Source: Candidatus Krumholzibacteriota bacterium (lineage in GTDB: Bacteria; Krumholzibacteriota; Krumholzibacteriia; JAJRXK01). From it: 64,000 bases of DNA. Positions 1 to 64,000 of this stretch are shown piece after piece. The stretch's first letter is position 1. The number at the start of each line of letters is the position of its first letter. Below the pieces are notes generated by a model. That model saw only the letters and a list, made by a program, of their open reading frames with translations. It was not told the origin of the DNA and searched no databases. The translations under genes and the position numbers were made by a program. The stretch covers positions 96,001-160,000 of the forward strand of contig CAVSGG010000007.1 in assembly GCA_963727455.1 (NCBI GenBank). Reading direction: 5' to 3'.

Positions 1-926
1 TCGTTCTGCTCCTCGCGCCAGCGGCTCAACTCGCCCGAACGCACTTCGCTGGATTCCTCGAAGGCCTTGCGCAGAGACTCGGACTGCGTTTGCACTTCTT
101 CCTTGAGCGAGGCGATCGACTGCTCCAGCGATTCCTTGAGGGATTGCAGTTGCTCCTTCAGCAGTTGCTCCGCGCTGTCCTTTTGGTCCTGCAGAGATTC
201 CTGCACGGCGGACTTGTAGCCCTGGGAATCAGCTTCCGCTTGCTTGCTCAGCGCCTCGTCCAGGATCTCCCGTACGCGGGAGGCGAATGCGTCGTTGACG
301 CTCTCGTCGTGTTCGCTCAGCGCCTGCTTCAACTTCTTCTCGAATTGGTCCACCACCGTCTCGATGATAGCCCTTGTATCCTCGCTTGGAGGCTGGCTCG
401 CGTCCGGGGCCGAGGTCGGGTTCGCGCTCCCGCTCGCATCGGAATCCGTGCTGCCATCAGATGGGCTTTCCCTGCGCAGCTCGACGTACTTGGCCAAGGA
501 CTCCTGAAGCACCTCGGAAAGCCGCGCTGCGAGAGAATTCTCCAACAGCTCTGCCCGCCGGGAGACAGTCTCCTCGAGCTCGTCGGCATCGAACTTGGTG
601 CCTCCCAGGCCGCGCAATTCCTCGATCTTGGCCGCGAGGATTTCTTCCATGGCCCCGCGCAGGATGGATTCCAGCTGGCCCCTCTCCTTGCTGAGCCGGT
701 GCTCTACCTGATCCACCACTCCGTCGAGCCCGTCCGCCAGGCTGCCGCGCCAGGCCGCGTCCTGGCTGCGAGAGCTTTCCTTCACCTCGTCCACCAGACG
801 GTCCGTGGCGTGCGCCAGCCCTTCCAGGGCCTGAAGGACTACGCGTTCGGTCGCGGGGGACTCGCTGCTCGCGCCCGGATCTTTGTCCTCAACCGTGGTT
901 GCTTGGTTGTTGCTCTCGTCGTACAT
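1..926 (-). CDS. Acidic coiled-coil/helical protein, runs off the left edge (3' truncated)
   Basis: Not in the ORF track. Read manually: RBS AAGAGGA, then ATG at 926-924, MYDESNNQATTVEDKDPG..., open to base 1. E/Q/L-rich heptad-like sequence (EQLLKEQLQSLKESLEQSIASLKEEV). The 90..944 (+) ORF is its antisense shadow. Confidence 0.75.
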   Translation of the reverse strand, partial: MYDESNNQATTVEDKDPGASSESPATERVVLQALEGLAHATDRLVDEVKESSRSQDAAWRGSLADGLDGVVDQVEHRLSKERGQLESILRGAMEEILAAKIEELRGLGGTKFDADELEETVSRRAELLENSLAARLSEVLQESLAKYVELRRESPSDGSTDSDASGSANPTSAPDASQPPSEDTRAIIETVVDQFEKKLKQALSEHDESVNDAFASRVREILDEALSKQAEADSQGYKSAVQESLQDQKDSAEQLLKEQLQSLKESLEQSIASLKEEVQTQSESLRKAFEESSEVRSGELSRWREEQN

Positions 927-944
927 GTCGGCTTCCTCTTTTGA

Positions 945-3900
945 CTAGAGTGTGCTCACGCGAGAGAGCACCGCGCGGTACTCCCCAGCGAGATCACTGA
1001 GATAGCGGCCGTAGGCCTCCGTGGCCCTCTCGCGGGCGCGTTCACCGTATCGTTCACTCTCGAAGAGTCTCTCGTACCGGGCATGGCATTCGGCGTGACG
1101 TTCCATGCGCTGCGCGCACTGGGCCATGCGCCACTGCAACTCTTCCTCCCAGAAGTCCTCGGCTTCGTCCATCACCGCGTGCAGGATTGCTTCGGCTCGC
1201 GTACAGCGATCCAGACGCAGGTAGGCATCCGCCAAAAGACAAGCTCTGCGCAAGCGGGCTTCGCCTTCTGTTTTGGTTTCACTGAGGAGGGTGGCCGCCT
1301 CTTCCACTCGATCGCGCTCGAGCAAGATGGCGCCGAGCTTCAGGCGTGCCTCGGCATCGTCGGGCTTGGTCTCGATCCGTTGACGGAGCGCAGCGCTCTT
1401 GTGTTCGAGCCGTTCGATCCGCCAGCGTCCCACCATGGAATAGACTTCCGTCCACTCCAGGCCCTCTTTGGTGAGGCCCCCGAAGATGCTCTGCGCCTCC
1501 TGTTGCCGGCCCACGTGCTTGAGACCTCTGGCCAGTTCGCTGCCCAGACGGACGCGGTCCTCCCCTTGGGCCGTCTCGAAGGCCTGGCGCAGCACGGCTA
1601 GACTCTCGTCCCTGCGGCCCTCCTGCCGGTACGATTCGGCCTGCCGCAGGATGAAGTTGATGTGTCCGAAGCCGCGTCGGGTCGCCGCGGAGAGACGGGT
1701 GTTCAGTTCGTGTTGCCGCTCAGGCGGGAGAGCACTCGGCTGAGGCAGAGCGTCAAAAGCTTCTTCGACCTGGCCGGCTCTCAGCAGAAGGTCGTGCTGG
1801 ATCAGTCGCAGTTCTCCGTGCTCCGGCGCATCTGCGAGAAGCGAGTTCGTGATTGCGAGCGCCGACTCCACGTCGAGCTCTTCGTGCTGAAGCGCCTGCC
1901 ACAGCAGCTCGGCGGCCTCGTCTCGTTCACCATCCTGTCCCCTGAACTGCGCCAAGCCCATGAGCAGGCCCCAGTGGGAGGGCACACGCTGCTGGAACTC
2001 CTCCAGCATGGCGCGCCTCAGTTCCACCGGATAGTTCGGGTTGGTGGACAGAGAAGCGACGAGCTCCGCCGCCGCATTCACCTGCTTGTCCGCGAGCAGG
2101 ATGCGAGCGCTGGTTCTCTGCGGCAAGAGCTCCACGGGATACTCCTGAGCGATCTTGCGCAGCTCGGCGAGCACGCGCCGGATCTCGCCCGTGTTCTGGC
2201 CGTAGAGGCGGGTCAGAATCTGGCATGCCTCTTCCAGCCGGCCCGCATTCCGTGCGGCATGCGCTGCGGTGTAGAGGAGCGAGAGGGTGGCGGAGGGGCT
2301 CTCCAGTTCACCACTCAAATCGGCCAACACACGGTCGGCAGTGTTGGAGTCGAGGCGCAGCGCGCGTTCATAGGTGCGCGCGGCTGACTCCGGATCGCGG
2401 AAACGCCGGTCGAAGTTGGCGACGAGAAGGAAGTGAGTCGCGCTCGCCGCAGGGAGTGCCAGGAGTGCGTCGAGTTGGGTCGCGACATTCGCTGACAATT
2501 CGCGGCCCAGTTCGGCAGCCTTGCAGAAGGCGGGCACTGCGAGATCGAGATCGTCCCCCGCGGCCACGCCCAAGAGGTAGCGCGCCCGGGCATTGCCCGG
2601 ATCGCTCTCCAGCAGCCCCTGAAGAACCTCGACCGCCTTGGACGGCGTGCCTTCCGTTTCGTTCAACAGCAGCTCGATGTGCGCCACCGCGTCATCCACC
2701 TGTCCCTCGTCGAGGAGTACGCACGCCTGCAAGAGGCGCAGGTCGGCCAGGCTCGCGGAGTCGATTTCCGCAAGGAGGGCACGCTTCACGAGCTCATCGA
2801 GTTGGGCGAAGCGTCCGATGCCGTACAGGGCTTCGCCGTAACCGAGCCACAACGAGGACGACTGTGGAGCATCGGCCAGCAACTGCTCGAAACGCTCGCT
2901 CAGCTCCTGAATCCGCTCGGGCTCGGCCCGCAGCGCGCGGACCAGACACCGCTCGGCCTCTTCGTGTTCTTGGGCTTCCCACAGCAGATCGAAGGCGGCC
3001 AGGTTGAGCTCCGCGTCTTCAGGGCTCTGCTGCAGCGCGCGCCGCAGTCGATCCAGGACCTCCTCGGCGAGCTGCGGCCGAGCCATCAGTAGGATCTGGA
3101 ACTCGGGCACCGCTCGCTCGACCCTGCCGCAGCTCAGAGCAGCGCAGGCCATCGGATAGCGCAGCAGTTGCGTGGCGCCGAGTTCCTTGTCCGCGCGATC
3201 CAGAATGGAGAGCAGGGTCTCGCTGTACTCTGGCATCTCGTCAAGCTGCGTCACGACGTCATCCGCGGTCCACTTCAGGTCCTCGGGGTTGTGACGCAGG
3301 AGGCCGTCGAGAGCTTCGCTCAAGAGCTCGGTCTCACCGGCGGACAGCGAGGGCTTGAGCATGGCGGAGAGCAGTCGGGCCGAAGGATGAACGCGTTGCA
3401 AACAGGTGCGGGTGACCGCGAAGAGCGCGCTCGCGTCCTCCTCCTTCTCCCACAATTCGGCCAGGGTGTCGTTGGCTCCTCGCTGTTGACCCAGACGGGC
3501 GTAGATCACCGCCTGCAGCGCGGCGAGTTCCAGACGCTCCTCGTCCGACCATTCAGGCAAGACCTGTTCGATGGCGCGAATGACCTTGTGCAGGGAGTGC
3601 TCGTCCTGATCGGGAATCTCCGTGGTGTGCTGCACCGCCGCCGCCAGGTCCTTGGCCTGCAGCGCGGCCTCGGTCAGTAGATAGGCCATCTCGGTGGAGG
3701 CCTTGGAATTTTCCTCTCCCTCACCCATGAGCGCGCGCAGCTCGCCGACATCGACATCGCCCTGGTTCTGTAGCTTCTCGATCAGCTTGGACACGCTGGA
3801 GTACCGGCGCATCACCACGAGCAAACGTAATTGAAGCTTCCAGAGGGGGACGGCAGAGGAGGCGTCGATCGACGCGGGCAGGTTCTCCAGCCGCTGCAGG

Positions 3901-4751
3901 ATCTCCGTGCGCGATTTGGGATCGGCATCGGCCGCTTCCCGGAAGAAATCCGCAGCTTCCTCACAGGAACCAGCGGCCAGCGAGAGTTCGGCCAAGGCCT
4001 TCAGCCAGGCTCCCTGGTGCTCGTCGGGCACCTTCTGTTCGCGCAGCGTTTGGAGCAGCGCCGGGGCCGTTTCGGGGCTGGCGGCCCGGATCAGGGTCTG
4101 ACAGGCCTGCTGCACTCTCTTGGCCTGGAGTTGGGCCAGACCGGTTGCGGCCAGTAGCTCGGCGCAATGCGCATGGGCCGTGAGTTCGGATTCGCAGAGA
4201 CTCGCCAGGCGTTCTCCCTCTTCGGAGGCGGCAGTGAGCAGCTCGCGCGCACGGGCCGCAAACTCCTCGGGCCGCTTTTGGGCATGCGCGACGGCCAGTT
4301 GCGCGTAGAGGCTGAATTTCAAGAGATCGGAAGAAGAGGTCGGAGCGAGTCCGGAATGACGGATCTTCAGCTTTTGCCGGTACTGTTCCAGTGCCTCGTC
4401 GTCCAGCTTCTGGACCACGGCGAAGGTGGATTCCGTATCCTCCCGCGAGAGATAGCGGTCGACCAGGAACTCCGCCAAGGGGAGAATCGGTTCGTTTTCG
4501 AAGCGCTCCTGCACGGCGTCCAGTACGCGCGCGCGACTGTCCGGAGCGGTGCGCAGGAGGTTCTTCAGCCAACGCAGTCCGCTGACGTGGTCCCCCAGGT
4601 CCAGGGCCACGTTGGCGGCTTCATACTGGTAGTGTGGTGTATCGGGGTTCTTCTTGGCCCACGATTCTAGCTGCGAAAGGGCTTTTTCCAACTGCCCCTT
4701 CTCGCGCAAACCTTGGATCTTGCGAAGATTTTTCTCGAGATTGCGATCCAT
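945..4751 (-). CDS. Large tetratricopeptide-repeat (TPR) protein
   Basis: ~1270-aa Ala/Leu/Glu-rich helical repeats (DPGNARARYLLGVA, PDDAEARLKLGAILL, AARTYERALRLD). GGGAG RBS before ATG 4751. Confidence 0.8.
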   Translation of the reverse strand: MDRNLEKNLRKIQGLREKGQLEKALSQLESWAKKNPDTPHYQYEAANVALDLGDHVSGLRWLKNLLRTAPDSRARVLDAVQERFENEPILPLAEFLVDRYLSREDTESTFAVVQKLDDEALEQYRQKLKIRHSGLAPTSSSDLLKFSLYAQLAVAHAQKRPEEFAARARELLTAASEEGERLASLCESELTAHAHCAELLAATGLAQLQAKRVQQACQTLIRAASPETAPALLQTLREQKVPDEHQGAWLKALAELSLAAGSCEEAADFFREAADADPKSRTEILQRLENLPASIDASSAVPLWKLQLRLLVVMRRYSSVSKLIEKLQNQGDVDVGELRALMGEGEENSKASTEMAYLLTEAALQAKDLAAAVQHTTEIPDQDEHSLHKVIRAIEQVLPEWSDEERLELAALQAVIYARLGQQRGANDTLAELWEKEEDASALFAVTRTCLQRVHPSARLLSAMLKPSLSAGETELLSEALDGLLRHNPEDLKWTADDVVTQLDEMPEYSETLLSILDRADKELGATQLLRYPMACAALSCGRVERAVPEFQILLMARPQLAEEVLDRLRRALQQSPEDAELNLAAFDLLWEAQEHEEAERCLVRALRAEPERIQELSERFEQLLADAPQSSSLWLGYGEALYGIGRFAQLDELVKRALLAEIDSASLADLRLLQACVLLDEGQVDDAVAHIELLLNETEGTPSKAVEVLQGLLESDPGNARARYLLGVAAGDDLDLAVPAFCKAAELGRELSANVATQLDALLALPAASATHFLLVANFDRRFRDPESAARTYERALRLDSNTADRVLADLSGELESPSATLSLLYTAAHAARNAGRLEEACQILTRLYGQNTGEIRRVLAELRKIAQEYPVELLPQRTSARILLADKQVNAAAELVASLSTNPNYPVELRRAMLEEFQQRVPSHWGLLMGLAQFRGQDGERDEAAELLWQALQHEELDVESALAITNSLLADAPEHGELRLIQHDLLLRAGQVEEAFDALPQPSALPPERQHELNTRLSAATRRGFGHINFILRQAESYRQEGRRDESLAVLRQAFETAQGEDRVRLGSELARGLKHVGRQQEAQSIFGGLTKEGLEWTEVYSMVGRWRIERLEHKSAALRQRIETKPDDAEARLKLGAILLERDRVEEAATLLSETKTEGEARLRRACLLADAYLRLDRCTRAEAILHAVMDEAEDFWEEELQWRMAQCAQRMERHAECHARYERLFESERYGERARERATEAYGRYLSDLAGEYRAVLSRVSTL

Positions 4752-4902
4752 GGTGCTCCCCACGCGAACTCGTAGCCTCGTAGCGCGGATCCTTCCGCGC
4801 TGAACCCCAGACGACCCCCAGAGAGCGAAAGTCGTACCAATTCACCTCAACGAAGCCGGATTCGCCGTTCGAGTCCACCTCGGGTCCAATGGCACGTGGG
4901 TT

Positions 4903-5337
4903 TCAGCGGGAGGCCAGCTGCGTCTTCGCGCCAGACGCGAGGCTGACCGCCACACTGGCGCTTCGGGCGCTCTCGTTGCGGTTCACGTCGCGTGCGGCAA
5001 TCTGGTACCAGTAGCTGTGCCCCGGCCTCACACTGCGGTCCAGTAGCGAATTGGTGGTCACCGGATCGCTACTGAGCGGAGAATAGCCGCCGTGGGGTGA
5101 TTCGCTGCGATATGCAATGTAGCCACGGAGATCGGAATCGACGGTGTTGGCGGCCCAGCTGAGGCTGACCCCTTCTCCCGGGACCAGCTGCGCCGTCAAC
5201 TCGACCGGAACGGCGGGTGGGTTCGTGTCCAGCTTGGGACTGGTTCCCGCCGTCTCATTGCCACAACCCGTGAAAAGTATTGCCAAAAGGACGATTACAC
5301 CCAGGAGGATCAAGGGAGCTCGTCGGGAAATCGCCAT
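4903..5337 (-). CDS. Lipoprotein with a fibronectin type III domain
   Basis: Signal peptide with lipobox-like LFTGC; FN3 motifs LSWAAN..DLRGYIAYRS and YWYQIAARDVNRNES; GAGG RBS. Confidence 0.8.
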   Translation of the reverse strand: MAISRRAPLILLGVIVLLAILFTGCGNETAGTSPKLDTNPPAVPVELTAQLVPGEGVSLSWAANTVDSDLRGYIAYRSESPHGGYSPLSSDPVTTNSLLDRSVRPGHSYWYQIAARDVNRNESARSASVAVSLASGAKTQLASR

Positions 5338-5466
5338 CGCAAAAAACCTCGGATTCCAGATTCAGTTGCCAACTCAGGGCTGTGTCATCGTTCTGGACCG
5401 CCGGATCACCGGCCCACTGGCGCGGAACGGCTCCTCGGTGGCAGCAGCGCCGCTGTGTGCGCACCC

Positions 5467-5482
5467 TGCATAGGCAGTGCCA
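5467..5482 (-). promoter_or_regulatory. Sigma54 (-24/-12) promoter for the FN3 lipoprotein gene
   Basis: Minus strand reads TGGCACTGCCTATGCA, i.e. GG-N10-GC, ~130 nt upstream of the ATG. Confidence 0.7.
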
Positions 5483-5548
5483 GATGGACGGCGGGGAGCT
5501 GGGGCCGCCCTCGGGCCCGGCCTCGGGACAAATGGACCAAAGTGGTTG

Positions 5549-5577
5549 TTGACAATGAGTTAGATGAGGGGTATCCC
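5549..5577 (+). promoter_or_regulatory. Putative sigma70 promoter of the HU/IHF gene, overlapping an IHF-like site
   Basis: TTGACA-17 nt-TATCCC (weak -10). GACAATGAGTTAG resembles the IHF consensus WATCAANNNNTTR. Confidence 0.4.
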
Positions 5578-5661
5578 TTGAAGGGCGGTGTGAGGACTTC
5601 GCTCACGCCACCGGGGCGTTCTGCCCTGGGCCCAATGCCACTTCACTCCACGGGTGTTCCC

Positions 5662-5940
5662 ATGACTAAACAGGATATCGTCGAGGACATCGCACTGCGG
5701 ACCGGATTGACCAAGAAGGAGGTGGCGGAAGCGGTCGAGCTCTTTCTGAAGAGCGTGGGCACCGCTCTCGCCGAAGGCAAGCATTTGGAGATCCGAGGTT
5801 TCGGCACCTTCAAAGTGAAACAGCGCAAGGCGCGCATGGCGAGAAACCCCCGCACGGGCGAGGCGGTGCCGGTGCCCGAGCGCCGCGTTCCGGTATTCAA
5901 GGTGAGCAAGATGCTCAAGGACCGGGTCGCGCTGACCTAG
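5662..5940 (+). CDS. HU/IHF family DNA-binding protein (IHF-beta-like)
   Basis: MTKQDIVEDIA...EIRGFGTFKVKQRKARMARNPRTGEAV: bacterial histone-like signature. Confidence 0.92.
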   Translation: MTKQDIVEDIALRTGLTKKEVAEAVELFLKSVGTALAEGKHLEIRGFGTFKVKQRKARMARNPRTGEAVPVPERRVPVFKVSKMLKDRVALT

Positions 5941-5985
5941 CCCGCTCGAGATCGACCGAGCGCGGGTGATTTTCGTCACGAAGCC

Positions 5986-7008
5986 ATGAAGAGTATCGAT
6001 CTACGCAGTGACACGGTCACGCGGCCCAGCACCGCGATGCGGAAAGCCATCGCCGAAGCGGAAGTCGGCGACGACGTCCACGGTGACGATCCCAGCGTCA
6101 ATTCGTTGCAGGAGAGAGTCGCGCGCGAGCTGGGCAAAGAGGCCGCTCTCTACGTTCCCAGCGGCACCATGAGCAATCAGATCGGGGTGGCGCTTCACAC
6201 CCAGCCCGGCGACCAGCTCATTCTGGAAGCTGAAAGTCACATCTACAATTACGAGGCTGGTGCTCCCGCCGCTCTCTCCGGACTGTGGCCGACCTTGGTG
6301 CCCTCACCCAGCGGGGCGCCAAAGTGGAGCGAGATCGAGAAGCGCATCGCGCCCAAGAACGCGCACAATCCGCGGCCCTCTTTGGTCTGTCTGGAGAACA
6401 CCCACAATCGCCACGGTGGTACGATCGTTCCTCTGGAGTGCATCGATGAAGTTGGCCGGGGGTGTCACGATAGAGGCTTGAAACTGCACCTGGATGGAGC
6501 GCGCCTCTTCAATGCCTCGGTCGCCACCTCGATTCCCTTGGCGCGTTGGTGCGAAAACGTGGACACGGTCTCGGTGTGTTTCTCCAAGGGACTCGGGGCT
6601 CCCGTGGGATCCTGTCTGGCGGGAAGCGAAGCGGAGATCGCCCAGGCTCAGCGGCTGCGCAAGCGTTTCGGTGGAGGCATGCGGCAGGCGGGCATTCTCG
6701 CCGCGGCCTGTCTCTATGCGCTCGACCACAACTTTGCCCGCTTGAGAGAAGATCACGCCAATGCGCGCCTGATCGCCGAAGGCCTGGATCATCCGCGGAT
6801 GAGCATTCCCTCCCTTCCACAGACCAACATCGTGCTCGTGGACGTGGATGAGGAGATCGGTGCCGAGCGTCTGCTCTCCCTGCTCGCCGAGCAAGGCGTG
6901 CGCGCGGTGGCCTTCGGTCCCAGCCGCATCCGGCTCACGGTCCATCTGGATGTCAGCCGCCAGGACTGTGAGCGCGCCCTTTCCATCCTGAACGGGCTCT
7001 CGCTCTAG
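5986..7008 (+). CDS. ltaE: Low-specificity L-threonine aldolase
   Basis: [50 protein letters not shown]. Confidence 0.95.
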
Positions 7009-7030
7009 TCTCGCCTCGAAAGGATTTGCG

Positions 7031-8362
7031 GTGAAGATCATCATCGTCGGGGCGGGAGCCGTGGGCTCGATCGTCGCAAAACGCCTCAGCCGGGAGAACC
7101 ACGACGTCACCCTCATCGAGGCGAGCGAAGCGGTGGTGGCCGAGGCGCAACAGCATCTCGACGCGCTCGTGATCCAGGGCAACGGGGCGACGATTCCCAT
7201 GCTCAAGGAAGCGGAGGTTGAGAAAACCGACATTCTCATCGCCGTCACCGACGTGGACGAAATCAACATCCTGGCCTGTCTCACCGCGCATCGTCTGGGA
7301 GTACCCACCAAAGTCGCCAGAGTTCGCAACGAGGATTACTATGCCGGCGAATCCTCGTGTTTCGAGGAAATCAGCCACCTCATCAATCCCGACCGCGAAG
7401 CGGTGAACGCCCTGTTCGAACTCCTGCAGAAGAAAGCCGCCACCGACATTTACGAGTTCGCCGACGGCCGCGTGCAGGTGGTCGGCGCGCGCGTGGGCAG
7501 AGGGGCCTCGGTCGAGGGAAAGAGCTTGATCGAGATCGAGAGCGAACTCGGTGCGCGCTGGGCGCTCGTGGCATCCATCACGCGCGCGGGCAAGACCATC
7601 ATTCCCTGTGGCGAAGATCTTCTCCAGGAAGACGATCAGGTGTTCATCGTGGGCCGGCGCGGCAAGATCGAGGAGGCTCTGCAGTACCTGGCTCCGCCCA
7701 CCGCTCCCATCGAGGCGGTGATGATCGTAGGCGCCAATCCAATCGGAGTGAGCCTGGCTCGCATGCTCAGCGACAACGGCATCGCGGTGAAATTGTTGGA
7801 CAGCAACTCCGAGTTGGCACACCGAGCGAGCACGAAGCTGGAGAATACCCTGGTCCTTTTGGGAGATCCGACCGACCTGGAATTCCTCGAGAGCGAGGGC
7901 CTGGCGGAGATGGATGGGTTCGTGGCCCTGAGCGAAGATGACGACATGAATCTCATGGCGAGCCTCTTGGCCCGCACCCACGGTGCGCACAAGACCATCG
8001 CCCTCATTCGTCAACCAAACTACGTGCCTCTCCTTTCGACCATCGGCGTGGATGCGGCAGTCTCGCCGCGTCTTTCCACTGCGGATGCTATCATGCGCTA
8101 CTTCCGGCGCGGGAATTTGCTCAGCCTTACCTCACTCAAGGAGAACGACGCCGAGATCGTGGAGCTACAGGCAACGGAACATTCCAAGGTGACGGGGATC
8201 CCGCTCGCCGAGGTGGAATTCACGAAAAATGCTCTGCTCGGCGCCATCATCAAGCCCTATCAGGTGGTGATTCCTCGTGGGGGTGACGTCATCGACCCTG
8301 GCGACAAGGTGCTCGTCTTCGCACTACCTTCCGCGGTGAGTGCGGTACAGAAGCTCTTCTAG
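7031..8362 (+). CDS. trkA: Trk potassium uptake NAD-binding subunit
   Basis: Two RCK/Rossmann modules (MKIIIVGAGAVG; VMIVGANPIG); adjacent to trkH. Confidence 0.93.
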   Translation: MKIIIVGAGAVGSIVAKRLSRENHDVTLIEASEAVVAEAQQHLDALVIQGNGATIPMLKEAEVEKTDILIAVTDVDEINILACLTAHRLGVPTKVARVRNEDYYAGESSCFEEISHLINPDREAVNALFELLQKKAATDIYEFADGRVQVVGARVGRGASVEGKSLIEIESELGARWALVASITRAGKTIIPCGEDLLQEDDQVFIVGRRGKIEEALQYLAPPTAPIEAVMIVGANPIGVSLARMLSDNGIAVKLLDSNSELAHRASTKLENTLVLLGDPTDLEFLESEGLAEMDGFVALSEDDDMNLMASLLARTHGAHKTIALIRQPNYVPLLSTIGVDAAVSPRLSTADAIMRYFRRGNLLSLTSLKENDAEIVELQATEHSKVTGIPLAEVEFTKNALLGAIIKPYQVVIPRGGDVIDPGDKVLVFALPSAVSAVQKLF

Positions 8363-8372
8363 GACGGCGAAC

Positions 8373-9818
8373 TTGAATCCACGCGTGGTCCTTAGAGTTC
8401 TGGGTCTGCTCGTGTTCGCCACGGGCGTGGCCATGGTGCTTCCGCTGTGCTGTGCTCTGATCTACCACGAGGAGGAGGTCAGGGTCTTTCTCCTCAACGG
8501 ACTACTTGGAGTCGTACTGGGGGGAGGGCTGGTCCTCTTGGGGAGGGGCCGGCACGAACTTGGCACCCGCGACGGCTTTCTCATCGTCACTTTCGGCTGG
8601 ATCCTGGTGGCCCTGATGGGGGCCCTGCCGTTCTGGTTGAGCGGTTCCATTCCCAGTTTCAGCGACGCATACTTCGAGTCGATGAGCGGGTTCACGACCA
8701 CCGGCGCGAGCATCCTCACCGACATCGAAGCCCAGTCCAATTCCATGTTGCTGTGGCGGTCGCTCATCCAGTGGCTCGGGGGAATGGGCATCGTCGTGCT
8801 GAGCCTAGCCATCCTTCCCATTTTGGGCATCGGCGGCATGCAGCTATTCAAGGCCGAGGCGCCCGGACCCACTCCGGACCGTCTCACTCCGCGCATCAAG
8901 GAGACGGCAAAACTGCTGTGGGGGGTCTACGTCTTGATCTCGGCAGCCGAGGTCCTCGCGCTCATCCTGAGCGGGCTCTCTCCTTTCGATGCCCTCTGTC
9001 ACACATTCACCACCATGGCCACCGGCGGATTTTCCACCCGCGACGCTTCGGTGGCGGCGCTGCACAACCCGGCGGCCGAGATCATCATCATCGTGTTCAT
9101 GTTCATCGCGGGCGCCAATTTCTCGCTGCATTTCTCTGCGCTGCGGGGTCGGCTGAAAAACTACTTTCGAGACGACGAGTTCCGCACCTACCTCGTCGTC
9201 ATCCTCGTGGCCGCCACCGCGGTCTTCCTGTCGAATCTCCACCTGACCGATTTCAGCTTTGGACGCAATTTGAGAGGAAGTTTTTTCCAGGTCGTTTCGA
9301 TCATGACGACCACCGGGTTCTGCACGGAGGACTACGCGAAGTGGGGGAGCATGCCGCAGTACCTGCTTCTTCTCTTGATGTTCATCGGCGGGTGCGCCGG
9401 CTCTACGGGGGGAGGAATGAAGAACGCCAGGTTCTTGATTTTCATCCGCCACGCGAGCAACGAACTGCGGAAACTGCTGCACCCGCGAGCGGTGTATACC
9501 ATCCGTTTCAACAAGAGCGCGGTGCCGCCGGACATCGTGACCAACATCATGGGGTTCATCCTCCTGATGATGATCATCACCACCCTGGCTACTTTCTGCA
9601 TGACCGTGGTGGGGCTCGATTTGGTTTCCGCTTTCGGGAGCGTTGCCGCGACTCTCAACAACATCGGACCCGGAGTGGGAAGCGTGGGACCCACCAATAA
9701 TTTCTCTCACGTACATGTGGTGGGAAAATGGGTTCTGACTTTCTGTATGCTAGTGGGGAGGCTCGAACTCTACACGGTGCTCGTTTTGTTTGCTCCGGAG
9801 TTCTGGCGCAAACACTGA
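8373..9818 (+). CDS. trkH: Trk potassium uptake membrane subunit
   Basis: FESMSGFTTTGAS, QWLGGMGI, TTGF, GGCAGSTGGGMK, NNIGPG, MLVGRLE. Probable TTG start. Confidence 0.95.
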   Translation: MNPRVVLRVLGLLVFATGVAMVLPLCCALIYHEEEVRVFLLNGLLGVVLGGGLVLLGRGRHELGTRDGFLIVTFGWILVALMGALPFWLSGSIPSFSDAYFESMSGFTTTGASILTDIEAQSNSMLLWRSLIQWLGGMGIVVLSLAILPILGIGGMQLFKAEAPGPTPDRLTPRIKETAKLLWGVYVLISAAEVLALILSGLSPFDALCHTFTTMATGGFSTRDASVAALHNPAAEIIIIVFMFIAGANFSLHFSALRGRLKNYFRDDEFRTYLVVILVAATAVFLSNLHLTDFSFGRNLRGSFFQVVSIMTTTGFCTEDYAKWGSMPQYLLLLLMFIGGCAGSTGGGMKNARFLIFIRHASNELRKLLHPRAVYTIRFNKSAVPPDIVTNIMGFILLMMIITTLATFCMTVVGLDLVSAFGSVAATLNNIGPGVGSVGPTNNFSHVHVVGKWVLTFCMLVGRLELYTVLVLFAPEFWRKH

Positions 9819-9834
9819 CCGGATTGGAGCGGAG

Positions 9835-10731
9835 ATGGATCTGCGCATCGGCTTGGCCCAATGCAATCTCAAACTGGGCGATCTCGAGGCAAACATGGCA
9901 ATCCACGAAGAGTGGATCCGCCGCGCGCGCAAGGAGAGAGTGGACTTTTTGGTGTTTCCCGAGCTCTCCCTCACGGGGTACCTGCTGCAGGACATGGTGG
10001 GAGACCTCGCAATGGGTGTTGACGACCCTCACCTGAAAGGTCTTGCGCGTACGGCGCGGGACCTATCGCTCTGCGTGGGTGGCATCGAGGAATCGGAGGA
10101 ACACGCCCAGTACATCGCGTCCTTCTATCTGGAACAGGGCCAGGTGAAACACGTGCACCGCAAGGTCTATCTGGCGAGTTATGGAGTGTTCGACGAGGCG
10201 CGATTCGTCGGGGCTGGCTCCAGTGTGGTTGCCGCCCGCACCCGGCACGGCCGCATCGGCTTCTCCATTTGTGAAGACTCCTGGCATCCTTCGTTGGTGA
10301 CCACTCTGCTTCTCGACGGAGCGCAACTCGTGGTGGTTCAGACCGCCAGTCCGGTGCGCGACTTACGCGAAGGGGAGATGCCCCAGAACGCGCGAATCTG
10401 GGTGGACACTCTACGTACCTACGCCCGGCTTTACGGTTGCTACATCGCATTCTGCAATCGGGTGGGCAGCGAGGACGGTCTGGTGTTCTGGGGACGCAGT
10501 GTGCTTTTGGGTCCCGACGGTGAGGAAGTGGCGGCGGGTCCCCTCTACCAAGAGGAACTCGTCGTGGGCGAGGTGGACTTCGAGAGAGTGCGCCAGGCGC
10601 GACTGAGCAATCCCATTCTGCGGGACGAGAAGATCGAACTCACCCGGCGCGAGCTGGGTCGGATCGCGGCAGCGCGGAGCCTGACTGCCACTTCTAAGGA
10701 GGCGGCCGAAGAGCGGAGGGATGAAGAGTGA
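9835..10731 (+). CDS. Nitrilase-family carbon-nitrogen hydrolase, probable glutaminase partner of NadE
   Basis: Catalytic E-K-C triad motifs VFPEL, HRKVYL, ICEDSW; stop overlaps the nadE start. Confidence 0.85.
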   Translation: MDLRIGLAQCNLKLGDLEANMAIHEEWIRRARKERVDFLVFPELSLTGYLLQDMVGDLAMGVDDPHLKGLARTARDLSLCVGGIEESEEHAQYIASFYLEQGQVKHVHRKVYLASYGVFDEARFVGAGSSVVAARTRHGRIGFSICEDSWHPSLVTTLLLDGAQLVVVQTASPVRDLREGEMPQNARIWVDTLRTYARLYGCYIAFCNRVGSEDGLVFWGRSVLLGPDGEEVAAGPLYQEELVVGEVDFERVRQARLSNPILRDEKIELTRRELGRIAAARSLTATSKEAAEERRDEE

Positions 10732-11612
10732 CACGCCCTCCCGAGTCCTCCTCGAATCTCCCGCGAGACAGCCAGCGCAACGGCGATTCTTTGGGCGCGC
10801 TGGAACTCCAGTGGGACGCAGCGGTCGAAGTGCTCACCGCGGGACTGCGGCAAGAGGTTGAGCGCGCGGGGTTCTTCAAGGTGCTCCTCGGTCTCTCGGG
10901 AGGCATCGACTCCGCCCTGGTGGCGACGCTTGCGGCCCACACCTTCGGAGCGGATAAGGTCTTGGCTGTCCTGATGCCCTACGCCAGCAGTTCGCCATCG
11001 AGTCTGGAGCACGCGCGCTTGGTGGTGGATACCCTTGGCATCGAATCGCAGCTCGAAGAGATCACCCCGCAGGTCGACGCCTATTTCGCCAGCCACCCCG
11101 ACGCCGACCGCACACGACGGGGCAACAAAATGGCGCGTGAGCGCATGACCATCCTCTACGATCTGAGCCAGGTGCGGCACGCTCTGGTCCTGGGAACCTC
11201 CAACAAGACCGAGCTTCTGCTGGGTTACTCGACCATTTACGGTGACAGTGCCAGCGCGGTGAACGTCATCGGCGACCTCTACAAGAGTCAGGTCTTTGCG
11301 CTTTCCCGGCACCTACAAATCCCCGAGGTGATCGTGAACAAGGCGCCCAGCGCCGACCTCTGGCAGGGACAGACCGACGAGGACGAGTTGGGCATGAAGT
11401 ACGCGGAGGTGGATCGCCTGCTGCACGAGATGGTCGACCGGAGGCAGCGACGCGAGGGGCTATTGCGGGCGGGCTTTTCGCCCCAGCTCATCGACCGGGT
11501 GAGTTCGCTGATGAAGGCTTCACAGTACAAGCGCAAGCTGCCCGTGATCGTGAAGCTGAGCAATCGCACCGTGGACAAAGATTTTCTCTATCCGCGCGAC
11601 TGGATGGGGTAG
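10728..11612 (+). CDS. nadE: NAD+ synthetase (single-domain, NH3-type)
   Basis: LGLSGGIDSA, GNKMARERM, GTSNKTE, GDLYKSQV, KAPSADLW..QTDEDELG. Confidence 0.95.
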   Translation: MTRPPESSSNLPRDSQRNGDSLGALELQWDAAVEVLTAGLRQEVERAGFFKVLLGLSGGIDSALVATLAAHTFGADKVLAVLMPYASSSPSSLEHARLVVDTLGIESQLEEITPQVDAYFASHPDADRTRRGNKMARERMTILYDLSQVRHALVLGTSNKTELLLGYSTIYGDSASAVNVIGDLYKSQVFALSRHLQIPEVIVNKAPSADLWQGQTDEDELGMKYAEVDRLLHEMVDRRQRREGLLRAGFSPQLIDRVSSLMKASQYKRKLPVIVKLSNRTVDKDFLYPRDWMG

Positions 11613-11617
11613 GCGAC

Positions 11618-12286
11618 GTGTTGACCCTGGTGGCGACTCCGATAGGAAACCTCGAGGACCTTTCTCCCCGCGCCGAGAGGGTCCTGCGCGAAGCGGACCA
11701 GATCTACGCGGAAGACACCCGTCATACCGGCCGACTGCTCGCGCGCCTGCAGATCAAGACGAGGCTGCGCTCGTGCCACGATCATAACGAGGAGCAGAGG
11801 GCACGCGAGATCCTCGAGGGACTGCGGGCGGGCGAGAAGATCGCACTGGTGAGCGATGCCGGGACCCCGGGCATCGCCGATCCCGGTTTCAAAGTGGTGC
11901 GGGCGGCGCTGGCCGCCGAGCTCGAGGTCAGCATGATTCCCGGGCCGTCCAGTGTGATCATGGCCCTCGTGCTGAGCGGATTTCCCAGCGATCGCTTCGT
12001 TTTCGACGGCTGGCTGCCCCGACGCAGCGGCCGCCTCGTTCGCCAACTCGAGAGTTACGAGCGGGAGGAGCGAACCGTCGTCCTCTTGGAATCCAGCCAC
12101 CGTTTGCTCAAGAGTCTCCCGCAATTCGCGAAGATCCTCGGGGATCGTGAGCTGGCCGTTTGCCGGGAGATGACCAAACTCCACGAAGAAGTCCGGCGCG
12201 GCAGCGCGGCCGATCTCCTAGCTCACTTCGAAGAATACCCGCCGAAGGGGGAGCTTGTCCTGGTCTTGGCTCCCGCCTCTGCTTGA
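11618..12286 (+). CDS. rsmI: 16S rRNA (cytidine1402-2'-O)-methyltransferase
   Basis: VATPIGNLEDLSPRA, AEDTR, VSDAGTPGIADPG, REMTKLHEE. Confidence 0.95.
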   Translation: MLTLVATPIGNLEDLSPRAERVLREADQIYAEDTRHTGRLLARLQIKTRLRSCHDHNEEQRAREILEGLRAGEKIALVSDAGTPGIADPGFKVVRAALAAELEVSMIPGPSSVIMALVLSGFPSDRFVFDGWLPRRSGRLVRQLESYEREERTVVLLESSHRLLKSLPQFAKILGDRELAVCREMTKLHEEVRRGSAADLLAHFEEYPPKGELVLVLAPASA

Positions 12287-12317
12287 CAGCAACGGCGAGG
12301 AAGGGTTGACTGCCTCC

Positions 12318-12929
12318 GTGAGCAAGTTCGACATGCATCAGACCGTGCGCGGCTGGATTCAGCCCGTGGTCCGCGTTTTGGATGCGGCCGGTTTTTCACC
12401 CACCTTCCTGACTTTCGCCGGCCTCTTTTTGAATTTCGGTGCGGCCGCCATCGTTTACCGGGGCCACCTCTTCTGGGGTGGTCTGGCATTCCTTTTGGCC
12501 AGCGCCTTCGACATGCTGGATGGCTCCTTGGCGCGTCGCCAGAACCGTGCCTCTGAGCTCGGGGCCTTTCTCGATTCCACCTTCGATCGGCTCAGCGAGA
12601 CCGCGCTCTTTCTGGGCTTGCTGCACGACATGCGGATCCACACCTACACCCTGCCCTGGCTCACGGAGTTGACCCTGCTCGCCCTGGCCGGATCGCTCAT
12701 CACCAGTTATGCGCGCGCGCGGGCGGAGGGACTCGGCCGCGAGTGCAAGGTGGGCTGGTTGGAACGGCCCGAACGCATCCTCCTTTTGGGACTCGGTCTG
12801 ATCCTCGGCCGCACCGCGACAGGTTTCGTCGTCTTCGCGCTGGCTTTCCTCACCTGGATTACCGTCATCCAACGCATCGCCCACGTGTGGCGCCAGCTCA
12901 ACGGGCCGCCGGACGGAGAGTCGCCGTGA
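12318..12929 (+). CDS. CDP-alcohol phosphatidyltransferase (phosphatidylinositol-phosphate synthase-like)
   Basis: DMLDGSLAR..GAFLDSTFDRLSE motif and SYARARAEGLG..VGWLERPER. Start uncertain (12306/12318/12333). Confidence 0.85.
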   Translation: MSKFDMHQTVRGWIQPVVRVLDAAGFSPTFLTFAGLFLNFGAAAIVYRGHLFWGGLAFLLASAFDMLDGSLARRQNRASELGAFLDSTFDRLSETALFLGLLHDMRIHTYTLPWLTELTLLALAGSLITSYARARAEGLGRECKVGWLERPERILLLGLGLILGRTATGFVVFALAFLTWITVIQRIAHVWRQLNGPPDGESP

Positions 12930-13564
12930 GCAGGGGCCCCGGCGTTTTGGTGAGCTTCGAGGGGGTAGAGGGCTGCGGCAAGTCCACGCTATTGAACTCT
13001 CTGGCGGATCAGCTGAAAGCTCGGGGATACGAGTTGACGGTGAGCAGGGAGCCGGGGGGCACGGAGGCGGGCGAACGGATCCGGGACCTCGTCCTGGACA
13101 CGCGACACGCCCAACTGAGCGCTCTCAGCGAGCTTTTTCTCATGCTGGCGGCGCGCGCCCAGCTGGTCGAGGAGGTCCTGCGGCCCGCGCTCGCGCGCGG
13201 GAAAATCGTCCTTTGCGACCGCTATGGTGACGCCTCCTGCGCCTACCAGGGCAAGGGAAGGGGCTTGGGCATCGAGCGCGTCGAGGAGCTCAATCAACTG
13301 GCGACCGGGGGACTGGAGCCCGATCTCACCTTTTTGGTCGACCTGAGCCCGGCCGAGGGACGCGCGCGCATGGGCGATCGCCTACGGGACCGCATGGAAC
13401 GGGAAGAATCGGAGTTTCACGAGCGAGTCCGCGCAGGCTATTTGGAGCTGGCCGACCGCCACCCCGAGCGCTTCCGGGTCCTGGACGGCATGCTTTCCAA
13501 AGAGGCTCTGCAGGCGGAAGCGTGGACCCACTTGAAGGAAAAACTGCCCAAGCCGGGCGCTTGA
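12926..13564 (+). CDS. tmk: Thymidylate kinase
   Basis: FEGVEGCGKST, REPGGT, CDRYGDASCAYQG, PDLTFLVD. Confidence 0.95.
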   Translation: MSRGPGVLVSFEGVEGCGKSTLLNSLADQLKARGYELTVSREPGGTEAGERIRDLVLDTRHAQLSALSELFLMLAARAQLVEEVLRPALARGKIVLCDRYGDASCAYQGKGRGLGIERVEELNQLATGGLEPDLTFLVDLSPAEGRARMGDRLRDRMEREESEFHERVRAGYLELADRHPERFRVLDGMLSKEALQAEAWTHLKEKLPKPGA

Positions 13565-13566
13565 TC

Positions 13567-13619
13567 CCCCGAAGCTCCCCGCGCTTCCCCGAGGCTCCCC
13601 GGCGCGGACCCCGAAGCTT
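13567..13619 (+). repeat. Short degenerate direct repeats (CCCCGARGCT x3)
   Basis: CCCCGAAGCT, CCCCGAGGCT, CCCCGAAGCT between tmk and ctpA. Confidence 0.4.
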
Positions 13620-13743
13620 CTCGCGCGGAACACATATTGCTGTCATTCGTACAAGCTCTTAACGTGAGCTTGCCGCTTCCGCAGGCATATTCCTCCGTTT
13701 TCGCAGCGTTTTCCTCGGCGTATTCACCAGTCAGGGGACTTAC

Positions 13744-15489
13744 ATGAAGCTCAACCGCAGCAAACTCCTTCTCGTCGTATCGGTCGTCGCCGTGCTCTGC
13801 ACCGGGTTCGTGCTCGGAGCCGCGGCAGGACGGGGAAAGAGCGATCAGGGAGATCAGGATTCGCAGAAGAAAACGGTCACCCGAAGTCAGGAATACTACG
13901 ACAGCCTCGAACTCTTCGGCCGCGTCTACGAGCGCATCACCCGGAATTACGTGGACGAGCTGGATCCCCAGGACCTGATCAATTCGGCAATCGACGGCAT
14001 GCTCGACCAGCTGGACGCGCACAGCCAGCTTCTGACGCCCGAGTCCTACGACGATCTGATGACCAGCACGCAGGGAGAGTTCGGGGGGCTGGGAATCCAG
14101 ATCACCCTGAGAGACGGCTGGATCACCGTGGTCTCGCCAATCGAGGGAACGCCGGCCTATCTCATGGGAATCCAGGGCGGCGATCAGATCGTGGAGATCG
14201 AGGGCGAGAGCACAAAAGGCTGGAAGACCAACGATGCGGTGTCCAAACTGCGCGGTCCCAAAGGGACCGAAGTCACCATTGGCATCCGTCGCGCCGGCGA
14301 AGACGCGATTCGGCACTACACGATCACGCGCGACATCATAAAACTCGAGAGCATTCCCTATGTGTTCATGATCGACGATGAGCACAAAGTTGGTTACGTC
14401 CGCATCACGAACTTTGCCCGTACCACCGCCGACGAGTTGCGGACCGCGGTGGAGAATCTCGAGAAGCAGGGAATGCAGCGGCTCCTCATCGATTTACGTT
14501 TCAATCCGGGCGGACTCTTGACCGCGGCCAAGGACGTCAGTGGGTTCTTTCTGAAGCAGGGCGAGCTCATCGTCTACACCAAGGGTCGCTACATGCGGAA
14601 CAACCTCAGCTACTACGCCACGGACCAGGACGAGGTCGACTGGAGCAAGACCCCCCTCTTGCTGCTCGTCAATGGTTCCTCGGCCAGCGCCAGCGAGATC
14701 TTCTCCGGCGCCATGCAAGACCACGACGTGGGCCTCATCGCGGGGCAGACGACCTTCGGCAAGGGCTCGGTCCAGACCGTCTTCGATCTACCGCCCGACA
14801 AGGCGCTCAAGCTGACGACCGCGCGTTACTACACGCCCAGCGGTCGTTCCATCCACCGCAAACGGACGCGGGATGGCGAACTCGTGAAGACGCACGCCGA
14901 TTCCCTGGCGATGAAGGACAGTGCGGACAGCCTCTCGACCCAGAACGAGGAGGTCCCGCAGCATTCCGGCGAGGTCTACTTCACCGACATGGGCCGTCAG
15001 GTCTATGGCGGAGGAGGGATCACTCCGGACGTGGAGATCAAACCGACCATGCTCAGCGATGCCGAAGTGTGCCTCGAACGCGACGGGATCTTCTTCACAT
15101 TCGCCACCGAGTATGCCGTCGATCACAAGACTCTGCCGAAGGACTTCAAAGTGAGTTCCGCGCTACTGGACAAGTTCTACGAGATGGCCAGCCAGCGCGA
15201 GAACCTGAAGAAGTATCTGAAGGAGTTCGACCTGAGCTGGAACCGCAAGCTCATGGATGACAATCTCGAATACGTGAAGACGGGAATCGTGCGCGAGCTA
15301 CAGCGTCACTTCAACGGCTCGGAGGCGGCTTACCACGTGTCGATCAAGGACGATGGCCAGCTCTGGGAAGCGGTTCACATCCTGTCCCAAGCGAAGGACA
15401 AGCAGGACCTCTTCCGTCTGGCTGAAGAGTACAAGGCACGTAAGCTGGCCGAAGGCGAGAAGTCCGAGTCCACCGCCCAAGTCCACTGA
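13744..15489 (+). CDS. ctpA: S41 family carboxyl-terminal processing protease
   Basis: Signal peptide, PDZ domain (FGGLGIQI), DLRFNPGGLL, SASASEI, TFGKGSVQ, LTTARYYTPSGRSI. Confidence 0.93.
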   Translation: MKLNRSKLLLVVSVVAVLCTGFVLGAAAGRGKSDQGDQDSQKKTVTRSQEYYDSLELFGRVYERITRNYVDELDPQDLINSAIDGMLDQLDAHSQLLTPESYDDLMTSTQGEFGGLGIQITLRDGWITVVSPIEGTPAYLMGIQGGDQIVEIEGESTKGWKTNDAVSKLRGPKGTEVTIGIRRAGEDAIRHYTITRDIIKLESIPYVFMIDDEHKVGYVRITNFARTTADELRTAVENLEKQGMQRLLIDLRFNPGGLLTAAKDVSGFFLKQGELIVYTKGRYMRNNLSYYATDQDEVDWSKTPLLLLVNGSSASASEIFSGAMQDHDVGLIAGQTTFGKGSVQTVFDLPPDKALKLTTARYYTPSGRSIHRKRTRDGELVKTHADSLAMKDSADSLSTQNEEVPQHSGEVYFTDMGRQVYGGGGITPDVEIKPTMLSDAEVCLERDGIFFTFATEYAVDHKTLPKDFKVSSALLDKFYEMASQRENLKKYLKEFDLSWNRKLMDDNLEYVKTGIVRELQRHFNGSEAAYHVSIKDDGQLWEAVHILSQAKDKQDLFRLAEEYKARKLAEGEKSESTAQVH

Positions 15490-15522
15490 TTCCGCGGTGG
15501 ACTCAGACTCGGCCGAAGCGAA

Positions 15523-16314
15523 TCAGCGCTGGTTGAAGAGAGACTTCACGCGTCCCCAGGAAGAAGACTGCGTCGGCACCGGTGACGAGGCCAGGATCAA
15601 CACCACGAGGTCGTTGTAGTCATTGTCGGTGTACTCAGGCGCGAAGCTTGCGGACAGTGGAAGTCCCGAGTCCAGGTCCTCCCAAGCCAGAATGTAGGCC
15701 GGCTTTCCGTAGAGGTAGGAGACGTTGTAGATGAGGCACTGCGGGTCTCCGCCCTCGGGGCCGTGAACCGTGCCGCTTCCGTCCGGCCCCACGTCATTCA
15801 GAGTACGATCGGTGTAGAACTTCTCGGGCTGTGGAGCGCCCTGGGCATCCTGGTCACCATTGGGGTCCAGCCAGAAGCCGAACTGCGTGGGAGAACTGAA
15901 GGTGACGGTCTTCGAATTCCCCGGCCCCTCGTCGCCGGTGAAAATGACGCCGTCGTTGAAACCATCGATGTCCGGGTAGCCGATCTCGTACCAGCCCATG
16001 GTATTGAACCACTGGTAGCCTGCGAGTTCCGTGACGATCAGATTGGTGAAATCCGTATCCTGCCAGTAGGGCTTGGGACTCAAGTCCGCGTCTCCGGGCA
16101 GATATCCCTCGTACATCGTGAGTACGTCCACATCACCGGGGGAGTAGCTCGAGGGGAACTGAGTACTCAGGAAGCCGTCGATGACATCCTGGAGGGGGAC
16201 ACCATCCCAGGAAGTGCCCCAGCTCACATCGAAGACCGCCGCGGCCGGAGCGCTGAAGAGAGTCAAAAGAAGCAGCGAGAAAAGAAGAGCGAAGCCGCGA
16301 CTGCGGTGGTCCAT
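15523..16314 (-). CDS. Secreted acidic protein (DUF4114-like C-terminus) with a C-terminal xWGxxKxLF tail
   Basis: Signal peptide ending PAAA; LAWEDL...DNDYNDLVV; ends PVPTQSSSWGRVKSLFNQR; AAGGA RBS before ATG 16314. Confidence 0.75.
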   Translation of the reverse strand: MDHRSRGFALLFSLLLLTLFSAPAAAVFDVSWGTSWDGVPLQDVIDGFLSTQFPSSYSPGDVDVLTMYEGYLPGDADLSPKPYWQDTDFTNLIVTELAGYQWFNTMGWYEIGYPDIDGFNDGVIFTGDEGPGNSKTVTFSSPTQFGFWLDPNGDQDAQGAPQPEKFYTDRTLNDVGPDGSGTVHGPEGGDPQCLIYNVSYLYGKPAYILAWEDLDSGLPLSASFAPEYTDNDYNDLVVLILASSPVPTQSSSWGRVKSLFNQR

Positions 16315-16442
16315 GGACAGTTTCCTTTTCAGGAGACGAAACCAGTGCACTGGAGGCTGGATTCATCTCACGAGGAGCAACAGTTTCCGGCCGGGATCGA
16401 GGGGATCGCCCGCGGACGGAATGGTGTCAGGAATTTGACAAT

Positions 16443-16472
16443 ATTCTAGCATGGCTCGGTGGGAGGGGACAA
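16443..16472 (-). promoter_or_regulatory. Putative sigma70 promoter of the secreted protein gene
   Basis: Minus strand: TTGTCC-18 nt-TAGAAT with extended -10 TGn. Confidence 0.5.
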
Positions 16473-16642
16473 GTGGGCCGATCTCCCTATTCCTCCGAGG
16501 TCCTCAGGGCGCCCGCCCGCGAGGATGACAGGCTCGAAAATCTGGAGTAGCCTCGCGCAGGAACGGGCCGAGCCCGTTCTTGCGCGTCCTGGGGGCAAGT
16601 CCCCGCAACTTCCGCGCGCCCTCGCGCGTACAGAGGCGAATC

Positions 16643-17569
16643 GTGTCCTCTTTCGACCCCATCCTCCGCTGCGCCCGTCTCAGCCAGTCCTATGGCGAGA
16701 AGAAGGTGCTCCACGAACTCGAATTCGAGGTCGGAGGCGGAGCCGTGGGTCTTTTGGGCCCCAATGGTTCGGGTAAGACCACGCTGCTTCGTACCCTCTT
16801 GGGGCTTTTGCCCGTGCCCCCCGGGTGCGCTCAGGTTCTGGGAATCGATCCGGGGCTTTCGCCTTTGGCCCTGCGCCGCCGCATCGGGCTGGTTCCGGAG
16901 AGCGAGTGCCTGGTGCCGGGCATGAATGCGGTGGAGCTCACGGGCTACGCGGGGGAACTCACCGGGATGAGTTCCAAGGACGCCATGCAACGGGCGCACC
17001 AGGTGCTTTACTACGTTGGCCTCGGCGAGGCCCGGTACCGGGATTTGGAGACCTACAGCCAGGGCATGAAACAGCGGCTCAAGCTGGCACAGGCCCTCGT
17101 CCACGACCCCGACCTCGTGTTCTTGGACGAACCCACCAACGGAATGGATCCACCGGGGCGCGAGACCATGCTCGCTCTCATCCGCGAGATCAGTCACGCC
17201 AAAGGGGTTTCCGTCGTCCTGAGCAGCCACCTTCTGCCCGACGTGCAGGAGACCTGCGACAGCGTGTTGATTCTCAAGGATGGTCGGCTGCGCTCTCAGG
17301 AAGCGGTGAGCCACGACCCTCTGCACGAGCATCTTCTTTTCGAAGTGCGAGGACGAGGTGACCTCGCAGCCCTCGGCGAAGAACTGCGGGTGCGAGGTCA
17401 CGATTTCACCCCCATCCAGAACGGAATCCGCGTGCGCTTGAAGGAGGGGGTGGGTGGGCCCGAACCCATCTTGCAGACCGCTCTTTCGCTGCCCAATCCG
17501 GTGGAGATCCGGCATCTGATGCCGGCGGGGCGCACGGTGGAAGACTCATTTTTCGAGGCGATCGACTGA
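16643..17569 (+). CDS. ABC transporter ATP-binding protein (ABC-2/exporter type)
   Basis: GPNGSGKTT, YSQGMKQR, FLDEPTNGMDP, SSH. Confidence 0.92.
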   Translation: MSSFDPILRCARLSQSYGEKKVLHELEFEVGGGAVGLLGPNGSGKTTLLRTLLGLLPVPPGCAQVLGIDPGLSPLALRRRIGLVPESECLVPGMNAVELTGYAGELTGMSSKDAMQRAHQVLYYVGLGEARYRDLETYSQGMKQRLKLAQALVHDPDLVFLDEPTNGMDPPGRETMLALIREISHAKGVSVVLSSHLLPDVQETCDSVLILKDGRLRSQEAVSHDPLHEHLLFEVRGRGDLAALGEELRVRGHDFTPIQNGIRVRLKEGVGGPEPILQTALSLPNPVEIRHLMPAGRTVEDSFFEAID

Positions 17570-18426
17570 TGCCGATTTACGAACAGGGCTACACCCGGTG
17601 GGAGGGGGAGATTCAGGCGCGGCCCATGCGCTTCTGGCCAATCCTTCGCCGCGGATTCCTCGCCGAGCTCAAGCGGCGCCGGACGCTGATTCTCTTGTTC
17701 TTGGCCTGGGCGGCCGTTCTCATTCGCGGGGTCGTTCTTTACGGAGACCTGCGGGCGGGGAGCTTGTTGCAGTCCTCGGGGCTGCTCAAGACGGGACTCA
17801 GCTTTTTCTATTCGGCGCTGAAGGGTCAGTCGGTCTTCGTCATCCTCTTCGTTCTGCTCTCGGGGACCGATCTCGTTTCCAAGGACCGGCGCTTCCACGC
17901 TCTGCAGATCTATTTTTCGCGTCCCTTGACGCCCAACGATTACATCCTGGGAAAACTGGGAATCGTGAGTGCCTTCGTGTTCGCGGTGAGCTTCTTGCCG
18001 GTTCTCTTGCTGTGGATCTTCGCGGTCGCGGTGAGCGTGCAGCAGGGCTACTTCGCGACGGTGTGGAGCGCCCCCTTGCTGGCCCTGTTCTACTGCGGCC
18101 TGTGGGCGGCCCTGGCCGGCCTCATGGTCCTGATGCTCTCTTCCGTTGCCCAGCGAAGCGCGATCATCGCGGTGAGCTGGGTCCTGTTGTGGGGACTCTT
18201 GGTGGTGGATGGGGTCACGCGAATTCTCAAGATGCTCACGGGCTGGTCCCTCTGGAGCCTCGTGAACGTCGACGCGAATCTCAAGCAGGTGGGCGCGTGG
18301 ATCTTCGGCGCCGACCGTCCCCTGGGCTACCATCCTCTCCTCAGCGTCTTCGTGATCCTGGCGGTGGGTGCGATCTGCTATGTCATACTGCGCAAGCGGA
18401 TCCGTCCGGTGGAGGTCGTGCTGTGA
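17569..18426 (+). CDS. ABC-2 type permease
   Basis: About six hydrophobic helices; ALQIYFSRPLT..YILGK; translationally coupled to neighbours. Confidence 0.85.
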   Translation: MPIYEQGYTRWEGEIQARPMRFWPILRRGFLAELKRRRTLILLFLAWAAVLIRGVVLYGDLRAGSLLQSSGLLKTGLSFFYSALKGQSVFVILFVLLSGTDLVSKDRRFHALQIYFSRPLTPNDYILGKLGIVSAFVFAVSFLPVLLLWIFAVAVSVQQGYFATVWSAPLLALFYCGLWAALAGLMVLMLSSVAQRSAIIAVSWVLLWGLLVVDGVTRILKMLTGWSLWSLVNVDANLKQVGAWIFGADRPLGYHPLLSVFVILAVGAICYVILRKRIRPVEVVL

Positions 18427-19388
18427 TTCAGGCCCCGCCCACATCCCCGCCCGACACCTCCATGGTCGTGTTGAAAACACAGAACCTGTCCCGTTGGTAC
18501 GGTCAGGTCATCGGGGTCAACGATCTCACGGTGGACGTGAGCCCGGGAGTGACCGGACTCTTGGGACTCAACGGCGCGGGCAAGAGTACTCTCTTCAAAC
18601 TGATGGCCGGTCAACTGAAGCCGAGCGCGGGAGTGGTCCGCGTGTGCGGCCACGATCTCGCCCACTACCGCGGGCTCTACCGCTTGATCGGATTCTTGGC
18701 CGAGCCCGATGCGCTCTACGAATCGATGACCGGACGCGAAATGCTGGTCTATCTCACGCGCCTGCAGGGATTCACGAAGGACGAAGCGAACGACCGGACG
18801 CAGCGAGCGTTGCAGCGCACCCATCTGGTGGAGGCGGCGGACCGGCGCGTGAAGGGCTATTCCAAGGGCATGCGCCAGAAGATCAAACTCGCGCAGGCGC
18901 TTGCCCACGATCCGCAGATCCTCTTCCTGGACGAACCGTTCAACGGAATGGATCCGGTGAGTCGCAAGGAATCCATGGACCTCATCCGAGAGCTGGGAGC
19001 GGAGGGCAAGACGGTCATGGTCAGTAGCCACATCCTGCACGAGGTCGAGGCGATGACCTCGCGCATTCTGCTCATCCACCGCGGGCAGATTTTGGCGGAC
19101 GGTGACATCGGCGAAATTCGCGATGCGATCGAGCGGCACCCGCATCGCATCGAGGTGCACTGTGATTCGCCGCGGGCCCTGGCCTCCGAGTTCATCTCGC
19201 TGCAGGACGTGCAGGGGCTGCGCGTGAGTTCAGAGAACGCACTGCTTCTCGAGTCGGATCTGCCGCGCGAGGTCTACCGCTTGCTGCCCGAGTTCGCCTT
19301 GCGCCCCGAAATGGGGGTCCGTTCGTGGACTACCCTGGACGACAATCTCAAGAGCCTCTTCGAGTACTTGGTGGAGGACGGCAGGTGA
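18423..19388 (+). CDS. ABC transporter ATP-binding protein
   Basis: GLNGAGKST, YSKGMRQK, FLDEPFNGMDP, SSHILHE. Real start is inside the 17598..19388 ORF. Confidence 0.92.
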   Translation: MIQAPPTSPPDTSMVVLKTQNLSRWYGQVIGVNDLTVDVSPGVTGLLGLNGAGKSTLFKLMAGQLKPSAGVVRVCGHDLAHYRGLYRLIGFLAEPDALYESMTGREMLVYLTRLQGFTKDEANDRTQRALQRTHLVEAADRRVKGYSKGMRQKIKLAQALAHDPQILFLDEPFNGMDPVSRKESMDLIRELGAEGKTVMVSSHILHEVEAMTSRILLIHRGQILADGDIGEIRDAIERHPHRIEVHCDSPRALASEFISLQDVQGLRVSSENALLLESDLPREVYRLLPEFALRPEMGVRSWTTLDDNLKSLFEYLVEDGR

Positions 19389-20230
19389 ACGGAAGAGAAC
19401 TCCAGGAAGCTTACGCCGACAAACCGCCGGCGACCCTCGAGCCCTCACTCACCATCGGTCTGGTGTACAACGCCGCGGTGAAGGAGCTGGTACGGCGCAA
19501 ACGCCTCGTATTCTTGGGCATGGCCGTGGTCTTTCCCCTCGTGCTCACCATCATCTGGCGCTTCTACGGAACCGAAGAGATCTCGCCCACGGAGTTCTTC
19601 GCCAACATCGGCGGCCTGGTCTATCTCAAAGCACTGGTCTATCTGGTGAGCCTTTTCTTCGGAGTTCCCACCATCCACGACGAGGTGGAGGGAAGGACCA
19701 TCACCTATCTCTTTACCCGCCCGCTCTCCCGTGGCGCAGTGTACGCCGGTCGCCTGCTCGCAGTGCAGAGTATCTCGGCCTTGGTGCTGACCGCCTCCTT
19801 GGCCGTATGTTTTCTGTTGATGGTGGTGGGCAATGCGCAGGCCATCAATCTCGACTTCATCGAGGTCTATACCAATTACTTCCTGGTGATCCTCTTGGCC
19901 GTATTCTGCTACACGGCTATCTTCGCGTTCATGGGTACCGTCTTCAAACGGCCGCTCATCTGGGGAATCCTTTACATCTTCGCGTGGGAAAGCACGGTTA
20001 GCGTGGCTCCGATGCGCTTGCAGATGTGGACCCTCGAGTGGCACCTGCGCAATCTCATCGTGAGCCGGCAGGACGTGCAGGCGTCGCTGACCGATTTCGT
20101 CCGGGGCCTGCTCTCCGTGGAATACAGTCTGCCCCTCTGGGGTTCTCTGTTCATCCTTCTGGGCGTGGTGACTCTCTTCACATTCCTCGGGGGGATGGTG
20201 TTCGGGCGCAAGGAATACGTGATCAACTGA
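19385..20230 (+). CDS. ABC-2 type permease
   Basis: Multiple transmembrane segments; DEVEGRTITYLFTRPLSR motif. Confidence 0.85.
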   Translation: MNGRELQEAYADKPPATLEPSLTIGLVYNAAVKELVRRKRLVFLGMAVVFPLVLTIIWRFYGTEEISPTEFFANIGGLVYLKALVYLVSLFFGVPTIHDEVEGRTITYLFTRPLSRGAVYAGRLLAVQSISALVLTASLAVCFLLMVVGNAQAINLDFIEVYTNYFLVILLAVFCYTAIFAFMGTVFKRPLIWGILYIFAWESTVSVAPMRLQMWTLEWHLRNLIVSRQDVQASLTDFVRGLLSVEYSLPLWGSLFILLGVVTLFTFLGGMVFGRKEYVIN

Positions 20231-20832
20231 TGGTGCGCGGCGGGTTTCCCGCGTACCGGCGTTTGGGCCGGCGATTCTTCGCGCGGAGCGCCGAGGAACT
20301 CGCGCCAGATCTTCTGGGCTGCGCTTTGGTTCTCCGCGTCGGTGGGCTGACCCTGGCCATCAAGCTGGTCGAGGTGGAGGCCTATCTGGGGCAGGGAGAG
20401 GATCCCGCGAGCCACGCGTTTCGGGGTAAGACAGCCCGCAATCAGCAGATGTTCGCAACCCCGGGCCACCTTTACGTGTATTTCACCTACGGCATGCACT
20501 ACTGCTCGAACGTGGTGGCAGAGAAGAAGGGTGTGGCAGGAGCGGTTCTGCTACGCGCCGGTGAAGTGTTGCAGGGGGCCGAGCTGATGGGTGCGCGCCG
20601 TGGGCGCAAGGGCGTGGAAATCGCGAACGGTCCGGCCAAGCTCTGCCAGGCCCTGGGCCTCGACTTGCGTCACAACGGTTTGGATCTCACTCGGGACGAG
20701 TTGGGAATTTGGCCCTTTGCCGCGCCGAAGCGCGTGGCTCGATCCAGCCGCATTGGAGTAAGAGAAGGAAGGGAGCTCCGTCTGCGTTTCTTCGACCCTG
20801 GGTCCCCCTTTATCTCCGGGAAACGAGGATGA
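20230..20832 (+). CDS. mpg: DNA-3-methyladenine glycosylase (AAG/MPG family)
   Basis: VEVEAYLG..DPASHAF, YVYFTYGMHYC, AVLLRAGE, NGPAKLCQALG, RIGV. Confidence 0.93.
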   Translation: MVRGGFPAYRRLGRRFFARSAEELAPDLLGCALVLRVGGLTLAIKLVEVEAYLGQGEDPASHAFRGKTARNQQMFATPGHLYVYFTYGMHYCSNVVAEKKGVAGAVLLRAGEVLQGAELMGARRGRKGVEIANGPAKLCQALGLDLRHNGLDLTRDELGIWPFAAPKRVARSSRIGVREGRELRLRFFDPGSPFISGKRG

Positions 20833-20971
20833 ATCTACCTTTGACCCCCGGTGGGAAGGGTTGGTACCCTACTTTGCTTCCGGACGTGACCGGCGAGAGA
20901 AATTTGCATCTCGCGCTCACGTCTCCACTTTTTCTTCGACCCCGTGAAAGTTTCAACCCAGAGGAGGGCAG

Positions 20972-22486
20972 ATGCGACGCGCACTCCTGACTTCGCTTCT
21001 TCTTTTGACGATGCTCGTGCTCGGTGCCATTGCGGCGCCGGCCCAGGACATCGCCAAGCTGGAGAAGAACATCAGCACATTCACGCTGGACAACGGTCTC
21101 AAATTCATCGTGGTCGAACGCCACGATTCTCCGGTGTTCAGCTACGTGTCCATGTGCAAAGTCGGATCAGTGAACGAAGTTCCCGGCATCACCGGCTTGG
21201 CGCACATGTTCGAACACATGGCCTTCAAAGGCACCGATGTCATCGGTACCAAGGATTACTCCAAGGAGAAGAAGGCGCTCGACGCAGTGGACGAGGCGCA
21301 GGCTGCTTGGTGGCAGACCAAGCTGAAGGGCGCCTCCGACGAAGAGGTCGCGAAGGCCAAAGAGGCGATGCAGAAGGCCGAGCAGGCCGCCGACGAGTAC
21401 GTGGTCAAGAACGAGTTCGGCAGCATCGTGGAGCAGGCGGGTGGCACTGGCCTCAACGCGTCTACCCAGTCGGACGTCACGACCTACTTCTACAATCTTC
21501 CCAGCAACAAGCTACAGCTGTGGGCCTATCTCGAGTCGCAGCGCTACATCCACCCGGTCCTCCGCGAGTTCTACAAGGAACGGGACGTGGTGGAAGAAGA
21601 GCGTCGTATGCGCACCGAGTCCAGCTCCTTCGGCCGCTTGCTCGAGGAGTTCATCACCACGGCCTACAAGGCGCATCCCTACGGGCAACCCACGGTCGGA
21701 CACATGAGCGATCTCGAGGCCTTCACGCGCAAGGACGCGCTCAAGTTCCATGCGAAGTACTACGTGCCTGGCAACGTGGTCATGTGTTTGGTGGGCGACA
21801 TCGACCCCAAGGAAGTGCAGTCGCTCGCGAAGAAGTACTTCGGACCGTGGAAAGCGGGTCCCGTTCCCGAGCCAGTCCGGACCGTCGAGCCTCCGCAAAT
21901 TGCCGAGCGCACCGTGACTTTGAAAGATCCCGGTCAGCCTCTGTTGGTCATGGGCTATCACAAGCCCGCGGCCTCGAGCCCCGATGACGCGGCCTTCGAC
22001 GTCTTGACCGAAGTTATGGCCAACGGGCGCAGCAGCCGCCTCTACAAGAAGCTCGTGAAGGAGGACCAGTCGGCCGTGAGCGTCGGCGCCTTCACCGGCT
22101 TCCCCGGACAGCTTTACCCTGGGCTCTTTCTCACCTTCGCCGTGCCCGCGAAGGGCTTCACCGCGGCCCAGTGCGAGAGCAGCATTCTGAAGGAATTCGA
22201 GAAGGCGAAGTCCGGCGACATCACCGCCGAAGAGCTCGAGGGAGCGAAAACGCGCCTGAAGGCCAACTGGATTCGCCAGGTGCGTTCCGACACCGGCATG
22301 GCGCGCACCCTGTGCAGCGCCCAGGTCATTCTGGGGGACTGGCAGAAGGCTCTGAGTTATCCCAGCGAGGTCGACGCGGTGACCCTGGACGACCTCCAGC
22401 GTCTGTGTAAGACCTACCTGATCGAGAAGAATCTGACCGTCGGAACCATCGTGACCGAGGAGAAGGGAGCCGAAGATGCGAGCTAG
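20972..22486 (+). CDS. M16 (pitrilysin) zinc protease, catalytic subunit, secreted
   Basis: Signal peptide; TGLAHMFEHMAFKGT (HxxEH); ERDVVEEERR. Confidence 0.92.
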   Translation: MRRALLTSLLLLTMLVLGAIAAPAQDIAKLEKNISTFTLDNGLKFIVVERHDSPVFSYVSMCKVGSVNEVPGITGLAHMFEHMAFKGTDVIGTKDYSKEKKALDAVDEAQAAWWQTKLKGASDEEVAKAKEAMQKAEQAADEYVVKNEFGSIVEQAGGTGLNASTQSDVTTYFYNLPSNKLQLWAYLESQRYIHPVLREFYKERDVVEEERRMRTESSSFGRLLEEFITTAYKAHPYGQPTVGHMSDLEAFTRKDALKFHAKYYVPGNVVMCLVGDIDPKEVQSLAKKYFGPWKAGPVPEPVRTVEPPQIAERTVTLKDPGQPLLVMGYHKPAASSPDDAAFDVLTEVMANGRSSRLYKKLVKEDQSAVSVGAFTGFPGQLYPGLFLTFAVPAKGFTAAQCESSILKEFEKAKSGDITAEELEGAKTRLKANWIRQVRSDTGMARTLCSAQVILGDWQKALSYPSEVDAVTLDDLQRLCKTYLIEKNLTVGTIVTEEKGAEDAS

Positions 22487-24632
22487 AGTAAGCCGGAGCC
22501 TATCGGCCGCGCTTGCCGTGGCCGTCCTCTTTCCCCTTTTGCTCGTTTCGAGCGCCACCGACGCCAGCGCGGCCAATCGGCCGTGGGAGAATTTCCACTA
22601 CCCCGAATTGGGGAAAGTCCAGGTGCCGGATTACCAGCGACACGAGTTGGACAACGGCATGGTGATCTACCTCATGGAAGATCATGATTGGCCGCTGGTC
22701 GAAGGCCGGGTCCTGATTCGCACCGGATCGGTCTACGAGCCGGCCGCCAAAGTCGGTCTGGCCGAGATCGAAGGTGAGGTGCTGCGCACCGGCGGTACCG
22801 AGACCATCAGCGGAGACGATCTCGACGATTTGCTCGCGGGCATGGGAGCCTCGATCGAGAGTTCAGTGGAGGACACACGGGGCACCGTGAGCTTCTCCTT
22901 CCTGCGCAAGGATGCCAAGCGCGGGCTGGAGCTGGTGGGAGACATCCTGCAGCATCCCGCCTTCGAGGACGCCAAGATCGATCTGGCCAAGACCTCACAG
23001 CGCGCGGCCATCGCGCGCCGCAACGACGAGCTCATGTCGATCTTGCGCCGTGAAATTCCCAAGGCGATCTGGGGTCCCGATCACCCCTATGCGCGCAATA
23101 CCGAGTACGCGACCATCGACGCGATCACGCGCGACGACCTGGTCGATTTCTACCAGTACTTCTACCACCCCGAGAACATGATGCTCGCGGTGTGGGGCGA
23201 CTTCGATTCGAAGGAGATGCTTGCTCAGCTGAAGGACCAGTTCGGTGGATGGAAGAGGGTGGACAATCCCATTCCCGCCTTGCCCAAGGCCCCCAAGGAG
23301 GAGACACGCCGCGTACTGGTGGCGAACAAGGACGACGTAACCCAGAGCTGGTTCGCGGCGGGGCAAGTAGGCATGAAGATGGACGATCCCGATTACTATT
23401 CGATGATCGTGATGAATCGGATTCTGGGCGGAGGTTTCTCCTCGCGTCTGTTCAACGAGGTCCGAAGCAATCTGGGCCTGGCCTATACCGTGGGCAGCTC
23501 CGCCGGAGTTGGGATGGCGCACAAGGGTACATTCATGACCTACTGCGGAACCAAGAACTCCTCGGTGGACAAGGCCCTGGGAGCGGTGCTCAAGCAGGTG
23601 GACAAGATCCGTGAGTCCGAGGTGGATCAGGACGAGCTGACCAAGGCCAAGGAAGCCATGCTCAATTCGTACGTCTTCAACTTCGTGCGCAAGAGCCAGA
23701 CTCTGACCCGCCTGCAGACCTACGAGTTCCTGGGCTACCCCAGCGACTTCCTGCAGCAGTATCCTGACAAAATCCGCGCGGTCACCGCGAAGGACGTGCA
23801 GGACGTGGCACAGAGCCGCATTCATCCCGAAGACTTCGCCATCGTCGCGGTGGGCAAGAAATCGGAATGGGACGGAGATCTCACCGAATTCGGCCCGGTA
23901 GAGGACCTGGACATCAGTATCCCCGAACCTGAGGGGCCCCAGTTCCCCGAGGCCACGGCGGAGACGATCGAGAAGGGCCACGCCATCATGGCTGCGGCAC
24001 AGAAAGCGCTCGGAGGCGAAAAGCTCAGCAAGCTTTCCAGCCTCCATCGCCAGGACAAGGCCAACCTGAGCGTGCAGGGGATGAGCATCAACATCGGCCT
24101 GAATTCCTGGACGCTCTATCCCAGCAGTGCGCGCGTGGAGATCAGCATGCCCATGGGGAACATGGTGCAGGCGGTGTCCGCCGACGGGGCGTGGGCCAAG
24201 GGTCCGCAGGGTATGCAGGATTTGGGAGAGGAGCAGGCCGCGAAGCAACGGGAAGGAATCATCGAGGATGTCCACTATCTCGCGGGACACTTCGACTCCT
24301 TCCAGCTCCAAGCGCTTCCCTCCGAAATGGTGGGTGATACGAAAGCGGACGTCGTGCTGGTGTGGCTGAGCGACAAGAAATGGGTCAAGTTCTACTTCGA
24401 TCCCAGCACGCACATGCCACTCAAGCAGGCGGACATGGCGAAGAACATGATCACGCAGGCGATGGGTCTGCAGGAATCGACTTTCAGCGATTGGAAGGAT
24501 TACGGGGGAATTCTCTTCCCGCAGAAGGTGAACGTCACGCACGGTGGCGATCCGCTCATGAACGTCGAGACGCAGAGCATCGAGATCAACCCGAAGATCG
24601 ATCCCTCGATCTTCGAAAAACCGCAGAGTTAA
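22476..24632 (+). CDS. M16 protease non-catalytic subunit with an extra C-terminal beta-rich domain
   Basis: Signal peptide; no HxxEH; SSRLFNEVRSNLGLAY (R/Y pair); C-terminal ...TFSDWKDYGGILFP...IEINPKID domain. Confidence 0.85.
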   Translation: MRARVSRSLSAALAVAVLFPLLLVSSATDASAANRPWENFHYPELGKVQVPDYQRHELDNGMVIYLMEDHDWPLVEGRVLIRTGSVYEPAAKVGLAEIEGEVLRTGGTETISGDDLDDLLAGMGASIESSVEDTRGTVSFSFLRKDAKRGLELVGDILQHPAFEDAKIDLAKTSQRAAIARRNDELMSILRREIPKAIWGPDHPYARNTEYATIDAITRDDLVDFYQYFYHPENMMLAVWGDFDSKEMLAQLKDQFGGWKRVDNPIPALPKAPKEETRRVLVANKDDVTQSWFAAGQVGMKMDDPDYYSMIVMNRILGGGFSSRLFNEVRSNLGLAYTVGSSAGVGMAHKGTFMTYCGTKNSSVDKALGAVLKQVDKIRESEVDQDELTKAKEAMLNSYVFNFVRKSQTLTRLQTYEFLGYPSDFLQQYPDKIRAVTAKDVQDVAQSRIHPEDFAIVAVGKKSEWDGDLTEFGPVEDLDISIPEPEGPQFPEATAETIEKGHAIMAAAQKALGGEKLSKLSSLHRQDKANLSVQGMSINIGLNSWTLYPSSARVEISMPMGNMVQAVSADGAWAKGPQGMQDLGEEQAAKQREGIIEDVHYLAGHFDSFQLQALPSEMVGDTKADVVLVWLSDKKWVKFYFDPSTHMPLKQADMAKNMITQAMGLQESTFSDWKDYGGILFPQKVNVTHGGDPLMNVETQSIEINPKIDPSIFEKPQS

Positions 24633-24652
24633 GAGTCTGCGCGCGTCGCATG

Positions 24653-24687
24653 AAAAAAGGCCCGGGACAATCGTCCCGGGCCTTTTT
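24653..24687. terminator. Bidirectional intrinsic terminator
   Basis: AAAAAA-GGCCCGGGAC-AATC-GTCCCGGGCC-TTTTT: perfect 10-bp stem with A/T tracts on both sides. Confidence 0.9.
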
Positions 24688-24805
24688 CGATCTTTAGTGC
24701 GAGCCGCCTCGAAGGCTGTCCCGGATTTTAAACGTGGTTAGCCGAACCGAGTGGCCAATAGGAGGCAGCCCGCAAGTTAGAGCATAGTTTACCCGCCTAG
24801 AGCTG
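24653..24805 (-). ncRNA. Candidate structured non-coding RNA
   Basis: Intergenic segment with no credible ORF. Nested stems on the minus strand (TAGGCGGGT/GCTCGCACTA; GGGCTGCCTCC/GGGACAGCCT) ending at the bidirectional terminator. Confidence 0.4.
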
Positions 24806-25002
24806 GCTAGAAGAAATCGAGGCTTTCCCTGCGGCGCAATTGCAATCGCGGAACGCGCTTCCCGGCGGGAGCTTGCGGGGGAAGGTCGGCGAACTCAGCA
24901 ACTTCTTTACTAGCAACATTTTGAGTAGAGCTGCCAAAGTGTCAGACGCTTGGCAGGCCGAAAAACTGTGAGAATTCGCGAAGGGGAAGGGCCTCGGCCC
25001 GT

Positions 25003-25857
25003 TCAGAGGGCGAACGGCCGGTCCGCGTAGCCCGCCGTCGTGCGCCCCAGGTAGGCGGCCAGGCTGGGGGCGAGCCGCAGTGCGTGGAGTTTGCTGGGCC
25101 AGGCCCCCGGCGCGCGGCAGCCCAGCCCCAAGAGAATCCCCTCTTCCTGCGGCTGGCACACCAAGCTTCCCACCGACGCCCTCTCCGCTTCGAAGCTGAA
25201 GCCCTCGCGGGCCAGGGCCAGCAGCTGCTCTCCGTTCTCGCTGCGAACGCCGAGGACCTCGAGCGTCTCTCCCTGGAGCACGCGCTCCACACCACGAAGG
25301 CGCAAGAGCGCCTCGCGCACCTCGTCGCGCCGCGCGACTTGCGCGCAGCGGAAGCGCAGGATCGCACTCTCGACCTCGACTTCTCCCGCGGTCGCGTGGG
25401 GAAGTCGTTCCCATTGGATGCACTCAGCTGCCGCGCGAGCGCACGCGACACCGGCCAGAAGCAGCAGTTCCCCGTCCTCGCGGGTCTCAAAGAGTGTGCG
25501 CAACTCGTCGTCCAGCTCCGCGGCTACCCTAGAGCGGGCCAGGGAATCCAGTCCTTCGGCGCGAGCGTGTTCGAGCAGGCGCCCGTCCACGCGCACGCGC
25601 AGTTGAGGCGCGAACTCCGTCACCGAAGGGGCGCGGATCGACGAATCCACCGTGTCCCGCGAGAGTACGCGGCCATGCACGGCCGGGCTCTGTCCGCACA
25701 GGGCCGAGTGGATGACCACATCGGGCAAGCAGGGAAAGGGCGGAACCAATTCGGACACGTGTCCTGGATCCCGCGCGGAACTGAGCCACGGCAACGCTTC
25801 TTCCCGCAGGAGGCGTTGGCTGAGTCCCGGTAGGAAAATGAGGAGCACCCGGCTCAT
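25003..25857 (-). CDS. Degenerate alkaline phosphatase/nucleotide pyrophosphatase-superfamily protein
   Basis: MSRVLLIFLPGLS...ELVPPFPCLPDVVIHSALCGQSPAVHG resembles the NPP N-terminal motif. ATGA overlap with the upstream gene. Confidence 0.55.
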   Translation of the reverse strand: MSRVLLIFLPGLSQRLLREEALPWLSSARDPGHVSELVPPFPCLPDVVIHSALCGQSPAVHGRVLSRDTVDSSIRAPSVTEFAPQLRVRVDGRLLEHARAEGLDSLARSRVAAELDDELRTLFETREDGELLLLAGVACARAAAECIQWERLPHATAGEVEVESAILRFRCAQVARRDEVREALLRLRGVERVLQGETLEVLGVRSENGEQLLALAREGFSFEAERASVGSLVCQPQEEGILLGLGCRAPGAWPSKLHALRLAPSLAAYLGRTTAGYADRPFAL

Positions 25858-27920
25858 GGCTTGCGGGCTTTCTCTGGCTTTTCGCGCAGGAAGTAGCGGT
25901 AGTGCCACGCCTCGGGGTGGTAGCCCTTGCTCTCGGCGGTTTCGGGGGGATAGCTCAGATCGAAGCCGTAGGTTTTTGCATGAACCTTCAGCCAGTGTCC
26001 CTCTTCGGTTTGCGCGAAGGAGGGATCGACTGCGTGTTTCAGGGCGACGTCGGCGAAGTCGACGGTGGTGCCGAGTTGGTGTTCGCTGGTGCCGGGAGCC
26101 GCCACCCAACGCTGATTCTCTCCGTAGCGTTCTTGGGCACGCCGGAAGAGCTCCTGCTGACGTTCGTAGGAACGGTACGCGCTCACCACGCGCAGCTGCA
26201 CCCCGTCCTCTTTGGCCGCGTCGACCATCCGCAAGAGAGCCACGAGCGCTTCGCGGCGCAATCGCAAACCACGCCGGGAGGCTGGTGGCACCGGAATTTC
26301 CTGAAGCTCGTCGGGGACGAAATTCGCAGGGAGTGGGTGGCTCTGATCCACCGTGATCCGCGCCCCGGTGGAATCTGCGCTCGGCGTGCTTTTCTTCGAC
26401 ACTGCGCTGCTGTCGGGCGCCGTACGAGTTTGCAGAATCAACGCGCCCTGAAATTCCTCTGCCAGTACGCGGCAGCTGTCCAAGAACGCACTCCACTCTG
26501 GCCCCTTCGCCCAGCGCGAAGCTCTTCCCTCGCCGAGGGCGATGATCCGCGCCTCGCGCAACGGTTCCCGTTGCTGCAGCTGGCGCAGGACATCGGGAGT
26601 CTCGGGCAGGAAGACACAGGTGCGGCGCGCTTCAAAGGCGAGCACCGAGCTGTCGCAAAAGAACGGCGAGCCCGGCACGCCCGCATCCTGAAGCTCGCGT
26701 ACGATCTTCGCGTCGGGATGGCGCACGGTGAGCGGCCAGATGCGCGCGTCGGTAAACAGGGTGGCGCTGGCTCGAGGGGGCACGAGCCAGGGGCCGAAGA
26801 TCGCGAGCAGGCCGACGCAGAGGACGACCGCCGCCTGGAAGCTCTGCGCGAGCCGCGCCATGCCGCGGCCCACCCACAGGCACGCTACCGGAAGCAAAGG
26901 GAGCAGAGGACGGAATTCGGAGCTCCAGGGGGCGAGGATCGCAAAGACCGCGATTCCCAGGCATGCGTCCCACAGAGCGAGGCGAATGTGTTGCTTCGCT
27001 CCCCAGAGGGCCAGGACCACCAGAGGCCAGCTCAGCCAATGATTGAACTGCAAGAGGTGCATCTTGAGATGATGCAGGCCCAGCCGCAGCACCTCGCCGC
27101 CTCGTTCGGCGAGAACCTGTCCGGTGGGAATGGGAACGAGCCCGCGATAGGCGCCCAGCCCCCCCGGCGCGTCCAGATTGCGCGCTAGCTCCGCATAGGA
27201 CTGTATGAGTCCCAGGGGGTTACCGGTCGTCAACCAAACGTGAAGGTACCAGGGTCCAGCGCTGAGGGCGGCGCCGGTAAGGACGAGAAGACCACCGCGA
27301 TCGTAACGACCCCCTCGCGCGAAGAAGGCCGCGGCGGCCATGAGCCAACCCGTGGGGTGCAAGAGCGGCAAGAGTCCGTACAAGCACCCGCAGGCAAGAT
27401 GGGCCCACGCCCCCCTGCCCTTGGGCTTGAAATTCCACAGGATGAGGACGATCAGGCCCATCGCGATTTCGGGTCCTGCTTCGGCGACGATTCTCCAGGT
27501 GGTGAACGAAGACATGAATGCGAGCGCGGCGAAGCCGCCGGCCAGTTTCCCGAAAGGATCGAGCGCCGCGCCGAAGAACCACAGGAGGAGCGCGGTGAGG
27601 ATGGCGGAAACGAGCACCCCACTTTGCGCTCCCAATCCGAAATGAACTCCCGGGATCAAAAGGATGGGCCACAGCGGCGGGCGCGTGAGATTCGAAGGCG
27701 GCCAAGTTTCGTGGCCGGGAAAGCTCATTCTCAAGGGATAGACGATGAGCGTGGAGAGCTGGTGCCCTTGGGTGAATTGATAGGCTCTTCCCGCGTAGTC
27801 GTAGCGGTCGGAATTTGGGGCGCGCCAAACCATCAGCGCGTAAATGCTGGAGAAGATCAGCAGCGCGACCGCCAGGCCCCAGAAGAGCTGTGCGAGGCGA
27901 TCGGTGCGTTCAGGCGTCAT
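25854..27920 (-). CDS. Polytopic membrane (GT-C/ArnT-like) protein fused to a C-terminal VanY-type (M15B) D,D-carboxypeptidase
   Basis: About ten transmembrane segments with NSDRYDY..RPPLWP; C-terminal SAYRSYERQ, AAPGTSEHQLGTTVD, EAWHYRY. Start 27920 or 27950. Confidence 0.75.
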   Translation of the reverse strand: MTPERTDRLAQLFWGLAVALLIFSSIYALMVWRAPNSDRYDYAGRAYQFTQGHQLSTLIVYPLRMSFPGHETWPPSNLTRPPLWPILLIPGVHFGLGAQSGVLVSAILTALLLWFFGAALDPFGKLAGGFAALAFMSSFTTWRIVAEAGPEIAMGLIVLILWNFKPKGRGAWAHLACGCLYGLLPLLHPTGWLMAAAAFFARGGRYDRGGLLVLTGAALSAGPWYLHVWLTTGNPLGLIQSYAELARNLDAPGGLGAYRGLVPIPTGQVLAERGGEVLRLGLHHLKMHLLQFNHWLSWPLVVLALWGAKQHIRLALWDACLGIAVFAILAPWSSEFRPLLPLLPVACLWVGRGMARLAQSFQAAVVLCVGLLAIFGPWLVPPRASATLFTDARIWPLTVRHPDAKIVRELQDAGVPGSPFFCDSSVLAFEARRTCVFLPETPDVLRQLQQREPLREARIIALGEGRASRWAKGPEWSAFLDSCRVLAEEFQGALILQTRTAPDSSAVSKKSTPSADSTGARITVDQSHPLPANFVPDELQEIPVPPASRRGLRLRREALVALLRMVDAAKEDGVQLRVVSAYRSYERQQELFRRAQERYGENQRWVAAPGTSEHQLGTTVDFADVALKHAVDPSFAQTEEGHWLKVHAKTYGFDLSYPPETAESKGYHPEAWHYRYFLREKPEKARKP

Positions 27921-28518
27921 GGCGGGAGCCCGGCGCCTCCAGAGCTTCACCGCTCTTGCAGAGGGGACACTGCTTCGCTTGGAAGGTACGAACCTCTTCT
28001 CTGAGCAGGCAGTGTACGGCGAGATCGAGTTTCACCGTCTCCTCGCGCCGGTCCACGATGACCGCGATGGACTTGACGGTTCCCTCGCAACTCTCCACCA
28101 GGGTTCGCATCTCCTGTAGCGAAGTCCCGCGGGTGAGAACGTCGTCTACCAGCAGCGCGGATTCCCCTTTGCGCACGGTGAATCCTCGTCGCAGCTGCAG
28201 CTGTCCCTCTTTGCGCTCGCAAAAGACGTGTCGCCGACCCAGCGCGCGCGCCACTTCGTGACCAATGAGGATTCCTCCGACCGCCGGTGACAGAACCAAA
28301 TCGATCTCCAACTCATTGCACTTCTCGGCCAGGAGTCTTCCGAGTTCCTTGGCCAGATCCGGATACTGAAGGACCTTGGCGCATTGGAAGTAGCGGTCGC
28401 TGTGCAGCCCGCTACTCAGCTTGAAGTGCCCCTGCAGGATCGCACCCAACTCGACCAGACGATCGTGCACCTCGTCTGGCTTGAGATGTTGCTGGAAGGC
28501 AGAAGTTTCCGCGCTCAC
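27910..28518 (-). CDS. pyrE: Orotate phosphoribosyltransferase
   Basis: GHFKLSSGLHSDRYFQCA, PAVGGI, LVDDVLTRGTS. Confidence 0.95.
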   Translation of the reverse strand: MSAETSAFQQHLKPDEVHDRLVELGAILQGHFKLSSGLHSDRYFQCAKVLQYPDLAKELGRLLAEKCNELEIDLVLSPAVGGILIGHEVARALGRRHVFCERKEGQLQLRRGFTVRKGESALLVDDVLTRGTSLQEMRTLVESCEGTVKSIAVIVDRREETVKLDLAVHCLLREEVRTFQAKQCPLCKSGEALEAPGSRHDA

Positions 28519-28581
28519 TCCCCATCCTCCTGAAGCTCGTGTCCGGATTCGAACTGGTGGGCCGAAGTGACTTTCCGCAGC

Positions 28582-29337
28582 CTACAACGCGCCGCGCATC
28601 TCGTCCAGAATGTCGAGCAGCGCGCGCTGCGGATCCTCAGAGCGCGTGATGGGACGACCGATCACCAGGAAGTCCGCACCGCGTCGCAGCGCCTCGGCCG
28701 GAGTGGCCACGCGGCTCTGGTCTCCTCGTTCGCTTCCCCGGGGCCGGATACCGGGTATCACCAGCAGGGGCTCTTCTCCCAGTGCTTCGCGCAGGGGCTG
28801 GATCTCCTCGGCCGAGGCGACGAGTCCGGTCGCGCCGGCCCGCAAGGATTCGCGGGCCAGGCGCAGTACCAACTGGCTGCCGCTCTGCCGTGAGTCCAAG
28901 AGGAAGGGCAATTCGTCGGCGGCGAAACTGGTGAGGACGGTCACCGCAAGGACCGCAGGCGGAAGCGATCCCGCCGGCGCCCCGGGCAGCGCTTCGGATG
29001 CCGCCTCCACCGCGCTGCGTACTCCGGCGCCGGCGGAGGCGTGCACGGTACAAAAGCGAGCTCCCAGCTCGCGCGCACTGCGGATGCCCCCGGCCATGGT
29101 GTTGGGAATGTCGTGAAACTTCAGGTCCAGGAACACGGCGAGCTCGCGCTCTACCAGTTCTCGAACCACACCGGGACCGGCTGCGGTGAAGAGTTGCAAG
29201 CCCACTTTCACCCATTTGAGCCGGGGAGTGAGTTGCTCGACCAGGCGCAAGGCCTCCGAGCGGCTCGAGGTGTCCAGGGCCAGGATGAGCCGAGCCTCCG
29301 GCTCTTTTTCCCGATAAGCATTCGGATCGAGCCGCAT
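28582..29337 (-). CDS. pyrF: Orotidine-5'-phosphate decarboxylase
   Basis: LILALD, KVGLQLF, FLDLKFHDIPNT, AVTVLTS, PGIRP, LVIGRPIT. Confidence 0.95.
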   Translation of the reverse strand: MRLDPNAYREKEPEARLILALDTSSRSEALRLVEQLTPRLKWVKVGLQLFTAAGPGVVRELVERELAVFLDLKFHDIPNTMAGGIRSARELGARFCTVHASAGAGVRSAVEAASEALPGAPAGSLPPAVLAVTVLTSFAADELPFLLDSRQSGSQLVLRLARESLRAGATGLVASAEEIQPLREALGEEPLLVIPGIRPRGSERGDQSRVATPAEALRRGADFLVIGRPITRSEDPQRALLDILDEMRGAL

Positions 29338-29467
29338 ACCTGAGCCCTTCTGTTCGATGATCCCTTGCTTGGGCGGGCCGCCCTCGGCTAGCTTGGTGCG
29401 CGAAGTGGATGCCAGGGGTTTTCATACCCCAGCTCCAAGCGCAACGCAAGCAATCGGGAGACTCATC

Positions 29468-30730
29468 GTGCTCGACCGCCGCTTCATCCGCGAACACGAA
29501 GCCGAAGTACGTCAGGGAATCATTGACAAGAATGAGTCCGCCAAGCTGGATGATTTCCTCTCCGCCGACCGCCGCCGGCGCGAGCTTCTGGTGGAAGTGG
29601 AGGCGCTGAGAGCCCGGCGCAACCAGGCCTCGCAGGAGATCGGAGAGGCCAAGAAGAGCGGGCAGGACGCCAGGGAGGCAATCGCCTCCATGAAGAAGGT
29701 CTCAGACGAGATCAAAGCGGGAGAGGGACGGCTCGTCGAACTCGACGAAGAACTCTCGAGGCTCGAGCTGAGCATTCCGAATCTTCCCGATCCCGACGTA
29801 CCGCGCGGCACCGAAGAAGCGAACGAGGTAATTCGCAGTTGGGGAGAGCCGAAAGCTCTGGACTACGCCAAGCCGCACTGGGAGACGGGGGAGCGTCTGG
29901 GCTTGCTGGATCTTGAGGCTGCGGCGCGCATGAGCGGCAGCGGATTTTTTCTTTTGAAGGGGGCCGGCGCCCGGCTTGAACGCGCGCTGATCAACTGGTT
30001 TCTCGACGTGCATCTGGAGCAGGGTTATCAGGAAATCAATGCGCCGTATCTGGTTCGCGACCACGCGGTGCGGGGCACGGGCCAGCTGCCGAAGTTGGCC
30101 GACGACATGTACCAGACCACCGAGGACGGGCTGTGGCTCATTCCCACCGCCGAAGTTTCGGTGACTAACATCCATCGCGAGAGCATTCTCGCCCCCGACG
30201 ACCTGCCGCGCCGCTATGTTTCGTTCAGCCCCTGCTTTCGCCGCGAGGCGGGCAGCGCGGGCAAGGACACTCGTGGCATGTTGCGCGTCCATCAATTTCA
30301 CAAGGTGGAGATGGTTCGTTTTTGCCGCCCGGAGGATAGCGAACGCGAACTGGAAGAGCTGGTCATCAACGCGACGGATCTCCTGGAGGGTCTGCAGCTG
30401 CCCTATCGGGTGGTGAAGCTCGCCACCGCGGACCTCTCCTTCGCGGCCGCCAAGTGCTACGATCTCGAAGTCTACTCCCCGGGCGTGGACGCCTGGCTCG
30501 AGGTGAGCTCATGCAGCAATTTCCGCGATTTCCAGGCGCGGCGGGCGCAGATTCGCTGGCGGCGGGCGAAGGGGGAGAAGCCCATCTTCGTGCACACGCT
30601 GAACGGAAGCGGACTCGCGCTTCCTCGCGTTCTCGTCGCAATCATGGAGAACTATCTCACGGGCACGGGCAAGATCCGTGTCCCTGAGGTTCTGCGACCC
30701 TATATGGGGGGCGTGGAATACATCGGCTGA
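29468..30730 (+). CDS. serS: Serine--tRNA ligase
   Basis: LIPTAEV, FRREAGSAGKDTRG, HQFHKVE, EVSSCSN, HTLNGSGLA. GTG start after GGGAG. Confidence 0.97.
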   Translation: MLDRRFIREHEAEVRQGIIDKNESAKLDDFLSADRRRRELLVEVEALRARRNQASQEIGEAKKSGQDAREAIASMKKVSDEIKAGEGRLVELDEELSRLELSIPNLPDPDVPRGTEEANEVIRSWGEPKALDYAKPHWETGERLGLLDLEAAARMSGSGFFLLKGAGARLERALINWFLDVHLEQGYQEINAPYLVRDHAVRGTGQLPKLADDMYQTTEDGLWLIPTAEVSVTNIHRESILAPDDLPRRYVSFSPCFRREAGSAGKDTRGMLRVHQFHKVEMVRFCRPEDSERELEELVINATDLLEGLQLPYRVVKLATADLSFAAAKCYDLEVYSPGVDAWLEVSSCSNFRDFQARRAQIRWRRAKGEKPIFVHTLNGSGLALPRVLVAIMENYLTGTGKIRVPEVLRPYMGGVEYIG

Positions 30731-30746
30731 ACGGGGCTTGAGAGCC

Positions 30747-32021
30747 ATGCCATCCGCGGTCTTGCGAGGTCCCACGGTGAGGGCGCTCCTCAAGAGCTAC
30801 TTGCTCTTGGGTCTCGCGCTCATCGTCCTGGCGATCGTGGTCTTCTCCCTCAATCTCAACCGGGCAGTGGAGCGCCAGGCGGGACTGACGACGCGCCTGT
30901 TGGCGGACCTCGCCGCCGAGCGGCTGCTCTCGGAGAATCCCAATCAGCTCCGCGACCTGCGCGAGGCCATGGATGAGCTCTCCGTACCGGTCATCATGAC
31001 CGACGCAGCCGGTCTGCCGGTGTTTTGGAACGCGAGCCAGGTCGGCATCGCGCTTCCGGACAACCCCGATGCCTTCAAGAACGAGAATCCTCAAAACCCC
31101 CATGACCCGGTTCTGAAGAAGTTGCTGGAGAAGGTGACGGAATTCGACCATCACCGTGCGCCGCTGAACGTGAGTGATCCCGAGGGCGGAACCATCTTCT
31201 ATCTGCACTACGGCGAGAACGAACTCACGCGACGACTCACGATCATGCCCCTGCTCGAAGCGGCTCTCATCGTGGCCTTCATGGGAGTGGCCTTGGTCGC
31301 CTTCCGCAATCTCAAACGCAGTGAGGAGCGCAGCCTCTGGGTGGGGATGGCCAAGGAGACCGCTCACCAGATGGGGACGCCACTCACCAGTATGAGCGGG
31401 TGGCTCGCTCTCTTGAGCGAGGAGACGGCGGAGGGCAAGGAACACGCTGGCGAACCCGCTTCGAAGGTGGATCGCCATCAGGTACTCAAGGAACTCGAGC
31501 GCGATCATGCGAGACTCGCCAAGGTCTCGGACCGCTTCTCCCAAATCGGCAGTCGCCCCAAGCTCGTGTCGGCGCGCGTAGATCAACTCGTGGAAAACGC
31601 GTGCGCGTATTTTCGCCGCCGATTGCCTCATCTCAAGAGTCACGTGGAGATCAGCAGTTCCATCGAGGAGACTCCGCTCGCGCCGGTCAATCCCGAGCTC
31701 TTGGAGTGGGCCCTGGAGAATCTCATCAAGAATGCTCTGGACGCCATCGACAAGGAACAGGGTCTGGTGAAGGTTGCCTGCCGTTACGACGCGGAGGACA
31801 TGGAAGTGGTGATCTCGGTCACCGACAACGGGAAGGGCATGACACCGGCGGTGCAGCGCCGGGTCTTCGCGCCGGGATTTTCGACGCGGGAAGGCGGTTG
31901 GGGTCTGGGGCTGGTGCTCGTGAAGCGAATTGTGGACGAGTATCACGGGGGCAGCGTCGACGTGGCCTGGACCGAGCCGGGCCAAGGCAGCACCCTGCGC
32001 ATCCGGCTGAAGACTCGCTGA
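30747..32021 (+). CDS. Membrane sensor histidine kinase
   Basis: Two transmembrane helices; WVGMAKETAHQMGTP (H-box), ENLIKNALDA, DNGKGM, GWGLGL; directly upstream of the PorX-like regulator. Confidence 0.9.
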   Translation: MPSAVLRGPTVRALLKSYLLLGLALIVLAIVVFSLNLNRAVERQAGLTTRLLADLAAERLLSENPNQLRDLREAMDELSVPVIMTDAAGLPVFWNASQVGIALPDNPDAFKNENPQNPHDPVLKKLLEKVTEFDHHRAPLNVSDPEGGTIFYLHYGENELTRRLTIMPLLEAALIVAFMGVALVAFRNLKRSEERSLWVGMAKETAHQMGTPLTSMSGWLALLSEETAEGKEHAGEPASKVDRHQVLKELERDHARLAKVSDRFSQIGSRPKLVSARVDQLVENACAYFRRRLPHLKSHVEISSSIEETPLAPVNPELLEWALENLIKNALDAIDKEQGLVKVACRYDAEDMEVVISVTDNGKGMTPAVQRRVFAPGFSTREGGWGLGLVLVKRIVDEYHGGSVDVAWTEPGQGSTLRIRLKTR

Positions 32022-32083
32022 AAGCTCGTGGATTGCGCCGAATTGACTTAGCTTCTTTTCCAGGGATCCAGCCGGGAGAAGCC

Positions 32084-33637
32084 ATGCCGACACGTACCGT
32101 TCTGTGGGTCGACGATCAAATCGAGGAGCTGCGCAGCCAGATTCTCTTCCTTCAGGCCAAGGGTTTCGAGGTCGAAGGAGTGAGCAACGGTGATGACGCC
32201 CTCGCCCTGCTCAAAGAGCGTCGCTTCGACGTGATCTTGCTCGACGAAATGATGCCCGGGCGCAATGGCATCGAGACGCTCCAGGGAATTCGTCAGCTCA
32301 ACGACAACGTCCCGGTAATCATGATCACCAAGAGCGACGAAGAGGAGCTCATGGACCGCGCCCTGGGCCGTCGCATCAACGACTTTCTGGTGAAGCCGGT
32401 CAATCCCAACCAGATCCTGCTCTCGCTGAAAAAGACCCTCGACGAGGAGGCCATCCAGGAACGCCAGGTGGCGCAGGACTATCTGCGAGGCTTCAATCAA
32501 CTCACGCGCGACCGCCTGGAAGCGCGCAGCCACGAAGACTGGTCGAGGATCTTCGAGAAACTCGTCAGCTGGGAGCTCAGGCTGGGGGAGCTGTCCGACA
32601 CCTCCTTGGTGCAAACTCATCGCGAGCAGTTGCGCGATGCCAACAACAACTTTGGACGTTTCGTGGAGGACAATTACAAGTCCTGGATGAGTTCTCATGA
32701 GCGCCCGGTCATGAGCACCGACGTGGTCCAAAAGTGGGTCGCACCGCACTTGCGGGCGGGCAAGAAGGTCTTTTTCTTCGTGATCGATTGCATGCGCCTG
32801 GACCAGTGGCGTCAACTCGCGAGTTTTCTCACTCCCATGTATCAGCTCGAGGAGAGCCTCTACTACAGCATGCTTCCCTCGGCGACCCCCTTCGCGCGCA
32901 ACGCCATCTTCGCCGGCCTGAGTCCCCTGGAAATCTCTAAGCGTTATCCCAAGTGGTGGCGCGGTTCGGCGCGCGAGGAGCGCAGCAAGAACGCGTTCGA
33001 GCCGCAGCTGCTCCAGGCGCAGCTGGAGCGCATCGGCCTCGGCCAGATGGGCTTCAAGTACTTCAAGACCTTCAACATCGACGAAACAGAGGCGATGGCG
33101 AAACAGATCCCCAGCTTGGGTGACGTACCTCTGGTCGTGGGGGTGATCAACTTCCTGGACATCCTCGCCCACGGACGGTCCACCAACGATTTGCTCATGG
33201 AGCTTGCACCCGATGAAGTCGCCTTCCGAAGCGTGATGCGCTCGTGGTTCCAACATTCGGCGATCTTCGATCTGCTGAAGTCGCTGGCGCAGACCAGCGG
33301 CAACGTGGTGGTCATTACGACCGATCACGGGTCGGTACAAGTGCGCAAGGCGGCCAAGGTGAAAGCCAAGAAAGAGGCCTCCAACAACGTGCGCTACAAA
33401 TACGGCGACAATTTGAACGTCGATGCCCGCACTGCGTTCATCATGAAAAATCCGCCCGATTACGGTCTACCGAAGGACTCTCCCATCCAGAACTACATCT
33501 GTGCCAAGGACTACAACTACTTCGTGTATCCCACGAACTATCACGAGTACGAACGGCAGTACCGCGGTTCGTTTCAGCACGGGGGGATTTCCCTGGAAGA
33601 GATGATCGTGCCCTGCTGCACTCTCACGGTGGAATGA
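32084..33637 (+). CDS. porX: PorX-like response regulator (receiver domain + PglZ/alkaline-phosphatase domain)
   Basis: VLWVDD, LLDEMMPG, MITKS; PglZ motifs IDCMRLDQW, LPSATPFARNAIF, TTDHGS, FQHGGISLEEM; followed by tsaE as in Bacteroidota. Confidence 0.88.
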   Translation: MPTRTVLWVDDQIEELRSQILFLQAKGFEVEGVSNGDDALALLKERRFDVILLDEMMPGRNGIETLQGIRQLNDNVPVIMITKSDEEELMDRALGRRINDFLVKPVNPNQILLSLKKTLDEEAIQERQVAQDYLRGFNQLTRDRLEARSHEDWSRIFEKLVSWELRLGELSDTSLVQTHREQLRDANNNFGRFVEDNYKSWMSSHERPVMSTDVVQKWVAPHLRAGKKVFFFVIDCMRLDQWRQLASFLTPMYQLEESLYYSMLPSATPFARNAIFAGLSPLEISKRYPKWWRGSAREERSKNAFEPQLLQAQLERIGLGQMGFKYFKTFNIDETEAMAKQIPSLGDVPLVVGVINFLDILAHGRSTNDLLMELAPDEVAFRSVMRSWFQHSAIFDLLKSLAQTSGNVVVITTDHGSVQVRKAAKVKAKKEASNNVRYKYGDNLNVDARTAFIMKNPPDYGLPKDSPIQNYICAKDYNYFVYPTNYHEYERQYRGSFQHGGISLEEMIVPCCTLTVE

Positions 33638-33641
33638 GCCA

Positions 33642-34154
33642 ATGGGCGAGCGGCTGGTCGCCGAAACCCATAGCGTCTTGGAAACGACGCAGCTAGCCGC
33701 CGCCCTGGCGGCAGAGCTCCGCGCGGGAGATGCGGTCTGTCTCTTCGGAGATCTCGGCGCGGGGAAAACTACTTTCGTGAAGGGCGTGCTGTCCGCGCTG
33801 GGCGCCGATGAACGCATCGTGACTTCACCCACCTTCACTCTGGAAAATCGTTACCCTCTGAACGGGACGCATGGAATCGCCGAGGCCGTTCACGCCGATC
33901 TCTACCGTATGGAGGGAAGGGTCGAAGAGGACCTCTGCGCGTCCCTCCTGGAGGCGAGGGAGGAGGGAGCCCTCATTCTGGTTGAGTGGGCGGAGGCGCT
34001 GAGCGAATACCTCGCGCCATGTTATATCCTGCGTCTCACTTTGGCACAGGGAGCGGCTGCGAGGAGCACGACCCGCAGCTTGGAGTTGTCGCATACGCGG
34101 GAGGAACTCGCGCCCGGCTTGAACTCGGCGTGGAAGGGAAAGAGGAGCGCATGA
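33642..34154 (+). CDS. tsaE: t6A biosynthesis ATPase
   Basis: LFGDLGAGKTTF, VTSPTFTL, HADLYR, LVEWAE. Confidence 0.93.
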   Translation: MGERLVAETHSVLETTQLAAALAAELRAGDAVCLFGDLGAGKTTFVKGVLSALGADERIVTSPTFTLENRYPLNGTHGIAEAVHADLYRMEGRVEEDLCASLLEAREEGALILVEWAEALSEYLAPCYILRLTLAQGAAARSTTRSLELSHTREELAPGLNSAWKGKRSA

Positions 34155-34945
34155 GCCTGATCTTGGCCCTCGATTCCTCCCGCCGTCGTGGCGGTTCCGT
34201 CGCTCTCGCCGAGGGTCAAAGACTCTTGGCTCTCATCGAGCACGATCCGGCCCAGGGCTACGCGGAGGCCTTCTTTGGACTCGCGGATCGCGCGCTGGAA
34301 ACGGCGGGTCGCCGTCGCGAGGAGATCGAGCAACTGGCCGTGGTGACCGGGCCCGGTTCCTATACTGGTCTGCGTATCGGGGTGATGACCGCCAAGAGTC
34401 TCGCGCACGCCGATTCGCTGGCGCTCTTTGGCTGTAGCAGTCTCGAGCTGATTGCCGGTCGAGCGCTCCTCGCGCCGAAGGACCCGCAAGCGGCTCCGGC
34501 GCCGGACGGGCCGACGACAGAAACGTCGGCACGCATTCTGGCGCTGATGGAGGCGGGACGGGAGGCAGTTTATGCCGCCGTGTACGATGCTCGGAGCACG
34601 GCTCTGCACCTCGTGCGTTCCCCGTGGCGGGCCCTCTTTTCGAGTTTGCAGGACGACTTGAAAGAGGAGTTTGGGCCCAATCTGATCTCCGCGGACGGCG
34701 AAGAGACCCTCGCGCTCGCGCGTGATGCAGCCCCCGAACTCTTCGGCGGAACCGAAATTCTGAAACCGGTCCCGCTAGCGGAAACCCTGGCTTTGACGGT
34801 GGCCGCAAAGTGTCCCTGGTGTGAAAGGGTGGATCCCGCTGCCCTGCTTCCGGTCTACCTTGGGCCCAGCCAGGCCGAACGCGCGGCTGGAATCAGGGTC
34901 AAAGCGGAGCATCTGAAATCCTTCGACAAGAAGCGCTCGCAATGA
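34151..34945 (+). CDS. tsaB: t6A biosynthesis protein
   Basis: LILALDSS, VVTGPGSYTGLRIG; ATGA overlap with tsaE. Confidence 0.92.
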   Translation: MSLILALDSSRRRGGSVALAEGQRLLALIEHDPAQGYAEAFFGLADRALETAGRRREEIEQLAVVTGPGSYTGLRIGVMTAKSLAHADSLALFGCSSLELIAGRALLAPKDPQAAPAPDGPTTETSARILALMEAGREAVYAAVYDARSTALHLVRSPWRALFSSLQDDLKEEFGPNLISADGEETLALARDAAPELFGGTEILKPVPLAETLALTVAAKCPWCERVDPAALLPVYLGPSQAERAAGIRVKAEHLKSFDKKRSQ

Positions 34946-35427
34946 GCGATCTGGCGATTCGTCCAGCCACTCTCAGCGACTTGAACACGATCCGTGCCAT
35001 GGAGGCGAGCATCTTCTCTAATCCCTGGAGCGAGGAAATGATCGCAGCCGAGCTCAGGGGCGATCCCCTCCGCATCGCGTTGCTCGCCCTGCAGGGGGAG
35101 ACGCCCGTCGCTTACATCTTCTGCTGGGCCGTGGCCGACGAGCTGCACGTGGTCAATTTGGGGGTGATCGAAGCGAAGCGGCGCAAGGGCTACGGTCGGG
35201 CTCTCCTGGAGGCGGTGCTTAACCACCCGCGTGCCAGCGAAGCTTGCCTGGTCACCCTGGAGGTGCGAGCGGAGAACGAATCGGCGCGGACTTTCTACCG
35301 CCAAAACGGCTTCAAAGAAATCGCCCTACGAAGGGGCTATTATCCGGATACTGGCGAAGATGCGGTAGTCATGCTCAAGAATCTGGCCTCAACGGGCAGT
35401 ACTTCCCCCGATCCCGAGGCGCTCTAG
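34942..35427 (+). CDS. rimI: Ribosomal-protein-alanine N-acetyltransferase
   Basis: NPWS, RRKGYG, LEVRAEN..ARTFY..GF, RRGYY..EDAVVM. Confidence 0.92.
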   Translation: MSDLAIRPATLSDLNTIRAMEASIFSNPWSEEMIAAELRGDPLRIALLALQGETPVAYIFCWAVADELHVVNLGVIEAKRRKGYGRALLEAVLNHPRASEACLVTLEVRAENESARTFYRQNGFKEIALRRGYYPDTGEDAVVMLKNLASTGSTSPDPEAL

Positions 35428-35528
35428 GGCGGCGGCCGCTTCGGAAAGCAATTGTCGAAAGATGCAAAAGAGGCCTAGATTGAAGACCAGTTCCGTCCTT
35501 GAAGAGACCATCGGGAGAGGGTAGCCCC

Positions 35529-36443
35529 ATGCCATCCTGGCTGAAGCGCGCGCGCAAGGGAATCGAGCAGTTGCGGAAGGACGGCACCAAGGTGCGTCCG
35601 CATCTGGAGGTTCCGGAGAATCTCTGGACCAAGTGCTCGTCCTGCGGCGACCTCATCTATCACAAGGAGCTCGCGGCGAATCTCTGGGTTTGCTACCAAT
35701 GCGGCCATCACATGGCCATCACCACCGAACAGTATCTGCATTTGCTGGTGGATGAGGGCTCCTTCGAAGAAACGCACCGCGGACTGGTGAGCGGCGACCC
35801 TCTGAATTTCAAGGACTCCAAACGCTACCGCGATCGGATCAAGGACAACCGAAACAAGACGGGCAAGGAAGACGCCGTGCTCACTGGGTTTGCCGAGATC
35901 TACGGAGTCAAGACCGCCCTGAGCGTCATGGACTTCTCCTTTCTCGGAGGCAGCATGGGTTCGGTGGTGGGGGAGAAAATCGCTCGCTGCGTGAAGGACG
36001 GAATCACGAACGAACTCCCCGTCATCATTCTCAGCCGCAGCGGCGGCGCGCGTATGCAGGAGTCGATCCTGTCGCTCATGCAAATGGCGAAGACGAGTGC
36101 GATGCTCGCGCGGCTCACGGAAGAAGGACTGCCCTTCATCTCCATTCTGACCAATCCTACCACCGGGGGCGTCACGGCCAGCTTCGCCATGCTCGGAGAC
36201 GTCATCTTTGCCGAGCCAGGGGCGCTCATCGGTTTCGCCGGACCGAGGGTCATTCAACAGACGATCAATGCCGAGCTTCCACAGGGCTTCCAGCGAAGCG
36301 AATTCCTCCTCGAGCACGGGATGGTGGATCGCATCGTGGAGCGCAAGAATCTCAAGCACGAGGTGCACGAGGCTCTTCGTTTCTTTTGCGATGGTGTGAA
36401 GCCTTGGCGGGAGGAGTCCAATGGGGCCGGAGCCCATTCCTGA
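35529..36443 (+). CDS. accD: Acetyl-CoA carboxylase carboxyltransferase beta subunit
   Basis: WTKCSSC..VCYQC zinc ribbon, GGSMGSVVGEK, SGGARMQE, PTTGGVTASFA, GFAGPRVI. Confidence 0.96.
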   Translation: MPSWLKRARKGIEQLRKDGTKVRPHLEVPENLWTKCSSCGDLIYHKELAANLWVCYQCGHHMAITTEQYLHLLVDEGSFEETHRGLVSGDPLNFKDSKRYRDRIKDNRNKTGKEDAVLTGFAEIYGVKTALSVMDFSFLGGSMGSVVGEKIARCVKDGITNELPVIILSRSGGARMQESILSLMQMAKTSAMLARLTEEGLPFISILTNPTTGGVTASFAMLGDVIFAEPGALIGFAGPRVIQQTINAELPQGFQRSEFLLEHGMVDRIVERKNLKHEVHEALRFFCDGVKPWREESNGAGAHS

Positions 36444-37803
36444 GCAACTCGATCTCGACGCACTTCTCCCCCCTTTCCGCGCCACCGATGAAGCCGCCCG
36501 CTGGCTCTTTGGCTTGCAACGTTTGGGGATGCGTCTCGGTCTGTCCTCGATCAAAGCGCTCCTGGGCGACATGGGCCATCCCGAGAGACAGATGCAGTGC
36601 ATCGTGGTGGCGGGAACCAACGGCAAGGGTACTGCTTCCATCCTCTTCGACGCTTTGAGCCGGGCGGCCGAGAGAAGGACGGGTCTCTACACCAGTCCCC
36701 ACATCTTGAAAATTCACGAGCGCGCTCTGGTGGATGGAGTGCCGATCTCCAGCGCCGAGCTTTCCGCGCTTCTGAGCGAATTCCGCGGGGCGATCATCGA
36801 AAGAGGTGCGACCTTTTTCGAGGCGATGACTGCACTCACCCTCTGTCACTTCGCGCGCAAGGGAGTGGAGCTGGCCGTGCTCGAAACCGGACTGGGGGGG
36901 CGCCTCGACGCGACGAACGCGGTGGATGCCTGTGGGGTGCTGTTGTGTTCGGTGGGCGCGGATCATCAGCACATCCTGGGTAACAGTCTGCGCGAGATCG
37001 CGACGGAAAAACTGAGCCTGGCCAAGCGGGGACGCCCCTTCTATCTGGGGCCGCTCCCGGCGCATCTCCGCGAGTACGCCCTGGAGTTCCTGGCCGCACG
37101 CGGGGCGGAGGCGGTCGACATGAGCGGATGTCCTCCCTACCGGGGATCCATGCTCCAGAGAGGTCGGCACCAAGCGGCGCTGGCCTCGGTGGTGAGAGCG
37201 TGCTATGAGGATCTGAGCGCGCGTTATGACTGGCCCCAAGGCGATGCCGAGGCTGCTTTGGCCGAGCTGCGGTTTCCCTGCCGCTACGAGCTCGTCGGCT
37301 CGCGACCCGAACTGATCCTGGACACCGCGCACAACGCTCCGGCGTTGAAAAGTCTCTTGGACCAGTGGACCCGGGAGGGGAGGAAGGAGGACCGCATCTT
37401 GGTGTTGGGAGTAATGCGCGACAAGAAGTTGCGCAGAGTCCTGGCCAAGCTGCGCCTGAGCGCCGCACTGGTTCTCTGCACGGAGCCCACTTGGTATCGC
37501 TCGCTTCCCGCGGCGACGCTGCAGCGTTTGCTCCTGAACGCGCCCGAAGGGGGGGACTCACCGGTTCTCGAAGTGGGCGGAGTCCGAGAGAGCCTGCTCT
37601 ATGCGCGCGCATGGGCGAAGCGCCGTCGCCAAGAAGGGGGACGTCCCTCCATTATGCTCACCGGCTCGAACTTCACGGTGGCGGAGGCGCTGGACCGGCT
37701 GGGCTTTGACGATATCCATGCGCCGGCCCGCCCGACACTCTGGGACGAAGGCGAGCCGCTACGCCGTCGTACCCGCAGGCAGAATCAGGAGGCATCGCGG
37801 TGA
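36421..37803 (+). CDS. folC: Folylpolyglutamate synthase/dihydrofolate synthase
   Basis: VAGTNGKG, YTSPH, TFFE, ETGLGGRLDATN, LDTAHN, TGS. Confidence 0.9.
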   Translation: MGPEPIPEQLDLDALLPPFRATDEAARWLFGLQRLGMRLGLSSIKALLGDMGHPERQMQCIVVAGTNGKGTASILFDALSRAAERRTGLYTSPHILKIHERALVDGVPISSAELSALLSEFRGAIIERGATFFEAMTALTLCHFARKGVELAVLETGLGGRLDATNAVDACGVLLCSVGADHQHILGNSLREIATEKLSLAKRGRPFYLGPLPAHLREYALEFLAARGAEAVDMSGCPPYRGSMLQRGRHQAALASVVRACYEDLSARYDWPQGDAEAALAELRFPCRYELVGSRPELILDTAHNAPALKSLLDQWTREGRKEDRILVLGVMRDKKLRRVLAKLRLSAALVLCTEPTWYRSLPAATLQRLLLNAPEGGDSPVLEVGGVRESLLYARAWAKRRRQEGGRPSIMLTGSNFTVAEALDRLGFDDIHAPARPTLWDEGEPLRRRTRRQNQEASR

Positions 37804-38777
37804 GCGCAGTTCTCGGCATCGATATCGGCGGGACCAGCTGCAAGCTGGTCTTGCTGGGTGATGACGACAAAATGAGCGAAGAAAGCAATTTCTCCACCCA
37901 AGATCTTTCCGGACCTTCGGATTTCCTGGAGCGCTTGCAAGAGGCGGTGATGCCCTGGTTGCGTTCGGCCGACGCACCGCGCGCGGCCGGAGTGGCAGTG
38001 GCGGGACTCTTGACCAACGAGGGGATTTTGGAGGACGCGCCCAACCTGCAAGAGCTGCGCGGCTGGCGCGTGGCGGACGAAGTCTCCGAGTGCCTTTTGG
38101 GTCTGCCCGTGGTGGCGGAGAACGACGTGAACGCGATGGCCTACGGAGAATTCGAGCTGGGTGCGGGCCGCGAGGCGCGGCATATGATTCTCCTCGCCTT
38201 GGGAACCGGCGTGGGTGGAGCCATTCTCATCGATGGGAAGCTTTACCGGGGAACTCGGGGGGTGGCTGGGGAGTTGGGACATATAACCCTCCAAGTCGAC
38301 GGACCGGATTGCAGCTGTGGTGAGCCCGGCCATGTGGAGGCCTATCTGGGGAGTAAGGGGATCGCCGTCCTCGCGGGAAGCCGGCTCGACGCAGCGGATG
38401 ACGAACAGAAGAAAGCACTGCTGGCGGCCTGTCGGGCCGAGGGCGAGCTTTCGACCCGCGCCATCGCGACGGCCGCAGAGAAGGGAGATCCCCTCAGCGC
38501 ATCCATCTTGGCGGACGTCGGTCGTCTTCTGGGTTTGGTCTGCGCGAGTTACGTGAACATCTTCAACCCCGACGTCATCGTGATCGGAGGGGGAGCTGCC
38601 CTGAGCGGAGACGCATTGTTGGGGCCGGCACGCAAGAGCATGAAAGAGCGGTCCATGCCCGCCGCCCGGAAGGGGGTGCGCATGGTGGCCGCCGAACTCG
38701 GGCTCCCCGCGGCGGCGATCGGAGCGGCCCTGCTCTCACGCCAAGCGCTCTCGGCGAATGGGGAGATGGAGTCCTGA
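37800..38777 (+). CDS. ROK family sugar kinase (glucokinase-like)
   Basis: GIDIGGT, ENDVNA, LGTGVGG, GELGH..CSCG..HVE. Confidence 0.92.
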   Translation: MSAVLGIDIGGTSCKLVLLGDDDKMSEESNFSTQDLSGPSDFLERLQEAVMPWLRSADAPRAAGVAVAGLLTNEGILEDAPNLQELRGWRVADEVSECLLGLPVVAENDVNAMAYGEFELGAGREARHMILLALGTGVGGAILIDGKLYRGTRGVAGELGHITLQVDGPDCSCGEPGHVEAYLGSKGIAVLAGSRLDAADDEQKKALLAACRAEGELSTRAIATAAEKGDPLSASILADVGRLLGLVCASYVNIFNPDVIVIGGGAALSGDALLGPARKSMKERSMPAARKGVRMVAAELGLPAAAIGAALLSRQALSANGEMES

Positions 38778-41700
38778 CTTGAGCCGTGTTCCGGCTTTCC
38801 TTCGCGCGCCACATCCCGCGGTCCCCTTCAAGCGGCTCGGGCAACGCTTCTTTGCGCTTTTGAGCATCTTTGCAGTGGCCGCACTTTTGGCCGCCAACGC
38901 GCCCTCGAGTAGCTCGTCGAACCAGCTGCAGGCCCAGGAGCGCATGCACTACAAAGCCGAGCACGGACGTCGCACGCTCACTCCACGAGGCCCTGTCTTC
39001 TTCGGGGAGGGCAATGCCGAGTTCAGGCAAGGCAATCTCCACGTGACGGCCGACCGGGTCCGCTACTACGAACGTGACCGCTACATTTGGGTGGTGGGAG
39101 CCGTTCACGCAGTCACCGACTCCCTGCAACTGTGGGCCGATTCTCTACGGGTGGAGGAGACGAAGGGTGTGGGCTGGGCTTACGGCCACGTTCGTCTTCT
39201 GGGCAAGGACGGCTCGATGGGCAGCGGCGAGCGCGGGATCTACTGGCGCTATCGCAACGCCATGGCGCTGATGGGCTCGGCCAGGCTCGTCGACTCGACC
39301 ACCACCGTCGACGGCGACAGTCTCTTCTACGATCGCTCCGCGCAACGGCTCGAGGCCTACGGTTCGGTAAAGCTCGTCGACGAGGAAGCCCACACTGTGG
39401 TCACGGGGGAGCACGGTGTGTTCGACCGTGGCACTGGCTACGCCTACGTCGATTCGCTCCCGACTCTGCGCAGCCGCCATCAGAAGGGGGCGACCGCGGC
39501 CGTAAAGAGCAACTGGATGAGCTTCGACACGCAAAAGGAACACAGCAGGGCGATCGGGGATGTCCATTTTCAACAGGGACAGACCGTCGCCGACGCGGAT
39601 ACGGCGGATTTCTACGGCGATGACCTGCTGATCTTGAGGGGTTCGCCCGAAGTAAAGCAGGAAGATCAGGTGATGAACGGCTCGATCATTCGCTTCGGTT
39701 ATATCGATGGAGAGCTGCGACATATCGCCATCATCGGCCAGGCCAGTTTGATCGACTCCAGTCCGGACACCCTGAAATCACAGTTCGTGGGCATTCCATT
39801 GACCAACGAGCTGCACGGCGACAGCTTGAAAATCGAACTCCTCAATGGAGAAGTCCTGCGGACCAGCGTGAGTGGGCATGCGCAGAGCGTCTATCTGCCC
39901 GAGGATCAGAGCGATGTGATCTCGGTCAACGAAGCTCAAGGAGACTCCATCGAGATCGCGTTTTCAAACGGCCGGGTGGACCGCGTCTCCATTACCGGTG
40001 ACAGTGAGGGGAAATACCATTTCCTGGACCGCAGCCGCGTACTCCGGATTCGGGCCGAGCGGGACTCCCTCTTCCAGATGCATCGGGCGCAGCTGGACAG
40101 CTTGGCCCGGGTGGAAGGGGTGTCTTTGGACAGCTTGAAGGTGTCTTCGGAGGCGCCGGGCGGAGAAACCGAGGAGGGTTTGGTGGATTTTTCGAAGCTG
40201 GCGGACACCGTCGGTTACTCGGGAGATTCGACCACCTTCAGGGTGCCCAAGGGGCGCATCAACATCCAGGGCACCGCGCTCGTCAGCCACCAGGATCTCA
40301 CGCTGACCGCCAAGAACATCGACTTCGATACCAACGAGAGGGAGCTGATCGCCGAGGGAGAACCCATGATCATCGACACGAGCAGCAAACTCGTGGGCGA
40401 CGAGATGGGCTACCTCTTCGATTACAAGACGGGCGCGGTGAAGAATGGGATCACGCGTTATGACGATGGTTTCTACTACGGCCGTCATGTGCGCCGGGTG
40501 AACGACGAAACACTCTTGGTGCGCGGAGGGATGTTTACTTCGTGCGATCTTGAACATCCCCATTATCACTTCTCGGCCAAGAAGATGAAGGTGAAGATCG
40601 GCAAGAGCGTGGTGGCGCGGCAGGTCACCTTCTACGTCAGCGACCTGCCTGTCTTCGCCTTTCCCTTCTTCTTCAAGAAGATCGACAAGGGCCGTCACTC
40701 CGGAATCATGTTTCCCAACGTGAACCTGGGAGTGAGTGGCCGCGAAGGCCGTTACATTCGGGACCTTGGCTACTACTGGGCTACCAACGAGTACACCGAC
40801 TTTACCTTCAAGGGTGCCTTCAACGAACGGCAGGATCTGTCGCTTCAGATCCGAAATCGTTACAACGTGCGCTACAAGTTCAGCGGGGACGTGGAATTCA
40901 CCTGGACGACGACTTTGAAGGAGAACCAGAAGGGCAAGGAATGGAAATTCCTCGCCAACCATCGTCAACCCGAACTCTTCGACGCCTGGAGTTTGACGAC
41001 GAACGTAAACCTCACCTCCAACACCATCACGAACATCGATCCCATCACCGGCAATTCGGCCGATCTCTTGCCCACCGAGCTGCGCAGCAATTTGAGCATG
41101 AGCCGCGGTTTCGAGTCCGGGGCACGGCTGAACCTCTCCGGTACGCGCACCCAATACGTGAACGCAGAGGACAGCGATCTCACCACCGACCACCTTATCT
41201 ATCGCCAGACCCTTCCCAGCGTCAGCCTGAGCTTCAAGAGCCGACCGCTCTTGGGGCCGGCGAAACGACGCGGCGAGGGAAGCGCCCCGGCCCAAGTCCT
41301 GAGGGACATGACCTTCAGCCAGAGCTATCGCGGCGACCTTCAGCGCGAGCGGCGCGAGATCGGCCGCGTGGACGAGATCAATGCCTCGGGGAATTGGGGA
41401 CTGAGCTACAATCCGCAGTACCGTCTGGGGCCGTTCAACTTCACCTCCTCGGGCAGCTTCGCGGAGAGCTACCAACGGCGCAAAACTTTCTCGCAGAGTT
41501 ACGTGGCGCGCGCGGACACTCTCAAAGACAGCAATGGCAATCCCATTCTGGACGGCAATGGCAACGTGCAGGTCCAAGAGCTCTACGATCTCGTCTCCGA
41601 AACGGACAAGATCGATGAGGGCAGCACGCCGAGTTTATCCTGGCGCAACTCCCTGAGCACGAATCTCTACGGAATTTTCAATACCCACATCGGCGCGCTG

Positions 41701-42648
41701 CGCGGAATCAAGCACAAGCTCTCGCTCGCTTTCAGCCACTCCTGGCGCCCGCAACTCGGAGATCAACAGAGCGCGAGTCAGAGCATCGGGATTCGCGTGG
41801 GGAACGAACTCAGTTTCAAGTACGCGGCGGGTTCCAGCTCTTCTTCGAAAAGCGCGGGAACGAGCAGGGCCAGCGCCGACACGCTCGATTCCGAGAGTGC
41901 TTCCCGCGAGGAAGACGGTACGGAAAAGGAGGAGATTCGTAAGCTTGAGCGATTGCTCACCTGGGATCTCTCGACCAACTACCGACCCGACGATCCCGCC
42001 GGTCAGAACTGGGACAACATCGGTTCCACCGTGCGTCTCAGTCCGGGCTTCACCCGCGCCATCGACTTCACCATGAACCAGTCCCTCGACCCCTATCGCT
42101 TCCAAGTGCTCTCCACCACCGTGAGCACAAATCTGCGTCTCGATGGCAAGATGGATTTCGGCGGCTTGTTTCTGGAGCGAAAGGAACCCAAGAACGCGGT
42201 GGTCGAGCGCATCGGAGAGCCGGCGGATACTCTGGCAACCACGCAGGAAGATGAGGCGAGTTGGTACGGGCAAATTGGAGGCAACCAGCTCCAACGAAGC
42301 AGCAACGACAACACGATGCCGTGGAACTTCAACGCGCGCGCCAGCATCACCAACGGCAAGGACAGTCCCACTCGCGCCACCATCTCCACCCGGATGAGCG
42401 CCATTCTTCCCATTTCCTGGAATCTGGATTACTCGGCCAACTTCGACGTCGAGACGGGGAACTTCACCAACCAGAGCTACAGCCTCAGCCGTGACATCCA
42501 CCAGTGGCGAATCGAATTCCGTCGCTCGCTCACCAATTCCTCCGACTTCTCCTTCCGGATCTACCTCAAGAGCATTCCCGATTTGAAGATCCAGCGGGGC
42601 AACCAAAGTCTCGGGGGCTACTTCGGGCGGCAGCTGGGGGCCTTCTAG
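38758..42648 (+). CDS. lptD: Putative LPS-assembly protein LptD with a greatly extended OstA/LptA-like N-terminus
   Basis: Signal peptide; repeated xDSLxY / AxGxV beta-jellyroll motifs; FTSCDLEHPHYHF; HSGIMFP; GYYWATNEY; C-terminal LSRDIHQW...FRIYLKSIPDLK. Start uncertain. Confidence 0.8.
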   Translation: MGRWSPDLSRVPAFLRAPHPAVPFKRLGQRFFALLSIFAVAALLAANAPSSSSSNQLQAQERMHYKAEHGRRTLTPRGPVFFGEGNAEFRQGNLHVTADRVRYYERDRYIWVVGAVHAVTDSLQLWADSLRVEETKGVGWAYGHVRLLGKDGSMGSGERGIYWRYRNAMALMGSARLVDSTTTVDGDSLFYDRSAQRLEAYGSVKLVDEEAHTVVTGEHGVFDRGTGYAYVDSLPTLRSRHQKGATAAVKSNWMSFDTQKEHSRAIGDVHFQQGQTVADADTADFYGDDLLILRGSPEVKQEDQVMNGSIIRFGYIDGELRHIAIIGQASLIDSSPDTLKSQFVGIPLTNELHGDSLKIELLNGEVLRTSVSGHAQSVYLPEDQSDVISVNEAQGDSIEIAFSNGRVDRVSITGDSEGKYHFLDRSRVLRIRAERDSLFQMHRAQLDSLARVEGVSLDSLKVSSEAPGGETEEGLVDFSKLADTVGYSGDSTTFRVPKGRINIQGTALVSHQDLTLTAKNIDFDTNERELIAEGEPMIIDTSSKLVGDEMGYLFDYKTGAVKNGITRYDDGFYYGRHVRRVNDETLLVRGGMFTSCDLEHPHYHFSAKKMKVKIGKSVVARQVTFYVSDLPVFAFPFFFKKIDKGRHSGIMFPNVNLGVSGREGRYIRDLGYYWATNEYTDFTFKGAFNERQDLSLQIRNRYNVRYKFSGDVEFTWTTTLKENQKGKEWKFLANHRQPELFDAWSLTTNVNLTSNTITNIDPITGNSADLLPTELRSNLSMSRGFESGARLNLSGTRTQYVNAEDSDLTTDHLIYRQTLPSVSLSFKSRPLLGPAKRRGEGSAPAQVLRDMTFSQSYRGDLQRERREIGRVDEINASGNWGLSYNPQYRLGPFNFTSSGSFAESYQRRKTFSQSYVARADTLKDSNGNPILDGNGNVQVQELYDLVSETDKIDEGSTPSLSWRNSLSTNLYGIFNTHIGALRGIKHKLSLAFSHSWRPQLGDQQSASQSIGIRVGNELSFKYAAGSSSSSKSAGTSRASADTLDSESASREEDGTEKEEIRKLERLLTWDLSTNYRPDDPAGQNWDNIGSTVRLSPGFTRAIDFTMNQSLDPYRFQVLSTTVSTNLRLDGKMDFGGLFLERKEPKNAVVERIGEPADTLATTQEDEASWYGQIGGNQLQRSSNDNTMPWNFNARASITNGKDSPTRATISTRMSAILPISWNLDYSANFDVETGNFTNQSYSLSRDIHQWRIEFRRSLTNSSDFSFRIYLKSIPDLKIQRGNQSLGGYFGRQLGAF

Positions 42649-42837
42649 CAGCCGAGCCGTCGGCTGCGGCCCGCCACTCAGACGCAAGCTCTTAGGCTGA
42701 CCGGTGGGTATCGCCGCTCTGGTTCGGAGCGTTCGCCCGATTCGAGAGCCGCGGAAAATCGGCACATTTTCGACATTTTGCGTTGACAGGACGCCTGGAT
42801 AGGGTCTATTGGGAACTCAAGAAAGGAGGTCTGTCCC

Positions 42838-43137
42838 ATGAACAAGACCGAATTGACCGCAAAACTCGCGACGAGGTCCGATCTCTCCGGCCGTCAGGCC
42901 AAGGCGATCATCGACATGATTTTCGATACCGATCCCAAGAAGGGGATCATCGCCTCTGAGCTGACTCGGGGCCGCAAGGTCCAGATCACGGGTTTTGGCA
43001 CCTTCGAGAGCCGCAAGCGGAAGAAGAGAATGGGCCGCAACCCGCAGACGGGTGACACCATCTCCATTCCCGCGAGCCGGGTACCCGCTTTCAGCGCGGG
43101 TCGTGCTCTGAAGGACCACGTGAACAAGAGGAAGTAA
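42838..43137 (+). CDS. hup: HU family DNA-binding protein
   Basis: MNKTEL...VQITGFGTFE..RMGRNPQTG..PAFSAGRALKD; strong AAGGAGG RBS. Confidence 0.93.
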   Translation: MNKTELTAKLATRSDLSGRQAKAIIDMIFDTDPKKGIIASELTRGRKVQITGFGTFESRKRKKRMGRNPQTGDTISIPASRVPAFSAGRALKDHVNKRK

Positions 43138-43186
43138 TCCATCACGCGGTCTTGGATCGGCCCTTTCTGCCCCAGGTCCAATTCCT

Positions 43187-43225
43187 GACGGAGCCCCCGC
43201 TGTCGGTGGGGGCTCCGTCCGTTTT
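43187..43225 (+). terminator. Intrinsic terminator after hup
   Basis: GACGGAGCCCCCGC-TGTCG-GTGGGGGCTCCGTC followed by CGTTTT. Confidence 0.8.
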
Positions 43226-43301
43226 GGAACCACAGCTCCTTCTCGCGCATTGAACCAGGGGGCGCCTGTCTCCTCACTGGAAGGGCGATTTCAGGCCAAG
43301 A

Positions 43302-43331
43302 TTGCGGCATCCACGCAACTCTTGGTATTAT
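43302..43331 (+). promoter_or_regulatory. Putative sigma70 promoter of the selenoprotein gene
   Basis: TTGCGG-18 nt-TATTAT with extended -10 TGn. Confidence 0.45.
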
Positions 43332-43386
43332 AGTGCTTCGTCTGCCGGAAACCGGGCCAATTCGTCGATCCGTTTGGAGGTCGAAG

Positions 43387-44745
43387 ATGCATCGAGTCAC
43401 CCTGCGAGCAACGAGTTTCCTCGTTGCACTCGCCGCGGCTCTCGGACTGTGGACGCGCATGCCCGCGTCGCAGGCCGAGGATCTGGTCGATCTGACCATT
43501 ACTTTCGAAGGGGCGGTCCATGGTGAAATCGCCCCTTGTGGGTGAAAACACAAGCCGCTAGGTGGGTTGGCCCGGAGGGCCGCCATATTTCAGGACATCG
43601 CCAAGAACCACAAGAACGTGCTCCATCTCGACGCGGGGAACATGTACGGCCGCCGTACGGACGCCGCACGGGCCCAGACCGAGTTCCTACTGCAGCACGT
43701 GGCCAAGCTGGATTATCCGGTGCTCCCGGTGGGACAGTGGGATTTGAACTACGGTCTCGACTTTCTGAAGGAGCAGGCCGCCAAATACAATTTCCACTAC
43801 ATCTCGGCCAACTTGAAGGGTGGGGAGAATGGAAAGCTCCTCTTCGATCCCTATGCGGTGGTGAAGAGAGGCGGACTGCGAATCGGCGTCATCTCGGTGA
43901 TCGGGCCGAGCTACGTCATCACCACCATGTCGGCCAAGGTGGACAAGTTCGTAATCGACTCTCCTCGCGACGCTCTCGAGAAGTATCTACCCGAGCTGCG
44001 GAAGAAGAGCGATCTCATCGTCTTGCTCTCCGGGGCGACCACCCGGGACACGCGCGAACTGTTGACCGATCTGGGCACTGACTCCGGGATCGACATCTGT
44101 GTAGAGGGTGCCGATCTGCGCCAATACCGTCGTCTGAATCGGGTGGGAGACGTCTATCTCGTGTCCGCCAATCCGCAGGGCAAGTACCTGGGTCAGCTCG
44201 ACCTGCAGGTCACTCCCAAAGGGGACATCCAGGACGCGGTTCTGACCCTGCACGAACTGGGCAAGCAGGCGCCGGAGATCGCTGAAATCCAGACCGAAGT
44301 CGACAAGTTCCTCAAGGACAACGAGAAGTTGGCCAAGCATTCGCAGCTGAAGCCCAGTCCCGACAAGGGTCTCAAGGACGAGAAGTACTTGGGGACCACG
44401 CGCTGCAGCAACTGCCACAAGGAAATCTTCACCAAGTACCAGGAAACCGCGCACGCCAAGGCCTGGCAGACCCTGGTGGCGAAGGGACAGACCAGCAATC
44501 CCGATTGCGTGGGCTGTCACGTAACGGGCTGGGACTACTATAACGGCTTCGATCCGACGGTATCGACCAACGGGCAGAACATTCTTTTCAACGTGCAGTG
44601 CGAGGCCTGCCACGGTTACGGAACCATGCATGCGCGCGATGGAGAGTGGGCCGCACAGGCCAAGAAGTCCTGTACCCACTGTCATACTCCTGAGTTCGAT
44701 CCCGATTTTGACTACGACACCTATTGGGCCCGTATCGCCCACTAG
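43387..44745 (+). CDS. Secreted UshA-like selenoprotein fused to a tetraheme c554-like cytochrome (UGA at 43543 read as Sec)
   Basis: GGAGG RBS and signal peptide; HGEIAPCG-UGA-KHKPLGGLARRA is in frame with ORF 43567..44745; LDAGN metallophosphoesterase-like motif; four CxxCH (CSNCH, CVGCH, CEACH, CTHCH). Confidence 0.85.
43546..43585 (+). promoter_or_regulatory. Putative bacterial SECIS element
   Basis: Hairpin GGCCC-GGA-GGGCC (43569-43581), extendable by TGG/CCA; G-rich apical loop 28 nt after the UGA. Confidence 0.65.
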
Positions 44746-44770
44746 GAGTCGTTTGCTCGTTCCCCATGCT

Positions 44771-44804
44771 GCGCCCGGAGGCTCTACCCTCCGGGCGTTC
44801 GCGT
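44771..44804 (+). terminator. Probable terminator hairpin
   Basis: GCGCCCGGAGG-CTCTAC-CCTCCGGGCGT then TCGCGT (weak U tail). Confidence 0.6.
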
Positions 44805-44815
44805 AGACTGCAAGG

Positions 44816-45586
44816 TTGAAGATGTTGCGCTGGCTCCTCTTGGCTCTCTTCGTCTTGGTCGGTCCCGTCAGCTCACGGGCACAGGAGGTCTTTTCTTGGT
44901 GGCATCGCGGGCTGCTCGAATTCGATCTCACCGCGGGTTCGTGGGCGGAGTTTTCGCGCACCGAGACATCCGAGGGTCAACAGACGAAAGAGAAACTGCG
45001 TTGCGAGGTCCTCGCGCGCACCGAGCAAGGAGAGCACTGGATCAAACTGAGATTTCTGGATGAAGAGGAGTCTTACGTTCTACTCGTAGCCCCTTTGGAT
45101 TCCTTGCGGCAGGGAGATCTGCTGCAGGGGCTGCATCGCGTGTTCAAACTCTTGCCCGCCGGCGCGGTCGAGGAGGAAGACCTGGAACGGGTGCGCAACA
45201 ACCGCCTCTTGAGCCGCCATTTCAAGGACCTCTTCGAGAACCCCAGCGTGGAACGTGAGGCTTTGCCCGACACCACCATCGGCGAACAGACGATTTCCCG
45301 CGAGCGAGTGCGGCTCGACGAAGTGCGGGAGGTGAAGGTGAAGATGGGACGCAGCGACATGATCTATCGCAACGAGGCGGTGGCGGTCGCCCAGATTTCG
45401 CCCGCCGTTCCGATCTTCGGCCTCCTGCGCTCGAAGGTGAACACTTCGCTCGCTCCCGCGAATCCGCAAAGGAACAGCCCTCCGCCGCTTCTGACCGAGG
45501 AGGAGCTGGTGTGTGTGGCCTTCGGAAGAAAGTCCACGCCCAGCGGCCTTCCCCCCGAGGTCCAAGAACTCCTGCATTCTCGCTAG
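44816..45586 (+). CDS. Hypothetical secreted protein
   Basis: Signal peptide (MLRWLLLALFVLVGPVSSRA); no recognised motif. Confidence 0.65.
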   Translation: MKMLRWLLLALFVLVGPVSSRAQEVFSWWHRGLLEFDLTAGSWAEFSRTETSEGQQTKEKLRCEVLARTEQGEHWIKLRFLDEEESYVLLVAPLDSLRQGDLLQGLHRVFKLLPAGAVEEEDLERVRNNRLLSRHFKDLFENPSVEREALPDTTIGEQTISRERVRLDEVREVKVKMGRSDMIYRNEAVAVAQISPAVPIFGLLRSKVNTSLAPANPQRNSPPPLLTEEELVCVAFGRKSTPSGLPPEVQELLHSR

Positions 45587-45690
45587 CATCGCCACCGAAT
45601 GGCACCCGCCAAGCCGGAGACCACCTGATGGCCGGTTTGTGCTAAAATCAAGCGAGATATCGCCCCATTTGGACTGCATCGGAGCCTTCG

Positions 45691-46518
45691 GTGGACACTC
45701 ACACCCCACTGCGCGAGGAGAACTTGGAGAGTCTCAGAAGTCGCGCGCACGAGTACTTCATGACGGTCAACCGCCCGGTCGGCAGCGAGGAATTGGCCAA
45801 GGTCCTGTTCAAGCCGCAGATGGACGAGTCTGTCTCACCGCTCTTGGTGCGCACCCTCCTTTCCCGCGACCGCCGTTTCAGTGAATCTTCACGCGGACTC
45901 TGGGAACTCAGCTCCTCACCCTACCGCCATCTTCGTCTGCAGGACGCGGCGTTCGCGGTGGTCGATCTCGAGGCCACCGGTAGCCGACTGGGAGTCGACC
46001 GCATCATCGAAGTGGCGGTGGTACGAGTCGACCACGGCTGTGTGCGTCGCAGCTTCAACACGCTGGTGAATCCCCTGCAGCCGGTGCCGCACTGGATCCA
46101 GGGCTTGACTGGCATCAAGGACTCGATGTTGCAGGACGCGCCTCGTTTTCATCAGGTCGCGCCAAGGGTTTTGGAGTTGCTCAAAGGTAGCGTGTTCGTC
46201 GCACACAACGTCGACTTCGATTATCCCTTCCTGAGACGACAGGTGAGGGAGTCCGGACACCGACCACATCCCTGGCCACAGCTCTGCACGGTTCGGCTCT
46301 CGCGCAGGATGCATCCTGAATGGGGCGCCTTTCGCTTGGGCGCGGTGGCGCGACGTCTGGAGGTCCCCCTCAAGCGGCATCACCGCGCCATCGCCGACGC
46401 CACCGCGACGGCCCAGGTCCTTTTGCGGGAGCTGAAGGAGCTCCAGCACCAGGGCATCGGCACGGTGGGGGAGGTCCTGGCCTTCGCGCGCTCGGCGCCC
46501 GCTCCAGCCGAAGACTGA
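45691..46518 (+). CDS. DEDDh 3'-5' exonuclease (DnaQ/PolC epsilon-like)
   Basis: VVDLEATG, FVAHNVDFD, LCTVRLSR, HHRAIADA. Confidence 0.9.
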   Translation: MDTHTPLREENLESLRSRAHEYFMTVNRPVGSEELAKVLFKPQMDESVSPLLVRTLLSRDRRFSESSRGLWELSSSPYRHLRLQDAAFAVVDLEATGSRLGVDRIIEVAVVRVDHGCVRRSFNTLVNPLQPVPHWIQGLTGIKDSMLQDAPRFHQVAPRVLELLKGSVFVAHNVDFDYPFLRRQVRESGHRPHPWPQLCTVRLSRRMHPEWGAFRLGAVARRLEVPLKRHHRAIADATATAQVLLRELKELQHQGIGTVGEVLAFARSAPAPAED

Positions 46519-46566
46519 AGTTCTTTTGTTCGAACAGATTAGCGCTGCATTTCGGGCCGGGCTGGC

Positions 46567-46596
46567 TTGACGGAGATAGGCCTCAAGTGGTAGCTT
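46567..46596 (+). promoter_or_regulatory. Putative sigma70 promoter of the cystathionine operon
   Basis: TTGACG-18 nt-TAGCTT with extended -10 TGn. Confidence 0.55.
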
Positions 46597-46703
46597 CCCG
46601 CGGATTCATTCGACTAAGCCTTGGGCTCTACAGGATTCCATCGGCCATTCCCTGGCGCGGATTCCCTGCTCGAAAGGAGGCGAGGGCAGCCTGCCCCAAG
46701 CCC

Positions 46704-48101
46704 ATGAATGTTCCTAAGGACGCTTTCATTCCCCCGGTCCTCGAAGACGTCACCGAGGCCATCGGGAACACCCCCCTGGTGCGGCTGCGCAAGATGCCCG
46801 ACCCCAAGGGCGCGCGGGTGTACGCGAAGATGGAAATGCTCAATCCCGGCGGAAGCGTGAAAGACCGCATCGGGGCCTCGATGCTGGACGCAGCAGAGGA
46901 GCAGGGTCTTCTGCGTCCCGGCGGTACGGTCGTCGAATGTACCAGCGGCAACACAGGGATGGGTCTGGCGCTCTCCTGCGCGGTGCGCGGTTATCGCCTC
47001 ATCTGTACCATGCCCGACAAGATGAGCAAGGAGAAGATCAGCCTGCTGCGCGCGATGGGCGCCGAAGTCATCGTCACCCCCAGTAACGTGGCTCCCGACC
47101 ATCCCGAAAGCTATTACTCCATCGCCCGAAGCATCGCCGAGAGTACGGACAACTGTGTGTGGACCAATCAGTATTTCAACGACGCGAATCCTCGTGCCCA
47201 CTACAGCAGCACGGGGCCGGAGCTGTGGGCGCAGACCGAGGGCAAGATCTCCGCGTTCGTGGCCGGGATGGGCACCTGCGGCACGATCAGTGGCACGGGA
47301 CGATACCTCAAGGAACAGAACCCGCAGGTACGCATCGTCGGTGTCGATCCCGAGGGGAGCATTCTCAAGCATTGGTTCGACACGGGCGAGACCGGCGAGG
47401 CGCAGCCCTACAAGGTCGAGGGGATCGGCGAGGACATCGTCCCCAGCGTCTTCTATCGCGATGCGGTGGATGAAGTGCGTAGTGTGAACGACGAAACCTC
47501 GTTTCTCATCACCCGGCGCTTGGTCAAGGAGGAAGGGATCTTCGCCGGAGGTTCCTGCGGTTCGGCGGTCGCAATCGCCCTGGACGTGGCGCGCGAGATG
47601 AAGCCCGATCAGATGGTGGTCGTCCTTCTGCCCGATTCGGGTTCGAAGTATGTGTCGAAGATTTTCAACGACGACTGGATGCGGGAGAACCGCTTCCTCT
47701 CACCTTCCCTGGCCACGGTGAGCGACGTACTGCACCGCGGGGGGAGACCGCTGAAGACCCTTCTCACCGTCGAGTGGGATGCCACCGTGCGAGATGCCAT
47801 CGATCTAATGCGGCTGAACGAAGTGAGTCAACTGCCCGTCATGAGGCATGGCGAGCCGGTGGGGCGCGTTACCGACAGCCGGCTCATGGCCGCGGTCCTG
47901 GACGATCCGTCGTGCATGGACCAAGGCCTCGGCAAGCTGCAAGAGCCGCCGCTACTGCGTGTGGAAGGCGCGCGACGCATGAGCGAAATCCTCGCCACTC
48001 TCAGCGGGAAGGACGCCGCGGTTCTGGTGGAAGAACACGGCCACGTGGCGGGGATCATCACCCGCTACGATCTCATCGACTTCGTCCAGGAGGGACACTA
48101 G
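46704..48101 (+). CDS. cbs: Cystathionine beta-synthase with a C-terminal CBS domain pair
   Basis: IGNTPLV, NPGGSVKDRIG, TSGNTG, GMGTCGT, YKVEGIGED, PDSGSKY; C-terminal CBS repeats. Confidence 0.9.
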   Translation: MNVPKDAFIPPVLEDVTEAIGNTPLVRLRKMPDPKGARVYAKMEMLNPGGSVKDRIGASMLDAAEEQGLLRPGGTVVECTSGNTGMGLALSCAVRGYRLICTMPDKMSKEKISLLRAMGAEVIVTPSNVAPDHPESYYSIARSIAESTDNCVWTNQYFNDANPRAHYSSTGPELWAQTEGKISAFVAGMGTCGTISGTGRYLKEQNPQVRIVGVDPEGSILKHWFDTGETGEAQPYKVEGIGEDIVPSVFYRDAVDEVRSVNDETSFLITRRLVKEEGIFAGGSCGSAVAIALDVAREMKPDQMVVVLLPDSGSKYVSKIFNDDWMRENRFLSPSLATVSDVLHRGGRPLKTLLTVEWDATVRDAIDLMRLNEVSQLPVMRHGEPVGRVTDSRLMAAVLDDPSCMDQGLGKLQEPPLLRVEGARRMSEILATLSGKDAAVLVEEHGHVAGIITRYDLIDFVQEGH

Positions 48102-48104
48102 AAC

Positions 48105-49244
48105 ATGGGCTTCTCCACCAAAGCGATCCACGCGGGACAAAAGCCGGAACCGGTCACCGGAGCGGTGATGACCCCCGTGTTTCAGACGTCCACCTACGCG
48201 CAGGACGGAATCGGAGAACACCGCGGCTACGAGTACGCGCGCACGCAGAATCCCACGCGCGAGGCCCTGGAGGGCTGCATTGCCGCCCTGGAGGGCGCGA
48301 GTCACGGAGTGGCTTTCGGCAGCGGAACCGCCGCGATCCACGCCATCCTCCAGACCCTGAACGGCGGCGACGAGATCATCTGTACCTCCAACGTCTATGG
48401 GGGCACCTACCGGCTCTTCGAGATGGTGCTTCGGCGATTTGGTCAGCGCTTTCACTTTGTCGACACCAGCGATCTCGCCGCGGTGGAAGAAGCTCTCAGC
48501 GAGAAGACGAAGTTGCTGTTCGTAGAGACGCCGACCAATCCGGTCTTGACGCTCAGCGACATCAAAGCGTGCGCCGAGCTGGCCCACGACAAGGGCGCGA
48601 AGCTGGCCGTCGACAACACCTTCATGAGCCCCTATTTCCAAAACCCCTTGGCCCTGGGCGCCGACGTCTGTGTGCACTCTACCACCAAGTATCTCAACGG
48701 ACACAGCGACATGGTTGGCGGCATCGTGCTCACCAATGACGACGATCTCTTCGCGAGCTTGAAATTTCTGCAGAATGCCGCGGGCGCGGTACCCGGTCCT
48801 TGGGATTGTTGGCTCGCGCTGCGTGGAGTGAAGACTCTGGCGGTGCGCATGCGGCAACACGATGCTAACGCGCGGCAGCTCGCGGCGTGGCTCGCGGAGC
48901 GGAAGGACGTGAAGAAAATTTACTATCCCGGCCTGGTTGCGCATCCCGGGCACGCGCTCGCGCAACGGCAAATGCGGGGTTTCGGGGGCATGATCTCCTT
49001 CGATCTGGGCTCGTTCGCTGCGGCGCAGAAAGTCGTAAAAGCGGTGCAAATCTTCACTCTGGCGGAGAGTCTCGGTGGGGTGGAGAGCCTGATCTCACAT
49101 CCAGCAATGATGACGCACGGCACCGTACCCAAAGAAATTCGCGAAGAATTGGGAATCACCGATGGCCTCGTGCGTATCAGCGTGGGCATCGAGGACGTAG
49201 AGGATCTGCAGAACGATTTGGAGCAAGCGTTGGATTCGATTTGA
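48105..49244 (+). CDS. Cystathionine gamma-lyase/gamma-synthase
   Basis: YEYARTQNPTR, ETPTNP, VDNTF, HSTTKYLNGHSD, AESLGGVESL. Confidence 0.93.
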   Translation: MGFSTKAIHAGQKPEPVTGAVMTPVFQTSTYAQDGIGEHRGYEYARTQNPTREALEGCIAALEGASHGVAFGSGTAAIHAILQTLNGGDEIICTSNVYGGTYRLFEMVLRRFGQRFHFVDTSDLAAVEEALSEKTKLLFVETPTNPVLTLSDIKACAELAHDKGAKLAVDNTFMSPYFQNPLALGADVCVHSTTKYLNGHSDMVGGIVLTNDDDLFASLKFLQNAAGAVPGPWDCWLALRGVKTLAVRMRQHDANARQLAAWLAERKDVKKIYYPGLVAHPGHALAQRQMRGFGGMISFDLGSFAAAQKVVKAVQIFTLAESLGGVESLISHPAMMTHGTVPKEIREELGITDGLVRISVGIEDVEDLQNDLEQALDSI

Positions 49245-49268
49245 TGCGCATGGGAATTTGCGACTTGC

Positions 49269-49297
49269 TTGACGCTCGCATTCCCAATTCGTATGAT
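49269..49297 (+). promoter_or_regulatory. Sigma70 promoter overlapped by an inverted repeat
   Basis: TTGACG-17 nt-TATGAT; dyad TGGGAATTTGCGA...TCGCATTCCCA flanks the -35. Confidence 0.65.
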
Positions 49298-49389
49298 CGC
49301 GCCACCGTTGATACGCTTCTTAGATGGGCAGCTTCCTGAGTAACGGTGTGGTCGATGTGAATGATGGTATTTGGTCTCAGGGAGGAAAA

Positions 49390-49575
49390 ATGACCAAGTC
49401 CGAAGACTCGTCCCTGGTGAAGGAAAAACATTTCGTGCGTTACGATCAACTCATCGAAAAAGCGGAACGAGAGGGACGGTTGAACGGTTCCTACCGTTGC
49501 CTGGTGTGCGGAATGCGATACAACCTGAAAGAGGAAGCAGAGGACTGCTGCAAGGTCGTCGCGTCCCGAAGGTAA
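49390..49575 (+). CDS. Small Cys-rich (zinc-finger-like) protein, 61 aa
   Basis: GGGAGG RBS; YRCLVCGMRY...AEDCC. Confidence 0.7.
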   Translation: MTKSEDSSLVKEKHFVRYDQLIEKAEREGRLNGSYRCLVCGMRYNLKEEAEDCCKVVASRR

Positions 49576-49625
49576 GCGAAACCCCACGGGAAAGATTATT
49601 CACCATGCCACAGCAGGGCACTGCT

Positions 49626-49988
49626 ATGCGCCAGTACTGTTCGGTTTGCAAGGATCACCTCGAGATGACGGTGGTCAGCGATACCAGCGAAGACGGAGTC
49701 ATCTGGCTGAAGTGTCCGCGCTGCAAGGGCATCCTTCCCCACATGGAGGAGACGGGGGAAGAAAGCGCTCAGCCTGCCCCGGAAGATCCCCTCGAGGAAA
49801 TCGACATCAGCAAGGCGGTGCCCTACGATTCCACGCGGGTGTATGAGGTGGGGGATATCGTCCACCATCGCAGTTGGAACGACTATGGTGTGGTGTTGGA
49901 GATCGTCGATCTTCCCGGAAACCGGCGCACGGCCCGGATTCGTTTCAGCGAGCACGGCGAGATCCAACTCATCATGGGTGAGCGCTGA
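49626..49988 (+). CDS. Small zinc-ribbon + SH3/Tudor-like protein
   Basis: CSVC...CPRC, then YEVGDIVHHRSWNDYGVV..IRF. Start 49605 or 49626. Confidence 0.7.
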   Translation: MRQYCSVCKDHLEMTVVSDTSEDGVIWLKCPRCKGILPHMEETGEESAQPAPEDPLEEIDISKAVPYDSTRVYEVGDIVHHRSWNDYGVVLEIVDLPGNRRTARIRFSEHGEIQLIMGER

Positions 49989-50031
49989 TCTCTTCGCGCA
50001 CTACGGTCGCACCTTTCAGCCGGGATGCAGG

Positions 50032-50867
50032 ATGAAGCTGGTGCCGCGGGTCCTGTTTCTACTTGTGGTTCTCTTGGCACTGTCGGTGCGGGTGGCGACT
50101 GCCTCCCCACCGCGGCAGCAACTTCTGCCGCCGGTCCCCCTGGATAACCTCGACTTTCCGCAGCAGTCCACTCCGATGGATTTGCAGTTGCAGGTCTACA
50201 CCCTGGTAGATCGGTCCCGTGTCGAGTGGTATCGCCTGCAGGGTTGGAGAAAGCTGGCGGGTCGGGTGGCCGTCGGAGGCGGCGTGAGCTACGCCGGGGT
50301 GGCGCGCCAGCAGAGGGCGGAGTATGGGGGTGGCCCGGCCTGGGTCGCCCTATCCACCCATTTGGGAGGGGAGGGGGCGCTGGGCTTTTCGATCGACGTG
50401 GACGGGACCTTGCCCCTGGGCGACGAAAACCTCTTCCCCGTGGCGAGCGATGCCTCTTCCATCGGACTTCGATTGCGGGGCTCGGCGGGCCGCTTCGCCG
50501 GCGGGCGGGCTTGGCTGGGCTGGACCGCGCGGAGGGTCTCGCCCCCCCCCAGAACGAGCCCGCACTGGACCGCCCTGACAGCTCCTGGCCCTCCGCCAGC
50601 TCCTTGATGGCAGCCTGGCACGCACTGGGGCCGCGCCTGGGCGGTGCGGTCTCCGTCCGCTACGACCTGGCGGGAGCCCCCGAGAGCTTCTGGTTCGAGG
50701 GTGAGCTGAGCTGGTTTCCCGTGGCGGATCTGGGACTGAAAGTAGGGGCCAGCGCCTCCACCGGCCCCGCCGAGAACCGCCCCATGGACTGGGCCTGGCT
50801 CTTCGGGGTGCGTTGGCGTCCCCGCCCTGCGGCGGCCACGACCGGTATCGATTCTTCCGGAAAATAA
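50032..50867 (+). pseudogene. Probable outer-membrane beta-barrel protein frameshifted at a C9 tract
   Basis: Signal-peptide frame (MKLVPRVLFLL) reads to ..RRVSPPP; amphipathic beta-strands continue in the -1 frame (QNEPALD...WLFGVRWRP). C9 at 50542-50550; C10 or C7 restores one ORF. Confidence 0.65.
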
Positions 50868-50966
50868 TATTACCGGGGTGGCTTGTAGGCCGGCCCGCGC
50901 TTGGGGTAGAGTGAGAAGTGCCTCCTCTTCCCTTGGATTCCTCGAGCAAGGCAGACGGGTGCGCCC

Positions 50967-53900
50967 GTGAACGAAAATCTCATTGCCCAACGCTTTCAAC
51001 GCCTCCTGCCGCTGCACGAAGACGAGACCCTCGCTTTGGACCTGGCGCGTGACCTCGCCTCCGATTCCCTGGGCTCGCTCCTGAGTGTTCGCGCCCGCGC
51101 AGATTGTCATCACGAACTCGCCATGAGAGTGCGGCTGGCCAGTTTCGCGCCGGGGAAGCTGTTCCGTGAGCTTCCGCCGCTGGCGGTGGTCGGGTCGCAC
51201 GACAGTCTGCACTTCTTCTTGCCGCCAATCGAAGCTCATCCCTGGGAAATCCAGCTTTTGGCCTTCGAGGGCAGCCGGGCCATTCAGGATCTGCGCGTCG
51301 TCCTTCAGGGACTCGACGAACTGCTGAAGAAGGGATGCCCTGGGGGGCGGCTCGCTCTCCCCGCGCTCTATCGCGACGAGGAGGGTCCCTTCTTCTTGCC
51401 CAGTTCCTACGTGCTGCCGCCGGCGCAAATGCACTCCCATCACGATCCCAATTCCTGCCGGCAGGAAGTGTGGAACTTGCGGGAAGAGCTTTCGGCTCTG
51501 TGCCGTCGCTATCTGAAAATGGCGGGCGGACGACTCCAGGCGCTCGAGCGCGAGGAGATCAGCGAACTGCAGCGGAAGCTAGTGGCCGAGGACAGCGACG
51601 CGCCGATGTCCGCGGCACTCTCTCCTCTGGCGCAGGCTCTGGAGTCTTCGCGCGAGGAAGGCGGATGTCTGATTCTCTCCGGCAGCGATCGGGCTCAGGA
51701 AGAGGCTGAGCACCTTGCGCTGCGCTGGGCGCAAACCTCCGAACGCAGGCAAGCCGTTCTCCGGCCGCACGTTTCCTCCCCTCTGAGCCGCGCGGGTCGT
51801 GGCAGCGAGGAGAGTGGGGGGCCGGTCGTGATCTTGCGCGATTTCGCTAGCTATCCCGCGTTCGCCGAGAGCTTGCAGCGACTCAAGACTGCGGGCTACT
51901 GGGGAGGGACCGAGATCCTGCTGGTTCTCATTCCCAAAGGCCACAAGGAGGAAGCGGCACGGCTCTACCTGGATGATTTGAGGAGAGGACGCGAAGGCAA
52001 GACCTTCGAGTGGATCCTGCCCGAGCCTCCCAAGGAAGTGCTTACGGTCGAAAAGAGCGCGAGCCTGCAGGGGAGAATTCTCGAAGCACTACAAGAAGCC
52101 GGTCGACCGCTGGCCGCCTCCATGCTCCTGCTCACCCTCTCGGTATCCGAGGAGGAATTCGCCGCGGCCACGACTCGACTCTTCGCACAGGATCGGGTGG
52201 AGTTCTCCTACGGCTTCGTCGACGAAGTGGGAGCGGTACAGGAACTCGTTCTCGCGCTTCCCCCCCAAGAGACAGTGGAGTGCACGGCAGAGCGTGCAGC
52301 CGAAGTCAACAAATTGCTCGCCGCCTCCCTGGAGAAACTCTCAGGACGCAGCGGTCCGGGTTGTCTCTGGCTCCGGCTGCGTCACGCCCTCGCCACCGAA
52401 TCGCCGAGGGTCGGGGCCCTGGCCCGACAACTCGGCGGACTCGCCGAACGCATGGGCGATCCCTTCCTGCAGTACGCGGTCTACGAGCGCATGCTGGCCG
52501 ACGGGTACAGCTCGCATCTCAAGAGTGAAGACCGAGCCAAGGCTGCTCTGGTCATGGGAGGTCTGCACCGCCGAGCGGGTGAATTGACGCGCGCCGAGGA
52601 ACTGCTCAAGAGCGGACTGAAAGGCATCGCCGACGAGGAGGATCAGAGTGGCCGGCCGCTGGTTCCGATGGCGGCGGAGCTCACGCTGGAGCTGGGCGCA
52701 ATCACGCGCGACCGCAACCGGCATACCGAAACCCAAACCCTCATTGCGGAGGCGCTGGAACGTTACGGAGAGGACCTCCCGACCCATCTTCGCGCCAGGC
52801 TCTATCTCGACATTTCCTGGGCGCTTCTGAAGCTGGGTCGCACGCGCGAAGCCGCCAACTACTGCGAGCTCGTGCTGAAGATCCTGGACGGGGAGAGCTA
52901 TCCGCACGAAGTCGCCCGAGCGTACAACCAACTCGGCGTGGTCCAGTACGAGGAGAGCAACTACGCGCAGAGCCTGATCAACTTGCAGCGCGCTCTCGTG
53001 CTTCGCGAGCAGGCGGGGGACGCGATGGGAGTCGCGCGCAGCTACAACAACCTTTCGCTCACCTATCGCAGTTTGGGCCGACTGGCCGAGGCGGAGCGCT
53101 GTCTCAAGCGCAGCCTCGAAGCCAAGGTGAAGGCGGGCGACTCTCTCGGGGTCGCGGTCACCCAACTCAATCTCGGTCTGCTCGCGATCGATCAACACGA
53201 ATACCAGCGCGCGCGAGCCTATGCCGCGGAGTGCCTCCACGTCGCCCGCCGCTACCGTCACCGGCAAATGGAAGCCGAAGCCCACGGCTTACTCGGAGAG
53301 GCGGCCATGGGCGAGGGCCACTACCAGGAGGCGCGGGATCTTCTCCTGCGGGATTTGGAACTTTGTCGGGCCCAGAACTACGAGACCGAGAGACTGGCCA
53401 CTCTCAGGCGTATCGTCGGCCTGATGCTGAAACTGAAGAACTTGAAGGAGGCCAAACAGCGGCTCGAAGAGGCGCGCGAGCTCTTGACCACGGTTCCCTC
53501 GCTCTACGAGGCGTCGATGCTCCAGGTCTTCCAGTCCGAGATCCTCCGTCACGATGGCGTGCACCAGCAAGCTCGTGATGTCCTGAACAAGGCGGCGCGA
53601 AGCTTCGGTGGCATGCGGCGCTACGACTTGCAACTCGACTGTCTGGCGCGCCGCGCGGAGCTCGAATGGGAATTGGGTCACAAGTCCGAAGCGAGGTTGA
53701 CCTTCCAGGAGGCACGGGAGCTGGCGATGCGCCACGAGATCCATCGCCTGCCCACCTTCCTTCACGAACTGGAGGGACGTTTGGAAGGGAGCCTGATTGG
53801 GAGTCCGGCGCCCGCCGCCACGGACCACAAGCTGGAGACGCTCGCCGAACTCTTGGGGCCGGGAGGCGATCTCGAAGCCGGACGGCCCGGAGCGGTGCTT

Positions 53901-55289
53901 CGCATGGTGGCGGCCGTCCTGGCCGCCCCGGAGGTGTATTGGATGCGTACTCCACGCCAGCGCTCACTCGCTCTGGTGCGCGGAAAAGTCACCGAGCAAG
54001 CGGCACCCAACAAGCTGCAGGAACTCGTGTCGAAGACGAAGGCGGGACGGACGACCCCGAGTTTCCAGGAGCGACCCTTTACCGGGGTGCGCGTACGCGG
54101 CGCGGATGTCGGCTGGCTCTGCGTGAAGCGCGATCGTCGGCTCGATGAGGGCGAGCTCGCATTCCTGCTCACGGTGGCGGGTATCCTGAGTTTGGCGGGA
54201 CGGCAAGCCACGACCCAAGTCCCCGAGGAATCGTTCGTCACCGAAGAGAAGGAACAGCCTGGCGCCACCTACGGCATCATCGGGAACAGTTCCGAGATCC
54301 GAGAAGTGTTGCGCATGATCGAAATGGTCAAGGGCAACGACGTAACCATCCTGATTCTCGGAGAAAACGGGACCGGGAAAGACCTCGTGGCGCGCGCCAT
54401 CCACAACGCGGGGCCCAGAGCGAAAAGGGAAATGGTGGCGGTCAACTGCGCCTCGATTCCTCCCACTCTCCTGGAGAGCGAGCTCTTCGGACACGAGAAG
54501 GGCGCCTTCACCTCGGCCGTCGACCGCCGCATCGGTCTCTTCGAGCGAGCTCATGGTGGCAGTGTGTTTCTCGACGAGATCGCTGAGATGCCTTTGGCCA
54601 TGCAGGCAAAGCTGTTGCGTGTGTTGCAGGACAAGACCTTCACCCGCGTGGGTGGAAGCAAGAACATCAGTTCCGATGTGCGGGTCATCGCGGCCACCAA
54701 CCGGGATCTGACAGAGGAAGTGGAGCAGGGACGCTTCCGGATGGATCTCTTTTACCGGCTCAACGTCATCTCCATTCGGCTTCCCCCTCTTCGCGAACGG
54801 CGAGAGGACATCCGGCCGCTGGTACATCACTTCCTGCTCTCGTTTTCCAGCGAGTTCCGGCGCCCGGTGCGGGGAATCACCGAGGAGGCGATCGACCGGC
54901 TCATGAACTACGACTGGCCGGGCAACATCCGGGAACTGGAAAACGTCATCAAAAAGGCGATCGTATTCGCGAGCCGCGACCTCCTGCGGGTAGAGGATTT
55001 ACCCAGAATGGGTACGAAGGGACTGCGGATGCACCGTCGTCCCAAGCTCGAGGACACCGTGCGGAGCCTCATCGAGAGCGAGGACTACTCCGCCCAGAGG
55101 CCGCTGATGCCGCGTCTCGAGCTGCAAATCGCCTGGGAACTCGTGCAGTCCGTCGGAAACAAGACAAAAGCCGCGCGCCTGCTGGGGATCACCAAACCCA
55201 CGCTCTACAGCCGTTTGCGCCGTTATGCCGCCCTCAGTGGCGAAGGCGAAGAAGGAGTGATTTTGCGGCAAAAAAGTGGGCGAGCCTAG
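50967..55289 (+). CDS. Giant sigma54-dependent activator (bEBP) with TPR array, AAA+ domain and Fis-type HTH
   Basis: TPRs (ARAYNQLGVV, ARSYNNLSL, AVTQLNLGLL); GENGTGKD, ESELFGHEKGAFTSA, FLDEI, FRMDLFYRLNV, WPGNIREL; NKTKAARLLGITKPTLYSRL. Confidence 0.92.
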   Translation: MNENLIAQRFQRLLPLHEDETLALDLARDLASDSLGSLLSVRARADCHHELAMRVRLASFAPGKLFRELPPLAVVGSHDSLHFFLPPIEAHPWEIQLLAFEGSRAIQDLRVVLQGLDELLKKGCPGGRLALPALYRDEEGPFFLPSSYVLPPAQMHSHHDPNSCRQEVWNLREELSALCRRYLKMAGGRLQALEREEISELQRKLVAEDSDAPMSAALSPLAQALESSREEGGCLILSGSDRAQEEAEHLALRWAQTSERRQAVLRPHVSSPLSRAGRGSEESGGPVVILRDFASYPAFAESLQRLKTAGYWGGTEILLVLIPKGHKEEAARLYLDDLRRGREGKTFEWILPEPPKEVLTVEKSASLQGRILEALQEAGRPLAASMLLLTLSVSEEEFAAATTRLFAQDRVEFSYGFVDEVGAVQELVLALPPQETVECTAERAAEVNKLLAASLEKLSGRSGPGCLWLRLRHALATESPRVGALARQLGGLAERMGDPFLQYAVYERMLADGYSSHLKSEDRAKAALVMGGLHRRAGELTRAEELLKSGLKGIADEEDQSGRPLVPMAAELTLELGAITRDRNRHTETQTLIAEALERYGEDLPTHLRARLYLDISWALLKLGRTREAANYCELVLKILDGESYPHEVARAYNQLGVVQYEESNYAQSLINLQRALVLREQAGDAMGVARSYNNLSLTYRSLGRLAEAERCLKRSLEAKVKAGDSLGVAVTQLNLGLLAIDQHEYQRARAYAAECLHVARRYRHRQMEAEAHGLLGEAAMGEGHYQEARDLLLRDLELCRAQNYETERLATLRRIVGLMLKLKNLKEAKQRLEEARELLTTVPSLYEASMLQVFQSEILRHDGVHQQARDVLNKAARSFGGMRRYDLQLDCLARRAELEWELGHKSEARLTFQEARELAMRHEIHRLPTFLHELEGRLEGSLIGSPAPAATDHKLETLAELLGPGGDLEAGRPGAVLRMVAAVLAAPEVYWMRTPRQRSLALVRGKVTEQAAPNKLQELVSKTKAGRTTPSFQERPFTGVRVRGADVGWLCVKRDRRLDEGELAFLLTVAGILSLAGRQATTQVPEESFVTEEKEQPGATYGIIGNSSEIREVLRMIEMVKGNDVTILILGENGTGKDLVARAIHNAGPRAKREMVAVNCASIPPTLLESELFGHEKGAFTSAVDRRIGLFERAHGGSVFLDEIAEMPLAMQAKLLRVLQDKTFTRVGGSKNISSDVRVIAATNRDLTEEVEQGRFRMDLFYRLNVISIRLPPLRERREDIRPLVHHFLLSFSSEFRRPVRGITEEAIDRLMNYDWPGNIRELENVIKKAIVFASRDLLRVEDLPRMGTKGLRMHRRPKLEDTVRSLIESEDYSAQRPLMPRLELQIAWELVQSVGNKTKAARLLGITKPTLYSRLRRYAALSGEGEEGVILRQKSGRA

Positions 55290-55407
55290 CGCTCCAGCGA
55301 GCCATCGGCCCGAAACGAACCAGAAAGTGGTTCCCTCAGCGCACAAAGATCTGTATCATACCAAAAGCTGGCAGTACCCTGCCAACGAGCCCAGGAGGAG
55401 GGTTTCC

Positions 55408-55770
55408 ATGTTCCGCACTGGCACCATTGCCGTACTTCTCCTCTTCGTCGCACTCTTCACTGCTGTCGCGTTAACGCCGGCTCACGCCAAATGGGCCGTA
55501 AAGGCCACCTTCGATGCGGGGACGCACGAACTCAATCTCGGCACGCAAGTGCTGGAAGTGACCAACAGCAAGCCCATCGTCATCACGGTGCAGTCGGGGA
55601 CGGACCTCATCGCGGGCATCATCGACGCGCTCCAGAAGAACGAGTCCACCCGCGTCCGGATCATCCTCAAGCGTGAAGAGGATACGCTGCTCTTCGATGG
55701 TGAGGTGGCCGACACCGTAGAGTTCAAATCGGCCACCAGCACGGATGAAACCGGGCACTCCGAACTCTAG
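55408..55770 (+). CDS. Small secreted protein (120 aa)
   Basis: AGGAGGAGG RBS; signal peptide ending PAHA; beta-rich mature part. Confidence 0.8.
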   Translation: MFRTGTIAVLLLFVALFTAVALTPAHAKWAVKATFDAGTHELNLGTQVLEVTNSKPIVITVQSGTDLIAGIIDALQKNESTRVRIILKREEDTLLFDGEVADTVEFKSATSTDETGHSEL

Positions 55771-55925
55771 GTTTTGTCCCCAATTCGTTAAAATATTTGC
55801 TGAAATATAAAATTCCTTGATGGTGTAGTTTTTTGAACCGTGGACCGGGTCGCAACGGGAATTTTCAACTTCAAATTTGCCAAGGACTTAGCGCTGCGTT
55901 CCCGCGTCGAAAATGAGCGAACAGC

Positions 55926-55941
55926 TGGCACGCGATATGCC
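55926..55941 (+). promoter_or_regulatory. Sigma54 (-24/-12) promoter
   Basis: TGGCACGCGATATGCC (GG-N10-GC); IHF-like CCAAGGACTTAG ~40 bp upstream; AT-rich tract ~55790-55835 could hold the UAS. Confidence 0.85.
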
Positions 55942-55950
55942 ATGTATCAA

Positions 55951-56128
55951 GCTCGGATAGGCAAACGAGCCTACTTACTGGCGAGGGCGGCTGGAGGTGT
56001 GTCAGGAATACGAGGGGCTTTCACCGCTTCGCCAGTAAGGATATCGTGCGAGTGCCATCCGTTGGATCGCGATAATCGTTGTGCTACCGTGCGCCGGGTC
56101 TCTCTTGGAGGCCCGGCGTTCGTGTCTT
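55951..56128 (+). ncRNA. Candidate sigma54-dependent small RNA
   Basis: Starts at the predicted TSS. Four hairpins, including CTTACTGGCGA/TCGCCAGTAAG extended to ~23 bp, and a terminal GC-rich terminator-like hairpin. No credible internal ORF. Confidence 0.7.
56091..56128 (+). terminator. Probable terminator of the candidate sRNA
   Basis: GCGCCGGGTCTC-loop-GAGGCCCGGCGT followed by TCGTGTCTT (weak U tail). Confidence 0.6.
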
Positions 56129-56236
56129 CCTGGGGAATCGCGGGGAGAATCGCGTCGACACCCCACGGCTTCTGAGCTAGCGTGTGCCTGATCCAGCTCG
56201 AACCCCCTCCTTTTTCCATCGAGGTCAGAACCCGTC

Positions 56237-57013
56237 GTGAAGCCCTGGTGTACGCGGATTCTCGCGAGCGGGTGCTGGCTCCTCTTGGGCCTACTCGGTA
56301 CCGCCCACGCGGTAGACTTGCAGTCCTTGCCGGAAATCGGTGCGGTGGTGGACGCCCGGGTTCCCCTGCCCACCGACGGTGTGCGGGGCTTTCTCTTCGA
56401 GAACGACTCCGTGGTGCTCTTGGCCACCGCCAATAGGGGGCTCTCTGCTCCTGATTCCACCTTTCAGGTCAGTTTGATGCGGTGGCAGGCATCGACCGGG
56501 AACCTGCGCATCCTGAGCACGCAAACCGACGAGTTCGAAACCGGCTTAAGCTCCGATGGAGAAAACTGGTGGAGCAGTGGCAGCCTCTTGGGGACGAGCA
56601 GCGGGATCTATCAGATTTCCCCGGGCAGCGGCAAAGTCCTGACGACCCTCCCTGCACCAGGTCATCACCCGGGAGGGATCGCGTACGACGGGCTGTACCT
56701 GTGGGTCGTCGACTGCGACGCGCGGAACATTCTGAGGGTAGATACCGAGGAGGGCCGCGTATCCAAGAAGGTTGCGGCGCCCGCGTTCTATCCCACGGGC
56801 TTGGCCTACGACGGTTACCACTTCTGGTCCGCCGACGCCAGTACGGGCAGGCTCTACCGGCTCTCGGGAACCACCGGCCGGCGCGATGCCGTGATCGCCA
56901 AGGACGCGTTCTACCGACCCGGAGAGTTCGTGAGCCTCAGCTGGGACGGCAAGGGTCTGTGGACCGTGGCCGCCAGTGACTCCGAGGCTGCCCGCCTGCA
57001 GATTCTGCGCTGA
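56237..57013 (+). CDS. Secreted beta-propeller protein (glutaminyl-cyclase/YncE-like repeats)
   Basis: Signal peptide ending AHA; repeats GLSSDGENWW, GIAYDGLYLW, GLAYDGYHFW, SLSWDGKGLW. Confidence 0.75.
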   Translation: MKPWCTRILASGCWLLLGLLGTAHAVDLQSLPEIGAVVDARVPLPTDGVRGFLFENDSVVLLATANRGLSAPDSTFQVSLMRWQASTGNLRILSTQTDEFETGLSSDGENWWSSGSLLGTSSGIYQISPGSGKVLTTLPAPGHHPGGIAYDGLYLWVVDCDARNILRVDTEEGRVSKKVAAPAFYPTGLAYDGYHFWSADASTGRLYRLSGTTGRRDAVIAKDAFYRPGEFVSLSWDGKGLWTVAASDSEAARLQILR

Positions 57014-57245
57014 TCTTGGCCCCCTTTTTGCCCCTTGTGGCGCACTGTGGTTTGCTTGACGCCCCCCGTATACCATGGCTAAGTTGAAGATGTCAGCGGC
57101 GAGTTCCTCTCCATGCCGTTGCAAGCGTGCAATCGCAACGGCCTGCTATCACATCAGTTGACACGACCTCCTAGCTTGGTATGGAGATTGCAGCTCATGC
57201 TGTACACGATCTTCCAGCCAAGAGCCCCAATTGCGGGAGAGCACG

Positions 57246-59309
57246 ATGGCAGCGCCAAGCGGTCCATGGACCGATTACATCGAGAGTCTTCAGAATACTC
57301 AGGCCTATCGCGAGCAACACTGGGAAGGATCCTTCGAGGACTACCTTGCCATAGTTCACAAGGATCCCAAGGTCATGCGTTCCGCCTATCAGCGGCTCTA
57401 CGACATGATCATCAGCTACGGGAGTGACGAGTACACCGAGTACAAGAAAAAGATCACCCACTACAACTTCTTCAACGATCCCTTCCAGGGCGGACAGGAT
57501 GCGGTCTTCGGGATCGACATCACGCTCATGAAGCTGGTGAACGTCTTCAAGTCTGCTGCCTACCGTTACGGCACCGAGAAGCGCGTGATTCTTCTGCACG
57601 GACCGGTGGGCTCGGCGAAGAGCACGATCGTGAGGCTCTTGAAGCGCGGAGTCGAAGACTACAGCCGCAGACCCGAGGGAATGATCTTCTCCTTCTACTG
57701 GGATCTCAAGGACGTGCCTGGCATGGAGGAACAGGGTTTCGCCTGCCCGATGCACGAGGAGCCGCTGCATCTCATTCCCGTGCACGATCGCGAAGAGGTC
57801 ATGCACAAGCTCATCGGCGATTCTCCCGAACCCTATCCGCTGCGTTGCGAGGGGGAACTCTGTCCTGCCTGCCGCCACACTTTCTCACTCCTGATGGAGC
57901 ACCATGCGGGCGACTGGACCAAAGTGGTGCAGCACGCGCGGGTGAAGCGTCTCATCCTGAGTGAGCAGGATCGTATCGGCATTGGCACCTTCCAGCCCAA
58001 GGACGAAAAAAACCAGGATTCGACCGAACTCACCGGAGACATCAACTACCGCAAGATCGCGATTTACGGCAGCGACTCGGACCCGCGCGCCTTCAACTTC
58101 GACGGGGAATTCAACATCGCCAACCGAGGCATCGTCGAGTTCATCGAGGTCCTCAAGCTCGATGTCGCGTTCCTCTATGACTTGCTGGGCGCCAGCCAAG
58201 AGCACAAGGTCAAACCCAAAAAGTTCGCCCAGACCGACATCGACGAGGTCATCATCGGTCATACCAACGAGCCCGAGTACCGCAAGCTCCAGAACAACGA
58301 GTTCATGGAGGCGCTGCGTGACCGCACGGTGAAGATCGACGTGCCGTACATCACCAAGCTCGACAAAGAAGTGCTGATCTATCGCAAGGACTATTCGGAC
58401 GAAAAGGTACGCGGCAAACACGTGGCGCCGCACACCCTGGACATGGCGGCGATGTGGGCCGTTCTGACTCGACTCGAGGAGCCGAAGAAGGCGAAGCTCT
58501 CCCTCCTGCAGAAACTCAAGCTCTACAACGGGCATTCGGTTCCAGGTTACACGGACGACAACGTGAAAGAGCTGCGCAAAGAGGCCACCCGCGAGGGCAT
58601 GGAAGGGGTCAGCCCCCGTTACGTGCAGGACAAGCTCTCCAATGGTCTGGTGAGCGAGGACATCGAGGGTTGCCTCAATCCCTTCATGGTGTTGAACGAA
58701 CTCGAGTCGGGCTTGAAGCACTCGACCCTCATCACCAACGAAGATCAGAGGAAGCGCTACGCGGACATGTTCATTCAGGTGCGCGAGGAATACGAGAACG
58801 TCGTCAAGAGCGAGGTGCAACGCTCGATCTCGGCTGACGAAGAGGCGATCGGACGACTCTGTTCCAACTACATCGACAACGTGAAGGCTTACACGCAGCG
58901 CGAGAAGGTGCGCAACCGCTACACCGGCCAGGATGAAGAGCCCGACGAGCGTCTGATGCGGGCCATCGAGGAAAAGATCGAGATTCCCGAGAGCCGTAAG
59001 GAGGACTTCCGTCGCGAGATCATGAATTACATCGGTGCTCTCGCGCTGGAAGGCAAAGTCTTCAACTACAAGACGAACGCGAGATTGCAGAGGGCGCTCG
59101 AGCTCAAGCTCTTCGAGGACCAGAAGGACAGCATCAAGCTGAGTACGCTGGTGACCAACGTCGTGGACAAGGAAACTCAGGAGAAGATCGACGTGGTCAA
59201 GGAGAGGCTGAAGCGCAACTACGGCTACTGCGACATCTGCGCCAGCGACGTGCTCAACTTCGTTTCGTCGATCTTCGCACGTGGTGACGTCCAGGAAGAG
59301 TCCCAATAG
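57246..59309 (+). CDS. prkA: PrkA/YeaG family AAA+ serine protein kinase
   Basis: [61 protein letters not shown]. Confidence 0.95.
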
Positions 59310-59323
59310 CGAAGGCGGCCGGG

Positions 59324-60430
59324 ATGCAGATCAGCCGCATCGATCGTGATCTTCACCGTTTCCAGGACATCGTCCGCGGGCGGATCAAGGAGAATCTGCG
59401 CCGCTACATCTCGCACGGCGAGATGATTGGACGCAAGGGTAAGGACCTCGTCTCCATCCCCGTTCCCAGTATCGACATTCCACGCTTCCGCTTCGGCCCC
59501 AAGGACCAGGCGGGAATCGGTTTCGGCGACGGAGCCGAAGGCCAGCCGGTGCCCGGTCAGGAGGGAGAGGGCCAGGGCCCCGCCGGCGACGCGCCGGGAG
59601 AGCACGTTCTGGAAGTCGAACTCACTATCGACGAACTGGCCAAACTCATGGGTGAGGAACTGGAACTCCCCAAAATCGAGCCCAGGGGAAAGCAACAGAT
59701 CAACTCGGCCCGATCCCGCTACAGCAGCATTCAAATGGTCGGACCGCAGGGCTTGCGCCATTTCAAGCGCAGCTACCGCGAAGCCCTCAAACGCCAGCTT
59801 CAGACCGGCGCCTACGACCCGCTCAATCCCATGGTCATTCCCATCCGGCGTGACATGCGCTACCGCGCTCCGGTAAAAGTACAACAGCCCGCTTCCAATG
59901 CGGTCATCATCTACATGATGGACGTGTCAGGATCGATGGGAGACGAGCAGAAGGAGACGGTCCGGATCGAAGCGTTCTGGATCGACACTTGGCTCAATAG
60001 CCAGTACCAGAACTTGCAGACGCGCTTTCTCGTTCACGATGCCGTGGCACACGAAGTGGACCGTCACACCTTTTTCCACACTCGCGAGAGTGGCGGAACG
60101 AAGATCAGCAGCGCCTATACCATGTGCGCGGAGATCATCGAGAACGAATATCCGCCGAGCGAGTGGAACATCTATCCCTTTCATTTTTCCGATGGAGACA
60201 ACTGGGGCGGCGGCGATACCGAAAAATGTCTCGCTCTCTTGAAGGACACCCTGCTTCCCGCGGTCAATCAGTTCAGCTACGGCCAGGTAACCTCGACCTA
60301 CGGCTCGGGTCAGTTCAAGCGTGAGCTCGACAAGCAGCTCGAAGAAGCGGAGAACCTGGTCACGAGCCAGATCGACACCAAGGATGACATTCCGGACAGC
60401 ATCAAGGTTTTCCTCGGGAAGGGAAGGTAG
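59324..60430 (+). CDS. yeaH: YeaH/YhbH (DUF444) vWA-like protein
   Basis: [37 protein letters not shown]. Confidence 0.92.
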
Positions 60431-60433
60431 GGC

Positions 60434-61945
60434 ATGGCGGGCTTGAGCGAAGATCTCCAGGGATGGAAAGGCAAGATCGAGAAGTACGCGCGCGAGTACG
60501 GACTCGACTTCTTCGAATTGAACTTCGAGGTAATCGACTATCGGCAGTTGAATGAAGTGGCCAGCTACGGTGGTTTCCCCGTTCGCTATCCGCACTGGAC
60601 GCACGGCATGAGCTTCGACCAGCTCAGCAAGGGATATACCTACGGACTCAGCAAGATCTACGAGATGGTCATCAACAATGACCCTTGTTATGCCTACCTG
60701 ATGAAGGAGAACCATCTCGTCGACCAGAAGCTCGTGATGTGCCACGTCTACGGCCACTGCGACTTCTTCAAGAACAATGTCTGGTTCTCGCGAACCGACC
60801 GTCAGATGATCGACACCATGGCAAACCATGCTTCGCGGATCCGCCGCTACATTGGTCGCTACGGGCTGGAGGAAGTCGAGGAGTTTCTCGACCGGTGCGT
60901 CTCGCTCGAGAGACTGATCGACGTTCATTCTGCGTTCTTGAGCAAGAAGCGGATGTCGAACGATGAGACAGCTGCGCCCCAACCGAAACAGGCTCCGCGT
61001 GTGCGTTTCGAAGCCAAGTCCTACATGGAGAGCTTCATCAACGCGAGCGCCGGAATGCAGGAGGAAAGGCAGAGGCGCGAACAGGAGGAAAGGGAGCGAC
61101 GCCCCAAGAAGTTCCCGGAGTCTCCCGAGCGAGACGTGCTGCTCTTCCTCTTGCACCACGCTCCCCTGACCCGCTGGCAGCGCGACATCCTGGGGATGAT
61201 TCGCGACGAGTCCTACTACTTCGCTCCGCAATGGCAGACGAAGATCATGAACGAGGGATGGGCCAGCTATTGGCACTCCAAGCTCATGACGGAAAGAGTG
61301 CTCAACGATTCGGAGATCGTGGATTTCGCCGACCACCACAGCGGCACCATGGGAGGAAACGACTCCCTGAATCCCTACAAATTGGGTCTCTATCTCTATC
61401 GCGACATCGAGGAGCGTTGGAACAAGGGCCGTTTCGGTAGCGAGTACGAGGACTGCGAAAATTACAAGGAACGCAGGAATTGGGATACAGGAGCCGGGAA
61501 GGGGAGGCAGAAGATCTTCGAAGTGCGCACGGTGCACAACGACGTCACCTTCATCGACACTTTCCTTACCGAGGAGTTCGCCCAAGAGAATCGCATGTTC
61601 CTCTACCGCTACGACCTGGAGAAGGACCAGTACGTCGTCGCGAGCCGCGAATTCGCCAAGATCAAACGGCAGCTCCTGGCACAGCTCACCAACGGGGGAC
61701 ACCCCCTCATCTCGATCGTGGACGCCGATTACAGGGGCCACGGCATCTTGTACCTCAAGCACACCTACGAGGGCATCCCACTGGACATCGAGTACGCCAA
61801 GGCTACCCTGGCCAACCTCTTCTCCCTGTGGGGCAAGCCGGTTTGCATCGAGAGCGTCTACCAGGACAAGCCCGTTCTCCTCGAGCACGACGGGAAGGAA
61901 GCCCAGCTCAACAGCCTCGATACCTCGAGTTCCGCCACTGCTTGA
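60434..61945 (+). CDS. spoVR: SpoVR/YcgB family protein
   Basis: GFPVRYPHW, KIYEMVINNDPCYAYL, HVYGHCDFFKNN, TKIMNEGWASYWH, NPYKLG. Confidence 0.95.
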   Translation: MAGLSEDLQGWKGKIEKYAREYGLDFFELNFEVIDYRQLNEVASYGGFPVRYPHWTHGMSFDQLSKGYTYGLSKIYEMVINNDPCYAYLMKENHLVDQKLVMCHVYGHCDFFKNNVWFSRTDRQMIDTMANHASRIRRYIGRYGLEEVEEFLDRCVSLERLIDVHSAFLSKKRMSNDETAAPQPKQAPRVRFEAKSYMESFINASAGMQEERQRREQEERERRPKKFPESPERDVLLFLLHHAPLTRWQRDILGMIRDESYYFAPQWQTKIMNEGWASYWHSKLMTERVLNDSEIVDFADHHSGTMGGNDSLNPYKLGLYLYRDIEERWNKGRFGSEYEDCENYKERRNWDTGAGKGRQKIFEVRTVHNDVTFIDTFLTEEFAQENRMFLYRYDLEKDQYVVASREFAKIKRQLLAQLTNGGHPLISIVDADYRGHGILYLKHTYEGIPLDIEYAKATLANLFSLWGKPVCIESVYQDKPVLLEHDGKEAQLNSLDTSSSATA

Positions 61946-61993
61946 CAGCCCCCTACGCCTCACCTAGCTTCGGCATTGATTGTCATTTTCAAT
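61942..61993 (+). promoter_or_regulatory. Sigma70 promoter followed by a Fur box
   Basis: TTGACA-17 nt-TAGCTT (61942-61970), then the 19-bp dyad ATTGATTGTCATTTTCAAT (61975-61993) over the predicted TSS. Confidence 0.75.
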
Positions 61994-62038
61994 TCGCGAG
62001 GGAACCCTCTGATTTTCCCCTTCGGGGGAGGCTTGGTC

Positions 62039-63031
62039 ATGAACGATACAAAGTCCTCTCCCGCGCGGAATTCCTCCACACTGATCGACGAGTTCCGCGC
62101 CTACCTCTTGCGCGAGAACCTGAAGAGTACGCGTCAACGCGAAGCCATCGTGAATGTCTTTGCGCGCATGGAGGGTCACGCCAGCGTCGAGGACTTGCTG
62201 AAGGCGGTGAGCCGGACGGAGAAGGGCATCGGCTACGCCACGGTGTACCGCACGCTCAAGCTCCTCGTCGATTCGGGTCTGGCGAGCGTGCGGCACTTCG
62301 GGGATGGCGAGAGCCGCTACGAAGTTCGCAGCCCGGAGCACCACGACCACTTGATCTGTACCGAATGTGGTCTGGTCATCGAATTCAAATTACCCGAGGT
62401 CGAGAAGCTGCAGGAGGAGGTGGCGAAGAGGGCCGGGTTTCACCTGGAGAGCCACTGCCACGAACTCTACGGGATCTGCCAAGAAGTCGCGGCTGGCCAA
62501 CCGTGCCGCTTTAACCCGGAGGCGGGAAAGGACACGATTGGTGGACGCCCCTTCAGCGATCAGGGTTCCGTTCCCGCTTCTTTCGAACGCCGTTCGGCCG
62601 AGAGCCTTCCCAGCGCCTTCCGCAAGTACCTCGCGCGCGAGCAACTGAAATCCACCCGGCAGCGTGACCTCATCGCGGAGGTCTTCTCCAAGCTGGAGGG
62701 CCACGTCAGTGTCGACGACTTGCTCGCGGAAGTGAAACGCCGGGATCCGCAGATTGGCTATGCCACGGTCTACCGTACTCTGAAACTCCTGGTCGATTCC
62801 GGGCTCGCCGCCAGCCGGAGCTTCGAGGGCGGGCGCACGCGCTATGAGACTCGCGGCCTGGAGCATCACGATCACATGATCTGTCAAAAAACCGGCAAGA
62901 TCATCGAATTCCGCAACGATGAGATCGAACAGCTGCAGGAGAACCTTGCCAAGAGCTTGGGCTTCAAACTTCTCCGGCATCGCCACGAGCTCTACGGCTA
63001 TCTCGAAGCTGCGGCCCCCCCGGAAAACTGA
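62039..63031 (+). CDS. Tandem Fur-Fur metalloregulator (two complete Fur domains in one chain)
   Basis: Two copies of LKSTRQR..GYATVYRTLKLLVDSGLA..HHDH(L/M)IC..H.HELYG. Confidence 0.9.
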   Translation: MNDTKSSPARNSSTLIDEFRAYLLRENLKSTRQREAIVNVFARMEGHASVEDLLKAVSRTEKGIGYATVYRTLKLLVDSGLASVRHFGDGESRYEVRSPEHHDHLICTECGLVIEFKLPEVEKLQEEVAKRAGFHLESHCHELYGICQEVAAGQPCRFNPEAGKDTIGGRPFSDQGSVPASFERRSAESLPSAFRKYLAREQLKSTRQRDLIAEVFSKLEGHVSVDDLLAEVKRRDPQIGYATVYRTLKLLVDSGLAASRSFEGGRTRYETRGLEHHDHMICQKTGKIIEFRNDEIEQLQENLAKSLGFKLLRHRHELYGYLEAAAPPEN

Positions 63032-63057
63032 AGCGGCGCAGGGGCGAGGAGACACGA

Positions 63058-64000
63058 ATGTCCGCGAGCAGGGGTTTGCAGTGGGTCGAGGTCGAGACGG
63101 AAGTTCTGACGCGAAATTTGCGCGCCTTCGCCAAACACCTTCCGGCAACTACCGCGCTGGCTCCGGTGGTGAAGAGCAATGCCTATGGACACGACCTCGA
63201 ACTCGCGGCGCGCGCGTTCGCTGCGGGAGGAGCGTCCTGGTTCTGCGTCCATTCCTTCGATGAAGCCACCCGGCTGGCCAATCTTGCCCTCGGCCAGCGC
63301 ATCCTGATTTTGGGACCTTTGAGCGATCAGGAACTCGTGGAGGCGATCGAAGCCGGTTTCAACCTGACGGTCTATGACGCACAGCGTCTGCGGGATCTCG
63401 CCGCGGCGTCGGCGAAGAGCGGCTATCCAGCCAAACTTCACCTCAAAGTGGAAACAGGAACCTGGCGGCAGGGGGTGACGCGCGGAGAACTGGCGGACTG
63501 TCTCGCGGTGATCAAACGTGAAGCCGGACTCGAACTCGCCGGTGTTCACAGTCACTACGCCAACATCGAAGACACTACCGATCACAGTTACGCGGAGGAA
63601 CAATCACGCGTTTTCGAGGAGATCTTGGCTGAAATCGAGCGCGCCGGACTCCATCCCCAGTCGATTCACATGAGCTGCAGCGCGGCCGCGATTCTCTTCC
63701 CCGCGCGCTACATGGATCTCGCGCGCATCGGAATCTCGGCCTACGGCTATTGGCCCAGCTCGCCCACGCTGGTCTCAGCTCGCAGGGGATCCTCGACAGA
63801 GGAGCTTGCCATCAGGCCCGCCCTCAGCTGGAAAGTCAGAGTGGCGCAGCTCAAGACGGTGCCGGCGGGTTCCTACATCGGCTACGGATGCACGGACAAG
63901 GCCGAGGTCGATACCCGATTGGCCCTGCTTCCCGTCGGATACGCGGATGGCTATTCGCGGAACATGTCGGGGCGCGCCCACGTGCTATTGCAGGGCAAAC
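63058..64000 (+). CDS. alr: Alanine racemase (3' truncated at the window edge)
   Basis: Not in the ORF track. Read manually: MSASRGLQWVEV...APVVKSNAYGH, HLKVETGTWRQG, HSHYAN, ARIGISAYG, IGYG, PVGYADGY. Confidence 0.93.
   Translation, partial: MSASRGLQWVEVETEVLTRNLRAFAKHLPATTALAPVVKSNAYGHDLELAARAFAAGGASWFCVHSFDEATRLANLALGQRILILGPLSDQELVEAIEAGFNLTVYDAQRLRDLAAASAKSGYPAKLHLKVETGTWRQGVTRGELADCLAVIKREAGLELAGVHSHYANIEDTTDHSYAEEQSRVFEEILAEIERAGLHPQSIHMSCSAAAILFPARYMDLARIGISAYGYWPSSPTLVSARRGSSTEELAIRPALSWKVRVAQLKTVPAGSYIGYGCTDKAEVDTRLALLPVGYADGYSRNMSGRAHVLLQGK

Follow-up and report, generated by a model that had tools for sequence, protein, structure and literature searches.

Does the in-frame TGA at 43543-43545 terminate a gene, or does it encode selenocysteine (Sec) within a longer one, and if so, what might the longer protein do? 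According to translation table 11, the locus consists of two open reading frames, 43333..43545 and 43567..44745, which share a frame and are parted by this single TGA. The sequence-only reading had joined them into a 'hidden selenoprotein', a UshA-like domain fused to a tetraheme cytochrome c. Both the frames and the readthrough product could be reproduced. Translation from ATG 43387 yields 452 residues (...HGEIAPCG-U53-KHKPLGGLARRA...LDAGN...) with four CxxCH motifs starting at C340, C374, C405 and C429. The features of the locus are compiled in Table 1, where positions refer to the window, i.e. the whole 64-kb stretch of DNA analyzed.

The best explanation as a whole, which we hold with a probability of roughly 0.6, is that the gene codes for a selenoprotein of the NCBIfam family NF041198 having a redox centre wired to hemes. 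The parts of this explanation differ in strength. The locus is almost certainly a genuine selenoprotein gene, a Sec-decoded member of NF041198, while the wiring of the C-G-U redox centre to the hemes is, on balance, probable.

Table 1. Features of the selenoprotein locus, in window coordinates
Feature	Position	Strand	Remarks
Shine-Dalgarno-like GGAGG	43376..43380	+	6 nt before ATG 43387; direct sequence reading
Whole gene	43387..44745	+	452 codons and TAG stop; codon 53 is the single UGA, read as Sec
Probable Sec-type signal peptide, residues 1-30, MHRVTLRATSFLVALAAALGLWTRMPASQA	43387..43476	+	cleavage site set by eye
5'-nucleotidase/SoxB-like metallophosphoesterase-fold domain, ~residues 31-318	43477..44340	+	dimetal ligands absent
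C51-G52-U53 (TGT GGG TGA)	43537..43545	+	proposed redox centre; UGA as Sec codon
SECIS-like hairpin	43565..43584	+	5-bp upper stem and 3 bp under a 1-nt bulge; loop GGA 43574-43576
Cytochrome c554-like tetraheme domain, ~residues 330-452	44374..44742	+	PF13435, 56.7 bits (cutoff 20.8)
Heme 1 motif C340-S-N-C-H344	44404..44418	+	invariant in alignments A1 and A3
Heme 2 motif C374-V-G-C-H378	44506..44520	+	aligns with CVGCH of c554
Heme 3 motif C405-E-A-C-H409	44599..44613	+	
Heme 4 motif C429-T-H-C-H433	44671..44685	+	

The gene belongs to a known family

The assignment to a UshA-like family, made initially from the letters of the sequence, is borne out by the NCBIfam equivalog NF041198 (UshA_like_PCGU), which the readthrough product matches with 305.3 bits, above the curated cutoff of 275 (E 7e-91). 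The N-terminal part aligns with positions 6-301 of the model (length 519) and the C-terminal part with positions 401-518, the latter scoring 113.8 bits by itself. The expected C-x-U motif before GGxARRA is likewise present as APCG-U53-KHKPLGGLARRA, the second element being GGLARRA here. In architecture (PCG[U/C] before GGxARRA, two domains) the window protein is identical to the family. In sequence it is a divergent member: among the matches listed, none of the 73 locus-derived rows of our tree is more than 39% identical to it. Close database records stand at 93%, 85% and 68% identity.

The gene is therefore part of a family already catalogued by NCBI and not a novel discovery. Of the earlier designation, 'selenoprotein' stands but 'hidden' does not, as NF041198 already spans the cytochrome domain and published listings of the family go back to 2008. 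A 'UshA-like protein, COG0737, CxU' was listed by Zhang & Gladyshev (PMC2398784), and the CxU UshA-like family also features in reviews from 2022 (PMC9312934) and 2026 (PMC13188914). In the accessible portions of these three papers it occurs as a table row only and its function is not given, which makes it a tractable target for biochemistry. Our literature search for 'UshA-like' selenoproteins turned up table listings but no experimental study of a family member; neither did a search for the combination of selenoprotein, multiheme, nucleotidase and periplasmic find a paper with functional work.

Several other families resemble the window protein in part. NF049981 (UshA-like (seleno)protein family 2) shares the N-terminal fold and likewise has a Cys/Sec motif in front of GGLARRA, yet it lacks the cytochrome domain, and the window protein scores only 48 bits against its cutoff of 140. 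According to the accessible part of PMC13188914, the motif of this second family is of the CxxU type. Homologues of 304-348 aa, which share 34-43% identity with the window protein in the N-terminal domain, have the same fold, DCGC and GGLARRA, but again no hemes. As regards heme-linked bacterial selenoproteins, the same source lists ExtKL (NF040886) and an octaheme cytochrome of the tetrathionate reductase family (TIGR04315). As described there, these also combine Sec with exported multiheme c-type cytochromes. However, they represent other families (the TIGR04315 score is 17.7 bits, its cutoff 375), and in the window protein Sec resides in a separate, non-heme domain.

Sec and Cys alternate at the same codon

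The sequence-only reading had proposed aligning homologues at the UGA position, and Cys is indeed found there in all 28 full-length homologues. In the resulting alignment (A1) neither the C51 nor the C53 column varies across the 29 rows. At the genome level, a contig scan kept at least 80 loci among the matches listed. With a strict motif, 32 gene copies had TGA and 27 had Cys; visual inspection of the 23 remaining loci brought in one further copy with TGA (L010) and 12 with Cys. With a loose motif, the codon was TGA in 33 and TGC or TGT in 46 of 79 gene copies (all counts among the matches listed). The first Cys is absent from L010, which reads P-A-G-U, so a selenenylsulfide between C51 and U53 is not universal in the family.

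Phylogenetic analysis (a quick IQ-TREE run with the 73 locus-derived rows) placed the window sequence together with seven other rows that carry TGA (SH-aLRT 99), and this group lies within a set of 19 rows that all have TGA. At least four switches between Sec and Cys occurred on the tree. In all, 33 gene copies of several phyla have TGA at this codon, and it is retained across deep branches. Among the matches listed, contigs encoding the family are labeled as Krumholzibacteriia, Eisenbacteria, Acidobacteriota, Myxococcota, Planctomycetota (including Scalindua), Verrucomicrobiota, Armatimonadota and Thermodesulfobacteriota. The family is therefore widespread, and it combines C-G-U, a rare motif, with a heme wire. 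The Cys form in cultured Myxococcus sp. CA023 (L047) exemplifies one route to its biochemistry.

A SECIS-like hairpin follows the UGA

The hairpin with a GGA loop noticed earlier was found again as GGCCC-GGA-GGGCC at 43569-43581, its loop starting 28 nt after the UGA. According to the published constraints (PMC13188914, legend to Fig. 2), bacterial SECIS elements have a loop of 3-9 nt, an upper stem no shorter than 4 bp, G within the first two loop positions, a UGA-to-loop distance of 16-37 nt and a minimum free energy (MFE) of -7.5 kcal/mol or lower. The window hairpin agrees with each of these values (GGA, 5 bp, 28 nt, -12.7 kcal/mol). By itself it is not significant: z = -1.31, and 25 of 200 shuffled sequences folded equally well or better. 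The fold of the 76-nt region is not significant either (z = 0.17). Moreover, the MFE of the 60 nt downstream did not separate TGA from Cys loci (means of -19.2 and -17.2 kcal/mol, p = 0.17).

In place of the whole 60-nt MFE we used the number of stem pairs in a fixed register. Measured this way, the median length of the contiguous stem is 6.5 bp for the 32 sequences with TGA and 1 bp for the 19 with Cys (Mann-Whitney, one-sided, p = 5.5e-6). In other words, TGA-bearing copies keep the hairpin, whereas Cys-bearing copies have none in this register. The stem also covaries. Across the 32 TGA sequences, 84.4% of cells are paired, whereas sliding the partner lowers this to 49.3% or less, and changes on both sides affect 27 cells in five of the nine pairs; none of 500 shuffles matched the observed values. 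There are exceptions, as five of the 32 TGA sequences (L048, L052, L059, L072 and L075) have no stem in register. In addition, the pairing is partly a by-product of the protein sequence, since the A-R-R-A codons fix three of four inner pairs. The suggestion of a SECIS element just 3' of the UGA is thus backed by the covariation as well as by the published constraints. It is the Sec/Cys pairing and the hairpin covariation, and not the window hairpin alone, that lift the case above chance.

Readthrough versus a true stop

The protein sequence itself also argues for readthrough. The sole probable signal peptide of the locus is located upstream of the UGA. The frame starting at 43567 has none, but its four CxxCH motifs need export, which counts in favor of the readthrough product. 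In the alignment as in the AlphaFold2 model (pLDDT 90.5 and pTM 0.86 for the whole protein; block-mean pLDDT of 42-54 over the first 30 residues), the P-C-G motif and the first strand of the fold run on in frame across the TGA. TGA terminates 23 of 39 window genes (38 Pfam-matched ORFs and the present gene counted) and is the commonest stop, from which it follows that the code is not reassigned. Only the present gene among these 39 has an in-frame internal TGA.

The competing view is that TGA is a true stop, the locus being a nonsense pseudogene, a sequencing error or two genes (for a 52-residue peptide and a 392-residue cytochrome). The two ORFs under table 11, the many database records annotated as separate ORFs and the role of TGA as the usual stop codon in the window would all agree with this. 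None of these variants sits well with TGA being retained at one codon in 33 gene copies of several phyla and on deep branches (among the matches listed), with a frame, motif and first strand that carry on past it, with a covarying hairpin, or with a downstream ORF devoid of the signal peptide that a c-type cytochrome needs. The true-stop view is strongly disfavoured, and we regard it as extremely improbable.

Within the 64-kb window there are no selA, selB, selD, tRNA-Sec or cytochrome c maturation (ccm) genes: ARAGORN detected 0 tRNAs, Rfam at the gathering threshold gave 0 matches, and Pfam searches with 54 ORFs revealed no Sec or ccm components. Sec decoding in this very organism has the status of a candidate, put forward on comparative grounds.

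The correct annotation is one 452-codon selenoprotein. It had been anticipated that standard pipelines would split the gene, and the closest database records do start with MARRAA... or MGGLARRAA..., immediately after the TGA. The resulting 392-residue 'cytochrome' call drops the signal peptide, strand 1 of the fold and the putative catalytic motif. A miscall of this type affects most of the close records that we examined in the databases.

The N-terminal domain keeps the fold but not the metal ligands

Profile searches against PDB matched the N-terminal domain to 5'-nucleotidases (E 9e-38) and SoxB (E 5e-21). The same two groups were the best Foldseek matches of the model (for 3ive and other 5'-nucleotidases, E 1.6e-20 and query TM-scores of 0.50-0.56). 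The dimetal ligand motifs of 5'-nucleotidases we take to be DxH, GD, GNH(D/E), H and GHxH. We placed the corresponding columns using the PDB profile alignment to 5'-nucleotidases and found A43/H45, N85, Q117/W118 and A242 in the window protein. In the family at large, the Asn and the His of GNH are present in 0 of 85 rows each, and the His of DxH in one of 29. Other ligands are partly kept, namely the Asp of DxH (22/29 rows), the Asp of GD (46/85) and the His of GH (46/85), at which positions the window protein has A, N and A. Neither the Pfam metallophosphoesterase domain (PF00149) nor the 5'-nucleotidase C-terminal domain was matched at E <= 1.

What remains is C-G-[C/U], the only invariant reactive motif of the N-terminal domain (R63 is invariant in A1 as well). 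C51 and C/U53 are also its only invariant ligand-capable side chains. In the AlphaFold2 model the motif loop is flanked by the strand 34-41 and the helix 61-74.

Given the resemblance in fold and sequence, it might be argued that the protein is still a UshA-like nucleotidase or phosphoesterase, or a SoxB-like thiosulfohydrolase. With E. coli UshA/CD73 and SoxB it does have in common the N-terminal fold and the GGxAR start of a helix. Compared with them, however, it has lost the dimetal ligands and the C-terminal substrate-binding domain and has gained C-G-U. GNH is missing in all 85 rows and the DxH His in all but one of 29, the C-terminal nucleotide-binding domain (5_nucleotid_C) is swapped for a cytochrome according to Pfam, and the scores fall far below the cutoffs of the specific families (75.9 bits versus 550 for SoxB TIGR04486; 46.6 versus 600 for UshA NF007109). 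From the loss of the catalytic-metal ligands we infer that the protein is not a phosphoesterase; retention of either hydrolytic activity appears very improbable.

The C-terminal domain is a c554-like tetraheme cytochrome

The fusion to a tetraheme cytochrome, also proposed at the outset, is evident from the PF13435 match and the four CxxCH motifs. The domain matches cytochrome c554 (1bvb, E 1.7e-11) and 6i5b. The Cys and His residues of all four motifs are invariant in A1; in alignment A3, C377 is only nearly so. Outside the motifs, there are three conserved His for four hemes, H356 and H415 being invariant and H452 at least 90% conserved (A1 and A3). The A1 and A3 conservation lists contain no conserved Met, Lys or Tyr.

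Both Nitrosomonas europaea cytochrome c554 (1bvb/1ft5) and the OcwA module (6i5b) have four CxxCH motifs, as here. Hemes 1-3 and the TAHAKA segment with a distal His align between c554 and the window protein, but the region of the fourth heme aligns poorly. From the accessible description of c554, it has one distal His fewer than hemes, a shortage that the window protein, with its three conserved non-motif His, may share. Unlike c554, the window module is a C-terminal appendage on an enzyme-like domain, and the NCBIfam model Cyt554_Nsmonas gives it 43.5 bits against a cutoff of 400. The hemes are not obligatory in cis, as indicated by the heme-less DCGC homologues and by the heme-less paralogues that adjoin fused genes at two loci (L011 and L022).

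Possible roles of the C-G-U motif

In the explanation that we favor, the signal peptide would export the protein, and the four c-type hemes would be attached in the periplasm. The N-terminal domain would provide the 5'-nucleotidase/SoxB fold stripped of the residues for two catalytic metals, with C-G-[C/U] in the loop after strand 1, where true 5'-nucleotidases presumably have their first metal motif. The Cys/Sec pair most likely cycles between selenol/thiol and selenenylsulfide, or forms an adduct with the substrate, and would swap electrons with the c554-like heme chain. The result would be a periplasmic oxidoreductase acting on a small sulfur, selenium or thiol-type substrate.

Two other roles deserve consideration. 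C-G-[C/U] might be a metal site (a new mononuclear center or cluster where the dimetal pocket used to be), to which the hemes would supply electrons. The motif loop is predicted to adjoin the former metal site, judging from the modeled strand and helix around it and the alignment to 5'-nucleotidases, and some of the old ligands are often kept, as the above counts for the DxH Asp, GD Asp and GH His indicate. None of these three is invariant, though, all three are replaced in the window protein, and two ligands three residues apart are few for a metal site, making this role fairly unlikely. Alternatively, Sec53 (or Cys51) could act at a heme, as the distal ligand or reactive partner of the c554-type heme 2, which would have no His for its sixth position; the result would be a heme-selenolate or heme-thiolate catalytic site. 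In the accessible part of a preprint (bioRxiv 10.1101/641308), heme 2 of c554/OcwA is an open-coordination, active-site heme. The alignment of hemes 1-3 with c554 fits this role, as do the single missing non-motif His, the lack of conserved Met, Lys and Tyr, and the position of C51 and C/U53 as the only invariant ligand-capable side chains of the N-terminal domain. Yet the motif is also kept in the heme-less homologues, and an open heme may simply be open, like that of c554; we consider the role quite unlikely.

A more specific version of the latter is that the metal-stripped phosphoesterase scaffold places Sec directly at heme 2, on its open distal side, forming a heme-selenolate or heme-plus-selenol site. 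This is a speculative proposal, to which we attach small odds. If true, it would represent an uncharacterised periplasmic catalyst for small sulfur, selenium or nitrogen-oxide substrates. We know of no natural enzyme described with a heme-selenolate-type site.

Genomic context and other scans of the window

A scan of 42600-45800 for promoters and terminators returned nothing beyond the shuffled expectation. In the window as a whole, 44 frames, including that of the present gene, span a TGA and have a Cys within three residues of it. Two of them, 55108-55767 and 56039-57010, were compared with NCBIfam as other selenoprotein candidates and matched 0 families.

No functionally informative conserved neighbourhood emerged across the loci (among the matches listed). 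The order LptD-HU-gene-exonuclease is common to L001-L012 and L023. Since these are housekeeping genes, the synteny reflects relatedness and is uninformative about function. The neighbours recurring across phyla are DUF1573 Ig-like proteins (12 loci), DciA (8), Maf (8) and DUF4159 (6).

In-frame TGA codon and its product

Two table-11 ORFs in the same frame are separated by a TGA codon (see the table below). Read through as Sec from the ATG, the product would contain the stretch ...HGEIAPCG-U53-KHKPLGGLARRA...LDAGN... and four CxxCH motifs (at C340, C374, C405 and C429). All of these elements, together with a GGA-loop hairpin, had been put forward in the sequence-only reading and were recovered in place. 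The hydrophobic N-terminus, MHRVTLRATSFLVALAAALGLWTRMPASQA, is probably a signal peptide, judged by eye; residues 1-30 have a low block-mean pLDDT (42-54) in the AlphaFold2 model. This only predicted signal peptide of the gene lies upstream of the UGA. Of the 39 genes checked in the window (38 Pfam-matched ORFs and the selenoprotein gene), 23 end in TGA, and only the selenoprotein gene has one internally; thus, the genetic code is not reassigned. Neither selA, selB, selD and tRNA-Sec nor cytochrome c maturation genes were found within the 64-kb window.

Features of the window (window-internal coordinates)
Feature	Position	Strand	Remark
HU-family gene	5455-5940	+	
LptD to RNase T-like exonuclease	38758-46518		
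HU-family gene	42838-43137	+	
Upstream ORF	43333..43545		table 11
GGAGG	43376-43380	+	6 nt before ATG 43387
Selenoprotein gene	43387..44745	+	start ATG 43387; 452 residues
In-frame TGA	43543-43545		Sec53
Hairpin with one bulged U	43565-43584		-12.7 kcal/mol
Downstream ORF	43567..44745		table 11
Hairpin GGCCC-GGA-GGGCC	43569-43581	+	loop begins 28 nt after UGA
Inverted repeat	44772-44797		27 nt past TAG stop
Small ORF	44816-45586	+	256 residues
PrkA - DUF444 - SpoVR	57231-61945	+	
Fur-domain ORF	61976-63031	+	351 residues

Distribution of Sec and Cys forms

The protein-collection search returned 195 relatives among 8000 scored candidates. From the 120 of these that were listed, we aligned with the window protein 28 matches covering at least 90% of the query (alignment A1). 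The Cys that the sequence-only reading looked for opposite the UGA is present in 28/28 homologues, as is C51, and the C-G-C context is invariant save for one row with C-S-C. Among the 38 matches with at least 48% identity (P0003-P0040), only P0012 and P0013, both Cys forms, span 94% of the query, the remaining ones covering at most 87%. Two of the records, P0003 (93% identity) and P0005 (68% identity), start directly past the UGA position, with MARRAAIF and MGGLARRAAIF, respectively. Judged from their sequences, such starts are the signature of the same gene split by gene callers, as had been predicted for standard pipelines.

The genome-contig scan matched at least 601 stretches, at least 333 of them encoding relatives, of which the best 80 loci were kept. 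In these best 80 loci, a strict motif gave 32 copies with TGA as the homologous codon and 27 with TGC/TGT. Reading by eye the 23 loci without a strict match added one TGA form (L010) and 12 Cys forms, while 10 of the 23 had no N-terminal domain within the printed stretch. Relaxing the motif, but demanding 250 or more codons downstream, gave 79 copies in the same best 80 loci (33 TGA and 46 Cys); together with the window these make 80 rows, 75 of which have exactly four CxxCH motifs. In L010 (about 5001-5330) the homologue reads R-P-A-G-U-G...GGVARRA: Ala stands where the motif otherwise has its first Cys, and the TGA is kept.

In a quick IQ-TREE phylogeny of 74 rows (six rows dropped), the window clusters with seven TGA-bearing rows (SH-aLRT 99), whose loci have the LptD/HU/exonuclease neighbourhood in common with it. 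This group is nested in a 19-row all-TGA group (support 87). At least four Sec/Cys state changes occur on the tree, two of them forced by well-supported branches. Several MAG labels (L001, L004, L006, L008, L010, L028 and L043) conflict with tree position: the 'Fibrobacteraceae' rows form a tight cluster with Krumholzibacteriia rows, 'Patescibacteria' L010 falls with Krumholzibacteriia-like rows, 'Clostridia' L028 with Blastocatellia and 'Coxiellaceae' L043 with Myxococcales. Labelling or binning errors are the likely cause.

SECIS-like hairpin

The bacterial SECIS model, as given in the Fig. 2 legend of PMC13188914, has a loop of 3-9 nt, at least 4 bp of stem, G among the first two nucleotides of the loop, and a spacing of 16-37 nt together with an MFE of at most -7.5 kcal/mol; the window hairpin lies within all four of these published constraints. 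Taken singly, in a window of 59-64% G+C, it is not beyond chance (z = -1.31, with 25/200 shuffles folding equally well or better; z = 0.17 for the 76-nt fold).

We compared stems in a fixed register (counting the T of TGA first, loop nt 32-34 and pairs 31-35, 30-36 and outward) over rows with five residues between U/C and GG, nine rows of other spacing being excluded. The contiguous stem measures 0-10 bp (median 6.5) in 32 TGA sequences versus 0-6 bp (median 1) in 19 Cys sequences (one-sided Mann-Whitney p = 5.5e-6, indicative only as the rows are interrelated). When the 32 TGA sequences are aligned, 84.4% of cells are paired, as against 34.7-49.3% with the 3' partner slid by 1-3 columns. Both sides changed in 5/9 stem pairs (27 cells), and 0/500 shuffles did as well in pairing, in covariation score or in pair-type count. 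Of the four inner pairs, three follow from the A-R-R-A codons themselves, so the evidence comes from the wobble-position pair and from the outer stem. No stem forms in this register in five TGA sequences (L048, L052, L059, L072 and L075); L049, of other spacing, has a GGA-loop hairpin built from different codons.

Family, fold and active site

The UshA-like assignment made from the sequence alone was borne out by the NCBIfam equivalog NF041198 (UshA_like_PCGU), which scores the protein at 305.3 bits against a cutoff of 275. When the halves were scanned separately, the N-terminal part matched positions 6-301 and the C-terminal 133 residues positions 401-518, so the curated model already spans the heme domain. 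An excerpt of the GOS study (PMC2398784) lists 'COG0737, UshA-like, CxU' among selenoprotein families, with 76 Sec and 92 Cys sequences, and describes it as lacking the classical Cys-based redox motif; the family also appears, with representative accessions, in excerpts of a 2022 review (PMC9312934) and, under NF041198, of a 2026 review (PMC13188914). Given this score and these listings, the gene belongs to a family that has been catalogued before, and the NCBI model would give it its name: of the proposed 'hidden selenoprotein', the selenoprotein gene stands, but it is not hidden from the curated model. The excerpts of the three papers mention neither function nor heme domain, and our literature search found no paper joining selenoprotein, multiheme, nucleotidase and periplasmic. 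The finding would hardly surprise a specialist; it does serve correct annotation, and biochemical work on the family would be reasonable.

Cytochrome_C554 (residues 340-410) is the only Pfam domain above cutoff; at E <= 1 Pfam gave no metallophosphoesterase and no 5'-nucleotidase C-terminal domain. The AlphaFold2 model (85 aligned sequences) is confident (pLDDT 90.5, pTM 0.86) and matched 5'-nucleotidases (3ive, CD73, UshA) and SoxB over its N-terminal two-thirds in Foldseek (E ~1e-20 to 1e-18). We positioned the dimetal ligand columns via alignment to one 5'-nucleotidase, using the canonical 5'-nucleotidase motifs. By this mapping the ligand columns are not conserved: the GNH Asn and His each occur in 0/85 rows and the DxH His in 1/29, the window protein having A43, N85, Q117, W118 and A242 at ligand positions. 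In A1, invariance within the N-terminal domain is limited to C51, C/U53, G59, G60, R63, G84 and L204. With the ligand columns lost and C51 and C/U53 among the few invariants, we infer that the catalytic centre has moved to C-G-[C/U]. In the model this motif sits in the loop that joins strand 34-41 to helix 61-74 and that, in true 5'-nucleotidases, comes after the first metal motif. Of the reactive features of this gutted phosphoesterase fold, C-G-X, with X variably Sec or Cys, is the only one that is invariant across the aligned sequences.

Heme domain

In sequence, the C-terminal domain matches Nitrosomonas europaea cytochrome c554 (1bvb, E 1.7e-11) and, in OcwA, the c554-like module (6i5b); the predicted protein carries a c554-like four-heme domain. 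Apart from the four proximal CxxCH His, conservation extends to H356 and H415, both invariant, and to H452 (at least 90%) only, which leaves three candidate distal His for four hemes. In both c554 and OcwA, heme 2 is described as the open-coordination active-site heme (excerpt of bioRxiv 10.1101/641308); the c554 heme 2 motif aligns with C374-V-G-C-H378. Homologues of 304-348 aa keep DCGC without any heme domain. Tandem paralogues occur in two loci, a heme-fused TGA-form gene being directly preceded by a heme-less TGA-form gene in L011 (3952, 5127) and by a heme-less Cys-form gene in L022 (2831, 3986).

Possible chemistry

We favor, with a probability of roughly 0.55-0.6, a periplasmic oxidoreductase in which a C51/U53 redox centre is wired to the heme chain. 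The protein would be exported and its hemes attached before it acts; the C51/U53 pair would then cycle between selenol/thiol and selenenylsulfide, or form a covalent substrate adduct, and exchange electrons with the heme chain, the substrate being a small sulfur, selenium or thiol-type compound. This scheme is complicated by the P-A-G-U form of L010, where the first Cys is absent, by the short DCGC homologues and by the heme-less paralogues adjoining fused genes; neighbourhoods of the gene and its homologues gave no substrate hint.

C-G-U might instead form a metal site, which we consider unlikely, and a Sec that works directly together with a presumably open heme 2 seems slightly less likely again. 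The fold matches would suit a residual phosphoesterase or SoxB-like activity, yet loss of the dimetal ligands makes this very improbable. Least credible of all is that the TGA is a true stop or the gene a pseudogene: the Sec/Cys pattern on the tree indicates that TGA has been retained along long branches, unlike in a pseudogene.

Genomic surroundings

The order LptD - HU - selenoprotein - (small ORF) - RNase T-like exonuclease is common, wholly or partly, to L001-L012 and L023, the loci of the 19-row all-TGA group, so these genes are likely orthologues; the order is of help in placing the organism of the window but is not informative on function. Labels of these loci include Krumholzibacteriia, Eisenbacteria and Fibrobacteraceae. 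Past the selenoprotein gene lies a G+C-rich inverted repeat, CGCCCGGAGG ... CCTCCGGGCG, which has no T-run and was not flagged in the terminator scan; its role could be that of a terminator lacking a U-tract or of a regulatory hairpin. For the small ORF directly downstream, whose N-terminus resembles a signal peptide, Pfam and NCBIfam gave no family; a single relative turned up, a weak one in the corresponding place in L008 (tblastn E 6e-8).

Twelve loci (L013, L014, L019-L021, L024, L035, L036, L044, L064, L073 and L077), from Planctomycetota (including Scalindua), Armatimonadota and Nitrospirota, contain similar DUF1573 ORFs. In the representative locus L036, the homologue is directly preceded by a DUF1573 / Ig-like ORF, which from stop to stop has up to 655 codons. 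Its product may act as a partner.

Elsewhere in the window, the PrkA - DUF444 - SpoVR trio has the gene arrangement of stress modules of the yeaG-yeaH-ycgB type. The ORF that follows matches the Fur family domain in two stretches; it may encode a duplicated Fur-type regulator or run across two neighbouring genes. If the GTG start of the first of the two HU-family genes is real, its product would be extended N-terminally by ~69 residues.

Follow-up and report, generated by a model that had tools for sequence, protein, structure and literature searches.

Most sigma-54 promoters drive mRNAs. Among the small RNAs made from such promoters, the genes of Qrr and GlmY adjoin those of their regulators, and the action of Qrr needs Hfq. 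The Qrr/LuxO and GlmY/GlrK/GlrR systems are described as bEBP-dependent sigma-54 small RNAs tied to a two-component pathway (PMC10162802, PMC4152352, PMC7073468). Two further cases have been mapped beside the genes of their activators. The Myxococcus gene pxr is reported to lie downstream of nla19, a sigma-54 response regulator gene, on the same strand and with a predicted sigma-54 promoter and an enhancer site in the spacer; Pxr itself is described there as a multi-stem-loop RNA of a 108-nt region, restricted to one lineage (PMC5568312). The gene nrsZ occupies the ntrC-PA5126 spacer of Pseudomonas aeruginosa, and NrsZ is reported to be NtrC/RpoN-dependent and composed of repeated, processed units (PMC4253122).

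The locus described here lies at 55926-56130 (+) of the window (the whole 64,000-nt stretch of Candidatus Krumholzibacteriota DNA that was analysed, part of contig C7 of a 3.46-Mb host assembly with a completeness of 88.85%). It comprises a -24/-12 promoter, an RNA of ~180 nt and a GC-rich terminator hairpin, and is placed between the gene of a 1440-aa activator and a signalling gene cluster. Like Pxr, the RNA has a multi-stem-loop structure, is lineage-restricted and closely follows a bEBP gene in the same orientation; it differs from Pxr in its length (~180 nt against 108 nt) and in having a long hairpin whose apical module is invariant, and it is, unlike Pxr, fused to a kinase gene in sister genera. 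With NrsZ it shares a sigma-54 promoter beside an activator gene; NrsZ has repeated processed units, this RNA only one, in single copy, and the activator here has no receiver and carries instead a TPR-containing N-terminus of ~1000 aa. Unlike the Hfq-dependent Qrr, the RNA belongs to genomes in which hfq was not found (0/10), and unlike both Qrr and GlmY it has a downstream kinase gene that abuts it. The earlier note on this DNA, made from the sequence alone, had called the region unannotated, and Rfam bears this out: the whole window gave 0 matches to Rfam 15 at gathering score, the interval 55700-56400 gave at E<=10 only Six3os1_7, bxd_1 and PinT, which are chance hits upstream of the RNA, and no match at either threshold pointed to homology with Pxr, Qrr, GlmY or another Rfam family. 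Identity with 6S RNA was rejected because the canonical 6S sits elsewhere, at C5:583654-583833. We therefore regard the RNA, as far as sequence can tell, as a new family with the design seen in Pxr, NrsZ, Qrr/LuxO and GlmY/GlrR; its unusual side is a second role, as the leader of a sensor-less kinase gene.

The comparative evidence indicates that the RNA is real, conserved in one uncultured Krumholzibacteriota family and previously undescribed. Conservation in relatives, on which the earlier note had made its proposal depend, was found throughout the family, and the stems covary. BLASTN with 55900-56240 gave matches in all 9 of the family's other genomes, which span four genera, and in 0/51 genomes from the other families of the class. 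A covariance model built on the 130-nt RNA core and run on 151 genomes sampled from the phylum recovered exactly one copy per genome in 10 of the 151, including 9/9 other genomes in the family, and none in the 141 genomes outside it. The apical 19-mer, searched as a pattern with one A/C position, matched 8 contigs among 185,579 species genomes, every one of them from this group, and 12 contigs in metagenomes, 10 of which are true homologues; the matches in L031 and L036, considered as homologues, proved to be chance matches and were dropped before alignment. The RNA alignment thus holds 15 distinct sequences, with L031, L036, the truncated L039 and duplicate rows left out.

Transcription of the RNA is predicted to start from a sigma-54 promoter, TGGCACGCGATATGCC (55926-55941, +; GG at 55927-28, GC at 55939-40), whose form in the window is TGGCAC-N5-ATGC; the consensus is given as TGGCAC-N5-TTGCW in PMC4253122. 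The earlier note had recognised this near-consensus promoter at the same place, and sequence evidence from relatives agrees with it, as GG-N10-GC is kept in 18/18 homologous sequences, with varying intervening bases. The C of the -12 element stands 12-15 nt before the invariant GGAU in these sequences (n=18), and the predicted start, at ~55951-55953, therefore coincides with the onset of conservation. Matches to the TGGCAC-N5-TTGCW consensus number 4 in the window against 1.0 expected. The genome contains rpoN, for which the earlier note had advised a check, and a simple scan of 55000-57200 returned no sigma-70-like promoter. Further upstream, an AT-rich block with a degenerate dyad related to CGTAAA-N5-TTTACG (55784-55816, no strand assigned) is a candidate upstream activating sequence. 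A dyad-like element occurs in the same place, 110-140 nt 5' of the -24 element, in 10/10 genomes, and is degenerate in the window's genus. The exact form GTAAA-N5-TTTAC was present in 3/5 genomes scanned, at 1-2 per genome, and one of these was always at the RNA locus; the two further exact dyads (in G006 and G008) have no nearby sigma-54-like promoter. As a separate observation, TCGCAACGG was considered as a motif shared upstream of the RNA and prkA promoters and rejected, since it matched only in G000 and was absent from the other 5 loci.

Structure was assessed both in the window and across the family. The interval 55950-56130 (+) folds with a minimum free energy (MFE) of -87.2 kcal/mol (z -4.28), which 0 of 200 shuffles equalled, and the reverse strand gives -65.2 (z -3.19). 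Covariation, which the earlier note had asked to see, is present: the RNAalifold consensus of the 15 sequences contains 45 pairs, 17 of them with compensatory changes. On this consensus 97.0% of 670 cells are paired, compared with 38.0-48.3% when the partners are slid by 1-3 columns; both-sided changes affect 17 pairs against 1-6 in the slid controls, and the observed values were reached by 0/500 shuffles. When read as the + strand 650/670 cells pair and when read as the - strand 571/670 do so, 85 cells being G-U; these cells set the strand, and the RNA is assigned to the + strand.

The best-supported helices are a long hairpin, P3, and the 3' hairpin. P3 (55974-56039, +) has ~24 pairs, 7 of the 24 compensatory and 95.7-98.1% of cells paired, and rises from a perfect 11-bp base formed by CTTACTGGCGA (55974-55984) with TCGCCAGTAAG (56029-56039). 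Its apical module (55998-56016, ~20 nt) is invariant, being identical in all sequences apart from one A/C position, and contains the CAGGA loop (56003-56007) and a purine-rich GAGGGG bulge. The long stem and CAGGA apical loop of the earlier note are therefore confirmed where it had drawn them, with P3 covarying across 15 homologues. At the 5' end, the segment CGGAUAGGCAAAC.AGCC (55954-55971, +) consists of nearly invariant columns, and the 5' block CGGAUAGGCA is invariant or nearly so in the 15-sequence alignment. This segment supplies CGGAU, the 5' strand of helix P1, and the GGC/GCC of P2; the 3' strand of P1, AUC(G)CG (56066-56071), lies in the invariant GAUCGCGA (56065-56072, +). P1 closes the domain and pairs in 15/15 sequences, one of its pairs being C-G in 11, U-G in 3 and U-A in 1, and P2 is a 3-bp hairpin that is invariant and so outside the reach of covariation; the support for P1 and P2 consists mainly of invariant bases, with one covarying pair. 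Two other stems of the earlier note, the first hairpin GCTCG/CGAGC and the third stem TATCGTG/CGCGATA, can be traced in the window, yet relatives do not keep them; the consensus has P1 and P2 instead. The MFE structure of the window likewise gives the 5' end of the RNA another partner than P1; this alternative closing helix was rejected, with 76.3% pairing across relatives and zero compensatory change. A search for an extra helix around GAUCGCGA gave nothing better than shuffles (mean z -0.5). The invariant ~20-nt and 8-9-nt blocks persist across genera whose flanking proteins share 35-50% identity, which suggests a specific interaction, and in appearance the apical module and the closing helix suit the docking of a protein or ligand better than seed pairing with another RNA.

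About 20 nt after the closed domain comes the GC-rich hairpin of 13 pairs with its pyrimidine/U-rich tail (56088-56130, +; stem 56088-56122), a putative intrinsic terminator; ending there, the RNA would measure ~175-180 nt. The terminator-like hairpin had been pointed out in the earlier note, and it covaries across the 15 homologues, with 9/13 pairs compensatory and 96.3% of cells paired. In the window the tail after the hairpin is TTCGTGTCTT; the T fraction is 0.44 after the stem against 0.195 across the RNA, in a genome with ~20% T. A simple terminator scan of the window passed over the hairpin at 56088-56122, whose tail, with 4 T in 8, is too poor in T for it. From the stem and tail together we infer that the hairpin acts as a terminator.

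Downstream, 109 nt past the terminator tail, lies p258 (56237-57013, +), the gene of an exported repeat protein with a signal-like N-terminus and a weak Pfam match to DUF6923. It is found downstream on the same strand in 8/9 relatives' loci, the ninth contig ending first, and other families, without the RNA, also encode homologues, at 30-39% identity. The spacer between the RNA and the next gene measures 109 to ~300 nt in the window's genus. A second sigma-54 promoter, TGGTATGGAGATTGCAG (57177-57193, +), stands 55 nt before prkA (57231-59309; Pfam PrkA), which is followed by yeaH/DUF444 (Pfam DUF444) and spoVR (Pfam SpoVR). This promoter is kept at -54 to -83 in 5/6 loci, the sixth having a TGGCAC...TCGC variant; another sigma-54-like match, at 57017-57031, is not conserved in relatives and was set aside.

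The sister genera g2-g4 carry a further gene between the RNA and p258, encoding a hybrid histidine kinase (HK) of ~370-400 aa with an H-box near the N-terminus, followed by HATPase_c and receiver domains, and with no sensor domain. The HK start lies 7-30 nt past the hairpin in three loci: G006 has an ATG separated from the hairpin tail by 7 nt, G005 a GTG ~25 nt beyond the hairpin, whose loop contains an in-frame stop, and L042 an ATG 3' of the hairpin. For five g4-clade sequences the sole start codon far enough from the H-box is an ATG 18 nt 5' of GAUCGCGA, inside the RNA. Of the 9 sequences with an H-box, 8 place it at a multiple of three nucleotides from GAUCGC. The HK and p258 genes are tightly packed, and the RNA and the genes downstream of it invariably share a strand. 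As the HK gene abuts the hairpin or starts inside the RNA, no room is left for a separate HK promoter, and the RNA in those lineages is therefore best read as the leader of the HK gene, that is, as a kinase leader in three sister genera, with the hairpin either ahead of the first HK codons or among them. Sigma-54 small RNAs form a transcription unit of their own; here, the HK gene abuts or overlaps the RNA in G005, G006, L042 and the g4 clade. The regulatory small RNA proposed in the earlier note is thus upheld as to its sigma-54 promoter and its conserved, covarying, non-coding RNA, but not as to its free-standing nature, since the same RNA appears as a leader in sister genera. The window's genus has lost the HK gene and has retained the RNA, the terminator and the compensatory changes, and the retention of the RNA in a genus without the HK indicates that it has a value beyond leading the kinase gene.

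In its layout the RNA resembles terminator-type leaders, i.e. riboswitches and protein-dependent attenuators, as it has a helix-closed domain, a short linker and a terminator hairpin, and keeps a constant position on the same strand upstream of the same genes. Unlike such leaders, it has no conserved antiterminator and matches no aptamer family. A search for mutually exclusive terminator and antiterminator pairing, using RNAalifold on sub-alignments without the 3' arm, yielded only a 3-bp alternative; with neither an antiterminator nor an extra helix, the alignment therefore shows no switch of the classical riboswitch type. Riboswitches, moreover, seldom stand behind a sigma-54 promoter with a dedicated activator.

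The candidate activator is encoded upstream (50967-55289, +) as a 1440-aa bEBP with a TPR N-terminus, a sigma-54 AAA+ domain and a Fis-type HTH (Pfam Sigma54_activat 4.9e-70, TPR_12, AAA_lid_14 and HTH_8). The N-terminal region of ~1000 aa contains TPR repeats, a receiver domain is absent, the Walker A motif is GENGTGK and the sigma-54 contact loop reads GAFTSA, the usual bEBP loop being GAFTGA. The gene is syntenic upstream of the RNA in 9/9 relatives. Its N-terminal 600 aa were recovered at E<=1e-10 in 7/9 family genomes and in none of the 141 genomes elsewhere in the phylum sample. The adjacency agrees with the tie to a bEBP that the earlier note had drawn for this poorly studied phylum, and it makes the neighbouring bEBP the candidate activator of the RNA promoter, although the ~19 strong bEBP domains encoded in the genome and the GAFTSA loop weigh against the assignment. 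Between the bEBP gene and the RNA lies p164 (55276-55770, +), the gene of a small exported protein whose likely start is an internal Met ahead of a signal-like hydrophobic stretch. It has no match in Pfam or NCBIfam and was found by tblastn in 4 genomes of the genus, and its C-terminal ETGHxE-like end precedes the dyad element in all 10 genomes.

We propose a series of linked steps. The neighbouring TPR-bEBP would bind the dyad 110-140 nt upstream and activate the -24/-12 promoter, so that transcription would begin 1-3 nt 5' of the invariant CGGAUAGGC. The RNA would then fold, the helix between its 5' and 3' parts closing a domain that holds P3 with the invariant apical module; ~20 nt further on, the GC-rich hairpin and U-rich tail would end most transcripts at ~175-180 nt, and the remainder would probably read through into the downstream signalling genes, i.e. 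that of the exported protein, joined by the HK gene in three genera but standing by itself in the window's genus. On balance, we lean towards this reading, namely a regulatory RNA of the leader type, part of a family-specific sigma-54 transcription unit and set free as a stable small RNA as well. The identity of the acting bEBP, termination at the hairpin, read-through into the genes beyond it and the signal sensed by the RNA are the parts of this scheme that we infer. As to the site of action, we hold action in cis to be the likeliest, if only tentatively, action in trans to be less so, and the lack of any regulatory action to be the least probable of the three.

Two other identities for the region can be weighed against its conservation. 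The earlier note had suggested that the CAGGA apical loop might titrate CsrA/RsmA, and a sponge RNA of this kind could claim the one A(N)GGA at 56003-56007, as CsrB, RsmY and RsmZ also have GGA in hairpin loops, together with the 6 GGA in 181 nt of the G000 RNA and the presence of csrA in three of the four genera (5/5 genomes of g2-g4). The proposal does not survive the comparison: csrA (PF02599) was found in 0/5 genomes of the window's genus g1, whose assemblies are 88.85% (its own) and 93-98% (the other four) complete, although the RNA is fully conserved there, and the apical AGGA has become AGGC in all five g4-clade sequences (5/15), a clade that does have csrA. Unlike CsrB, RsmY and RsmZ, the RNA shows no enrichment in GGA, each copy having 3-7 where shuffles average 3.0-4.4, and no Rfam match of their type was obtained; hfq, which the earlier note had wanted checked along with csrA, was likewise not found in the 10 genomes. 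We consider a sponge very improbable. A protein-coding origin, with the structure incidental, is just as hard to credit. Open frames do exist in the window (55840-56175 on the + strand; 55971-56219 and 56002-56460 on the - strand), and the 3' third of the g4-clade RNA is in frame with the HK, in line with the spacing of GAUCGC and the H-box in multiples of three. Yet frames set from the invariant motif all meet a stop in at least one of the 15 sequences; every frame has stops in some homologues, and ORF 55840-56175, which has no Pfam match, is therefore not a gene, in keeping with the statement of the earlier note that no RBS-ORF fits inside. The G005 stop in the hairpin loop, the end of the window's frame after 9 codons when followed from the junction GTG, the change of the stems by compensatory substitutions and the strand fixed by G-U pairs all speak against coding as well.

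The remaining alternatives concern how the RNA works. Like Qrr, GlmY, Pxr or NrsZ, it could be a small RNA that stands free and acts in trans, switched on by the bEBP, released by the terminator and directed at distant mRNAs or a protein, with the downstream genes served by promoters of their own. The promoter, the adjoining bEBP gene, the strong covarying terminator with its T-rich tail and the absence of an antiterminator from the alignment search all fit such an RNA, as do its retention in the genus without the HK, with a spacer of at least 109 nt to the next gene, and the precedents of pxr and nrsZ, which adjoin their bEBP genes (PMC5568312, PMC4253122). On the other side, three genera and several metagenome lineages leave no space for an HK promoter, the strand is that of the downstream genes throughout, no hfq was found, and the conserved parts lie mostly within structure and not in an open seed. 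When three conserved segments were searched for duplexes with nine 16-kb loci, the best values, -27 to -37 kcal/mol, were scattered in coding DNA, and no target site recurred at homologous positions in the 9 loci. We hold the free-standing form to be possible, and less probable than the leader-type reading. An RNA without a sensing role, i.e. one that leads a sigma-54 operon as a long, passive 5' UTR or stabilises its 5' end, with a hairpin for processing or stability and not for termination, would agree with the mRNAs usually made from sigma-54 promoters, with the lack of a switch-like alternative pairing and with the imperfect T-run of the window. It accounts poorly for 20-nt and 8-9-nt blocks that stay invariant beside proteins of 35-50% identity, and for a U-rich tail kept in a genome with ~20% T, and we think it unlikely. 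Bolder than the reading we favour, and likewise unlikely, would be a new class of sigma-54 sensing leader, in which the apical module binds a ligand or protein and so sets passage through the terminator into the HK; ribosomes starting inside the RNA of the g4 clade would there melt the terminator, giving translation-coupled anti-termination, and in its boldest form the RNA would be the missing input domain of the kinase. If it were the input domain for the kinase pathway, the RNA would survive as a free regulator where the kinase was lost.

Krumholzibacteriota is a phylum known only from metagenomes, and its regulatory RNAs are essentially unknown; among the matches listed in a search of the literature naming the phylum, and likewise in the combined search, nothing concerned RNAs. 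The locus offers a testable module there, made up of a strongly covarying RNA with its sigma-54 promoter, a nearly unique dyad and a giant bEBP that has no receiver, and adjoining the PrkA-YeaH-SpoVR stress/dormancy genes, which carry a sigma-54 promoter of their own. It would add an independent case to a recurring design, in which an activator gene is followed by its sigma-54 RNA, here apparently merged with the function of a kinase leader.

The structured RNA is not the only element in the window to be preceded by a sigma-54 promoter. A second one, TGGTATGGAGATTGCAG, lies at 57177-57193, 55 nt upstream of prkA, and is conserved in the relatives G001, G003, G005 and G006; the prkA promoter of G008 is a variant, TGGCAC...TCGC. 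We also considered a sigma-54-like match, TGGCCCCCTTTTTGC, at 57017-57031, immediately 3' of the stop codon of the exported repeat protein gene p258, and rejected it as a conserved promoter, as it is not kept in relatives. The gene of a small exported protein, which lies upstream of the RNA promoter, is followed directly after its stop codon by one or two CGTAAA-N5-TTTACG-type dyads (55784-55816 in the window, and homologous places in the related loci L014-L022). In its exact form the dyad is almost unique within each genome, and the prkA promoter has no copy of it. Further along, 3' of spoVR, a 351-aa ORF (61976-63031) contains two Fur-family stretches (PF01475, 5.1e-72), and may represent a tandem Fur or an ORF with a wrongly placed start.

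In the g4 clade (L018-L022, L027, L030, L033, L034 and L037), the ORF of a hybrid histidine kinase appears to start at an ATG within the RNA itself. The invariant GAUCGCGA would then be translated as His-Asp-Arg-Glu, and the terminator hairpin appears to fall in codons ~18-30 of the same frame.

Among RNA-related factors, csrA occurs in all five genomes of genera g2-g4 and was not found in any of the five of genus g1; hfq was found in none of these ten whole genomes (G000-G009). The window's own genome, G000, carries a canonical 6S RNA (RF00013, 60.2 bits; C5:583654-583833). In L016 (genome G002), a two-block stretch approximately 7.4 kb 3' of the RNA is complementary to the apical module over 15 bp, with a duplex energy of -36.7 kcal/mol; this match is restricted to the one genome and is probably a chance occurrence.

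The sigma-54 activator encoded upstream of the RNA (bEBP; 50967-55289, 1440 aa) combines TPR repeats with an AAA+ domain that is preceded by ~1000 aa and has GAFTSA as its sigma-54 contact loop. It has no receiver domain, and its first ~600 aa are without a Pfam match. The 3.46-Mb genome of G000 encodes ~19 AAA+ domains that match the sigma-54 activator type strongly (E<1e-60), which amounts to unusually heavy use of this mode of control.
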